From positions 9,114,001-9,178,000 of the forward strand of contig OZ059900.1 of NCBI GenBank assembly GCA_964057225.1: a stretch of DNA of 64,000 bases, given 5' to 3'. Both the position numbers and the translations under genes were made by a program. The notes under the pieces were generated by a model, which was not told where the DNA came from, searched no databases, and saw only the letters and a list, made by a program, of their open reading frames with translations. Source of the DNA: Auanema rhodensis. Lineage: Eukaryota; Animalia; Nematoda. This document shows positions 1 through 64,000 of this stretch, piece by piece (positions within the stretch are counted from its first letter, which is position 1; every line of letters begins with the position of its first letter).

Positions 1-3000
1 TTGTTTCGAAAATTTTAATTTTTGTTGGAATTTCAATCGATATCATCTTTTCCCTATACATGTTGTTTTGAAAATCAATATGGAATTATCTATAGTTTTG
101 ACTGATACTTGTGATTCTATATAGATATTTCCTTCTCTTTAATCATCTTCATTATTGAATTGAATTGTTTCGAAAATTTTAATTTTTGTCGAAATTTCAA
201 TCGATATCATCTTTTCCCTATACATGTTGTTTTGAAAATCAATATGGAATTATCTATAGTTTTGACTGATACTTGTGATTCTATATAGATATTTCCTTCT
301 CTTTAATCATCTTCATTATTGAATTGAATTGTTTCGAAAATTTTAATTTTTGTTGGAATTTCAATCGATATCATCTTTTCCCTATACATGTTGTTTTGAA
401 AATCAATATGGAATTATCTATAGTTTTGACTGATACTTGTGATTCTATATAGATATTTCCTTCTCTTTAATCATCTTCATTATTGAATTGAATTGTTTCG
501 AAAATTTTAATTTTTGTTGGAATTTCAATCGATATCATCTTTTCCCTATACATGTTGTTTTGAAAATCAATATGGAATTATCTATAGTTTTGACTGATAC
601 TTGTGATTCTATATAGATATTTCCTTCTCTTTAATCATCTTCATTATTTAATTGAATTGTTTCGAAAATTTTAATTTTTGTCGAAATTTCAATCGATATC
701 ATCTTTTCCCTATACATGTTGTTTTGAAAATCAATATGGAATTATCTATAGTTTTGACTGATACTTGTGATTCTATATAGATATTTCCTTCTCTTTAATC
801 ATCTTCATTATTGAATTGAATTGTTTCGAAAATTTTAATTTTTGTTGGAATTTCAATCGATATCATCTTTTCCCTATACATGTTGTTTTGAAAATCAATA
901 TGGAATTATCTATAGTTTTGACTGATACTTGTGATTCTATATAGATATTTCCTTCTCTTTAATCATCTTCATTATTGAATTGAATTGTTTCGAAAATTTT
1001 AATTTTTGTTGGAATTTCAATCGATATCATCTTTTCCCTATACATGTTGTTTTGAAAATCAATATGGAATTATCTATAGTTTTGACTGATACTTGTGATT
1101 CTATATAGATATTTCCTTCTCTTTAATCATCTTCATTATTTAATTGAATTGTTTCGAAAATTTTAATTTTTGTTGGAATTTCAATCGATATCATCTTTTC
1201 CCTATACATGTTGTTTTGAAAATCAATATGGAATTATCTATAGTTTTGACTGTTACTTGTGATTCTATATAGATATTTCCTTCTCTTTAATCATCTTCAT
1301 TATTGAATTGAATTGTTTTGAATAATATTATTTTTGTTGAAATTTCAATCGATATCATCTTTTCCCTATACATGTTGTTTTGAAAATCAATATGGAATTA
1401 TCTATAGTTTTGACTGATACTTGTGATTCTATATAGATATTTCCTTCTCTTTAATCATCTTTATTATTGAATTGAATTGTTTTGAATAATATTATTTTTG
1501 TTGAAATTTCAATCGATATCATCTTTTCCCTATAGATGTTGTTTTGAAAATCAATATGGAATTATCTATAGTTTTGACTGTTACTTGTGATTCTATATAG
1601 ATATTTCCTTCTCTTTAATCATCTTCATTATTGAATTGAATTGTTTTGAATAATATTATTTTTGTTGAAATTTCAATCGATATCATCTTTTCCCTATAGA
1701 TGTTGTTTTGAAAATCAATATGGAATTATCTATAGTTTTGACTGTTACTTGTGATTCTATATAGATATTTCCTTCTCTTTAATCATCTTCATTATTGAAT
1801 TGAATTGTTTTGAATAATATTATTTTTGTTGAAATTTCAATCGATATCATCTTTTCCCTATACATGTTGTTTTGAAAATCAATATGGAATTATCTATAGT
1901 TTTGACTGATACTTGTGATTCTATATAGATATTTCCTTCTCTTTAATCATCTTTATTATTGAATTGAATTGTTTTGAATAATATTATTTTTGTTGAAATT
2001 TCAATCGATATCATCTTTTCCCTATACATGTTGTTTTGAAAATCAATATGGAATTATCTATAGTTTTGACTGTTACTTGTGATTCTATATAGATATTTCC
2101 TTCTCTTTAATCATCTTTATTATTGAATTGAATTGTTTTGAATAATATTATTTTTGTTGAAATTTCAATCGATATCATCTTTTCCCTATACATGTTGTTT
2201 TGAAAATCAATATGGAATTATCTATAGTTTTGACTGATACTTGTGATTCTATATAGATATTTCCTTCTCTTTAATCATCTTTATTATTGAATTGAATTGT
2301 TTTGAATAATATTATTTTTGTTGAAATTTCAATCGATATCATCTTTTCCCTATACATGTTGTTTTGAAAATCAATATGGAATTATCTATAGTTTTGACTG
2401 ATACTTGTGATTCTATATAGATATTTCCTTCTCTTTAATCATCTTTATTATTGAATTGAATTGTTTTGAATAATATTATTTTTGTTGAAATTTCAATCGA
2501 TATCATCTTTTCCCTATACATGTTGTTTTGAAAATCAATATGGAATTATCTATAGTTTTGACTGATACTTGTGATTCTATATAGATATTTCCTTCTCTTT
2601 AATCATCTTTATTATTGAATTGAATTGTTTTGAATAATATTATTTTTGTTGAAATTTCAATCGATATCATCTTTTCCCTATACATGTTGTTTTGAAAATC
2701 AATATGGAATTATCTATAGTTTTGACTGATACTTGTGATTCTATATAGATATTTCCTTCTCTTTAATCATCTTTATTATTGAATTGAATTGTTTTGAATA
2801 ATATTATTTTTGTTGAAATTTCAATCGATATCATCTTTTCCCTATAGATGTTGTTTTGAAAATCAATATGGAATTATCTATAGTTTTGACTGTTACTTGT
2901 GATTCTATATAGATATTTCCTTCTCTTTAATCATCTTCATTATTGAATTGAATTGTTTTGAATATTATTATTTTTGTTGAAATTTCAATCGATATCATCT

Positions 3001-6000
3001 CTTCCCTATAGATGTTGTTTTGAAAATCAATATGGAATTATCTATAGTTTTGACTGTTACTTGTGATTCTATATAGATATTTCCTTCTCTTTAATCATCT
3101 TCATTATTGAATTGAATTGTTTCGAAAATTTTAATTTTTGTTGGAATTTCAATCGATATCATCTTTTCCCTATACATGTTGTTTTGAAAATCAATATGGA
3201 ATTATCTATAGTTTTGACTGATACTTGTGATTCTATATAGATATTTCCTTCTCTTTAATCATCTTTATTATTGAATTGAATTGTTTTGAATAATATTATT
3301 TTTGTTGAAATTTCAATCGATATCATCTTTTCCCTATAGATGTTGTTTTGAAAATCAATATGGAATTATCTATAGTTTTGACTGTTACTTGTGATTCTAT
3401 ATAGATATTTCCTTCTCTTTAATCATCTTCATTATTGAATTGAATTGTTTTGAATAATATTATTTTTGTTGAAATTTCAATCGATATCATCTTTTCCCTA
3501 TACATGTTGTTTTGAAAATCAACATGGAATTATCTATAGTTTTGACTGTTACTTGTGATTCTATATAGATATTTCCTTCTCTTTAATCATCTTCATTATT
3601 GAATTGAATTGTTTTGAATAATATTATTTTTGTTGAAATTTCAATCGATATCATCTTTTCCCTATACATGTTGTTTTGAAAATCAATATGGAATTATCAA
3701 TAGTTTTTACTTTTACTTGTGATTATCTATAGATATTTCCTTCTCTTTAATCATCTTCATTATTTAATTGAATTGTTTCGAAAATTTTAATTTTTGTCGA
3801 AATTTCAATCGATATCATCTTTTCCCTATACATGTTGTTTTGAAAATCAATATGGAATTGTCTATAGTTTCGACTGTTACTTGTGATTCTATATAGATAT
3901 TTCCTTCTCTTTAATCATCTTCATTATTGAATTGAATTGTTTTGAATAATATTATTTTTGTTGAAATTTCAATCGATATCATCTTTTCCCTATACATGTT
4001 GTTTTGAAAATCAACATGGAATTATCTATAGTTTTGACTGTTACTTGTGATTCTATATAGATATTTCCTTCTCTTTACTCATCTTCATTATTGAATTGAA
4101 TTGTTTCGAAAATTTTAATTTTTGTTGGAATTTCAATCGATATCATCTTTTCCCTATACATGTTGTTTTGAAAATCAACATGGAATTATCTATAGTTTTG
4201 ACTGTTACTTGTGATTCTATATAGATATTTCCTTCTCTTTAATCATCTTCATTATTGAATTGAATTGTTTTGAATAATATTATTTTTGTTGAAATTTCAA
4301 TCGATATCATCTTTTCCCTATACATGTTGTTTTGAAAATCAATATGGAATTATCAATAGTTTTTACTTTTACTTGTGATTATCTATAGATATTTCCTTCT
4401 CTTTAATCATCTTCATTATTGAATTGAATTGTTTCGAAAATTTTAATTTTTGTTGGAATTTCAATCGATATCATCTTTTCCCTATACATGTTGTTTTGAA
4501 AATCAATATGGAATTATCTATAGTTTTGACTGATACTTGTGATTCTATATAGATATTTCCTTCTCTTTAATCATCTTCATTATTGAATTGAATTGTTTTG
4601 AATAATATTATTTTTGTTGAAATTTCAATCGATATCATCTTTTCCCTATACATGTTGTTTTGAAAATCAATATGGAATTATCTATAGTTTTGACTGTTAC
4701 TTGTGATTCTATATAGATATTTCCTTCTCTTTAATCATCTTCATTATTGAATTGAATTGTTTCGAAAATTTTAATTTTTGTTGGAATTTCAATCGATATC
4801 ATCTTTTCCCTATACATGTTGTTTTGAAAATCAATATGGAATTATCTATAGTTTTGACTGATACTTGTGATTCTATATAGATATTTCCTTCTCTTTAATC
4901 ATCTTCATTATTGAATTGAATTGTTTTGAATAATATTATTTTTGTTGAAATTTCAATCGATATCATCTTTTCCCTATACATGTTGTTTTGAAAATCAATA
5001 TGGAATTATCTATAGTTTTGACTGATACTTGTGATTCTATATAGATATTTCCTTCTCTTTAATCATCTTCATTATTGAATTGAATTGTTTTGAATAATAT
5101 TATTTTTGTTGAAATTTCAATCGATATCATCTTTTCCCTATACATGTTGTTTTGAAAATCAATATGGAATTATCTATAGTTTTGACTGTTACTTGTGATT
5201 CTATATAGATATTTCCTTCTCTTTAATCATCTTCATTATTGAATTGATTTGTTTCGAAAATTTTAATTTTTGTTGGAATTTCAATCGATATCATCTTTTC
5301 CCTATACATGTTGTTTTGAAAATCAATATGGAATTATCTATAGTTTTGACTGATACTTGTGATTCTATATAGATATTTCCTTCTCTTTAATCATCTTTAT
5401 TATTGAATTGAATTGTTTTGAATAATATTATTTTTGTTGAAATTTCAATCGATATCATCTTTTCCCTATAGATGTTGTTTTGAAAATCAATATGGAATTA
5501 TCTATAGTTTTGACTGTTACTTGTGATTCTATATAGATATTTCCTTCTCTTTAATCATCTTCATTATTGAATTGAATTGTTTTGAATAATATTATTTTTG
5601 TTGAAATTTCAATCGATATCATCTTTTCCCTATACATGTTGTTTTGAAAATCAATATGGAATTATCTATAGTTTTGACTGATACTTGTGATTCTATATAG
5701 ATATTTCCTTCTCTTTAATCATCTTCATTATTGAATTGAATTGTTTTGAATAATATTATTTTTGTTGAAATTTCAATCGATATCATCTTTTCCCTATACA
5801 TGTTGTTTTGAAAATCAATATGGAATTATCTATAGTTTTGACTGATACTTGTGATTCTATATAGATATTTCCTTCTCTTTAATCATCTTCATTATTGAAT
5901 TGAATTGTTTTGAATAATATTATTTTTGTTGAAATTTCAATCGATATCATCTTTTCCCTATACATGTTGTTTTGAAAATCAATATGGAATTATCTATAGT

Positions 6001-9000
6001 TTTGACTGTTACTTGTGATTCTATATAGATATTTCCTTCTCTTTAATCATCTTCATTATTGAATTGATTTGTTTCGAAAATTTTAATTTTTGTTGGAATT
6101 TCAATCGATATCATCTTTTCCCTATACATGTTGTTTTGAAAATCAATATGGAATTATCTATAGTTTTGACTGATACTTGTGATTCTATATAGATATTTCC
6201 TTCTCTTTAATCATCTTTATTATTGAATTGAATTGTTTTGAATAATATTATTTTTGTTGAAATTTCAATCGATATCATCTTTTCCCTATAGATGTTGTTT
6301 TGAAAATCAATATGGAATTATCTATAGTTTTGACTGTTACTTGTGATTCTATATAGATATTTCCTTCTCTTTAATCATCTTCATTATTGAATTGAATTGT
6401 TTTGAATAATATTATTTTTGTTGAAATTTCAATCGATATCATCTTTTCCCTATACATGTTGTTTTGAAAATCAATATGGAATTATCTATAGTTTTGACTG
6501 ATACTTGTGATTCTATATAGATATTTCCTTCTCTTTAATCATCTTTATTATTGAATTGAATTGTTTTGAATAATATTATTTTTGTTGAAATTTCAATCGA
6601 TATCATCTTTTCCCTATACATGTTGTTTTGAAAATCAATATGGAATTATCTATAGTTTTGACTGTTACTTGTGATTCTATATAGATCTCTCTTTCTGTTT
6701 AATCATTTTCAGTATTGAATTGAATTGTTTTGAATAATATTATTTTTGTTGAAATTTCAATCGATATCATCTCTTCCCTATAGATGTTGTTTTGAAAATC
6801 AATATGGAATTATCTATAGTTTTGACTGTTACTTGTGATTCTATATAGATATTTCCTTCTCTTTAATCATCTTCATTATTGAATTGAATTGTTTTGAATA
6901 ATATTATTTTTGTTGAAATTTCAATCGATATCATCTCTTCCCTATAGATGTTGTTTTGAAAATCAATATGGAATTATCTATAGTTTTGACTGTTACTTGT
7001 GATTCTATATAGATATTTCCTTCTCTTTAATCATCTTCATTATTGAATTGAATTGTTTTGAAAATTTTAATTTTTGTTGAAATTTCAATCGATATCATCT
7101 CTTCCCTATAGATGTTGTTTTGAAAATCAATATGGAATTATCTATAGTTTTGACTGTTACTTGTGATTCTATATAGATATTTCCTTCTCTTTAATCATCT
7201 TCATTATTGAATTGAATTGTTTTGAAAATTTTAATTTTTGTTGGAATTTCAATCGATATCATCTTTTCCCTATACATGTTGTTTTGAAAATCAATATGGA
7301 ATTATCTATAGTTTTGACTGTTACTTGTGATTCTATATAGATATTTCCTTCTCTTTAATCATCTTCATTATTGAATTGAATTGTTTTGAAAATTTTAATT
7401 TTTGTTGGAATTTCAATCGATATCATCTTTTCCCTATACATGTTGTTTTGAAAATCAATATGGAATTATCTATAGTTTTGACTGTTACTTGTGATTCTAT
7501 ATAGATATTTCCTTCTCTTTAATCATCTTCATTATTGAATTGAATTGTTTCGAAAATTTTAATTTTTGTTGGAATTTCAATCGATATCATCTTTTCCCTA
7601 TACATGTTGTTTTGAAAATCAATATGGAATTATCTATAGTTTTGACTGATACTTGTGATTCTATATAGATATTTCCTTCTCTTTAATCATCTTCATTATT
7701 GAATTGAATTGTTTTGAATAATATTATTTTTGTTGAAATTTCAATCGATATCATCTTTTCCCTATAGATGTTGTTTTGAAAATCAATATGGAATTATCTA
7801 TAGTTTTGACTGTTACTTGTGATTCTATATAGATATTTCCTTCTTTTTAATCATCTTCATTATTGAATTGAATTGTTTTGAATAATATTATTTTTGTTGA
7901 AATTTCAATCGATATCATCTCTTCCCTATACATGTTGTTTTGAAAATCAACATGGAATTATCTATAGTTTTGACTGTTACTTGTGATTCTATATAGATAT
8001 TTCCTTCTCTTTACTCATCTTCATTATTGAATTGAATTGTTTTGAATAATATTATTTTTGTTGAAATTTCAATCGATATCATCTTTTCCCTATACATGTT
8101 GTTTTGAAAATCAACATGGAATTATCTATAGTTTTGACTGTTACTTGTGATTCTATATAGATATTTCCTTCTCTTTAATCATCTTCATTATTGAATTGAA
8201 TTGTTTTGAATAATATTATTTTTGTTGAAATTTCAATCGATATCATCTTTTCCCTATACATGTTGTTTTGAAAATCAACATGGAATTATCTATAGTTTTG
8301 ACTGTTACTTGTGATTCTATATAGATATTTCCTTCTCTTTAATCATCTTCATTATTGAATTGAATTGTTTTGAATAATATTATTTTTGTTGAAATTTCAA
8401 TCGATATCATCTTTTCCCTATACATGTTGTTTTGAAAATCAACATGGAATTATCTATAGTTTTGACTGTTACTTGTGATTCTATATAGATATTTCCTTCT
8501 CTTTAATCATCTTCATTATTGAATTGAATTGTTTTGAATAATATTATTTTTGTTGAAATTTCAATCGATATCATCTTTTCCCTATACATGTTGTTTTGAA
8601 AATCAACATGGAATTATCTATAGTTTTGACTGTTACTTGTGATTCTATATAGATATTTCCTTCTCTTTAATCATCTTCATTATTGAATTGAATTGTTTTG
8701 AATAATATTATTTTTGTTGAAATTTCAATCGATATCATCTTTTCCCTATACATGTTGTTTTGAAAATCAACATGGAATTATCTATAGTTTTGACTGTTAC
8801 TTGTGATTCTATATAGATATTTCCTTCTCTTTAATCATCTTCATTATTGAATTGAATTGTTTTGAATAATATTATTTTTGTTGAAATTTCAATCGATATC
8901 ATCTTTTCCCTATACATGTTGTTTTGAAAATCAACATGGAATTATCTATAGTTTTGACTGTTACTTGTGATTCTATATAGATATTTCCTTCTCTTTAATC

Positions 9001-12000
9001 ATCTTCATTATTGAATTGAATTGTTTTGAATAATATTATTTTTGTTGAAATTTCAATCGATATCATCTTTTCCCTATACATGTTGTTTTGAAAATCAACA
9101 TGGAATTATCTATAGTTTTGACTGTTACTTGTGATTCTATATAGATATTTCCTTCTCTTTAATCATCTTCATTATTGAATTGAATTGTTTTGAATAATAT
9201 TATTTTTGTTGAAATTTCAATCGATATCATCTTTTCCCTATACATGTTGTTTTGAAAATCAACATGGAATTATCTATAGTTTTGACTGTTACTTGTGATT
9301 CTATATAGATATTTCCTTCTCTTTAATCATCTTCATTATTGAATTGAATTGTTTTGAATAATATTATTTTTGTTGAAATTTCAATCGATATCATCTTTTC
9401 CCTATACATGTTGTTTTGAAAATCAATATGGAATTATCAATAGTTTTTACTTTTACTTGTGATTCTATATAGATATTTCCTTCTCTTTAATCATCTTCAT
9501 TATTGAATTGAATTGTTTTGAATAATATTATTTTTGTTGAAATTTCAATCGATATCATCTTTTCCCTATACATGTTGTTTTGAAAATCAACATGGAATTA
9601 TCTATAGTTTTGACTGTTACTTGTGATTCTATATAGATATTTCCTTCTCTTTAATCATCTTCATTATTGAATTGAATTGTTTTGAATAATATTATTTTTG
9701 TTGAAATTTCAATCGATATCATCTTTTCCCTATACATGTTGTTTTGAAAATCAATATGGAATTGTCTATAGTTTCGACTGTTACTTGTGATTCTATATAG
9801 ATATTTCCTTCTCTTTAATCATCTTCATTATTGAATTGAATTGTTTTGAATAATATTATTTTTGTTGAAATTTCAATCGATATCATCTTTTCCCTATACA
9901 TGTTGTTTTGAAAATCAACATGGAATTATCTATAGTTTTGACTGTTACTTGTGATTCTATATAGATATTTCCTTCTCTTTAATCATCTTCATTATTGAAT
10001 TGAATTGTTTTGAATAATATTATTTTTGTTGAAATTTCAATCGATATCATCTTTTCCCTATACATGTTGTTTTGAAAATCAACATGGAATTATCTATAGT
10101 TTTGACTGTTACTTGTGATTCTATATAGATATTTCCTTCTCTTTAATCATCTTCATTATTGAATTGAATTGTTTTGAATAATATTATTTTTGTTGAAATT
10201 TCAATCGATATCATCTTTTCCCTATACATGTTGTTTTGAAAATCAATATGGAATTATCTATAGTTTTGACTGTTACTTGTGATTCTATATAGATATTTCC
10301 TTCTCTTTAATCATCTTCATTATTGAATTGAATTGTTTTGAATAATATTATTTTTGTTGAAATTTCAATCGATATCATCTTTTCCCTATACATGTTGTTT
10401 TGAAAATCAATATGGAATTATCAATAGTTTTTACTTTTACTTGTGATTCTATATAGATATTTCCTTCTCTTTAATCATCTTCATTATTGAATTGAATTGT
10501 TTTGAATAATATTATTTTTGTTGAAATTTCAATCGATATCATCTTTTCCCTATACATGTTGTTTTGAAAATCAACATGGAATTATCTATAGTTTTGACTG
10601 TTACTTGTGATTCTATATAGATATTTCCTTCTCTTTAATCATCTTCATTATTGAATTGAATTGTTTTGAATAATATTATTTTTGTTGAAATTTCAATCGA
10701 TATCATCTTTTCCCTATACATGTTGTTTTGAAAATCAATATGGAATTGTCTATAGTTTCGACTGTTACTTGTGATTCTATATAGATATTTCCTTCTCTTT
10801 AATCATCTTCATTATTGAATTGAATTGTTTTGAATAATATTATTTTTGTTGAAATTTCAATCGATATCATCTTTTCCCTATACATGTTGTTTTGAAAATC
10901 AACATGGAATTATCTATAGTTTTGACTGTTACTTGTGATTCTATATAGATATTTCCTTCTCTTTAATCATCTTCATTATTGAATTGAATTGTTTTGAATA
11001 ATATTATTTTTGTTGAAATTTCAATCGATATCATCTTTTCCCTATACATGTTGTTTTGAAAATCAATATGGAATTATCAATAGTTTTTACTTTTACTTGT
11101 GATTCTATATAGATATTTCCTTCTCTTTAATCATCTTCATTATTGAATTGAATTGTTTTGAATAATATTATTTTTGTTGAAATTTCAATCGATATCATCT
11201 TTTCCCTATACATGTTGTTTTGAAAATCAACATGGAATTATCTATAGTTTTGACTGTTACTTGTGATTCTATATAGATATTTCCTTCTCTTTAATCATCT
11301 TCATTATTGAATTGAATTGTTTTGAATAATATTATTTTTGTTGAAATTTCAATCGATATCATCTTTTCCCTATACATGTTGTTTTGAAAATCAATATGGA
11401 ATTGTCTATAGTTTCGACTGTTACTTGTGATTCTATATAGATATTTCCTTCTCTTTAATCATCTTCATTATTGAATTGAATTGTTTTGAATAATATTATT
11501 TTTGTTGAAATTTCAATCGATATCATCTTTTCCCTATACATGTTGTTTTGAAAATCAACATGGAATTATCTATAGTTTTGACTGTTACTTGTGATTCTAT
11601 ATAGATATTTCCTTCTCTTTAATCATCTTCATTATTGAATTGAATTGTTTTGAATAATATTATTTTTGTTGAAATTTCAATCGATATCATCTTTTCCCTA
11701 TACATGTTGTTTTGAAAATCAACATGGAATTATCTATAGTTTTGACTGTTACTTGTGATTCTATATAGATATTTCCTTCTCTTTAATCATCTTCATTATT
11801 GAATTGAATTGTTTTGAATAATATTATTTTTGTTGAAATTTCAATCGATATCATCTTTTCCCTATACATGTTGTTTTGAAAATCAATATGGAATTATCAA
11901 TAGTTTTTACTTTTACTTGTGATTATCTATAGATATTTCCTTCTCTTTAATCATCTTCATTATTTAATTGAATTGTTTCGAAAATTTTAATTTTTGTCGA

Positions 12001-15000
12001 AATTTCAATCGATATCATCTTTTCCCTATACATGTTGTTTTGAAAATCAACATGGAATTATCTATAGTTTTGACTGTTACTTGTGATTCTATATAGATAT
12101 TTCCTTCTCTTTAATCATCTTCATTATTGAATTGAATTGTTTTGAATAATATTATTTTTGTTGAAATTTCAATCGATATCATCTTTTCCCTATACATGTT
12201 GTTTTGAAAATCAATATGGAATTATCAATAGTTTTTACTTTTACTTGTGATTATCTATAGATATTTCCTTCTCTTTAATCATCTTCATTATTGAATTGAA
12301 TTGTTTTGAATAATATTATTTTTGTTGAAATTTCAATCGATATCATCTTTTCCCTATACATGTTGTTTTGAAAATCAATATGGAATTGTCTATAGTTTCG
12401 ACTGTTACTTGTGATTCTATATAGATATTTCCTTCTCTTTAATCATCTTCATTATTGAATTGAATTGTTTTGAATAATATTATTTTTGTTGAAATTTCAA
12501 TCGATATCATCTTTTCCCTATACATGTTGTTTTGAAAATCAACATGGAATTATCTATAGTTTTGACTGTTACTTGTGATTCTATATAGATATTTCCTTCT
12601 CTTTAATCATCTTCATTATTGAATTGAATTGTTTTGAATAATATTATTTTTGTTGAAATTTCAATCGATATCATCTTTTCCCTATACATGTTGTTTTGAA
12701 AATCAACATGGAATTATCTATAGTTTTGACTGTTACTTGTGATTCTATATAGATATTTCCTTCTCTTTAATCATCTTCATTATTGAATTGAATTGTTTTG
12801 AATAATATTATTTTTGTTGAAATTTCAATCGATATCATCTTTTCCCTATACATGTTGTTTTGAAAATCAATATGGAATTATCAATAGTTTTTACTTTTAC
12901 TTGTGATTATCTATAGATATTTCCTTCTCTTTAATCATCTTCATTATTGAATTGAATTGTTTTGAATAATATTATTTTTGTTGAAATTTCAATCGATATC
13001 ATCTTTTCCCTATACATGTTGTTTTGAAAATCAATATGGAATTGTCTATAGTTTCGACTGTTACTTGTGATTCTATATAGATATTTCCTTCTCTTTAATC
13101 ATCTTCATTATTGAATTGAATTGTTTTGAATAATATTATTTTTGTTGAAATTTCAATCGATATCATCTTTTCCCTATACATGTTGTTTTGAAAATCAACA
13201 TGGAATTATCTATAGTTTTGACTGTTACTTGTGATTATCTATAGATATTTCCTTCTCTTTAATCATCTTCATTATTGAATTGAATTGTTTTGAATAATAT
13301 TATTTTTGTTGAAATTTCAATCGATATCATCTTTTCCCTATACATGTTGTTTTGAAAATCAATATGGAATTGTCTATAGTTTCGACTGTTACTTGTGATT
13401 CTATATAGATATTTCCTTCTCTTTAATCATCTTCATTATTGAATTGAATTGTTTTGAATAATATTATTTTTGTTGAAATTTCAATCGATATCATCTTTTC
13501 CCTATACATGTTGTTTTGAAAATCAATATGGAATTATCAATAGTTTTTACTTTTACTTGTGATTATCTATAGATATTTCCTTCTCTTTAATCATCTTCAT
13601 TATTTAATTGAATTGTTTCGAAAATTTTAATTTTTGTCGAAATTTCAATCGATATCATCTTTTCCCTATACATGTTGTTTTGAAAATCAACATGGAATTG
13701 TCTATAGTTTCGACTGTTACTTGTGATTCTATATAGATATTTCCTTCTCTTTAATCATCTTCATTATTGAATTGAATTGTTTTGAATAATATTATTTTTG
13801 TTGAAATTTCAATCGATATCATCTTTTCCCTATACATGTTGTTTTGAAAATCAATATGGAATTATCTATAGTTTTGACTGTTACTTGTGATTCTATATAG
13901 ATATTTCCTTCTCTTTAATCATCTTCATTATTGAATTGAATTGTTTTGAATAATATTATTTTTGTTGAAATTTCAATCGATATCATCTTTTCCCTATACA
14001 TGTTGTTTTGAAAATCAATATGGAATTATCAATAGTTTTTACTTTTACTTGTGATTATCTATAGATATTTCCTTCTCTTTAATCATCTTCATTATTTAAT
14101 TGAATTGTTTCGAAAATTTTAATTTTTGTCGAAATTTCAATCGATATCATCTTTTCCCTATACATGTTGTTTTGAAAATCAATATGGAATTGTCTATAGT
14201 TTCGACTGTTACTTGTGATTCTATATAGATATTTCCTTCTCTTTAATCATCTTCATTATTGAATTGAATTGTTTTGAATAATATTATTTTTGTTGAAATT
14301 TCAATCGATATCATCTTTTCCCTATACATGTTGTTTTGAAAATCAACATGGAATTATCTATAGTTTTGACTGTTACTTGTGATTCTATATAGATATTTCC
14401 TTCTCTTTAATCATCTTCATTATTGAATTGAATTGTTTTGAATAATATTATTTTTGTTGAAATTTCAATCGATATCATCTCTTCCCTATAGATGTTGTTT
14501 TGAAAATCAACATGGAATTATCAATAGTTTTGACTGTTACTTGTGATTCTATATAGATATTTCCTTCTCTTTACTCATCTTCATTATTGAATTGAATTGT
14601 TTCGAAAATTTTAATTTTTGTTGGAATTTCAATCGATATCATCTTTTCCCTATACATGTTGTTTTGAAAATCAACATGGAATTATCTATAGTTTTGACTG
14701 TTACTTGTGATTCTATATAGATATTTCCTTCTCTTTAATCATCTTCATTATTGAATTGAATTGTTTTGAATAATATTATTTTTGTTGAAATTTCAATCGA
14801 TATCATCTCTTCCCTATAGATGTTGTTTTGAAAATCAATATGGAATTATCAATAGTTTTTACTTTTACTTGTGATTCTATATAGATATTTCCTTCTCTTT
14901 AATCATCTTCAGTATTTAATTGTATTGTTTCGAAAATTTTAATTTTTGTCGAAATTTCAATCGATATCATCTTTTCCCTATACATGTTGTTTTGAAAATC

Positions 15001-18000
15001 AATATGGAATTGTCTATAGTTTTTACTTTTACTTGTGATTCTCTATAGATATTTCCTTCTCTCTGATCATCTTCAGTATTTAATTGTATTGTTTCGAAAC
15101 TTTTTATTTTTGTTGGAATTTCAATCGATATCATGTTTTCCCTATACATGTTGTTTTGAAAATCAATATGGAATTGTCTATAGTTTTTACTTTTACTTGT
15201 GATTCTCTATAGATATTTCCTTCTCTCTGATCATCTTCAGTATTTAATTGTATTGTTTCGAAACTTTTTATTTTTGTTGGAATTTCAATCGATATCATGT
15301 TTTCCCTATACATGTTGTTTTGAAAATCAATATGGAATTATCAATAGTTTTTACTTTCACTTGTGATTCTATATAGATATTTCCTTCTCTCTGATCATCT
15401 TCAGTATTTAATTGTATTGTTTCGAAACTTTTTATTTTTGTTGGAATTTCAATCGATATCATGTTTTCCCTGTACATGTTGTTTTGAAAATCAATATGGA
15501 ATTGTCTATAGTTTTTACTTTTACTTGTGATTCTATATAGATATTTCCTTCTCTCTGATCATCTTCAGTATTTAATTGTATTGTTTCGAAACTTTTTATT
15601 TTTGTTGGAATTTCAATCGATATCATGTTTTCCCTATACATGTTGTTTTGAAAATCAATATGGAATTATCAATAGTTTTTACTTTTACTTGTGATTCTCT
15701 ATAGATATTTGCTTCTCTCTGATCATCTTCAGTATTTAATTGTATTGTTTCGAAACTTTTTATTTTTGTTGGAATTTCAATCGATATCATGTTTTCCCTA
15801 TACATGTTGTTTTGAAAATCAATATGGAATTGTCTATAGTTTTTACTTTTACTTGTGATTCTATATAGATATTTCCTTCTCTCTGATCATCTTCAGTATT
15901 TAATTGTATTGTTTCGAAACTTTTTATTTTTGTTGGAATTTCAATCGATATCATGTTTTCCCTATACATGTTGTTTTGAAAATCAATATGGAATTATCAA
16001 TAGTTTTTACTTTTACTTGTGATTCTCTATAGATATTTGCTTCTCTCTGATCATCTTCAGTATTTAATTGTATTGTTTCGAAACTTTTTATTTTTGTTGG
16101 AATTTCAATCGATATCATGTTTTCCCTATACATGTTGTTTTGAAAATCAATATGGAATTATCAATAGTTTTTACTTTCACTTGTGATTCTATATAGATAT
16201 TTCCTTCTCTCTGATCATCTTCAGTATTTAATTGTATTGTTTCGAAACTTTTTATTTTTGTTGGAATTTCAATCGATATCATGTTTTCCCTATACATGTT
16301 GTTTTGAAAATCAATATGGAATTATCAATAGTTTTTACTTTTACTTGTGATTCTCTATAGATATTTGCTTCTCTCTGATCATCTTCAGTATTTAATTGTA
16401 TTGTTTCGAAACTTTTTATTTTTGTTGGAATTTCAATCGATATCATGTTTTCCCTATACATGTTGTTTTGAAAATCAATATGGAATTATCAATAGTTTTT
16501 ACTTTTACTTGTGATTCTCTATAGATATTTGCTTCTCTCTGATCATCTTCAGTATTTAATTGTATTGTTTCGAAACTTTTTATTTTTGTTGGAATTTCAA
16601 TCGATATCATGTTTTCCCTATACATGTTGTTTTGAAAATCAATATGGAATTATCAATAGTTTTTACTTTTACTTGTGATTCTCTATAGATATTTGCTTCT
16701 CTCTGATCATCTTCAGTATTTAATTGTATTGTTTCGAAACTTTTTATTTTTGTTGGAATTTCAATCGATATCATGTTTTCCCTATACATGTTGTTTTGAA
16801 AATCAATATGGAATTATCAATAGTTTTTACTTTTACTTGTGATTCTCTATAGATATTTGCTTCTCTCTGATCATCTTCAGTATTTAATTGTATTGTTTCG
16901 AAACTTTTTATTTTTGTTGGAATTTCAATCGATATCATGTTTTCCCTATACATGTTGTTTTGAAAATCAATATGGAATTGTCTATAGTTTTTACTTTTAC
17001 TTGTGATTCTATATAGATATTTCCTTCTCTCTGATCATCTTCAGTATTTAATTGTATTGTTTCGAAACTTTTTATTTTTGTTGGAATTTCAATCGATATC
17101 ATGTTTTCCCTATACATGTTGTTTTGAAAATCAATATGGAATTATCAATAGTTTTTACTTTCACTTGTGATTCAATATAGATATTTCCTTCTCTCTGATC
17201 ATCTTCAGTATTTAATTGTATTGTTTCGAAACTTTTTATTTTTGTTGGAATTTCAATCGATATCATGTTTTCCCTATACATGTTGTTTTGAAAATCAATA
17301 TGGAATTGTCTATAGTTTTTACTTTTACTTGTGATTCTATATAGATATTTCCTTCTCTCTGATCATCTTCAGTATTTAATTGTATTGTTTCGAAACTTTT
17401 TATTTTTGTTGGAATTTCAATCGATATCATGTTTTCCCTATACATGTTGTTTTGAAAATCAATATGGAATTATCAATAGTTTTTACTTTTACTTGTGATT
17501 CTCTATAGATATTTGCTTCTCTCTGATCATCTTCAGTATTTAATTGTATTGTTTCGAAACTTTTTATTTTTGTTGGAATTTCAATCGATATCATGTTTTC
17601 CCTATACATGTTGTTTTGAAAATCAATATGGAATTGTCTATAGTTTTTACTTTTACTTGTGATTCTATATAGATATTTCCTTCTCTCTGATCATCTTCAG
17701 TATTTAATTGTATTGTTTCGAAACTTTTTATTTTTGTTGGAATTTCAATCGATATCATGTTTTCCCTATACATGTTGTTTTGAAAATCAATATGGAATTA
17801 TCAATAGTTTTTACTTTTACTTGTGATTCTCTATAGATATTTGCTTCTCTCTGATCATCTTCAGTATTTAATTGTATTGTTTCGAAACTTTTTATTTTTG
17901 TTGGAATTTCAATCGATATCATGTTTTCCCTATACATGTTGTTTTGAAAATCAATATGGAATTATCAATAGTTTTTACTTTCACTTGTGATTCTATATAG

Positions 18001-21000
18001 ATATTTCCTTCTCTCTGATCATCTTCAGTATTTAATTGTATTGTTTCGAAACTTTTTATTTTTGTTGGAATTTCAATCGATATCATGTTTTCCCTATACA
18101 TGTTGTTTTGAAAATCAATATGGAATTGTCTATAGTTTTTACTTTTACTTGTGATTCTATATAGATATTTCCTTCTCTCTGATCATCTTCAGTATTTAAT
18201 TGTATTGTTTCGAAACTTTTTATTTTTGTTGGAATTTCAATCGATATCATGTTTTCCCTATACATGTTGTTTTGAAAATCAATATGGAATTATCAATAGT
18301 TTTTACTTTCACTTGTGATTCTATATAGATATTTCCTTCTCTCTGATCATCTTCAGTATTTAATTGTATTGTTTCGAAACTTTTTATTTTTGTTGGAATT
18401 TCAATCGATATCATGTTTTCCCTATACATGTTGTTTTGAAAATCAATATGGAATTGTCTATAGTTTTTACTTTTACTTGTGATTCTATATAGATATTTCC
18501 TTCTCTCTGATCATCTTCAGTATTTAATTGTATTGTTTCGAAACTTTTTATTTTTGTTGGAATTTCAATCGATATCATGTTTTCCCTATACATGTTGTTT
18601 TGAAAATCAATATGGAATTGTCTATAGTTTTTACTTTCACTTGTGATTCTATATAGATATTTCCTTCTCTCTGATCATCTTCAGTATTTAATTGTATTGT
18701 TTCGAAACTTTTTATTTTTGTTGGAATTTCAATCGATATCATGTTTTCCCTATACATGTTGTTTTGAAAATCAATATGGAATTATCAATAGTTTTTACTT
18801 TCACTTGTGATTCTATATAGATATTTCCTTCTCTCTGATCATCTTCAGTATTTAATTGTATTGTTTCGAAACTTTTTATTTTTGTTGGAATTTCAATCGA
18901 TATCATGTTTTCCCTATACATGTTGTTTTGAAAATCAATATGGAATTGTCTATAGTTTTTACTTTTACTTGTGATTCTATATAGATATTTCCTTCTCTCT
19001 GATCATCTTCAGTATTTAATTGTATTGTTTCGAAACTTTTTATTTTTGTTGGAATTTCAATCGATATCATGTTTTCCCTATACATGTTGTTTTGAAAATC
19101 AATATGGAATTATCAATAGTTTTTACTTTCACTTGTGATTCTATATAGATATTTCCTTCTCTCTGATCATCTTCAGTATTTAATTGTATTGTTTCGAAAC
19201 TTTTTATTTTTGTTGGAATTTCAATCGATATCATGTTTTCCCTATACATGTTGTTTTGAAAATCAATATGGAATTGTCTATAGTTTTTACTTTTACTTGT
19301 GATTCTATATAGATATTTCCTTCTCTCTGATCATCTTCAGTATTTAATTGTATTGTTTCGAAACTTTTTATTTTTGTTGGAATTTCAATCGATATCATGT
19401 TTTCCCTATACATGTTGTTTTGAAAATCAATATGGAATTATCAATAGTTTTTACTTTTACTTGTGATTCTCTATAGATATTTGCTTCTCTCTGATCATCT
19501 TCAGTATTTAATTGTATTGTTTCGAAACTTTTTATTTTTGTTGGAATTTCAATCGATATCATGTTTTCCCTATACATGTTGTTTTGAAAATCAATATGGA
19601 ATTGTCTATAGTTTTTACTTTTACTTGTGATTCTATATAGATATTTCCTTCTCTCTGATCATCTTCAGTATTTAATTGTATTGTTTCGAAACTTTTTATT
19701 TTTGTTGGAATTTCAATCGATATCATGTTTTCCCTATACATGTTGTTTTGAAAATCAATATGGAATTGTCTATAGTTTTTACTTTTACTTGTGATTCTAT
19801 ATAGATATTTCCTTCTCTCTGATCATCTTCAGTATTTAATTGTATTGTTTCGAAACTTTTTATTTTTGTTGGAATTTCAATCGATATCATGTTTTCCCTA
19901 TACATGTTGTTTTGAAAATCAATATGGAATTGTCTATAGTTTTTACTTTTACTTGTGATTCTATATAGATATTTCCTTCTCTCTGATCATCTTCAGTATT
20001 TAATTGTATTGTTTCGAAACTTTTTATTTTTGTTGGAATTTCAATCGATATCATGTTTTCCCTATACATGTTGTTTTGAAAATCAATATGGAATTATCAA
20101 TAGTTTTTACTTTCACTTGTGATTCTATATAGATATTTCCTTCTCTCTGATCATCTTCAGTATTTAATTGTATTGTTTCGAAACTTTTTATTTTTGTTGG
20201 AATTTCAATCGATATCATGTTTTCCCTATACATGTTGTTTTGAAAATCAATATGGAATTATCAATAGTTTTTACTTTCACTTGTGATTCTATATAGATAT
20301 TTCCTTCTCTCTGATCATCTTCAGTATTTAATTGTATTGTTTCGAAACTTTTTATTTTTGTTGGAATTTCAATCGATATCATGTTTTCCCTATACATGTT
20401 GTTTTGAAAATCAATATGGAATTATCAATAGTTTTTACTTTCACTTGTGATTCTATATAGATATTTCCTTCTCTCTGATCATCTTCAGTATTTAATTGTA
20501 TTGTTTCGAAACTTTTTATTTTTGTTGGAATTTCAATCGATATCATGTTTTCCCTATACATGTTGTTTTGAAAATCAATATGGAATTATCAATAGTTTTT
20601 ACTTTCACTTGTGATTCTATATAGATATTTCCTTCTCTCTGATCATCTTCAGTATTTAATTGTATTGTTTCGAAACTTTTTATTTTTGTTGGAATTTCAA
20701 TCGATATCATGTTTTCCCTATACATGTTGTTTTGAAAATCAATATGGAATTATCAATAGTTTTTACTTTCACTTGTGATTCTATATAGATATTTCCTTCT
20801 CTCTGATCATCTTCAGTATTTAATTGTATTGTTTCGAAACTTTTTATTTTTGTTGGAATTTCAATCGATATCATGTTTTCCCTATACATGTTGTTTTGAA
20901 AATCAATATGGAATTGTCTATAGTTTTTACTTTTACTTGTGATTCTATATAGATATTTCCTTCTCTCTGATCATCTTCAGTATTTAATTGTATTGTTTCG

Positions 21001-24000
21001 AAACTTTTTATTTTTGTTGGAATTTCAATCGATATCATGTTTTCCCTATACATGTTGTTTTGAAAATCAATATGGAATTATCAATAGTTTTTACTTTTAC
21101 TTGTGATTCTCTATAGATATTTGCTTCTCTCTGATCATCTTCAGTATTTAATTGTATTGTTTCGAAACTTTTTATTTTTGTTGGAATTTCAATCGATATC
21201 ATGTTTTCCCTATACATGTTGTTTTGAAAATCAATATGGAATTGTCTATAGTTTTTACTTTTACTTGTGATTCTATATAGATATTTCCTTCTCTCTGATC
21301 ATCTTCAGTATTTAATTGTATTGTTTCGAAACTTTTTATTTTTGTTGGAATTTCAATCGATATCATGTTTTCCCTATACATGTTGTTTTGAAAATCAATA
21401 TGGAATTATCAATAGTTTTTACTTTTACTTGTGATTCTCTATAGATATTTCCTTCTCTCTGATCATCTTCAGTATTTAATTGTATTGTTTCGAAACTTTT
21501 TATTTTTGTTGGAATTTCAATCGATATCATATTTTCCCTATACCTGTTGTTTTGAAAATCAATATGGAATTATCAATAGTTTTTACTTTTACTTGTGATT
21601 CTCTATAGATATTCGCTTCTCTCTGATCATCTTCAGTATTTAATTGTTTTGTTTCGAAACTTTTTATTTTTGTTGGAATTTCAATCGATATCATGTTTTC
21701 CCTATACATGTTGTTTTGAAAATCAATATGGAATTATCAATAGTTTTTACTTTTACTTGTGATTCTCTATAGATATTCGCTTCTCTCTGATCATCTTCAG
21801 TATTTAATTGTATTGTTTCGAAACTTTTTATTTTTGTTGGAATTTCAATCGATATCATGTTTTCCCTATACATGTTGTTTTGAAAATCAATATGGAATTA
21901 TCAATAGTTTTTACTTTTACTTGTGATTCTATATAGATATTCGCTTCTCTCTGATCATCTTCAGTATTTAATTGTATTGTTTCGAAACTTTTTATTTTTG
22001 TTGGAATTTCAATCGATATCATGTTTTCCCTATACATGTTGTTTTGAAAATCAATATGGAATTATCAATAGTTTTTACTTTTACTTGTGATTCTCTATAG
22101 ATATTCGCTTCTCTCTGATCATCTTCAGTATTTAATTGTATTGTTTCGAAACTTTTTATTTTTGTTGGAATTTCAATCGATATCATGTTTTCCCTATACA
22201 TGTTGTTTTGAAAATCAATATGGAATTATCAATAGTTTTTACTTTTACTTGTGATTCTCTATAGATATTCGCTTCTCTCTGATCATCTTCAGTATTTAAT
22301 TGTATTGTTTCGAAACTTTTTATTTTTGTTGGAATTTCAATCGATATCATGTTTTCCCTATACATGTTGTTTTGAAAATCAATATGGAATTATCAATAGT
22401 TTTTACTTTTACTTGTGATTCTATATAGATATTTCCTTCTCTTTAATCATCTTAAGTATTGAATTGTATTGTTTCGAAACTTTTTATTTTTGTTGGAATT
22501 TCAATCGATATCATGTTTTCCCTATACATGTTGTTTTGAAAATCAATATGGAATTATCAATAGTTTTTACTTTTACTTGTGATTCTCTATAGATATTTGC
22601 TTCTCTCTGATCATCTTCAGTATTTAATTGTATTGTTTCGAAAATTTTAATTTTTGTTGGAATTTCAATCGATATCATCTTTTACCTATACATGTTGTTT
22701 TGAAAATCAATATGGAATTATCAATAGTTTTTACTTTTACTTGTGATTCTCTATAGATATTTGCTTCTCTCTGATCATCTTCAGTATTTAATTGTATTGT
22801 TTCGAAACTTTTTATTTTTGTTGGAATTTCAATCGATATCATGTTTTCCCTATACATGTTGTTTTGAAAATCAATATGGAATTGTCTATAGTTTTTACTT
22901 TTACTTGTGATTCTATATAGATATTTCCTTCTCTCTGATCATCTTCAGTATTTAATTGTATTGTTTCGAAAATTTTTATTTTTGTTGGAATTTCAATCGA
23001 TATCATGGTTTCCCTATACATGTTGTTTTGAAAATCAATATGGAATTGTCTATAGTTTTTACTTTTACTTGTGATTCTATATAGATATTTCCTTCTCTCT
23101 GATCATCTTCAGTATTTAATTGTATTGTTTCGAAAATTTTTATTTTTGTTGGAATTTCAATCGATATCATCTTTTACCTATACATGTTGTTTTGAAAATC
23201 AATATGGAATTGTCTATAGTTTTTACTTTTACTTGTGATTCTATATAGATATTTCCTTCTCTCTGATCATCTTCAGTATTTAATTGTATTGTTTCGAAAA
23301 TTTTTATTTTTGTTGGAATTTCAATCGATATCATGTTTTCCCTATACATGTTGTTTTGAAAATCAATATGGAATTGTCTATAGTTTTTACTTTTACTTGT
23401 GATTCTATATAGATATTTCCTTCTCTCTGATCATCTTCAGTATTTAATTGTATTGTTTCGAAAATTTTTATTTTTGTTGGAATTTCAATCGATATCATCT
23501 TTTACCTATACATGTTGTTTTGAAAATCAATATGGAATTGTCTATAGTTTTTACTTTTACTTGTGATTCTATATAGATATTTCCTTCTCTCTGATCATCT
23601 TCAGTATTTAATTGTATTGTTTCGAAACTTTTTATTTTTGTTGGAATTTCAATCGATATCATGTTTTCCCTATACATGTTGTTTTGAAAATCAATATGGA
23701 ATTGTCTATAGTTTTTACTTTTACTTGTGATTCTATATAGATATTTCCTTCTCTCTGATCATCTTCAGTATTTAATTGTATTGTTTCGAAACTTTTTATT
23801 TTTGTTGGAATTTCAATCGATATCATCTTTTACCTATACATGTTGTTTTGAAAATCAATATGGAATTATCAATAGTTTTTACTTTTACTTGTGATTCTCT
23901 ATAGATATTTGCTTCTCTCTGATCATCTTCAGTATTTAATTGTATTGTTTCGAAACTTTTTATTTTTGTTGGAATTTCAATCGATATCATGTTTTCCCTA

Positions 24001-24944
24001 TACATGTTGTTTTGAAAATCAATATGGAATTATCAATAGTTTTTACTTTTACTTGTGATTCTATATAGATATTTCCTTCTCTTTAATCATCTTAAGTATT
24101 GAATTGTATTGTTTCGAAACTTTTTATTTTTGTTGGAATTTCAATCGATATCATCTTTTACCTATACATGTTGTTTTGAAAATCAATATGGAATTATCAA
24201 TAGTTTTTACTTTTACTTGTGATTCTCTATAGATATTTGCTTCTCTCTGATCATCTTCAGTATTTAATTGTATTGTTTCGAAAATTTTAATTTTTGTTGG
24301 AATTTCAATCGATATCATGTTTCCCCTATACATGTTGTTTTGAAAATCAATATGGAATTATCAATAGTTTTTACTTTTACTTGTGATTCTATATAGATAT
24401 TTCCTTCTCTTTAATCATCTTGAGTATTGAATTGTATTGTTTCGAAAATTTTAATTTTTGTTGGAATTTCAATCGATATCATGTTTTCCCTATACATGTT
24501 GTTTTGAAAATCAATATGGAATTATCAATAGTTTTTACTTTTACTTGTGATTCTCTATAGATATTTGCTTCTCTCTGATCATCTTCAGTATTTAATTGTA
24601 TTGTTTCGAAACTTTTTATTTTTGTTGGAATTTCAATTGATATCATGTTTTCCCTATACATGTTGTTTTGAAAATCAATATGGAATTATCAATAGTTTTT
24701 ACTTTTACTTGTGATTCTCTATAGATATTTGCTTCTCTCTGATCATCTTCAGTATTTAATTGTATTGTTTCGAAACTTTTTATTTTTGTTGGAATTTCAA
24801 TCGATATCATGTTTTCCCTATACATGTTGTTTTGAAAATCAATATGGAATTATCAATAGTTTTTACTTTTACTTGTGATTATCTATAGATATTTCCTTCT
24901 CTCTGATCATCTTCATTATTGAATTGAATTGTTCTGAAACTTTT
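1..24944 (-). repeat. 164-bp tandem satellite, array 1 (~152 units, T-rich on +; runs off the left edge)
   Basis: The TTGTTT(C/T)GAA register recurs at 1, 821, 14761 and 24601, all exact multiples of 164 apart. ORF-track hits are spaced 164 bp apart. The array is the reverse complement of arrays 2 and 3. Confidence 0.99.
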
Positions 24945-25084
24945 CTGTTTGTTATGCTGGAAAAATAAGAAAAAATAAATAAAACTCTATTGTTAGTTGT
25001 TAAAATTTTTTTTGAATACCATAGTCAATATGTGTGTGAAATGGTACTTTTTTTATTACATGGTTCATATTTTATCTATATATA

Positions 25085-25776
25085 CAGTCATGTGCGATGA
25101 AAGTCGGACACCCACTAGAAACCCTTATATCTGACAAGACAAACTACAAAAATTCAGAAAAAAAATATTTTGAATGTTAAAAAACGATAATGGATTCAGA
25201 AAAAATCTTTAAAGTTTTAAAAATCATGTTTTAAAGTCTTTTCTGAAGTCTTCGAAATTTTCATAAACTGCTTGAAGTCTTCTTTCTTGAATTTCAGAAG
25301 TTTCATTAAGATTTCAGAAATAATTTTTTGATAGAATGTTAAGAGTACACTAAACGTCTATTTTTCTTTTGAACAGGAGAATTTTTTTGTACGTCAACCA
25401 AGTTCTCTTCATAGATATTCAGTAAGATTCAGATGCTGAAGCTTACTTGTTTGAAGCTATGCCATAGGAAAAACTTAGTTATTGATTGAGCTTTCTGCTC
25501 AGAATGATTTAAAGATATTTCTAATGAAGTAACTTCTTCCTAATCTCAAATTTTGTTATATTAAGATGAATTATTCAAAATAGTCAAAAAACACTAAATT
25601 TCCTTATAAATTTAGAAAATAATATTGAAATCAGTATATCAACATATATTTTGACTAAATATAAACTATATGAACTCGCAAAATTTTTGAAATTAAAAAA
25701 AATTTTTTTTTGTAGTTTGAGGGGGTTTTCTGGGGCTTCTAACATAGGGGTGTCCGATTTTCATCGCACATGACTG
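25085..25776 (-). mobile_element. Internally deleted, non-autonomous Tc1/mariner-family element (692 bp), left-arm copy
   Basis: 29-bp TIRs CAGTCATGTGCGATGAAA(G/A)TCGGACACCC with TA flanking both ends (25083-84, 25777-78). It contains a degenerate Tc1 transposase C-terminal remnant (see the mirror copy). Confidence 0.9.
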
Positions 25777-26528
25777 TACATGTATATATGTATAATGATA
25801 TTCTGATTGTAAGATTCTATAACTGAAAACTGAAGAATTGAGAAATTCGGTGATGGTCGATGTAGTTTTGTAAAAAAGTATCGGTTCCATCAAAAACATT
25901 GAGGGAGATCGTTAAGAGTTATTGTGAAGTTATAGAATCTTAGCAAAAATAAACTTGAAAAGTCATTTGAACTCATCGCAAAAACACAACCACAACACAG
26001 ATAAATGAAAAACAATTGGGATCAAACTCTGAAAAGAAAAAAACAAATATTACAATAATTACGGAATATCATATGTATTTGATTTATGTTTTTAAATTTA
26101 AAAAGACTAAATGGAACTATACTATCGTGAGAAGACGTGTCTAAATATTTTTTGTTCAACTTCTTTGGCCGTTGGGGAAGAATAAACGTTCTTATCGAAT
26201 TAACCTTCGATATGTGTTCTGTGTGAGGCCAGCCAAATCGTTTAAGCAGAAATATTAATTATACCCTAATATTCAAGACCCTATTATTCTAATTTTGGAT
26301 TCTCACTATCTATTAGTGAGGAAAATAAAAAGAATCTGATTCAGATAAGAGTTCATTCCAACATGAATTTCGACATTCTATTAGGATCCCCGATGGTTCT
26401 AATCCGCGGGAAGTCCAGATAGACTAAAAGAGAAATAGTGTACGTAACACAAGGCATATTAATAGTTTATCATATATGTAGTATGAATTATCTTATTATA
26501 TATTTTATATTTTATAGTTAATTCATAT

Positions 26529-26600
26529 AACATCTTAGTATAATGGTTGTATTTCAGTTATAGTAAGGTGCACTCGTAGGTTCAAATCCTACAGTGATAT
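26529..26600 (+). pseudogene. tRNA-derived sequence (Pol III A/B boxes; tRNA pseudogene or SINE head)
   Basis: A-box-like TAGTATAATGG at 26536. Perfect T-arm GTAGG-TTCAAAT-CCTAC at 26576-26592 at tRNA spacing. The acceptor stem does not pair well. Confidence 0.6.
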
Positions 26601-26611
26601 CAAAGAAAATA

Positions 26612-26705
26612 TAAAATATCTCTCTCTCTCTAAAATATAAATCTCTCTCTCTAAAATATAAATCTCTCTCTCTAATATATAAATCTCTCTCTAATATACA
26701 TCTCT
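26612..26705 (+). repeat. ~21-bp minisatellite AAAATATAAA(TC)nT, ~5 decaying copies
   Basis: Read directly from the sequence. It sits immediately 3' of the tRNA-like sequence, like a SINE tail. Confidence 0.9.
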
Positions 26706-26857
26706 GTAATCTGACAATGTAGTTGAAGCTGCACTAATCATAATCATAAAGAAAATCTGAAATTCAAATTAATCTCAACTGTAATGTTTTGAAAAAGTTT
26801 TTAATTTCAAATACTCTTGTCGCTCTTCTTATTTGCGATTAAAACATTAATATTATA

Positions 26858-26933
26858 AGCCAAATGGTCAAGTGGTCTGTATGGTTAACGTGAACAAGCA
26901 ACTGCAAAGGTACGATTCCTTTCTGCGTTTTTT
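26858..26933 (+). pseudogene. Second tRNA-like cassette with T6 terminator
   Basis: A-box-like TGGTCAAGTGG at 26865. T-arm AAAGG-TACGATT-CCTTT at 26906-26922. TTTTTT at 26928-26933. Confidence 0.5.
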
Positions 26934-27537
26934 ATGGAAATCAATACCAAATCTAAAATCCAAAAAACGCTCCGATAGATTTCGACCTTGAAAAAGCCAT
27001 TTTTTTGAAATTCAAAAACTAATAACTCTGTTTCAAGTTAATTTTTTCGAAATTTTATTATATTATCTTGTAGCTCAGCAATAGGCCCCTCTTTTCACAA
27101 AAATTCAAAGCTGTATCTCACCTCACTCAGTAGTTATTCTTCTTCAAAACAAACACAAATATTCAAAAACTTGACTTTAAAGGCCGTTATCTCCTTACTC
27201 CTTCAAGTTATCAAAAATTTCTAAACGGATTCTAAACCTACTCAAAAATATCTATCAGATGAACTACTTATATGGATGTTTGAAGCACTTTGAATTTTTG
27301 AAAATACAAGAATTTAGCCATTTTCCAGTTTGATAAATAAAAAATTTGCATTTTCTTTGTTTTGAGTGATGCATCTGAAGCGCATTGAAACGCTGATTCC
27401 AAATATCAAAACCTTAACTTCCAATTTTCACTCTGAAAAGAGTTATGAGGCTTTAAACGTTTTGACGTCAAACATTCAGAAGACTATATCTCCTTTCAGA
27501 CAGCGTTTCAGAGACTCTTAAGTATCAGAATCGTTTT

Positions 27538-28037
27538 CTACTCTATTGATTTCCTTATGTAATCAATTTCAGAACGTTTCCTCAAAATTTACAAATTTCG
27601 ATCAAATCGTTCGATTCCATGTACTCCCCCCTTACCTACTTTTCGACCAAAACTGGCCATCACTCAAAAAATATTTTCAGATTAAATCGATAATTATATG
27701 ATATAATTAGAATCAAAATGATGTTTAAGAGAAAGAATAACATGAATACTCATCTTCAAACTCTTTCATCAGTTGTATCATGGTAACTGATACAACTGAG
27801 GAACTCAAGAGTTTAAAGATGAAGATGTTCATGTTATTCTATCTCTTAAACTTCAGTTTCAATCTAATTATATCATATAATTATCGATTTAAACTGAAAA
27901 AATCTTTTGAGTGATGGCCAGTTTTGGTCGAAAAGTAGGTAAGGGGGGAGTACATGGAATCAGACAATTTGATCGAAATTTGAAAATTTTGAGGAAACGC
28001 TTTGAAACTGATTACATAAGGTTAATCAATGGCGTAA
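27538..28037. repeat. Imperfect palindromic core (foldback/MITE-like hairpin, 7-nt loop)
   Basis: TCAGTTGTATCA-TGGTAAC-TGATACAACTGA at 27769-27799. Manual alignment gives ~22 substitutions plus 7 bp of indels over ~245 bp per arm. Confidence 0.93.
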
Positions 28038-28585
28038 AAAACGATTCTGATACTTAAGAGTCTCTGAAACGCTGTCTGAAAGGAGATATAGTCTTCTGAA
28101 TGTTTGACGTCAAAACGTTTAAAGCCTCATAACTCTTTTCAGAGTGAAAATTGGAAGTTAAGGTTTTCATATTTGGAATCAGCGTTTCAATGCGCTTCAG
28201 ATGCATCACTCAAAACAAAGAAAATGCAAATTTTTTATTTATCAAACTGGAAAATGGCTAAATTCTTGTATTTTCAAAAATTCAAAGTGCTTCAAACATC
28301 CATATAAGTAGTTCATCTGATAGATATTTTTGAGTAGGTTTAGAATCCGTTTAGAAATTTTTGATAACTTGAAGGAGTAAGGAGATAACGGCCTTTAAAG
28401 TCAAGTTTTTGAATATTTGTGTTTGTTTTGAAGAAGAATAACTACTGAGTGAGGTGAGATACAGCTTTGAATTTTTGTGAAAAGAGGGGCCTATTGCTGA
28501 GCTACAAGATAATATAATAAAATTTCGAAAAAATTAACTTGAAACAGAGTTATTAGTTTTTGAATTTCAAAAAAATGGCTTTTTC
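28038..28585 (+). mobile_element. Probable DNA-transposon-derived sequence with recurring GAGWTA..TTTRAA motifs (mirror copy at ~26990-27537)
   Basis: Related motifs GGAGATATAG (28082), GGAGATAACGGCCTTTAAA (28381), GAGATACAGCTTTGAA (28456) and GAGTTATTAGTTTTTGAA (28547). They resemble the subterminal repeats of nematode palindromic DNA elements. Termini not defined. Confidence 0.35.
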
Positions 28586-28641
28586 AAGGTCGAAATCTAT
28601 CGGAGCGTTTTTTGGATTTTAGATTTGGTATTGATTTCCAT

Positions 28642-28717
28642 AAAAAACGCAGAAAGGAATCGTACCTTTGCAGTTGCTTGTTCACGTTAACCATACAGAC
28701 CACTTGACCATTTGGCT
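28642..28717 (-). pseudogene. Mirror copy of the second tRNA-like cassette
   Basis: Reverse complement of 26858-26933. Confidence 0.5.
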
Positions 28718-28869
28718 TATAATATTAATGTTTTAATCGCAAATAAGAAGAGCGACAAGAGTATTTGAAATTAAAAACTTTTTCAAAACATTACAGTTGA
28801 GATTAATTTGAATTTCAGATTTTCTTTATGATTATGATTAGTGCAGCTTCAACTACATTGTCAGATTAC

Positions 28870-28963
28870 AGAGATGTATATTAGAGAGAGATTTATATAT
28901 TAGAGAGAGAGATTTATATTTTAGAGAGAGAGATTTATATTTTAGAGAGAGAGAGATATTTTA
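28870..28963 (-). repeat. Mirror copy of the 21-bp minisatellite
   Basis: Reverse complement of 26612-26705. Confidence 0.9.
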
Positions 28964-28974
28964 TATTTTCTTTG

Positions 28975-29046
28975 ATATCACTGTAGGATTTGAACCTACG
29001 AGTGCACCTTACTATAACTGAAATACAACCATTATACTAAGATGTT
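28975..29046 (-). pseudogene. Mirror copy of the first tRNA-derived sequence
   Basis: Reverse complement of 26529-26600. Confidence 0.6.
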
Positions 29047-29798
29047 ATATGAATTAACTATAAAATATAAAATATATAATAAGATAATTCATACTACATA
29101 TATGATAAACTATTAATATGCCTTGTGTTACGTACACTATTTCTCTTTTAGTCTATCTGGACTTCCCGCGGATTAGAACCATCGGGGATCCTAATAGAAT
29201 GTCGAAATTCATGTTGGAATGAACTCTTATCTGAATCAGATTCTTTTTATTTTCCTCACTAATAGATAGTGAGAATCCAAAATTAGAATAATAGGGTCTT
29301 GAATATTAGGGTATAATTAATATTTCTGCTTAAACGATTTGGCTGGCCTCACACAGAACACATATCGAAGGTTAATTCGATAAGAACGTTTATTCTTCCC
29401 CAACGGCCAAAGAAGTTGAACAAAAAATATTTAGACACGTCTTCTCACGATAGTATAGTTCCATTTAGTCTTTTTAAATTTAAAAACATAAATCAAATAC
29501 ATATGATATTCCGTAATTATTGTAATATTTGTTTTTTTCTTTTCAGAGTTTGATCCCAATTGTTTTTCATTTATCTGTGTTGTGGTTGTGTTTTTGCGAT
29601 GAGTTCAAATGACTTTTCAAGTTTATTTTTGCTAAGATTCTATAACTTCACAATAACTCTTAACGATCTCCCTCAATGTTTTTGATGGAACCGATACTTT
29701 TTTACAAAACTACATCGACCATCACCGAATTTCTCAATTCTTCAGTTTTCAGTTATAGAATCTTACAATCAGAATATCATTATACATATATACATGTA

Positions 29799-30490
29799 CA
29801 GTCATGTGCGATGAAAATCGGACACCCCTATGTTAGAAGCCCCAGAAAACCCCCTCAAACTACAAAAAAAAATTTTTTTTAATTTCAAAAATTTTGCGAG
29901 TTCATATAGTTTATATTTAGTCAAAATATATGTTGATATACTGATTTCAATATTATTTTCTAAATTTATAAGGAAATTTAGTGTTTTTTGACTATTTTGA
30001 ATAATTCATCTTAATATAACAAAATTTGAGATTAGGAAGAAGTTACTTCATTAGAAATATCTTTAAATCATTCTGAGCAGAAAGTTCAATCAATAACTAA
30101 GTTTTTCCTATGGCATAGCTTCAAACAAGTAAGCTTCAGCATCTGAATCTTACTGAATATCTATGAAGAGAACTTGGTTGACGTACAAAAAAATTCTCCT
30201 GTTCAAAAGAAAAATAGACGTTTAGTGTACTCTTAACATTCTATCAAAAAATTATTTCTGAAATCTTAATGAAACTTCTGAAATTCAAGAAAGAAGACTT
30301 CAAGCAGTTTATGAAAATTTCGAAGACTTCAGAAAAGACTTTAAAACATGATTTTTAAAACTTTAAAGATTTTTTCTGAATCCATTATCGTTTTTTAACA
30401 TTCAAAATATTTTTTTTCTGAATTTTTGTAGTTTGTCTTGTCAGATATAAGGGTTTCTAGTGGGTGTCCGACTTTCATCGCACATGACTG
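29799..30490 (+). mobile_element. Internally deleted Tc1/mariner-family element, right-arm copy
   Basis: TA|CAGTCATGTGCGATG...CATCGCACATGACTG|TA. From 30140 it reads HLNLTEYL*RELG*R (cf. Tc1 DLNPIEHLWEELERR), and from 30292 RRLQAVYEN (cf. Tc1 RRCQAVIDA). Confidence 0.9.
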
Positions 30491-30630
30491 TATATATAGA
30501 TAAAATATGAACCATGTAATAAAAAAAGTACCATTTCACACACATATTGACTATGGTATTCAAAAAAAATTTTAACAACTAACAATAGAGTTTTATTTAT
30601 TTTTTCTTATTTTTCCAGCATAACAAACAG

Positions 30631-33600
30631 AAAAGTTTCAGAACAATTCAATTCAATAATGAAGATGATCAGAGAGAAGGAAATATCTATAGATAATCAC
30701 AAGTAAAAGTAAAAACTATTGATAATTCCATATTGATTTTCAAAACAACATGTATAGGGAAAACATGATATCGATTGAAATTCCAACAAAAATAAAAAGT
30801 TTCGAAACAATACAATTAAATACTGAAGATGATCAGAGAGAAGGAAATATCTATAGAGAATCACAAGTAAAAGTAAAAACTATTGATAATTCCATATTGA
30901 TTTTCAAAACAACAGGTATAGGGAAAATATGATATCAATTGAAATTTCAAGAGAAATAAAAATTTTCGAAACAATTCAATTAAATACTGAAGATGATCAG
31001 AGAGAAAGAAATATCTATAGAGAATCACAAGTAAAAGTAAAAACTATTGATAATTCCATATTGATTTTCAAAACAACAGGTATAGGGAAAATATGATATC
31101 AATTGAAATTTCAAGAGAAATAAAAATTTTCGAAACAATTCAATTAAATACTGAAGATGATCAGAGAGAAGGAAATATCTATAGAGAATCACAAGTAAAA
31201 GTAAAAACTATTGATAATTCCATATTGATTTTCAAAACAACAGGTATAGGGAAAATATGATATCGATTGAAATTCCAACAAAAATAAAAAGTTTCGAAAC
31301 AATACAATTAAATACTGAAGATGATCAGAGAGAAGGAAATATCTATAGAGAATCACAAGTAAAAGTAAAAACTATTGATAATTCCATATTGATTTTCAAA
31401 ACAACAGGTATAGGGAAAATATGATATCGATTGAAATTTCAAGAGAAATAAAAAGTTTCGAAACAATACAATTAAATACTGAAGATGATCAGAGAGAAGG
31501 AAATATCTATAGAGAATCACAAGTAAAAGTAAAAACTATTGATAATTCCATATTGATTTTCAAAACAACAGGTATAGGGAAAATATGATATCGATTGAAA
31601 TTCCAACAAAAATAAAAAGTTTCGAAACAATACAATTAAATACTGAAGATGATCAGAGAGAAGGAAATATCTATAGAGAATCACAAGTAAAAGTAAAAAC
31701 TATTGATAATTCCATATTGATTTTCAAAACAACAGGTATAGGGAAAATATGATATCGATTGAAATTTCAAGAGAAATAAAAAGTTTCGAAACAATACAAT
31801 TAAATACTGAAGATGATCAGAGAGAAGGAAATATCTATAGAGAATCACAAGTAAAAGTAAAAACTATTGATAATTCCATATTGATTTTCAAAACAACAGG
31901 TATAGGGAAAATATGATATCGATTGAAATTCCAACAAAAATAAAAAGTTTCGAAACAATACAATTAAATACTGAAGATGATCAGAGAGAAGGAAATATCT
32001 ATAGAGAATCACAAGTAAAAGTAAAAACTATTGATAATTCCATATTGATTTTCAAAACAACAGGTATAGGGAAAATATGATATCGATTGAAATTTCAAGA
32101 GAAATAAAAAGTTTCGAAACAATACAATTAAATACTGAAGATGATCAGAGAGAAGGAAATATCTATAGAGAATCACAAGTAAAAGTAAAAACTATTGATA
32201 ATTCCATATTGATTTTCAAAACAACAGGTATAGGGAAAATATGATATCGATTGAAATTCCAACAAAAATAAAAAGTTTCGAAACAATACAATTAAATACT
32301 GAAGATGATCAGAGAGAAGGAAATATCTATAGAGAATCACAAGTAAAAGTAAAAACTATTGATAATTCCATATTGATTTTCAAAACAACAGGTATAGGGA
32401 AAATATGATATCGATTGAAATTTCAAGAGAAATAAAAAGTTTCGAAACAATACAATTAAATACTGAAGATGATCAGAGAGAAGGAAATATCTATAGAGAA
32501 TCACAAGTAAAAGTAAAAACTATTGATAATTCCATATTGATTTTCAAAACAACAGGTATAGGGAAAATATGATATCGATTGAAATTCCAACAAAAATAAA
32601 AAGTTTCGAAACAATACAATTAAATACTGAAGATGATCAGAGAGAAGGAAATATCTATAGAGAATCACAAGTAAAAGTAAAAACTATTGATAATTCCATA
32701 TTGATTTTCAAAACAACAGGTATAGGGAAAATATGATATCGATTGAAATTTCAAGAGAAATAAAAAGTTTCGAAACAATACAATTAAATACTGAAGATGA
32801 TCAGAGAGAAGGAAATATCTATAGAGAATCACAAGTAAAAGTAAAAACTATTGATAATTCCATATTGATTTTCAAAACAACAGGTATAGGGAAAATATGA
32901 TATCGATTGAAATTCCAACAAAAATAAAAAGTTTCGAAACAATACAATTAAATACTGAAGATGATCAGAGAGAAGGAAATATCTATAGAGAATCACAAGT
33001 AAAAGTAAAAACTATTGATAATTCCATATTGATTTTCAAAACAACAGGTATAGGGAAAATATGATATCGATTGAAATTTCAAGAGAAATAAAAAGTTTCG
33101 AAACAATACAATTAAATACTGAAGATGATCAGAGAGAAGGAAATATCTATAGAGAATCACAAGTAAAAGTAAAAACTATTGATAATTCCATATTGATTTT
33201 CAAAACAACAGGTATAGGGAAAATATGATATCGATTGAAATTTCAAGAGAAATAAAAAGTTTCGAAACAATACAATTAAATACTGAAGATGATCAGAGAG
33301 AAGGAAATATCTATAGAGAATCACAAGTAAAAGTAAAAACTATTGATAATTCCATATTGATTTTCAAAACAACAGGTATAGGGAAAATATGATATCGATT
33401 GAAATTTCAAGAGAAATAAAAAGTTTCGAAACAATACAATTAAATACTGAAGATGATCAGAGAGAAGGAAATATCTATAGAGAATCACAAGTAAAAGTAA
33501 AAACTATTGATAATTCCATATTGATTTTCAAAACAACAGGTATAGGGAAAATATGATATCGATTGAAATTCCAACAAAAATAAAAAGTTTCGAAACAATA

Positions 33601-36600
33601 CAATTAAATACTGAAGATGATCAGAGAGAAGGAAATATCTATAGAGAATCACAAGTAAAAGTAAAAACTATTGATAATTCCATATTGATTTTCAAAACAA
33701 CAGGTATAGGGAAAATATGATATCGATTGAAATTTCAAGAGAAATAAAAAGTTTCGAAACAATACAATTAAATACTGAAGATGATCAGAGAGAAGGAAAT
33801 ATCTATAGAGAATCACAAGTAAAAGTAAAAACTATTGATAATTCCATATTGATTTTCAAAACAACAGGTATAGGGAAAATATGATATCGATTGAAATTCC
33901 AACAAAAATAAAAAGTTTCGAAACAATACAATTAAATACTGAAGATGATCAGAGAGAAGGAAATATCTATAGAGAATCACAAGTAAAAGTAAAAACTATT
34001 GATAATTCCATATTGATTTTCAAAACAACAGGTATAGGGAAAATATGATATCGATTGAAATTTCAAGAGAAATAAAAAGTTTCGAAACAATACAATTAAA
34101 TACTGAAGATGATCAGAGAGAAGGAAATATCTATAGAGAATCACAAGTAAAAGTAAAAACTATTGATAATTCCATATTGATTTTCAAAACAACAGGTATA
34201 GGGAAAATATGATATCGATTGAAATTCCAACAAAAATAAAAAGTTTCGAAACAATACAATTAAATACTGAAGATGATCAGAGAGAAGGAAATATCTATAG
34301 AGAATCACAAGTAAAAGTAAAAACTATTGATAATTCCATATTGATTTTCAAAACAACAGGTATAGGGAAAATATGATATCGATTGAAATTCCAACAAAAA
34401 TAAAAAGTTTCGAAACAATACAATTAAATACTGAAGATGATCAGAGAGAAGGAAATATCTATAGAGAATCACAAGTAAAAGTAAAAACTATTGATAATTC
34501 CATATTGATTTTCAAAACAACAGGTATAGGGAAAATATGATATCGATTGAAATTCCAACAAAAATAAAAAGTTTCGAAACAATACAATTAAATACTGAAG
34601 ATGATCAGAGAGAAGGAAATATCTATAGAGAATCACAAGTAAAAGTAAAAACTATTGATAATTCCATATTGATTTTCAAAACAACAGGTATAGGGAAAAT
34701 ATGATATCGATTGAAATTTCAAGAGAAATAAAAAGTTTCGAAACAATACAATTAAATACTGAAGATGATCAGAGAGAAGGAAATATCTATAGAGAATCAC
34801 AAGTAAAAGTAAAAACTATTGATAATTCCATATTGATTTTCAAAACAACAGGTATAGGGAAAATATGATATCGATTGAAATTCCAACAAAAATAAAAAGT
34901 TTCGAAACAATACAATTAAATACTGAAGATGATCAGAGAGAAGGAAATATCTATAGAGAATCACAAGTAAAAGTAAAAACTATTGATAATTCCATATTGA
35001 TTTTCAAAACAACAGGTATAGGGAAAATATGATATCGATTGAAATTCCAACAAAAATAAAAAGTTTCGAAACAATACAATTAAATACTGAAGATGATCAG
35101 AGAGAAGCAAATATCTATAGATAATCACAAGTAAAAGTAAAAACTATTGATAATTCCATATTGATTTTCAAAACAACATGTATAGGAAAAATATGATATC
35201 GATTGAAATTCCAACAAAAATGAAAATTTTCGAAACAATACAATTAAATACTGAAGATGATCAGAGAGAAGGAAATATCTATGGAGAATCACAAGTAAAA
35301 GTAAAAACTATTGATAATTCCATATTGATTTTCAAAACAACAGGTATAGGGAAAATATGATATCGATTGAAATTTCAAGAGAAATAAAAAGTTTCGAAAC
35401 AATACAATTAAATACTGAAGATGATCAGAGAGAAGGAAATATCTATAGAGAATCACAAGTAAAAGTAAAAACTATTGATAATTCCATATTGATTTTCAAA
35501 ACAACAGGTATAGGGAAAATATGATATCGATTGAAATTTCAAGAGAAATAAAAAGTTTCGAAACAATACAATTAAATACTGAAGATGATCAGAGAGAAGG
35601 AAATATCTATAGAGAATCACAAGTAAAAGTAAAAACTATTGATAATTCCATATTGATTTTCAAAACAACAGGTATAGGGAAAATATGATATCGATTGAAA
35701 TTTCAAGAGAAATAAAAAGTTTCGAAACAATACAATTAAATACTGAAGATGATCAGAGAGAAGGAAATATCTATAGAGAATCACAAGTAAAAGTAAAAAC
35801 TATTGATAATTCCATATTGATTTTCAAAACAACAGGTATAGGGAAAATATGATATCGATTGAAATTTCAAGAGAAATAAAAAGTTTCGAAACATTACAAT
35901 TAAATACTGAAGATGATCAGAGAGAAGGAAATATCTATAGAGAATCACAAGTAAAAGTAAAAACTATTGATAATTCCATATTGATTTTCAAAACAACAGG
36001 TATAGGGAAAATATGATATCGATTGAAATTCCAACAAAAATAAAAAGTTTCGAAACAATACAATTAAATACTGAAGATGATCAGAGAGAAGGAAATATCT
36101 ATAGAGAATCACAAGTAAAAGTAAAAACTATTGATAATTCCATATTGATTTTCAAAACAACAGGTATAGGGAAAATATGATATCGATTGAAATTTCAAGA
36201 GAAATAAAAAGTTTCGAAACAATACAATTAAATACTGAAGATGATCAGAGAGAAGGAAATATCTATAGAGAATCACAAGTAAAAGTAAAAACTATTGATA
36301 ATTCCATATTGATTTTCAAAACAACAGGTATAGGGAAAATATGATATCGATTGAAATTTCAAGAGAAATAAAAAGTTTCGAAACAATACAATTAAATACT
36401 GAAGATGATCAGAGAGAAGGAAATATCTATAGAGAATCACAAGTAAAAGTAAAAACTATTGATAATTCCATATTGATTTTCAAAACAACAGGTATAGGGA
36501 AAATATGATATCAATTGAAATTTCAAGAGAAATAAAAATTTTCGAAACAATTCAATTAAATACTGAAGATGATCAGAGAGAAGGAAATATCTATAGAGAA

Positions 36601-39600
36601 TCACAAGTAAAAGTAAAAACTATTGATAATTCCATATTGATTTTCAAAACAACAGGTATAGGGAAAATATGATATCGATTGAAATTTCAAGAGAAATAAA
36701 AAGTTTCGAAACAATACAATTAAATACTGAAGATGATCAGAGAGAAGGAAATATCTATAGAGAATCACAAGTAAAAGTAAAAACTATTGATAATTCCATA
36801 TTGATTTTCAAAACAACAGGTATAGGGAAAATATGATATCGATTGAAATTTCAAGAGAAATAAAAAGTTTCGAAACAATACAATTAAATACTGAAGATGA
36901 TCAGAGAGAAGGAAATATCTATAGAGAATCACAAGTAAAAGTAAAAACTATTGATAATTCCATATTGATTTTCAAAACAACAGGTATAGGGAAAATATGA
37001 TATCGATTGAAATTTCAAGAGAAATAAAAAGTTTCGAAACAATACAATTAAATACTGAAGATGATCAGAGAGAAGGAAATATCTATAGAGAATCACAAGT
37101 AAAAGTAAAAACTATTGATAATTCCATATTGATTTTCAAAACAACAGGTATAGGGAAAATATGATATCGATTGAAATTTCAAGAGAAATAAAAAGTTTCG
37201 AAACAATACAATTAAATACTGAAGATGATCAGAGAGAAGGAAATATCTATAGAGAATCACAAGTAAAAGTAAAAACTATTGATAATTCCATATTGATTTT
37301 CAAAACAACAGGTATAGGGAAAATATGATATCAATTGAAATTTCAAGAGAAATAAAAATTTTCGAAACAATTCAATTAAATACTGAAGATGATCAGAGAG
37401 AAGGAAATATCTATAGAGAATCACAAGTAAAAGTAAAAACTATTGATAATTCCATATTGATTTTCAAAACAACATGTATAGGGGAAACATGATATCGATT
37501 GAAATTCCAACAAAAATTAAAATTTTCGAAACAATACAATTAAATACTGAAGATGATCAGAGAGAAGGAAATATCTATAGAGAATCACAAGTAAAAGTAA
37601 AAACTATTGATAATTCCATATTGATTTTCAAAACAACAGGTATAGGGAAAACATGATATCGATTGAAATTCCAAGAGAAATAAAAAGTTTCGAAACAATA
37701 CAATTAAATACTGAAGATGATCAGAGAGAAGCAAATATCTATAGATAATCACAAGTAAAAGTAAAAACTATTGATAATTCCATATTGATTTTCAAAACAA
37801 CATGTATAGGGAAAATATGATATCGATTGAAATTCCAACAAAAATAAAAAGTTTCGAAACAATACAATTAAATACTGAAGATGATCAGAGAGAAGGAAAT
37901 ATCTATAGAGAATCACAAGTAAAAGTAAAAACTATTGATAATTCCATATTGATTTTCAAAACAACAGGTATAGGGAAAATATGATATCGATTGAAATTCC
38001 AACAAAAATAAAAAGTTTCGAAACAATACAATTAAATACTGAAGATGATCAGAGAGAAGGAAATATCTATAGAGAATCACAAGTAAAAGTAAAAACTATT
38101 GATAATTCCATATTGATTTTCAAAACAACAGGTATAGGGAAAATATGATATCGATTGAAATTCCAACAAAAATAAAAAGTTTCGAAACAATACAATTAAA
38201 TACTGAAGATGATCAGAGAGAAGCAAATATCTATAGATAATCACAAGTAAAAGTAAAAACTATTGATAATTCCATATTGATTTTCAAAACAACAGGTATA
38301 GGGAAAATATGATATCGATTGAAATTCCAACAAAAATAAAAAGTTTCGAAACAATACAATTAAATACTGAAGATGATCAGAGAGAAGGAAATATCTATAG
38401 AGAATCACAAGTAAAAGTAAAAACTATTGATAATTCCATATTGATTTTCAAAACAACATGTATAGGAAAAATATGATATCGATTGAAATTCCAACAAAAA
38501 TGAAAATTTTCGAAACAATACAATTAAATACTGAAGATGATCAGAGAGAAGGAAATATCTATAGAGAATCACAAGTAAAAGTAAAAACTATTGATAATTC
38601 CATATTGATTTTCAAAACAACAGGTATAGGGAAAATATGATATCGATTGAAATTTCAAGAGAAATAAAAAGTTTCGAAACAATACAATTAAATACTGAAG
38701 ATGATCAGAGAGAAGGAAATATCTATAGAGAATCACAAGTAAAAGTAAAAACTATTGATAATTCCATATTGATTTTCAAAACAACAGGTATAGGGAAAAT
38801 ATGATATCGATTGAAATTCCAACAAAAATAAAAAGTTTCGAAACAATACAATTAAATACTGAAGATGATCAGAGAGAAGGAAATATCTATAGAGAATCAC
38901 AAGTAAAAGTAAAAACTATTGATAATTCCATATTGATTTTCAAAACAACAGGTATAGGGAAAATATGATATCGATTGAAATTTCAAGAGAAATAAAAAGT
39001 TTCGAAACAATACAATTAAATACTGAAGATGATCAGAGAGAAGGAAATATCTATAGAGAATCACAAGTAAAAGTAAAAACTATTGATAATTCCATATTGA
39101 TTTTCAAAACAACAGGTATAGGGAAAATATGATATCGATTGAAATTCCAACAAAAATAAAAAGTTTCGAAACAATACAATTAAATACTGAAGATGATCAG
39201 AGAGAAGGAAATATCTATAGAGAATCACAAGTAAAAGTAAAAACTATTGATAATTCCATATTGATTTTCAAAACAACAGGTATAGGGAAAATATGATATC
39301 GATTGAAATTTCAAGAGAAATAAAAAGTTTCGAAACAATACAGTTAAATACTGAAGATGATCAGAGAGAAGGAAATATCTATAGAGAATCACAAGTAAAA
39401 GTAAAAACTATTGATAATTCCATATTGATTTTCAAAACAACAGGTATAGGGAAAATATGATATCGATTGAAATTTCAAGAGAAATAAAAAGTTTCGAAAC
39501 AATACAATTAAATACTGAAGATGATCAGAGAGAAGGAAATATCTATAGAGAATCACAAGTAAAAGTAAAAACTATTGATAATTCCATATTGATTTTCAAA

Positions 39601-42600
39601 ACAACAGGTATAGGGAAAATATGATATCGATTGAAATTTCAAGAGAAATAAAAAGTTTCGAAACAATACAATTAAATACTGAAGATGATCAGAGAGAAGG
39701 AAATATCTATAGAGAATCACAAGTAAAAGTAAAAACTATTGATAATTCCATATTGATTTTCAAAACAACAGGTATAGGGAAAATATGATATCGATTGAAA
39801 TTTCAAGAGAAATAAAAAGTTTCGAAACAATACAGTTAAATACTGAAGATGATCAGAGAGAAGGAAATATCTATAGAGAATCACAAGTAAAAGTAAAAAC
39901 TATTGATAATTCCATATTGATTTTCAAAACAACAGGTATAGGGAAAATATGATATCGATTGAAATTTCAAGAGAAATAAAAAGTTTCGAAACAATACAAT
40001 TAAATACTGAAGATGATCAGAGAGAAGGAAATATCTATAGAGAATCACAAGTAAAAGTAAAAACTATTGATAATTCCATATTGATTTTCAAAACAACAGG
40101 TATAGGGAAAATATGATATCGATTGAAATTTCAAGAGAAATAAAAAGTTTCGAAACAATACAATTAAATACTGAAGATGATCAGAGAGAAGGAAATATCT
40201 ATAGAGAATCACAAGTAAAAGTAAAAACTATTGATAATTCCATATTGATTTTCAAAACAACAGGTATAGGGAAAATATGATATCAATTGAAATTTCAAGA
40301 GAAATAAAAATTTTCGAAACAATTCAATTAAATACTGAAGATGATCAGAGAGAAGGAAATATCTATAGAGAATCACAAGTAAAAGTAAAAACTATTGATA
40401 ATTCCATATTGATTTTCAAAACAACAGGTATAGGGAAAATATGATATCGATTGAAATTCCAACAAAAATAAAAAGTTTCGAAACAATACAATTAAATACT
40501 GAAGATGATCAGAGAGAAGCAAATATCTATAGATAATCACAAGTAAAAGTAAAAACTATTGATAATTCCATATTGATTTTCAAAACAACATGTATAGGGA
40601 AAAGATGATATCGATTGAAATTCCAACAAAAATAAAAATTTTCGAAACAATACAATTAAATACTGAAGATGATCAGAGAGAAGGAAATATCTATAGAGAA
40701 TCACAAGTAAAAGTAAAAACTATTGATAATTCCATATTGATTTTCAAAACAACAGGTATAGGGAAAATATGATATCGATTGAAATTCCAACAAAAATAAA
40801 AAGTTTCGAAACAATACAATTAAATACTGAAGATGATCAGAGAGAAGCAAATATCTATAGATAATCACAAGTAAAAGTAAAAACTATTGATAATTCCATA
40901 TTGATTTTCAAAACAACATGTATAGGGAAAAGATGATATCGATTGAAATTCCAACAAAAATAAAAATTTTCGAAACAATACAATTAAATACTGAAGATGA
41001 TCAGAGAGAAGGAAATATCTATAGAGAATCACAAGTAAAAGTAAAAACTATTGATAATTCCATATTGATTTTCAAAACAACAGGTATAGGGAAAATATGA
41101 TATCGATTGAAATTCCAACAAAAATGAAAATTTTCGAAACAATACAATTAAATACTGAAGATGATCAGAGAGAAGGAAATATCTATAGAGAATCACAAGT
41201 AAAAGTAAAAACTATTGATAATTCCATATTGATTTTCAAAACAACATGTATAGGGAAAAGATGATATCGATTGAAATTCCAACAAAAATGAAAATTTTCG
41301 AAACAATACAATTAAATACTGAAGATGATCAGAGAGAAGGAAATATCTATAGAGAATCACAAGTAAAAGTAAAAACTATTGATAATTCCATATTGATTTT
41401 CAAAACAACATGTATAGGGAAAAGATGATATCGATTGAAATTCCAAAAAAAATGAAAATTTTCGAAACAATACAATTAAATACTGAAGATGATCAGAGAG
41501 AAGGAAATATCTATAGAGAATCACAAGTAAAAGTAAAAACTATTGATAATTCCATATTGATTTTCAAAACAACAGGTATAGGAAAAATATGATATCGATT
41601 GAAATTCCAACAAAAATGAAAATTTTCGAAACAATACAATTAAATACTGAAGATGATCAGAGAGAAGGAAATATCTATAGAGAATCACAAGTAAAAGTAA
41701 AAACTATTGATAATTCCATATTGATTTTCAAAACAACATGTATAGGGAAAAGATGATATCGATTGAAATTCCAACAAAAATGAAAATTTTCGAAACAATA
41801 CAATTAAATACTGAAGATGATCAGAGAGAAGGAAATATCTATAGAGAATCACAAGTAAAAGTAAAAACTATTGATAATTCCATATTGATTTTCAAAACAA
41901 CAGGTATAGGAAAAATATGATATCGATTGAAATTCCAACAAAAATGAAAATTTTCGAAACAATACAATTAAATACTGAAGATGATCAGAGAGAAGGAAAT
42001 ATCTATAGAGAATCACAAGTAAAAGTAAAAACTATTGATAATTCCATATTGATTTTCAAAACAACATGTATAGGGAAAAGATGATATCGATTGAAATTCC
42101 AACAAAAATGAAAATTTTCGAAACAATACAATTAAATACTGAAGATGATCAGAGAGAAGGAAATATCTATAGAGAATCACAAGTAAAAGTAAAAACTATT
42201 GATAATTCCATATTGATTTTCAAAACAACATGTATAGGGAAAAGATGATATCGATTGAAATTCCAACAAAAATGAAAATTTTCGAAACAATACAATTAAA
42301 TACTGAAGATGATCAGAGAGAAGGAAATATCTATAGAGAATCACAAGTAAAAGTAAAAACTATTGATAATTCCATATTGATTTTCAAAACAACATGTATA
42401 GGGAAAAGATGATATCGATTGAAATTCCAACAAAAATGAAAATTTTCGAAACAATACAATTAAATACTGAAGATGATCAGAGAGAAGGAAATATCTATAG
42501 AGAATCACAAGTAAAAGTAAAAACTATTGATAATTCCATATTGATTTTCAAAACAACATGTATAGGGAAAAGATGATATCGATTGAAATTCCAACAAAAA

Positions 42601-45600
42601 TGAAAATTTTCGAAACAATACAATTAAATACTGAAGATGATCAGAGAGAAGGAAATATCTATAGAGAATCACAAGTAAAAGTAAAAACTATTGATAATTC
42701 CATATTGATTTTCAAAACAACATGTATAGGGAAAAGATGATATCGATTGAAATTCCAACAAAAATGAAAATTTTCGAAACAATACAATTAAATACTGAAG
42801 ATGATCAGAGAGAAGGAAATATCTATAGAGAATCACAAGTAAAAGTAAAAACTATTGATAATTCCATATTGATTTTCAAAACAACATGTATAGGGAAAAG
42901 ATGATATCGATTGAAATTCCAACAAAAATGAAAATTTTCGAAACAATACAATTAAATACTGAAGATGATCAGAGAGAAGGAAATATCTATAGAGAATCAC
43001 AAGTAAAAGTAAAAACTATTGATAATTCCATATTGATTTTCAAAACAACATGTATAGGGAAAAGATGATATCGATTGAAATTCCAACAAAAATGAAAATT
43101 TTCGAAACAATACAATTAAATACTGAAGATGATCAGAGAGAAGGAAATATCTATAGAGAATCACAAGTAAAAGTAAAAACTATTGATAATTCCATATTGA
43201 TTTTCAAAACAACATGTATAGGGAAAAGATGATATCGATTGAAATTCCAACAAAAATGAAAATTTTCGAAACAATACAATTAAATACTGAAGATGATCAG
43301 AGAGAAGGAAATATCTATAGAGAATCACAAGTAAAAGTAAAAACTATTGATAATTCCATATTGATTTTCAAAACAACATGTATAGGGAAAAGATGATATC
43401 GATTGAAATTCCAACAAAAATGAAAATTTTCGAAACAATACAATTAAATACTGAAGATGATCAGAGAGAAGGAAATATCTATAGAGAATCACAAGTAAAA
43501 GTAAAAACTATTGATAATTCCATATTGATTTTCAAAACAACATGTATAGGGAAAAGATGATATCGATTGAAATTCCAACAAAAATGAAAATTTTCGAAAC
43601 AATACAATTAAATACTGAAGATGATCAGAGAGAAGGAAATATCTATAGAGAATCACAAGTAAAAGTAAAAACTATTGATAATTCCATATTGATTTTCAAA
43701 ACAACATGTATAGGGAAAAGATGATATCGATTGAAATTCCAACAAAAATGAAAATTTTCGAAACAATACAATTAAATACTGAAGATGATCAGAGAGAAGG
43801 AAATATCTATAGAGAATCACAAGTAAAAGTAAAAACTATTGATAATTCCATATTGATTTTCAAAACAACATGTATAGGGAAAAGATGATATCGATTGAAA
43901 TTCCAACAAAAATGAAAATTTTCGAAACAATACAATTAAATACTGAAGATGATCAGAGAGAAGGAAATATCTATAGAGAATCACAAGTAAAAGTAAAAAC
44001 TATTGATAATTCCATATTGATTTTCAAAACAACATGTATAGGGAAAAGATGATATCGATTGAAATTCCAACAAAAATGAAAATTTTCGAAACAATACAAT
44101 TAAATACTGAAGATGATCAGAGAGAAGGAAATATCTATAGAGAATCACAAGTAAAAGTAAAAACTATTGATAATTCCATATTGATTTTCAAAACAACATG
44201 TATAGGGAAAAGATGATATCGATTGAAATTCCAACAAAAATGAAAATTTTCGAAACAATACAATTAAATACTGAAGATGATCAGAGAGAAGGAAATATCT
44301 ATAGAGAATCACAAGTAAAAGTAAAAACTATTGATAATTCCATATTGATTTTCAAAACAACATGTATAGGGAAAATATGATATCGATTGAAATTCCAACA
44401 AAAATGAAAATTTTCGAAACAATACAATTAAATACTGAAGATGATCAGAGAGAAGGAAATATCTATAGAGAATCACAAGTAAAAGTAAAAACTATTGATA
44501 ATTCCATATTGATTTTCAAAACAACATGTATAGGGAAAAGATGATATCGATTGAAATTCCAACAAAAATGAAAATTTTCGAAACAATACAATTAAATACT
44601 GAAGATGATCAGAGAGAAGGAAATATCTATAGAGAATCACAAGTAAAAGTAAAAACTATTGATAATTCCATATTGATTTTCAAAACAACATGTATAGGGA
44701 AAAGATGATATCGATTGAAATTCCAACAAAAATGAAAATTTTCGAAACAATACAATTAAATACTGAAGATGATCAGAGAGAAGGAAATATCTATAGAGAA
44801 TCACAAGTAAAAGTAAAAACTATTGATAATTCCATATTGATTTTCAAAACAACATGTATAGGGAAAAGATGATATCGATTGAAATTCCAACAAAAATGAA
44901 AATTTTCGAAACAATACAATTAAATACTGAAGATGATCAGAGAGAAGGAAATATCTATAGAGAATCACAAGTAAAAGTAAAAACTATTGATAATTCCATA
45001 TTGATTTTCAAAACAACATGTATAGGGAAAAGATGATATCGATTGAAATTCCAACAAAAATGAAAATTTTCGAAACAATACAATTAAATACTGAAGATGA
45101 TCAGAGAGAAGGAAATATCTATAGAGAATCACAAGTAAAAGTAAAAACTATTGATAATTCCATATTGATTTTCAAAACAACATGTATAGGGAAAAGATGA
45201 TATCGATTGAAATTCCAACAAAAATGAAAATTTTCGAAACAATACAATTAAATACTGAAGATGATCAGAGAGAAGGAAATATCTATAGAGAATCACAAGT
45301 AAAAGTAAAAACTATTGATAATTCCATATTGATTTTCAAAACAACATGTATAGGGAAAAGATGATATCGATTGAAATTCCAACAAAAATGAAAATTTTCG
45401 AAACAATACAATTAAATACTGAAGATGATCAGAGAGAAGGAAATATCTATAGAGAATCACAAGTAAAAGTAAAAACTATTGATAATTCCATATTGATTTT
45501 CAAAACAACATGTATAGGGAAAATATGATATCGATTGAAATTCCAACAAAAATGAAAATTTTCGAAACAATACAATTAAATACTGAAGATGATCAGAGAG

Positions 45601-48600
45601 AAGGAAATATCTATAGAGAATCACAAGTAAAAGTAAAAACTATTGATAATTCCATATTGATTTTCAAAACAACATGTATAGGGAAAAGATGATATCGATT
45701 GAAATTCCAACAAAAATGAAAATTTTCGAAACAATACAATTAAATACTGAAGATGATCAGAGAGAAGGAAATATCTATAGAGAATCACAAGTAAAAGTAA
45801 AAACTATTGATAATTCCATATTGATTTTCAAAACAACAGGTATAGGAAAAATATGATATCGATTGAAATTCCAACAAAAATGAAAATTTTCGAAACAATA
45901 CAATTAAATACTGAAGATGATCAGAGAGAAGGAAATATCTATAGAGAATCACAAGTAAAAGTAAAAACTATTGATAATTCCATATTGATTTTCAAAACAA
46001 CAGGTATAGGAAAAATATGATATCGATTGAAATTCCAACAAAAATGAAAATTTTCGAAACAATACAATTAAATACTGAAGATGATCAGAGAGAAGGAAAT
46101 ATCTATAGAGAATCACAAGTAAAAGTAAAAACTATTGATAATTCCATATTGATTTTCAAAACAACATGTATAGGGAAAAGATGATATCGATTGAAATTCC
46201 AACAAAAATGAAAATTTTCGAAACAATACAATTAAATACTGAAGATGATCAGAGAGAAGGAAATATCTATAGAGAATCACAAGTAAAAGTAAAAACTATT
46301 GATAATTCCATATTGATTTTCAAAACAACATGTATAGGGAAAAGATGATATCGATTGAAATTCCAACAAAAATGAAAATTTTCGAAACAATACAATTAAA
46401 TACTGAAGATGATCAGAGAGAAGGAAATATCTATAGAGAATCACAAGTAAAAGTAAAAACTATTGATAATTCCATATTGATTTTCAAAACAACATGTATA
46501 GGGAAAAGATGATATCGATTGAAATTCCAACAAAAATGAAAATTTTCGAAACAATACAATTAAATACTGAAGATGATCAGAGAGAAGGAAATATCTATAG
46601 AGAATCACAAGTAAAAGTAAAAACTATTGATAATTCCATATTGATTTTCAAAACAACAGGTATAGGAAAAATATGATATCGATTGAAATTCCAACAAAAA
46701 TGAAAATTTTCGAAACAATACAATTAAATACTGAAGATGATCAGAGAGAAGGAAATATCTATAGAGAATCACAAGTAAAAGTAAAAACTATTGATAATTC
46801 CATATTGATTTTCAAAACAACAGGTATAGGAAAAATATGATATCGATTGAAATTCCAACAAAAATGAAAATTTTCGAAACAATACAATTAAATACTGAAG
46901 ATGATCAGAGAGAAGCAAATATCTATAGAGAATCACAAGTAAAAGTAAAAACTATTGATAATTCCATATTGATTTTCAAAACAACAGGTATAGGGAAAAG
47001 ATGATATCGATTGAAATTCCAACAAAAATAAAAAGTTTCGAAACAATACAATTAAATACTGAAGATGATCAGAGAGAAGCAAATATCTATAGAGAATCAC
47101 AAGTAAAAGTAAAAACTATTGATAATTCCATATTGATTTTCAAAACAACAGGTATAGGAAAAATATGATATCGATTGAAATTCCAACAAAAATGAAAATT
47201 TTCGAAACAATACAATTAAATACTGAAGATGATCAGAGAGAAGGAAATATCTATAGAGAATCACAAGTAAAAGTAAGAACTATAGACAATTCCATATTGA
47301 TTTTCAAAACAACATGTATAGGAAAAATATGATATCGATTGAAATTCCAACAAAAATGAAAATTTTCGAAACAATACAATTAAATACTGAAGATGATCAG
47401 AGAGAAGGAAATATCTATAGAGAATCACAAGTAAAAGTAAGAACTATAGACAATTCCATATTGATTATCAAAACAACATGTATAAGAAAAATATGATATC
47501 GATTGAAATTCCAACAAAAATGAAAATTTTCGAAACAATACAATTAAATACTGAAGATGATCAGAGAGAAAGAAATATCTATAGAGAATCACAAGTAAAA
47601 GTAAGAACTATAGACAATTCCATATTGATTTTCAAAACAACAGGTATAGGAAAAATATGATATCGATTGAAATTCCAACAAAAATGAAAATTTTCGAAAC
47701 AATACAATTAAATACTGAAGATGATCAGAGAGAAAGAAATATCTATAGAGAATCACAAGTAAAAGTAAGAACTATAGACAATTCCATATTGATTTTCAAA
47801 ACAACAGGTATAGGAAAAATATGATATCGATTGAAATTCCAACAAAAATGAAAATTTTCGAAACAATACAATTAAATACTGAAGATGATCAGAGAGAAGC
47901 AAATATCTATAGAGAATCACAAGTAAAAGTAAAAACTATTGATAATTCCATATTGATTTTCAAAACAACAGGTATAGGAAAAATATGATATCGATTGAAA
48001 TTCCAACAAAAATGAAAATTTTCGAAACAATTCAATTAAATACTGAAGATGATCAGAGAGAAGGAAATATCTATAGAGAATCACAAGTAAAAGTAAAAAC
48101 TATTGATAATTCCATATTGATTTTCAAAACAACAGGTATAGGGAAAATATGATATCGATTGAAATTTCAAGAGAAATAAAAAGTTTCGAAACAATACAAT
48201 TAAATACTGAAGATGATCAGAGAGAAAGAAATATCTATAGAGAATCACAAGTAAAAGTAAGAACTATAGACAATTCCATATTGATTATCAAAACAACATG
48301 TATAGGAAAAATATGATATCGATTGAAATTCCAACAAAAATGAAAATTTTCGAAACAATACAAATAAATACTGAAGATGATCAGAGAGAAGGAAATATCT
48401 ATAGAGAATCACAAGTAAAAGTAAAAACTATTGATAATTCCATATTGATTTTCAAAACAACAGGTATAGGGAAAATATGATATCGATTGAAATTTCAAGA
48501 GAAATAAAAAGTTTCGAAACAATTCAAATAAATACTGAAGATGATCAGAGAGAAGGAAATATCTATAGAGAATCACAGGTAAAAGTAAAAACTATAGACA

Positions 48601-51600
48601 ATTCCATATTGATTTTCAAAACAACAGGTATAGGAAAAATATGATATCGATTGAAATTCCAACAAAAATGAAAATTTTCGAAACAATATAATTAAATACT
48701 GAAGATGATCAGAGAGAAGGAAATATCTATAAAGAATCACAAGTAAAAGTAAAAACTATTGATAATTCCATATTGATTTTCAAAACAACAGGTATAGGAA
48801 AAATATGATATCGATTGAAATTCCAACAAAAATGAAAATTTTCGAAACAATATAATTAAATACTGAAGATGATCAGAGAGAAGGAAATATCTATAGAGAA
48901 TCACAGGTAAAAGTAAAAACTATAGACAATTCCATATTGATTTTCAAAACAACAGGTATAGGAAAAATATGATATCGATTGAAATTCCAACAAAAATGAA
49001 AATTTTCGAAACAATACAAATAAATACTGAAGATGATCAGAGAGAAGGAAATATCTATAGAGAATCACAAGTAAAAGTAAAAACTATTGATAATTCCATA
49101 TTGATTTTCAAAACAACAGGTATAGGAAAAATATGATATCGATTGAAATTCCAACAAAAATGAAAATTTTCGAAACAATATAATTAAATACTGAAGATGA
49201 TCAGAGAGAAGGAAATATCTATAGAGAATCACAGGTAAAAGTAAAAACTATAGACAATTCCATATTGATTTTCAAAACAACATGTATAGGGAAAATATGA
49301 TATCGATTGAAATTCCAACAAAAATGAAAATTTTCGAAACAATACAAATAAATACTGAAGATGATCAGAGAGAAGGAAATATCTATAGAGAATCACAAGT
49401 AAAAGTAAAAACTATTGATAATTCCATATTGATTTTCAAAACAACATGTATAGGGAAAAGATGATATCGATTGAAATTCCAACAAAAATGAAAATTTTCG
49501 AAACAATACAATTAAATACTGAAGATGATCAGAGAGAAGGAAATATCTATAGAGAATCACAAGTAAAAGTAAAAACTATTGATAATTCCATATTGATTTT
49601 CAAAACAACAGGTATAGGAAAAATATGATATCGATTGAAATTCCAACAAAAATGAAAATTTTCGAAACAATACAATTAAATACTGAAGATGATCAGAGAG
49701 AAGCAAATATCTATAGAGAATCACAAGTAAAAGTAAAAACTATTGATAATTCCATATTGATTTTCAAAACAACAGGTATAGGGAAAAGATGATATCGATT
49801 GAAATTCCAACAAAAATAAAAAGTTTCGAAACAATACAATTAAATACTGAAGATGATCAGAGAGAAGCAAATATCTATAGAGAATCACAAGTAAAAGTAA
49901 AAACTATTGATAATTCCATATTGATTTTCAAAACAACAGGTATAGGAAAAATATGATATCGATTGAAATTCCAACAAAAATGAAAATTTTCGAAACAATA
50001 CAATTAAATACTGAAGATGATCAGAGAGAAGGAAATATCTATAGAGAATCACAAGTAAAAGTAAGAACTATAGACAATTCCATATTGATTTTCAAAACAA
50101 CATGTATAGGAAAAATATGATATCGATTGAAATTCCAACAAAAATGAAAATTTTCGAAACAATACAATTAAATACTGAAGATGATCAGAGAGAAGGAAAT
50201 ATCTATAGAGAATCACAAGTAAAAGTAAGAACTATAGACAATTCCATATTGATTATCAAAACAACATGTATAAGAAAAATATGATATCGATTGAAATTCC
50301 AACAAAAATGAAAATTTTCGAAACAATACAATTAAATACTGAAGATGATCAGAGAGAAAGAAATATCTATAGAGAATCACAAGTAAAAGTAAGAACTATA
50401 GACAATTCCATATTGATTTTCAAAACAACAGGTATAGGAAAAATATGATATCGATTGAAATTCCAACAAAAATGAAAATTTTCGAAACAATACAATTAAA
50501 TACTGAAGATGATCAGAGAGAAAGAAATATCTATAGAGAATCACAAGTAAAAGTAAGAACTATAGACAATTCCATATTGATTATCAAAACAACATGTATA
50601 GGAAAAATATGATATCGATTGAAATTCCAACAAAAATGAAAATTTTCGAAACAATACAAATAAATACTGAAGATGATCAGAGAGAAGGAAATATCTATAG
50701 AGAATCACAAGTAAAAGTAAAAACTATTGATAATTCCATATTGATTTTCAAAACAACAGGTATAGGGAAAATATGATATCGATTGAAATTTCAAGAGAAA
50801 TAAAAAGTTTCGAAACAATTCAAATAAATACTGAAGATGATCAGAGAGAAGGAAATATCTATAGAGAATCACAGGTAAAAGTAAAAACTATAGACAATTC
50901 CATATTGATTTTCAAAACAACAGGTATAGGAAAAATATGATATCGATTGAAATTCCAACAAAAATGAAAATTTTCGAAACAATATAATTAAATACTGAAG
51001 ATGATCAGAGAGAAGGAAATATCTATAAAGAATCACAAGTAAAAGTAAAAACTATTGATAATTCCATATTGATTTTCAAAACAACAGGTATAGGAAAAAT
51101 ATGATATCGATTGAAATTCCAACAAAAATGAAAATTTTCGAAACAATATAATTAAATACTGAAGATGATCAGAGAGAAGGAAATATCTATAGAGAATCAC
51201 AGGTAAAAGTAAAAACTATAGACAATTCCATATTGATTTTCAAAACAACAGGTATAGGAAAAATATGATATCGATTGAAATTCCAACAAAAATGAAAATT
51301 TTCGAAACAATACAAATAAATACTGAAGATGATCAGAGAGAAGGAAATATCTATAGAGAATCACAAGTAAAAGTAAAAACTATTGATAATTCCATATTGA
51401 TTTTCAAAACAACAGGTATAGGAAAAATATGATATCGATTGAAATTCCAACAAAAATGAAAATTTTCGAAACAATATAATTAAATACTGAAGATGATCAG
51501 AGAGAAGGAAATATCTATAGAGAATCACAGGTAAAAGTAAAAACTATAGACAATTCCATATTGATTTTCAAAACAACATGTATAGGGAAAATATGATATC

Positions 51601-52106
51601 GATTGAAATTCCAACAAAAATGAAAATTTTCGAAACAATACAAATAAATACTGAAGATGATCAGAGAGAAGGAAATATCTATAGAGAATCACAAGTAAAA
51701 GTAAAAACTATTGATAATTCCATATTGATTTTCAAAACAACAGGTATAGGAAAAATATGATATCGATTGAAATTCCAACAAAAATAAAAAGTTTCGAAAC
51801 AATACAATTAAATACTGAAGATGATCAGAGAGAAGGAAATATCTATAGAGAATCACAAGTAAAAGTAAAAACTATAGACAATTCCATATTGATTTTCAAA
51901 ACAACATGTATAGGGAAAAGATGATATCGATTGAAATTCCAACAAAAATGAAAATTTTCGAAACAATACAATTAAATACTGAAGATGATCAGAGAGAAGG
52001 AAATATCTATATAGAATCACAAGTAAAAGTAAAAACTATAGACAATTCCATATTGATTATCAAAACAACATGTATAGGGAAAAGATGATATCGATGGAAA
52101 TTTCAA
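30631..52106 (+). repeat. 164-bp tandem satellite, array 2 (~131 units, A-rich on +)
   Basis: Same monomer as array 1, inverted. Register is unbroken from 30750 to 51906 (129 x 164). Confidence 0.99.
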
Positions 52107-52152
52107 AAATATATCTTATTCAAAGTTATTTTCAAGTCTTTGGTCGACTTAC

Positions 52153-53070
52153 CTTTTCAGCATACCATCATCAAATTCTTCCCATATCTCTAGTGCTTCA
52201 GATAGCTCTTCTTTGTTGTTATTCTGAAGACTCACAATCCTAACCATAGTCATAACCTTGTTCTGTTTTTCTGTTCGTGACAATTGGCAACAGTTTCCTA
52301 TTTTCATCCCTTCTTTACTCCTTTGTTACTTCGTTTCATATCTTATAGACATGAGTCATACGGATTGAACGCAAGTTATCTCCTATTGTTAGAACGGGCT
52401 CGGCTCAACTTATGAGTACCTCCGTACCTAACAACTACCAATAGGAGATCAGCTTTTATGCTGAACAAACCCCCTGTTTTCTGAAAAAAAAAGGAACTGC
52501 TTACAAATATTCACTCTCAGATTAACTTATTATTTTTATCCACCCTTCATTTTTTTTCAATGTTCTTATTGTATGGCTCTTACTCATGTAACTTCTCATT
52601 TGTACTAATACCGTTTAGCCTGTAATACTGAACAATAAACCAATAAATAAACAAAAATTAATTACTCTCATTTAGTAAATAGTTCATTACTCACACCTTT
52701 AGTAGTTCGTTGATTCTTTCTCCTCGTTAAACATGATAAAATATCTGGTTAGTGAACACATCTTTCACTGTTCGAAGAGATTCACCAATTCCGTTAAATT
52801 GATTTTGTAGTAAAACCTGCAAATAATTAATAATCTAGTGTATCAAACAGAATAGACTTACCAGTTCTTTCTGTTCACTTTTACACTTTCTATGGAGAAG
52901 TAGCGATGCGAAAAGCATCCTATATCTTAGAAGAAAATATTGAACTTTGTTTGAAAAACAATTCTGCGACGTAAATCGTTCTCAGATGATACACTTTGTT
53001 CTTTCATACCTGTTTGCTAGCACCTTCGAGAAGTTTCGAGTGTGACCAAACTCGTCGAGTTCTAGAACTT
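52153..53070 (-). pseudogene. Degenerate spliced gene or non-coding transcript, product unknown
   Basis: Minus-strand donors near 53071, 52861, 52693 and 52152, and acceptors near 52817 (TTTGCAG) and 52481 (TTTTCAG). Protein-like segments (VLLQNQFNGIGESLRTVKDVFTNQIFYHV*RGERINELLK; NNNKEELSEALEIWEEFDDGMLK) are broken by stops. Confidence 0.35.
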
Positions 53071-53199
53071 ACAGATTAACAACTATCTCTTTATCCCTCA
53101 GTTCACTCAATTTGTGATACCTTCACCCTGGCAATTTCTCTTTCTCTATGTGTGACCTTCTCTTCTCTTCCTCACTCTGACCGAGCACAGTCATATATT

Positions 53200-53290
53200 T
53201 GCCCCACTTGAACTAGACGCACGCGACGCAACACGCAAACGCGTTGTGCTAGAGTGGAAGGCAGAGACGCAGAGCAGGGCGAAAAGCTGC
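53200..53290. promoter_or_regulatory. Probable bidirectional promoter, GC-richer patch with GACGCA repeats and GAGACGCAGA
   Basis: GACGCA occurs three times and ACGCA once more within 53216-53271. GAGACGCAGA (TCTGCGTCTC) at 53264-53273 is a known recurrent nematode promoter motif. It lies between two divergent spliced units. Confidence 0.45.
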
Positions 53291-53859
53291 CAACATCGCA
53301 TTCTTCCATTAACTTTTTGAATAGAAATATTCTAAATTGGCATTTTAAACCTTTTAAAAGTATTCCAAAAAGTGTCGTTAATGCAGTAAAAAAAAGGAGT
53401 TCTGTAATAAAAGGGACGCTTAGTTTTTGTTTTGATTTTTTCTCTCCTTTTCTTTCCATAAGAATTGAAAACGTAATGCTGGTCAATAAATTTATTGTGT
53501 TAATTCATAAATCAACTAGCGCAACTTAAAAACTTTAAGCAAGGCAGATCATTCTTTAAAAAGCTTGTGTTCAAACACTAGCTTCGTAGAGAGAAATTCT
53601 TAGACTTCCCTTTTTTCTGTAGCTCGCGCTGATCTTTGTTAGATATTCACTTTGTTTTTTATTTCAGAATGATCCGGTTATGTCGTGGTTATCAGCTAGC
53701 AACCACTATCAGCAATCTAAGAATGGTAAGCTGTTTTGATAGTAAAAAAGGCTTCTAATAAACAAATTTACGAAATGTTTTTATGATCATCACGTAATTC
53801 ACATAGATAACTCAATTTAATTTTTGGTACATAGCAAGCATCTCATTTACACCGTGGAC

Positions 53860-54580
53860 ATGTTAATAAACAGAGCCACGGGATACTTAAAGGAAAACGA
53901 TACTGCTCAAGCCTCCGAAAAGTCATTCCAAGTATGTATTTTTTCAATTTTATTTTTAATGTAATTCAATGCATTGAAAGTTATAGCACTTTTTGCTTAA
54001 GCCTTCTAATCTTTATTGGATTGTTTCTAGGCCTCAAAACTGGTTCTGATGGAATACGTCCGAAGGCTTGAAGTAACGACTGACGTCGAAATTGTGCCAC
54101 ATCACCTCGACAACCCTTGGAGTTATAAGTCCTTGAACAAGCTTTGCCGTCTACTCGCCAAGAAGTGCGATCAAGATGTGGCTAACGCTATTGTGGCAGG
54201 ATGGAAATCAGCGTACGAGTAAGATATAATTACTGATTTGGAGATTTTTACTTGTTTTTTAGATTCCACATCAAAGGTTGGACGCAAAACGACCTGTCGG
54301 TGGAGGATGTCACTTTTGCACTGCCTTTCGTTCTTCGGTAAAGTGAAGAGCTGTTTATTTGAATTATTATTTTTTTAGATTCATTCATATCGTCGATAAA
54401 GAGCTGATGGTCAATCTCGAAATGGCGACATACGTCAAAGAGAATCTTTTCATCTTCAACAACGAAGAAATCGCGACAGATATATACAAGGTTATTATTA
54501 AAACAAAATATAATAGTTTATAATTTATATATTTATAGGAGGCGAATCTGGAAGGGTCACTCAGCTCTTGCAAAACTTAA
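53860..54580 (+). CDS. PaREP1-family / HEPN-like domain protein, spliced (>=162 aa)
   Basis: Exons 53860-53931, 54031-54218, 54263-54337, 54379-54490 and 54539-54580. GT-AG introns of 99, 44, 41 and 48 nt, all phase-consistent. Protein: MLINRATGYLKENDTAQASEKSFQASKLVLMEYVRRLEV...PWSYKSLNKLCRLLAKK...AIVAGWKSAYEFHIKGWTQNDLSVEDVTFALPFVLRFIHIV... It matches remembered PaREP1 motifs (L..gD..QASEK...A; WS...L......L; W..A..LH..gf....l..edV). An upstream exon 53669-53725 (TTTCAG-A-ATG) may extend the N-terminus. Confidence 0.8.
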
Positions 54581-54614
54581 AAATCAGAAGAGAGCTGGTA
54601 AATTTTATTTAAAA

Positions 54615-57600
54615 ATTCAATAATGAAGATGAATAAAGAGAAAGAAAGATCTATATAAAATCATAAGTAACAGTCAAAACTATAAATAATTCCATGTTGA
54701 TTTTCAAAACAACATGTATAGGGAAAAGATGATATCGATTGAAATTCCAACAAAAATTAAAATTTTCGAAACAATTACATTCAATAATGAAGATGAATAA
54801 AGAGAAAGAAAGATCTATAGAGAATCACAAGTAACAGTTAAAACTATAGACAATTCCATATTGATTTTCAAAACAACATGTATAGGGATAAGATGATATC
54901 GATTGAAATTTCAAGAGAAATAAAAATTTTCGAAACAATTCAATTCAATACTTAAGATGATTAAAGAGAAGGAAATATCTATATAGAATCACAAGTAACA
55001 GTCAAAACTATAGACAATTCCATATTGATTATCAAAACAACATGTATAGGTAAAAGATGATATTGATTGAAATTTCAAGAGAAATAAAAATTTTCGAAAC
55101 AATTCAATTCAATACTGAAAATGATTAAAGAGAAGGAAATATCTATAGAGAATCACAAGTAACAGTCAAAACTATAGACAATTCCATATTGATTATCAAA
55201 ACAACATGTAAAGGTAAAAGATGATATCGATTGAAATTTCAAGAGAAATAAAAATTTTCGAAACAATTCAATTCAATACTTAAGATGATTAAAGAGAAGG
55301 AAATATCTATAGAGAATCACAAGTAACAGTCAAAACTATAGACAATTCCATATTGATTATCAAAACAACATGTATAGGTAAAAGATGATATCGATTGAAA
55401 TTTCAAGAGAAATAAAAATTTTCGAAACAATTCAATTCAATACTTAAGATGATTAAAGAGAAGGAAATATCTATATAGAATCACAAGTAACAGTCAAAAC
55501 TATAGACAATTCCATATTGATTATCAAAACAACATGTATAGGGAAGAGATGATATCGATTGAAATTTCAAGAGAAATAAAAATTTTCGAAACAATTCAAT
55601 TCAATACTGAAAATGATTAAAGAGAAGGAAATATCTATAGAGAATCACAAGTAACAGTCAAAACTATAGACAATTCCATATTGATTATCAAAACAACATG
55701 TATAGGTAAAAGATGATATCGATTGAAATTTCAAGAGAAATAAAAATTTTCGAAACAATTCAATTCAATACTTAAGATGATTAAAGAGAAGGAAATATCT
55801 ATATAGAATCACAAGTAACAGTCAAAACTATAGACAATTCCATATTGATTATCAAAACAACATGTATAGGTAAAAGATGATATCGATTGAAATTTCAAGA
55901 GAAATAAAAATTTTCGAAACAATTCAATTCAATACTTAAGATGATTAAAGAGAAGGAAATATCTATATAGAATCACAAGTAACAGTCAAAACTATAGACA
56001 ATTCCATATTGATTATCAAAACAACATGTATAGGGAAGAGATGATATCGATTGAAATTTCAAGAGAAATAAAAATTTTCGAAACAATTCAATTCAATACT
56101 GAAAATGATTAAAGAGAAGGAAATATCTATATAGAATCACAAGTAACAGTCAAAACTATAGACAATTCCATATTGATTATCAAAACAACATGTATAGGTA
56201 AAAGATGATATCGATTGAAATTTAAAGAGAAATAAAAATTTTCGAAACAATTCAATTCAATAATGAAGATGATTAAAGAGAAGGAAATATCTATATAGAA
56301 TCACAAGTAACAGTCAAAACTATAGATAATTCCATATTGATTATCAAAACAACATGTATAGGTAAAAGATGATATCGATTGAAATTTAAAGAGAAATAAA
56401 AATTTTCGAAACAATTCAATTCAATAATGAAGATGATTAAAGAGAAGGAAATATCTATATAGAATCACAAGTAACAGTCAAAACTATAGACAATTCCATA
56501 TTGATTATCAAAACAACATGTATAGGTAAAAGATGATATCGATTGAAATTTAAAGAGAAATAAAAATTTTCGAAACAATTCAATTCAATACTGAAATTGA
56601 TTAAACAGAAAGAGAGATCTATATAGAATCACAAGTAAAAGTAAAAACTATAGACAATTCCATATTGATTATCAAAACAACATGTATAGGGAAGAGATGA
56701 TATCGATTGAAATTTCAAGAGAAATAAAAATTTTCGAAACAACTCAATTCAATACTTAAGATGATTAAAGAGAAGGAAATATCTATATAGAATCACAAGT
56801 AACAGTCAAAACTATAGACAATTCCATATTGATTATCAAAACAACATGTAAAGGTAAAAGATGATATCGATTGAAATTTCAAGAGAAATAAAAATTTTCG
56901 AAACAATTCAATTCAATACTGAAATTGATTAAACAGAAAGAGAGATCTATATAGAATCACAAGTAACAGTCAAAACTATAGACAATTCCATATTGATTAT
57001 CAAAACAACATGTATAGGGAAGAGATGATATCGATTGAAATTTCAAGAGAAATAAAAATTTTCGAAACAATTCAATTCAATACTGAAAATGATTAAAGAG
57101 AAGGAAATATCTATATAGAATCACAAGTAACAGTCAAAACTATAGACATTTCCATATTGATTATCAAAACAACATGTATAGGTAAAAGATGATATCGATT
57201 GAAATTTCAAGAGAAATAAAAATTTTCGAAACAATTCAATTCAATACTGAAATTGATTAAACAGAAAGAGAGATCTATATAGAATCACAAAAAATGATTA
57301 AACAGAAAGAGAGATCTATATAGAATCACAAGTAACAGTCAAAACTATAGACAATTCCATATTGATTATCAAAACAACATGTATAGGTAAAAGATGATAT
57401 CGATTGAAATTTCAAGAGAAATAAAAATTTTCGAAACAATTCAATTCAATACTGAAAATGATTAAACAGAAAGAGAGATCTATAAAGAATCACAAGTAAA
57501 AGTAAAAACTATAGACAATTCCATATTGATTTTCAATATAACATGTATAGGTAAAAGATGATATCGATTGAAATTTCAAGAGAAATAAAAATTTTCGAAA

Positions 57601-60600
57601 CAATTCAATTCAATACTGAAAATGATTAAACAGAAAGAGAGATCTATAAAGAATCACAAGTAAAAGTAAAAACTATAGACAATTCCATATTGATTTTCAA
57701 TATAATATGTATAGGTAAAAGATGATATCGATTGAAATTTCAAGAGAAATAAAAATTTTCGAAACAATTCAATTCAATACTGAAAATGATTAAACAGAAA
57801 GAGAGATCTATATAGAATCACAAGTAACAGTCAAAACTATAGACAATTCCATATTGATTTTCAATATAACATGTATAGGTAAAAGATGATATCGATTGAA
57901 ATTTCAAGAGAAATAAAAATTTTCGAAACAATTCAATTCAATACTGAAAATGATTAAACAGAAAGAGAGATCTATATAGAATCACAAGTAACAGTCAAAA
58001 CTATAGACAATTCCATATTGATTTTCAATATAACATGTATAGGTAAAAGATGATATCGATTGAAATTTCAACAAAAATAAAAATTTTCGAAACAATTCAA
58101 TTCAATACTGAAAATGATTAAACAGAAAGAGAGATCTATAGAGAATCACAAGTAAAAGTAAAAACTATAGACAATTCCATATTGATTATCAAAACAACAT
58201 GTATAGGTAAAAGATGATATCGATTGAAATTTCAACAAAAATAAAAAGTTTCGAAACAATTCAATTCAATACTGAAAATGATTAAACAGAAAGAGAGATC
58301 TATAGAGAATCACAAGTAAAAGTAAAAACTATAGACAATTCCATATTGATTATCAAAACAACATGTATAGGTAAAAGATGATATCGATTGAAATTTCAAG
58401 AGAAATAAAAATTTTCGAAACAATTCAATTCAATACTTAAGATGATTAAAGAGAAGAAAATATCTATATAGAATCACAAGTAACAGTCAAAACTATAGAC
58501 AATTCCATATTGATTATCAAAACAACATGTATAGGTAAAAGATGATATCGATTGAAATTTCAAGAGAAATAAAAATTTTCGAAACAATTCAATTCAATAC
58601 TGAAAATGATTAAACAGAAAGAGAGATCTATAGAGAATCACAAGTAAAAGTAAAAACTATAGACAATTCCATATTGATTATCAAAACAACATGTATAGGG
58701 AAGAGATGATATCGATTGAAATTTCAAGAGAAATAAAAATTTTCGAAACAATTCAATTCAATACTTAAGATGATTAAAGAGAAGAAAATATCTATATAGA
58801 ATCACAATTAACAGTCAAAACTATAGACAATTCCATATTGATTATCAAAAGAACATGTATAGGTAAAAGATGATATCGATTGAAATTTCAAGAGAAATAA
58901 AAATTTTCGAAACAATTCAATTCAATACTTAAGATGATTAAAGAGAAGGAAATATCTATATAGAATCACAAGTAACAGTCAAAACTATAGACAATTCCAT
59001 ATTGATTATCAAAACAACATGTATAGGTAAAAGATGATATCGATTGAAATTTCAAGAGAAATAAAAATTTTCGAAACAATTCAATTCAATACTGAAAATG
59101 ATCAAACAGAAAGAGAGATCTATAGAGAATCACAAGTAACAGTTAAAACTATAGACAATTCCATATTGATTATCAAAACAACATGTATAGGTAAAAGATG
59201 ATATCGATTGAAATTTCAACAAAAATTAAAATTTTCGAAACAATTCAATTCAATACTGAAAATGATTAAAGAGAAGGAAATATCTATATAGAATCACAAG
59301 TAACAGTTAAAACTATAGACAATTCCATATTGATTTTCAAAACAACATGTATAGGGAAGAGATGATATCGATTGAAATTTCAAGAGAAATTAAAATTTTC
59401 GAAACAATTCAATTCAATACTGAAAATGATCAAACAGAAAGAGAGATCTATAGAGAATCACAAGTAACAGTTAAAACTATAGACAATTCCATATTGATTA
59501 TCAAAACAACATGTATAGGTAAAAGATGATATCGATTGAAATTTCAAGAGAAATAAAAATTTTCGAAACAATTCAATTCAATACTGAAAATGATTAAACA
59601 GAAAGAGAGATCTATAGAGAATCACAAGTAAAAGTAAAAACTATTGATAATTCCATATTGATTATCAAAACAACATGTATAGGGAAGAGATGATATCGAT
59701 TGAAATTTCAAGAGAAATAAAAATTTTCGAAACAATTCAATTCAATACTGAAAATGATTAAAGAGAAGGAAATATCTATATAGAATCACAAGTAACAGTC
59801 AAAACTATAGACAATTCCATATTGATTATCAAAACAACATGTATAGGTAAAAGATGATATCGATTGAAATTTCAAGAGAAATAAAAATTTTCGAAACAAT
59901 TCAATTCAATACTGAAAATGATTAAAGAGAAGGAAATATCTATATAGAATCACAAGTAACAGTCAAAACTATAGACAATTCCATATTGATTATCAAAACA
60001 ACATGTATAGGTAAAAGATGATATCGATTGAAATTTCAAGAGAAATAAAAATTTTCGAAACAATTCAATTCAATACTGAAAATGATTAAACAGAAAGAGA
60101 GATCTATAGAGAATCACAAGTAAAAGTAAAAACTATTGATAATTCCATATTGATTATCAAAACAACATGTATAGGGAAGAGATGATATCGATTGAAATTT
60201 CAAGAGAAATAAAAATTTTCGAAACAATTCAATTCAATACTGAAAATGATTAAAGAGAAGGAAATATCTATATAGAATCACAAGTAACAGTCAAAACTAT
60301 AGACAATTCCATATTGATTATCAAAACAACATGTATAGGTAAAAGATGATATCGATTGAAATTTCAAGAGAAATAAAAATTTTCGAAACAATTCAATTCA
60401 ATACTGAAAATGATTAAAGAGAAGGAAATATCTATATAGAATCACAAGTAACAGTCAAAACTATAGACAATTCCATATTGATTATCAAAACAACATGTAT
60501 AGGTAAAAGATGATATCGATTGAAATTTCAAGAGAAATAAAAATTTTCGAAACAATTCAATTCAATACTGAAAATGATTAAAGAGAAGGAAATATCTATA

Positions 60601-61437
60601 TAGAATCACAAGTAACAGTCAAAACTATAGATAATTCCATATTGATTATCAAAACAACATGTATAGGTAAAAGATGATATCGATTGAAATTTCAACAAAA
60701 ATAAAAAGTTTCGAAACAATTCAATTCAATACTGAAAATGATTAAAGAGAAGGAAATATCTATATAGAATCACAAGTAACAGTCAAAACTATAGACAATT
60801 CCATATTGATTATCAAAACAACATGTATAGGTAAAAGATGATATCGATTGAAATTTCAACAAAAATAAAAATTTTCGAAACAATTCAATTCAATACTGAA
60901 AATGATTAAAGAGAAGGAAATATCTATATAGAATCACAAGTAAAAGTAAAAACTATAGACAATTCCATATTGATTATCAAAACAACATGTATAGGTAAAA
61001 GATGATATCGATTGAAATTTCAACAAAAATAAAAAGTTTCGAAACAATTCAATTCAATACTGAAAATGATTAAACAGAAAGAGAGATCTATATAGAATCA
61101 CAAGTAAAAGTAAAAACTATAGACAATTCCATATTGATTATCAAAACAACATGTATAGGTAAAAGATGATATCGATTGAAATTTCAACAAAAATAAAAAG
61201 TTTCGAAACAATTCAATTCAATAATGAAGATGATTAAAGAGAAGGAAATATCTATATAGAATCACAAGTAAAAGTAAAAACTATTGATAATTCCATATTG
61301 ATTTTCAAAACAACATGTATAGGTAAAAGATGATATCGATTGAAATTTCAAGAGAAATAAAAATTTTCGAAACAATACAATTCAATACTGAAGATGATCA
61401 GAGAGAAGGAAATATCTATAGAGAATCACAAGTAACA
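54615..61437 (+). repeat. 164-bp tandem satellite, array 3 (~41 units, more heterogeneous 'outer' subtype)
   Basis: Same monomer with variants GTAACAGTC, GATTAAAGAG, TTCAATTCAA and GATTATC. One 41-bp internal duplication at 57291-57331. Confidence 0.99.
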
Positions 61438-61816
61438 ACTAGAAAAACTACAATCTATATCTGCTATTGGAAGTTCTCACAATATGCATCAAAAATTTTG
61501 AAAAAGTTTAAAGAGAAGAATATTTTCATCAAAGTGATATATGATGGAAATTTAATAGAAATAACAAGTTTTGGATATAAAGTAATCCATACTACAGTTT
61601 TCTCAAAATGTTCTTATGTTGGTCATTCTTTTTTTCAAATTTATTAACGTAAAAAACATTGCAAAGAAAGATAAATTTGACAGAAATCATACGAATAAAG
61701 TGAAAAAAAACTTGAATAAAGTTTTTATAAAAGTTTGAACAATATTCTGAGCAAAATTTTTATACTATTAAAAAAAGTATAACAAATACAATGTGGGAAT
61801 GATTGGTATTATGATG

Positions 61817-63921
61817 TTATTCAATGCAATTTCGCTTCAAAATGTTAAATTTTTCTATGCAAATGTAATTCTTCATATGTCTGACTTCTTCCATACTGAT
61901 TGTTAGCTCCTAAATTTTTGGATTCATAATTATTCCCTGATCGACTAGAACTTTACCTGTCCTGCCACAATATTTTTTGTTGCAAATAGGCAAAAACGAG
62001 GATAAAGATAATCATGCTGATCAATGAATGTCATTTGAAATCGAAGATTGTCGCTTCCCCGCTTTGTCGCTCGAATTTGTCTAAAATTAATTTTATTTCT
62101 GTTTCTAAAAGAAAACACACTCGGAAATGTTACCAGCTAATGTGCTGGCAATTCGTACATTCATAATTGGCTGTGGTCTAAACATGGTTATTCTGTTCTT
62201 AATAAATTTGTCTTTGTTCTTACCTGCCCGATACTCCTGCAATATATGATGGGACCTTTTCAGGTAATTTAAGTCTAGCGAGTAGTGTTTTTTGATATGC
62301 AGGTATATCACCAATCATGGTATTGTAATATTTTTGCTTTCTTCTGTATCTTTCTCGGTAAAGAGCAGTCACCCCAGATCTAAGTGAAGTTCTCTGAAGA
62401 TCCCTCATTTTTAACCAGTCAAGGACATGAGTCGGATGTCGAAATGTTGGCAAATTTGGATATATTCTCAAGTGATGTGGAACTGTTTTTCTTTCTTTAG
62501 AAAAAGGTTGATAAGGCGGAGGATGTTTCTGAATTGGATATTTTCCCTTTTTATACAAATTCAACATCATACTGGCATGAAAATATTTAGAAAACTTCTG
62601 TAGTCCTCTTTTACTTGATAAACTGCGCCAACATAATTCATGACGACTGATCCTTTTGCAATATCTACTGTCGTACGCACACACCACCTATTCGAGCCTA
62701 TTGCGAATAGCTGAAATTTTTGAGTTATTTTTTGAAGTAGAACATTCTCTAAACATCACCTGTAGTGGATATATGAGCTTGCTCTGTGTGTACCGATTAT
62801 CACATAAATCAACTCGACAACTACAATTATCATGACATTCATAAATGCCCGTGTTAACTCTACTCATAATCATTCCATTTTTCAATCTGAGAAACATTTT
62901 CTGCTCAAAGAGAAAACTTATTAGCATTTTCATACTTTTTATATGATCCTTCCGGTTCTAATTTAGCAAAATTTAGCGTGTTTTGATAGCATTCACATTT
63001 CGAACGATCTTGGCAATTGTCTAAATATTTCTTAATTTATAAGTGTTTTGTAAAAATGTGTTTACCAGTACACGTGCATCCTTTACAGGGATCATATACA
63101 AGTTTTCTTCTGTTCTCCAATTCCGGTGTATATTCATAATCAGTTATATAATACACCTAATAATTATACATATATGTTATGCTGTACACCAAGTTAAATA
63201 TGGTTCTTGTTCACTTACAAAGGGAGTTCGCATTAATCCAATAGAGTTGACAACATTGATAGGAACATCCTCTTTTCCATCTGAGATATCATCCTCAACA
63301 ATGCTAGTATCTCTGGTCTAAAAAGCAATGTATATAAAGATTTTATAGTTAATTCACTGATTCAACTTACACTTAGTATACGAGATGGAATGACATAAGG
63401 GTTGAAATTGAAGTATCGGATATGAATACCGCAGTTACTTTCCTGAGTTATTGGTAAAGAAGATAAAATTTGAATAAATACACGAACCTGTAGAAATTTG
63501 TACACTTTTTCGGGAGAATTGAGATTTCGACCACATAAAGTACGATATAATACTTGTTTACCCTGAATGGTCCTGATTAGTAAGATATTTCAATTATAAA
63601 TATAATCAACCTTTGTACCTATGCCAAACTTTGTGGGGACTAGATACGGCGATATTTGACTTGTTTGCTTAATTCGTGCAGCAGTGAAACATTCCGAACT
63701 ACATTCATGACTTTTTGGAACACGTTCAGGCAGTCTTTTATTATTCGCTCTAAAAATAATGTATTGTTTTATTTATCTCAAAACCAGCAAATACGGCAAT
63801 ATCGAAAACAAATTTCTTTTTTTTTTTTTGAAGAAATTTGTGAAAATGATTGCTGTATAAGAAATCTTTACCTTGCAACTAATGGATGATCCATTTGATC
63901 TATATTGAATTTTACTGGCAT
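61817..63921 (-). CDS. SETDB1/MET-2-like protein (MBD-like + pre-SET + split SET), 13 exons, 484 aa, predicted catalytically inactive
   Basis: Exons (5'->3'): 63921-63872, 63749-63611, 63562-63488, 63442-63371, 63317-63219, 63156-63066, 63020-62936, 62886-62760, 62710-62573, 62528-62224, 62177-62121, 62080-61957, 61909-61817. Total 1455 nt, open throughout. Motifs: SPYLVP, VLYRTLCGRNL, FNFNPYV (MBD-like); DISDGKEDVPINVVN, GCTCTDNCQDRSKCEC, TGIYECHDNCSCRVDLCDNRYTQ (pre-SET); WCVRTTVDIAKGSVVMNYVG, FIDQHDYLYPRFCLFATKNIVAGQELT (SET). There is an in-frame stop upstream of the ATG. Confidence 0.9.
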
Positions 63922-64000
63922 TGTCGTTTCGTTATTTTACTCTAACAATTACCTGAACAGATAAATAAACTGATTTAATAAAGAGAAAAAATAATATTCA

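What the first reader, a model, noticed from the sequence alone, without database searches (positions are those of the whole stretch)
24732..30843. Satellite field flips orientation across a giant palindrome with young arms and an old, imperfect core
Seen: the arms are ~99.9% identical over ~2.8 kb, then identity drops abruptly at 27538/28037 to ~88% for the inner ~245 bp, closing on a 7-nt loop. Flanking satellites diverge from the centre in exact mirror register. Known: short inverted repeats next to a DNA break prime fold-back synthesis that makes large palindromes (Tetrahymena rDNA, yeast and mammalian amplicons). Inference: an old hairpin element seeded a fold-back inverted duplication, and the sharp identity step marks the priming point. 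Alternatively, arm-to-arm gene conversion is ongoing but excluded from the tip. Either would make the hairpin an organiser of bidirectional satellite arrays.
Basis: partly seen in the sequence, partly recalled or inferred. Interest (0 to 1): 0.85.

Follow-up and report, generated by a model that had tools for sequence, protein, structure and literature searches.

The report
Re-copied palindrome in worm satellite DNA
A repeat field in a roundworm genome reverses direction at a real mirror-image segment whose arms were recently copied onto each other while its 500-letter tip stayed old; this is a clean example of a known kind of DNA repair scar, with no sign of a function.

Summary
The core observation holds. 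The arms (24732-27537 / 28038-30843) differ at 2 of 2,806 bases. Identity then steps down to 88% over a 243/250-nt core closing on a 7-nt loop. The 'exact mirror register' is uninformative: it follows from indel-free 164-bp units, and variant order is not mirrored (p=0.48).

New here: the satellite is layered symmetrically (old | young | unique arm | core | unique arm | young | gene island | old). Divergence across the centre is about 9% (core), 6-9% (outer arrays), 1-4% (inner arrays) and 0.07% (unique arms). So the strand flip is older than the near-identical arms.

Best reading (~0.5): an old fold-back palindrome whose arms were re-copied outward from a priming point, probably more than once, sparing the tip. 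Rival (~0.3): one recent template switch at a palindromic MITE-like element.

There is no DNA-elimination motif. The host is probably Auanema rhodense. The scan noted similar palindromes elsewhere in this genome. Known kind; modest interest.

The parts
1..14958 (-). Outer-left 164-bp satellite block ('Ld', old subfamily; runs off the window). Strand is given relative to the right-hand arrays.
14959..24953 (-). Inner-left 164-bp satellite block ('Lp', 60 units plus a degenerate junction unit), same young subfamily as the inner-right block; in-register, abrupt join to the old block at 14958/14959
24732..27537 (+). Left near-perfect arm (about 220 bp satellite plus 2.58 kb non-satellite DNA)
25085..25776 (.). 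TA-flanked element with about 29-bp terminal inverted repeats starting CAGT (Tc1/mariner-type MITE by resemblance), carried in both arms (mirror copy 29799-30490)
26255..26323 (+). Weak SmY-like relic (Sm-site-like run plus 3' hairpin), below the Rfam threshold; mirror copy 29252-29320
26534..26594 (+). Degenerate tRNA-like sequence (A/B-box-like motifs, T-arm hairpin), below the Rfam threshold
27538..27780 (+). Left half of the old imperfect core
27781..27787 (.). 7-nt loop at the centre
27788..28037 (-). Right half of the core, 88% complementary to the left half
28038..30843 (-). Right near-perfect arm
30622..52113 (+). Inner-right 164-bp satellite block ('R', 130 units), young subfamily; unit at 51769-51932 is identical to the outermost inner-left unit at 14959-15122
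52114..54599 (.). Non-satellite gene island with no mirror counterpart on the left; satellite phase runs on across it, as expected for an insertion
54600..61437 (+). Outer-right 164-bp satellite block ('T', old subfamily, nearest to Ld)

Best explanation
An old fold-back event made a large palindrome with a 7-nt loop and reversed the 164-bp satellite. The 500-bp core is the surviving tip of that event. Later, breaks or stalled forks in one arm were repaired from the other arm: a 3' end near the centre paired with the opposite arm, was extended outward, and rejoined the far side through satellite homology. One such event about 1% divergence ago put the young satellite subfamily on both sides (left copy ending in register at about 14958). 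The latest, about 0.07% ago, started at 27538/28037 and homogenised the unique arms. Copying runs outward from its priming point, so the tip is never overwritten, and products with a perfected tip would be unstable and tend to be lost. It is a neutral repair scar. SHOWN: anatomy, step, layer divergences, subfamily relationships. INFERRED: order of events, the priming mechanism, more than one copying event, loss of perfected tips. The direction of copying is not resolved.
For: Four nested divergence levels: core 9.5% substitutions; outer arrays Ld-T nearest-neighbour 6.1%, mean 8.8%; inner arrays Lp-R nearest-neighbour 1.2%, mean 4.1%; unique arms 0.07%. Lp and R lie on one side of a supported branch (98/94; 20 of 22 Lp and all 39 R haplotypes) apart from Ld and T (bootstrap not fully converged, units recombine). 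Near-fixed differences: Lp-R 1, Ld-T 2, Lp-Ld 10, Ld-R 8. The only shared haplotype is the outermost unit of each young block (L59 = R128). Short patches cross sides out of mirror position (147G/151C/17T at L2-3 and R40-41; 138G/151T at L19). The junction unit keeps old-type letters at its edge and young-type letters beyond. Precedent: nematode inverted repeats kept alike within species (PMC1803023); multi-kb arm-to-arm tracts in human Y palindrome P6 (PMC3723533); shorter spacers and higher identity raise instability (PMC7999016).
Against: Satellite divergence is not a clean clock. A 5- to 17-fold faster satellite mutation rate, or sorting of standing variants, would let one event explain both the inner arrays and the arms. 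The match between core and outer-array divergence may be coincidence, since R and T on the same side are also about 10% apart. Repeated outward copying from random break points predicts a staircase of ages inside the core, but the core is evenly diverged; only one 57-bp perfect run (p about 0.016) hints at a patch. No reads or second strain were examined.
Confidence: 0.5

Rival explanations
1. The core is (part of) a pre-existing palindromic non-autonomous transposon. One recent template switch at it (break-induced fold-back or ODIRA-type fork switch) copied 2.6 kb of unique DNA plus the young array in inverted orientation, and the copy rejoined an array that was already reversed. A second palindrome noted about 20 kb upstream could be the partner junction of an inverted triplication.
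For: A sharp step and an evenly diverged core are what a single priming event predicts. ODIRA junctions retain the original inverted repeats (PMC10766186). L59 = R128 fits one copy spanning the whole young array. Roughly 85% self-palindromes of 330 bp occur in another rhabditid genome and are duplicated as such (L001; there with identical flanks, so not shown to be mobile). Unchecked note s1-422395 places another palindrome upstream.
Against: 58 of 60 inner-left units have no inner-right unit within one difference, against 0.12-0.42 expected differences. It still needs an older, now invisible strand switch. No termini, target-site duplication or second copy of the core were found (all weak negatives). 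Yeast ODIRA interruptions are 40-80 bp, not 500, and yeast fold-backs corrected the mismatches.
Confidence: 0.3
2. Assembly or library artefact: a fold-back chimeric read or collapsed arms produced the identity.
For: Germline-limited repeats have only about 29-fold coverage in the probable source assembly (10.64898/2026.08.27.747507). Palindromic junctions are hard to sequence (PMC10766186).
Against: A fold-back read would mirror the satellite letter for letter, but the two sides carry different haplotypes from 213 bp into the array. The arms hold two differences. The 6.1-kb unit is shorter than typical HiFi reads (own knowledge), and the probable source assembly is HiFi-based.
Confidence: 0.07
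3. The core is kept imperfect because it is a transcribed long hairpin (hairpin-RNA / endo-siRNA source), with the arms homogenised around it.
For: It folds into one long stem (DNA -221 kcal/mol; RNA -313/-324). Transitions favour G-U pairs on the minus strand 8 to 3.
Against: 8 to 3 is not significant, 12 of 23 substitutions are transversions that break pairing on both strands, Rfam matches are chance-level, and any decayed palindrome folds this way. No expression data were obtained.
Confidence: 0.06
4. The centre is a programmed DNA-elimination break signal (SFE), and the palindrome is its repair product.
For: The probable host cuts its genome at 29-bp palindromic motifs.
Against: No GGC-N3-GCC motif, no convincing one-mismatch version and no telomere hexamer anywhere in the window. 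Elimination is somatic and would not be inherited. The motif core is taken from O. tipulae (PMC13060919); the A. rhodense matrix was not available.
Confidence: 0.02

Closest known systems
Arm-to-arm gene-converted palindromes (human Y P6, PMC3723533; Caenorhabditis inverted repeats, PMC1803023)
   Same: Arms above 99.9% identical, multi-kb homogenised tract, abrupt inner boundary, signs that the structure is older than its arm identity.
   Different: The centre is itself a decayed palindrome with a 7-nt loop, not a unique spacer. The arms hold no protein gene, only MITE and ncRNA-like relics. It lies inside a satellite. Antiquity is inferred from satellite layers, not from orthologues.
Fold-back inverted duplication at a break near an imperfect inverted repeat (yeast, PMC10622511)
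   Same: Centre on an imperfect inverted repeat with a short loop, outward copying, resolution through repeat homology.
   Different: Yeast seeds are 3-15 bp and their mismatches were corrected; here 245 bp with 26 differences remain. No terminal deletion is evident, and the flip predates the young arms.
ODIRA / inverted triplication (PMC10766186)
   Same: Interstitial inverted copy with a palindromic junction that keeps the original repeat; chromosome continuity is kept.
   Different: The second junction and third copy are not in the window. The interruption would be about 500 nt rather than 40-80. The inverted block is not a faithful mirror beyond 2.8 kb.
Palindromic non-autonomous transposons of nematodes (C. 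elegans PAL/LONGPAL-type; own knowledge)
   Same: Several hundred bp of imperfect self-complementarity with a tiny loop, AT-rich, non-coding.
   Different: No terminus, target-site duplication or second copy was shown.

Membership tests
Gene-converted palindrome | Long inverted arms of very high identity | tested here: met
   2 differences in 2,806 bp
Gene-converted palindrome | Structure older than its arm identity | tested here: inconclusive
   Outer arrays are opposed and 6-9% apart, inner arrays 1-4% apart, but satellites are a poor clock
Gene-converted palindrome | Arm-shared substitutions relative to an orthologous locus in another strain or species | not testable with these tools
   No orthologous locus was reachable
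Fold-back inverted duplication | Centre on a pre-existing inverted repeat with a short loop, and identity complete from the priming point outward | tested here: met
   7-nt loop and step at 27538/28037
Fold-back inverted duplication | The inverted copy mirrors the donor faithfully up to a second junction | tested here: not met
   Variant order is not mirrored beyond 213 bp of satellite (p=0.48); only subfamily-level mirroring to about 15 kb
ODIRA inverted triplication | Two palindromic junctions and three copies of the segment | not testable with these tools
   The second junction would lie outside the window; only an unchecked note (s1-422395) suggests one
Palindromic MITE (core) | Dispersed multi-copy family | tested here: inconclusive
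   No copy in the window, six loci from other nematodes and runs, metagenomes or the protein collection; the host genome itself could not be searched
Palindromic MITE (core) | Defined termini with target-site duplication | tested here: inconclusive
   None recognisable; one original end would have been overwritten by the arm copy
SFE elimination site | 29-bp palindrome with GGC-N3-GCC centre | tested here: not met
   0 matches in the window
Hairpin-RNA locus | Transcription and small-RNA production | not testable with these tools
Hairpin-RNA locus | Arm differences biased to G-U on one strand | tested here: inconclusive
   8 vs 3, with 12 transversions

The most novel reading that the evidence does not exclude
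An old palindrome acts as a recurring, outward-only copying axis that carries newly arisen satellite subfamilies across a strand switch, while a tip of about 250 bp is held imperfect because perfected tips are destroyed. If the locus is on the poorly recombining X and germline-limited, such palindromes could stand in for allelic recombination in homogenising arrays, and the tip length across many loci would measure the in-vivo stability limit of palindromes.
Probability: 0.2. Interest if true: 0.55.

Novelty: new member of a known kind. Interest (0 to 1): 0.27.

Why it matters
It is a base-resolved record of how a satellite strand switch ages: four nested time layers around one axis. It supports the view that repeat-rich germline DNA in this nematode tolerates structures that are unstable elsewhere, in line with the weak-surveillance argument of the genome paper. 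It shows no function. Its value would come from a genome-wide census of such centres, not from this locus alone.

Tried and rejected

Other copies of the core: none in the window; none by exact 26-mer in metagenome contigs; none among eight window ORFs looked up exactly; none by protein search with a core reading frame (this sees only proteins 0.55-1.75 times the query length); none in six fetched loci. The blank by-sequence findings search means nothing on this genome. None of these searched the host assembly.

Rejected: mirror order of variants, an SFE or telomere seed, a microRNA (Rfam scores 22-28 bits against cut-offs of 75-100), intact tRNA genes, protein coding in arms or core. Cruciform branch-migration conversion was set aside because extrusion starts at the centre (PMC7999016) and should clean the tip first. 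The published X-retained FISH probe does not match the window; the other three probes were not tested.

Full report
Setting. The window is 74% A+T and mostly one 164-bp satellite. Unchecked scan notes name the genome as the nematode Auanema rhodense. My own support is indirect: an exon of the gene island at 54031-54219 finds 39-56% identical proteins of Auanema sp. JU1783 and Caenorhabditis auriculariae. The A. rhodense genome paper describes a HiFi assembly in which about 61% of the germline genome, mostly tandem repeats, is eliminated from somatic cells at 29-bp palindromic motifs (10.64898/2026.08.27.747507). It gives repeat units of 167-504 nt, so this 164-bp family is not clearly one of its listed families. 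Whether this window is eliminated, and whether it is on the X as note s1-422395 says of its neighbourhood, was not tested.

Observation. The palindrome is real at the stated coordinates. The arms 24732-27537 and 28038-30843 differ at two positions and have no indels. The core halves 27538-27780 and 27788-28037 align with 220 matches, 23 substitutions and three gaps (88.0%) around a 7-nt loop. A step 242 nt from the tip fits better than an exponential decline by 4.9 log-likelihood units. A ramp of a few tens of bases is not firmly excluded. Divergence is even along the core. The claim about mirror register needs correcting: every unit on both sides is 164 bp, so register is automatic, and units at mirror positions are no more alike than shuffled ones (p=0.48).

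Contents of the arms. Each arm holds about 220 bp of satellite and 2.58 kb of other DNA: a TA-flanked 692-bp element with terminal inverted repeats (25085-25776), a 133-bp segment with 15-bp inverted ends (25810-25942), weak SmY-like and tRNA-like relics below Rfam thresholds, a 21-bp microrepeat, and no credible protein gene. No part of it recurs elsewhere in the window beyond chance 14- to 17-mers. There is no GGC-N3-GCC elimination motif and no telomere hexamer.

The satellite is layered. Reading outward on the left there are 60 units of a young subfamily (Lp, to 14959), then an abrupt in-register change to an old subfamily (Ld). On the right there are 130 young units (R, to 52113), a 2.5-kb gene island across which the satellite phase continues, and then an old subfamily (T). 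Lp and R fall together on one supported branch apart from Ld and T, except two recombinant Lp haplotypes (rough bootstrap, midpoint drawing, one 205-bp T unit left out). Near-fixed differences are 1 for Lp-R and 2 for Ld-T, against 4-10 for young-old pairs. The only haplotype shared between blocks is the outermost unit of each young block (L59 = R128). The junction unit, identical in both arms, has old-type letters at its edge. Divergence across the centre thus comes in four levels: core 9.5%, outer arrays 6-9%, inner arrays 1-4%, unique arms 0.07%.

What follows. Whichever arm was the donor, the young copy rejoined, in register, an old array that already pointed the other way. The strand flip is therefore older than the near-identical arms (inference). 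Had the inner arrays split when the arms were last copied, a pair of units should differ by 0.12 bases (upper bound 0.42). In fact 58 of 60 left units are two or more differences from any right unit. Singleton rates inside the arrays (0.02-0.04%) are about the age of the arms, leaving little time to replace a whole variant pool unless satellites mutate 5- to 17-fold faster. Short haplotype patches also appear on the opposite side out of mirror position. Two or more copying events are therefore the simpler reading, though one event is not excluded.

Mechanism. I favour an old fold-back palindrome whose tip is the core, later re-copied arm to arm (about 0.5). A 3' end close to the centre pairs with the other arm, is extended outward and rejoins through satellite homology. 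This is fold-back priming and gene conversion in one step, and it keeps the chromosome continuous. Everything inward of the priming point is left alone. Palindromes with short spacers and high identity are the most unstable (PMC7999016), so versions with a cleaned tip would tend to be lost. Nematode inverted repeats kept alike within species (PMC1803023) and multi-kb tracts in Y palindrome P6 (PMC3723533) are precedents. The weak point is the evenly diverged core, which shows no staircase of ages. Against a plain break-induced fold-back, yeast corrected the mismatches of the seed repeat (PMC10622511). Artefact (0.07), hairpin RNA (0.06) and elimination signal (0.02) have little support; about 0.05 is left for histories not considered.

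Limits. The host assembly could not be searched for other copies of the core. Neighbouring spliced genes were searched exon by exon only.

Verdict. A real, well-resolved palindrome of a known kind. The step is confirmed, the mirror-register argument is dropped, the flip is dated earlier than the arms, and the 'organiser' role is unsupported. Unchecked scan notes describe similar anatomies elsewhere in this genome (s1-420664, s1-429783, s1-378811), so it looks like one of a population. Interest 0.27.

Noticed in passing
window 26255-26323 (+), mirror 29252-29320 (-): SmY-like sequence with an Sm-site-like run followed by a 9-bp hairpin; 19.6 bits against a cut-off of 39. Possibly a relic or a diverged nematode Sm RNA, now present in two inverted copies.
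   Followed up: partly
window 26525-26602 and 26855-26930 (+): Two tRNA-like stretches with A- and B-box-like motifs. The first folds well (z -4.9) and gives a weak Rfam tRNA match; the second does not fold well. ARAGORN calls neither.
   Followed up: partly
window 25810-25942: 133-bp segment bounded by perfect 15-bp inverted repeats, next to the larger TA-flanked element; a possible small MITE.
   Followed up: no
window 27432-27500: A decayed 70-bp local palindrome (78%) inside the perfect arm, about 40 bp outside the identity step; a possible stalling or break site, untested.
   Followed up: no
window 27613-27669 / 27905-27961: 57-bp perfect run inside the 88% core (p about 0.016): a local conversion patch or a conserved part of an element.
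   Followed up: partly
window 52114-54599: Gene island inserted in phase between arrays R and T. One exon matches Auanema sp. JU1783 proteins carrying the PaREP1 Pfam family and C. auriculariae proteins. A non-coding stretch at about 53200-53370 is 82-84% conserved in L001 and L002.
   Followed up: partly
window 61900-63900 (-): Spliced gene with Pre-SET (E 1e-5) and weak SET matches in two exons.
   Followed up: partly
window about 24945, 30630, 52110, 54600: Three distinct satellite-to-unique junctions fall in the same A-rich stretch of the 164-bp unit (offsets about 5-20).
   Followed up: no
window 57201-57405: One 205-bp unit in array T carries a 41-bp internal duplication.
   Followed up: no
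L001:2464-2793 and L001:17670-17999: Two 99.4% identical copies of a 330-bp, 85% self-complementary palindrome in C. auriculariae, with identical flanks; unrelated in sequence to the window's core.
   Followed up: partly

Follow-up and report, generated by a model that had tools for sequence, protein, structure and literature searches.

The window, which is the whole 64,000-nucleotide stretch of Auanema rhodensis DNA that was analyzed, very probably contains a vertically inherited nematode member of the PaREP1/PaREP8-type HEPN family (HEPN-T), which is transcribed, damaged at both ends and conserved in its introns. As a nematode PaREP1-type HEPN gene it adds little, since both the family and its origin, probably ancient and archaeal, have been in the literature since 2013. 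At the same time, the unusual conservation of its introns makes it a compact and convenient system for studying which constraints act on introns of this kind.

Structure and transcription of the gene

The gene is located in a unique island of 2.5 kb (52114–54613) between arrays of a 164-bp satellite, which fills positions 1–24953, 30631–52113 and 54614–61437 of the window; the sequence-only reading that preceded this analysis had placed it correctly between satellite arrays. Five open pieces with compatible phases (72 + 188 + 75 + 112 + 42 nt) give the frame of 162 aa from the ATG at 53860 that had been proposed there, and the motifs quoted for it, QASEK, WSYKSL, WKSAYEFHIKGW and LSVEDV, are all present. 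The codon begun by the final two bases of exon 3 takes its third base from the start of exon 4, and exons 4 and 5 are connected in the same way. The exon lengths in the window are 57, 105, 188, 75, 112 and 59 nt, and the parts of the locus are as follows, where "Auanema gene" is the relative from Auanema sp. JU1783 and "C4 paralog" is the only other copy in the same genome, on contig C4.

53602–53650, + strand: conserved upstream non-coding block, 86% identical over 51 nt to a segment upstream of the Caenorhabditis auriculariae relative (L013:5832-5882)
53669–53725, + strand: ancestral exon 1, now uncoupled; 19 codons, ATG at 53669
53726–53826, + strand: ancestral intron 1, GT...TG, retained; contig continuous over 53699–53931 in runs X1 and X2
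53827–53931, + strand: ancestral exon 2, 105 nt; the in-frame ATG at 53860 is the first that can be used; carries QASEK
53932–54030, + strand: intron 2, 99 nt, spliced out; joint 53931>54031 in three runs
54031–54218, + strand: exon 3, 188 nt, encoding the core of the HEPN bundle; the Auanema gene has an exon equal in length and phase
54219–54262, + strand: intron 3, 44 nt, spliced out; joint 54218>54263
54263–54337, + strand: exon 4, 75 nt, containing the conserved His within FHIKGW; a 75-nt exon also in the Auanema and C. auriculariae genes
54338–54378, + strand: intron 4, 41 nt, spliced out; joint 54336/7>54378/9
54379–54490, + strand: exon 5, 112 nt, C-terminal helices; 112 nt also in the C. 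auriculariae gene
54491–54538, + strand: putative intron 5, 48 nt, the most conserved segment; 46/48 positions identical to the C4 paralog
54539–54597, + strand: exon 6 remnant, frameshifted; stop at 54578–54580, donor at 54598

Three small public RNA runs from one organism yielded a contig of up to 614 nt with zero mismatches to the window gene, covering 53699–53931, 54031–54218, 54263–54336 and 54378–54491 with GT..AG joints. Because this contig matches the exons with GT..AG joints, the runs contain cDNA of the gene. Three of the predicted junctions (53931>54031, 54218>54263 and 54336/7>54378/9) were seen in the spliced contigs of the three runs; the gene is real and transcribed, and introns 2–4 are removed exactly as predicted. 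The contig depth was 78 and 96 in two runs versus 3–7 for neighboring contigs, and the window copy is strongly transcribed.

The proposed extent of the feature (53669–54580) was thus borne out at these three junctions, but not at its two ends. The contigs are unspliced across 53726–53826, leaving exon 53669–53725 unjoined, and no AG acceptor would bring this upstream exon into frame, so that 53669–53859 is not coding for the 162-aa model. The junction 54490>54539 was absent from the contigs, which end 2–5 unmatched letters past 54491, and no RNA contig covered 54549–54600 (exon 6). A separate contig that includes 54492–54541 and has unlike flanks derives from the C4 paralog. Retention of intron 5 would end the frame with VIIKTKYNSL and a stop at 54523.

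Family assignment and fold

The assignment to PaREP1/HEPN made in the sequence-only reading is supported at the family level via full-length relatives; the membership of the window copy rests on its exon-wise similarity to these relatives, and the full-length profile and fold scores given below are those of the relatives. Searching exon 3 against a library of 1.84 billion proteins resulted in 13 relatives (best E 2.8e-14), with full-length ones from Auanema sp. JU1783, C. auriculariae and Acrobeloides nanus. Two full-length relatives, P0006 and P0004, score 37.7 and 35.6 bits with Pfam PaREP1 (PF05942), for which the gathering score is 24.4 bits. P0006 is 35–70% identical to four exon pieces of the window, with a summed E of 1e-36 in a tblastn search against the window. 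When the window exons were scanned singly, exon 2 was the sole one to match PF05942 (15.1 bits, E 0.022, profile positions 8–31). NCBIfam gave no match with the window exons, phmmer of exon 3 against the PDB gave none, and the ESM Atlas gave no usable match with exon 3; a six-frame search of the own genome with PF05942 was empty because the exon pieces are too weak. Another PaREP1-like locus at 14.086 Mb of contig C8 (L011) has no similarity to the subfamily of the window gene.

A profile built from the relatives and the window exons (A1) matched the PDB entries 2jpu/2q00 with an E of 3.6e-5, in an alignment that sets QASEK against QACEK and WKSAYEFH..GW against WKSAWTLH..GF. The His of exon 4 aligns with the His of LHVEGF in 2jpu/2q00; in the stretch W-K-S-A-Y-E-F-H, aligned with WKSAWTLH of 2jpu, the His is present and the Arg of the Rx4-6H motif is absent. 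The K-x5-H motif that had been read from the sequence is the same as that of Sulfolobus 2q00, and the conserved His is kept in 6/7 nematode relatives. The AlphaFold model of P0006 has a pLDDT of 83.6, with residues 1–24 disordered. Foldseek ranked 2q00 first for this model, and VIA-align superposed the two with a Z of 13.2 over 118/120 residues at 22% identity, followed by nine HEPN entries in an unbroken run, including 2hsb, 1ufb, 1wol, sacsin and 1o3u. Among the clusters of the ESM Atlas, the nearest are those of PaREP1 from archaea and bacteria.

The best match in both sequence profile and fold is therefore the Sulfolobus solfataricus protein P95883 (Orf c02003; 2q00, 2jpu), which shares QA[CS]EK and WKSA..(L/F)H.(E/K)G(F/W) with the nematode family. 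Unlike the nematode family, P95883 has only about 120 aa and is without introns, N-terminal leader or extra C-terminal helices. The HEPN-MNT modules (HepT/MntA, 6m6w, 7ae9) belong to a common fold class, with structural matches of Z 6–8, but they carry the Rx4-6H motif and an adjacent nucleotidyltransferase antitoxin, whereas the window gene has neither the Arg nor a partner gene. To our knowledge, RNase activity is known for no PaREP1 protein.

The PaREP1/8 HEPN-T family has been known in nematodes since 2013, when it was reported that Caenorhabditis had acquired it, with crenarchaea as the apparent source, and that it had expanded in this genus, with a suggested role in germline defense (PMC3710099). 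Absence of the Rx4-6H Arg with retention of the His is a trait of this family (PMC3710099), and the window gene resembles its members in coding for a small standalone protein with the Arg missing and the His kept; intron conservation, in contrast to the present analysis, was not reported there.

Decay of the window copy and of its relatives

At the 5' end, the old acceptor AG of intron 1 at 53825–26 is now TG in the window, and intron 1 is retained because of this change. In run X5, which is DNA-like and comes from an organism 95–99% similar, position 53825 is an A and the AG acceptor is intact. The uncoupled exon 1 has homologs in exon 1 of the C4 paralog, which is there in frame with exon 2, and in the first exon (54 nt) of both the Auanema and the C. 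auriculariae gene; moreover, the C4 paralog and the Auanema gene have an intron at the position matching intron 1 of the window. On the unspliced leader, the exon-1 ATG opens only an ORF of 29 aa, and besides this ORF three more short upstream ORFs precede the ATG at 53860. At the 3' end, exon 6 has 59 nt versus 61 nt in C. auriculariae, the tail of the relatives resembles its +1 frame, and the exon-6 frame of the 162-aa model stops early. The satellite starts 16 nt after the donor at 54598 (at 54614); a search for a further exon past exon 6 or beyond the satellite found none, and the gene lacks its last exon where the satellite begins.

The organism of run X5 carries a different lesion. A 5-nt insertion at 54451–54453 leads to a stop in exon 5 (low depth), and one synonymous and four non-synonymous differences from the window were counted in this run (low depth); together, these differences and the stop insertion are compatible with relaxed constraint. 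Two close relatives thus differ in their lesion, with acceptor loss in the window and a premature stop in X5, and this provides a snapshot of gene decay within satellite DNA.

The sole paralog in the genome (C4:10860014-10861396, L005) has two frameshifts in exon 3, its introns 3 and 5 have lost their donors, and its intron 3 contains a MITE-like insertion that has terminal inverted repeats. It is nevertheless transcribed, with intron 5 retained, and is a transcribed pseudogene. Whether the own genome was searched with exon 2 or exon 3, a profile of exon 3, the DNA of the gene or the core of intron 5, the window and C4 copies were the only matches. The C. auriculariae relative is broken too: its exon 2 contains a stop, and its exon 3 is interrupted by an insertion of about 985 nt. 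In its annotation (L013:6001-7993, CAD6192771.1), exon 2 with the stop is skipped and the insertion of about 985 nt is partly annotated as exons; this 227-aa annotation appears to be a wrongly called model of a broken gene.

All of this damage, with at least three upstream ATGs before the HEPN ORF, is what would be expected if the window copy were itself a transcribed pseudogene, giving RNA but no working protein, in a subfamily that is dying in this lineage. We regard this as a serious possibility, although one with distinctly less than an even chance. The four domain-coding exons of the window copy are open with their conserved motifs intact, introns 2–4 are spliced accurately in contigs of high depth, and the lesions are located outside the folded domain, the corresponding N-terminal residues of the modeled relative being disordered; each of these features speaks against complete loss of the protein.

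Conservation of the introns

Nematode introns normally cannot be aligned between genera. In comparisons of the window gene with the C4 paralog and with the genes of Auanema sp. and C. auriculariae, the introns were 77–83% identical versus 57–65% for exons 2–5. Taken one by one, the introns gave identities of 0.68–0.86 against 0.51–0.61 for shuffles (z 4.5–11), while the exons across genera are about 57–69% identical. Intron 2 is 81% identical to that of Auanema (z 11.1) and 75% to that of C. auriculariae (z 7.8); the respective values are 0.74 (z 4.5) and 0.80 (z 6.5) for intron 3 and 0.80 (z 5.9) and 0.78 (z 4.7) for intron 4, and intron 5 reaches 0.86 to C. auriculariae (z 6.5). Against the near-identity of intron 5 between the window and the C4 paralog, the exons of the paralog are 56–63% identical. 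At the third positions of codons for identical amino acids, the identity is 45–53%. The gene Utp11, which served as the control from the same two Auanema genomes, has a coding sequence 67% identical and introns at chance (z −0.1 to 1.4). Moreover, the intron conservation persists in copies with broken reading frames.

Several origins of this similarity were considered and rejected. Recent transfer between nematodes cannot explain it because the synonymous sites are saturated, and an introner or repeat origin was rejected as the introns are unique in the genome. A mirtron or another structured RNA within the introns was likewise rejected, their folds being no better than shuffles (z −1.9 to +1.2). 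A search of the introns in Rfam gave no family at gathering score; a snoU30-like C/D-box match at 53707–53797 on the − strand, antisense in intron 1, scored 25.8 against the 45 bits required, its C box is not conserved in the relatives, and it is probably due to chance.

Genes with introns more conserved than exons are known, namely the snoRNA host genes and the snake-venom PLA2 genes. As in the former, non-coding conservation exceeds coding conservation in the window gene, but its introns are without a snoRNA or hairpin. The same excess is found in the PLA2 genes; in the window gene, however, dN/dS is about 0.1 and dS is saturated, and the pattern consequently results from constrained introns and not from accelerated protein evolution. 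In our literature search, no paper was found on conserved introns in nematodes, nor on HEPN with Maverick.

Purifying selection on the primary sequence of the introns is the simplest reading of these alignments. That purifying selection, strong and sequence-specific, acts on all five introns and on the upstream block in both Auanema and Caenorhabditis, which would thus carry a non-coding function not described before, is an attractive proposal to which we give a little under an even chance. Its candidate forms possibly include sites on the pre-mRNA to which the RNA-binding HEPN protein would attach to regulate its own expression, or unusually dense regulatory DNA.

A stronger version, in which the non-coding product is what is selected, with functional introns and upstream block and coding exons of secondary importance, would account for introns more similar than exons with saturated third positions and for their conservation in broken copies. 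This version seems unlikely to us: codon positions 1 and 2 are 72–75% identical versus 34–46% at position 3, the introns show neither a stable fold nor an Rfam family, and no intron-derived contig was present among the RNA runs. Judged by codon position, the pattern shows long-term selection at the protein level.

Vertical descent

The exons of the gene in Auanema sp. JU1783 are 54, 105, 188, 75 and 106 nt long, its exon 2 being equal in length to that of the window, and in C. auriculariae the exons at the places matching the window gene measure 75, 112 and 61 nt. The intron phases are identical in all three genes. Between genera, dN is 0.30–0.35 with saturated synonymous sites. Since exon lengths and intron phases are common to the relatives, vertical inheritance follows, and by this comparison the window gene is of old vertical descent and not a recent transfer. 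The family therefore extends past Caenorhabditis to Auanema and, through Acrobeloides, to a cephalobid with its exon–intron structure fixed, which implies that acquisition and intron gain predate the split of those lineages.

The sequence-only reading had suggested that the gene was acquired horizontally from prokaryotes and intronized in this genome, and had itself counted broad vertical distribution against such a transfer, which is what old descent now speaks for. It is very improbable that the gene is a recent prokaryotic acquisition serving as a toxin or defense RNase in a selfish toxin–antidote locus within the satellite, even though, outside the nematodes, its closest relatives are PaREP1 proteins of archaea and bacteria, toxins are frequent among HEPN domains (Anantharaman 2013, PMC3710099) and the location between satellite arrays is real, since the genes of Auanema sp. 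JU1783 and C. auriculariae have the same intron positions, Acrobeloides also has a relative, synonymous sites among the homologs are saturated, and the gene, decaying like its paralog, is damaged at both ends in an island that holds no second gene. Only the PaREP1-like gene and the dispersed repeats were found in the island 52114–54613, and no MNT-like partner was found near the gene, its neighborhood being otherwise satellite.

Proposed gene and its product

The vertically inherited ancestral gene would have had at least six exons, and its product would have begun with a short leader, basic and hydrophobic, continued with a helical HEPN bundle containing QA[SC]EK and W-x-x-A-x-x-F-H-x-x-G-W, and ended in a helical tail that varies. 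The window copy has three lesions: the change of the intron-1 acceptor from AG to TG, by which exon 1 is left unjoined and the leader lost; the frameshift in exon 6; and the loss of the last exon at the satellite edge. The HEPN domain is still open from the ATG at 53860 and, if translation starts at this internal ATG behind at least three upstream ATGs, the product would be a protein of about 160 aa encoded downstream of several short upstream ORFs. By analogy with other HEPN proteins, it may act on RNA as a dimer, binding it and possibly cutting it by means of the conserved His; the canonical Arg is absent from the PaREP1 clade. The conserved introns and the upstream block would have a sequence-specific non-coding function, for which packed regulatory DNA or protein-binding sites on the pre-mRNA appear the likeliest forms.

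Chromosomal setting

The left part of the island (about 52244–53330) consists of dispersed repeats. Beside the gene, a 404-bp dispersed element (52244–52647) has copies 99–100% identical on contigs C3, C4, C5 and C7, and it looks like a young mobile element. The MITE-like insertion of the C4 paralog is 85–88% identical to positions 25079–25793 and 29782–30496 of the window, which are the arms of the window palindrome. The genome contains 1,267 exact copies of the SL1 spliced leader, by which the host is identified as a nematode; the listed copies form a tandem array with a period of about 252 bp from C3:6741531 onward. Mesorhabditis belari was considered as the source and rejected, Sat65 being absent.

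The window is located at 9.11–9.18 Mb of contig C8. Periodic copies of the motif at which DNA breaks in programmed elimination have been described for the X chromosome (preprint 10.64898/2026.08.27.747507), and six copies of the core with 3,495-bp spacing are present near 14.22 Mb (C8:14217207-14234692); because these periodic copies match that description, C8 is probably the X chromosome. Further copies of the published core on C8 are found at 5.50, 6.46, 9.641, 9.645 and 10.707 Mb, with the window between them, and the core is present neither in the window nor within the 200 kb that follow it. The island may be restricted to the germline or may belong to the X repeat block that the soma retains. 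At 10.707 Mb, the DNA is non-repetitive to the left of the site and tandemly repeated to its right; the window itself lies at the right edge of a tandem-repeat block, with non-repetitive DNA following it.
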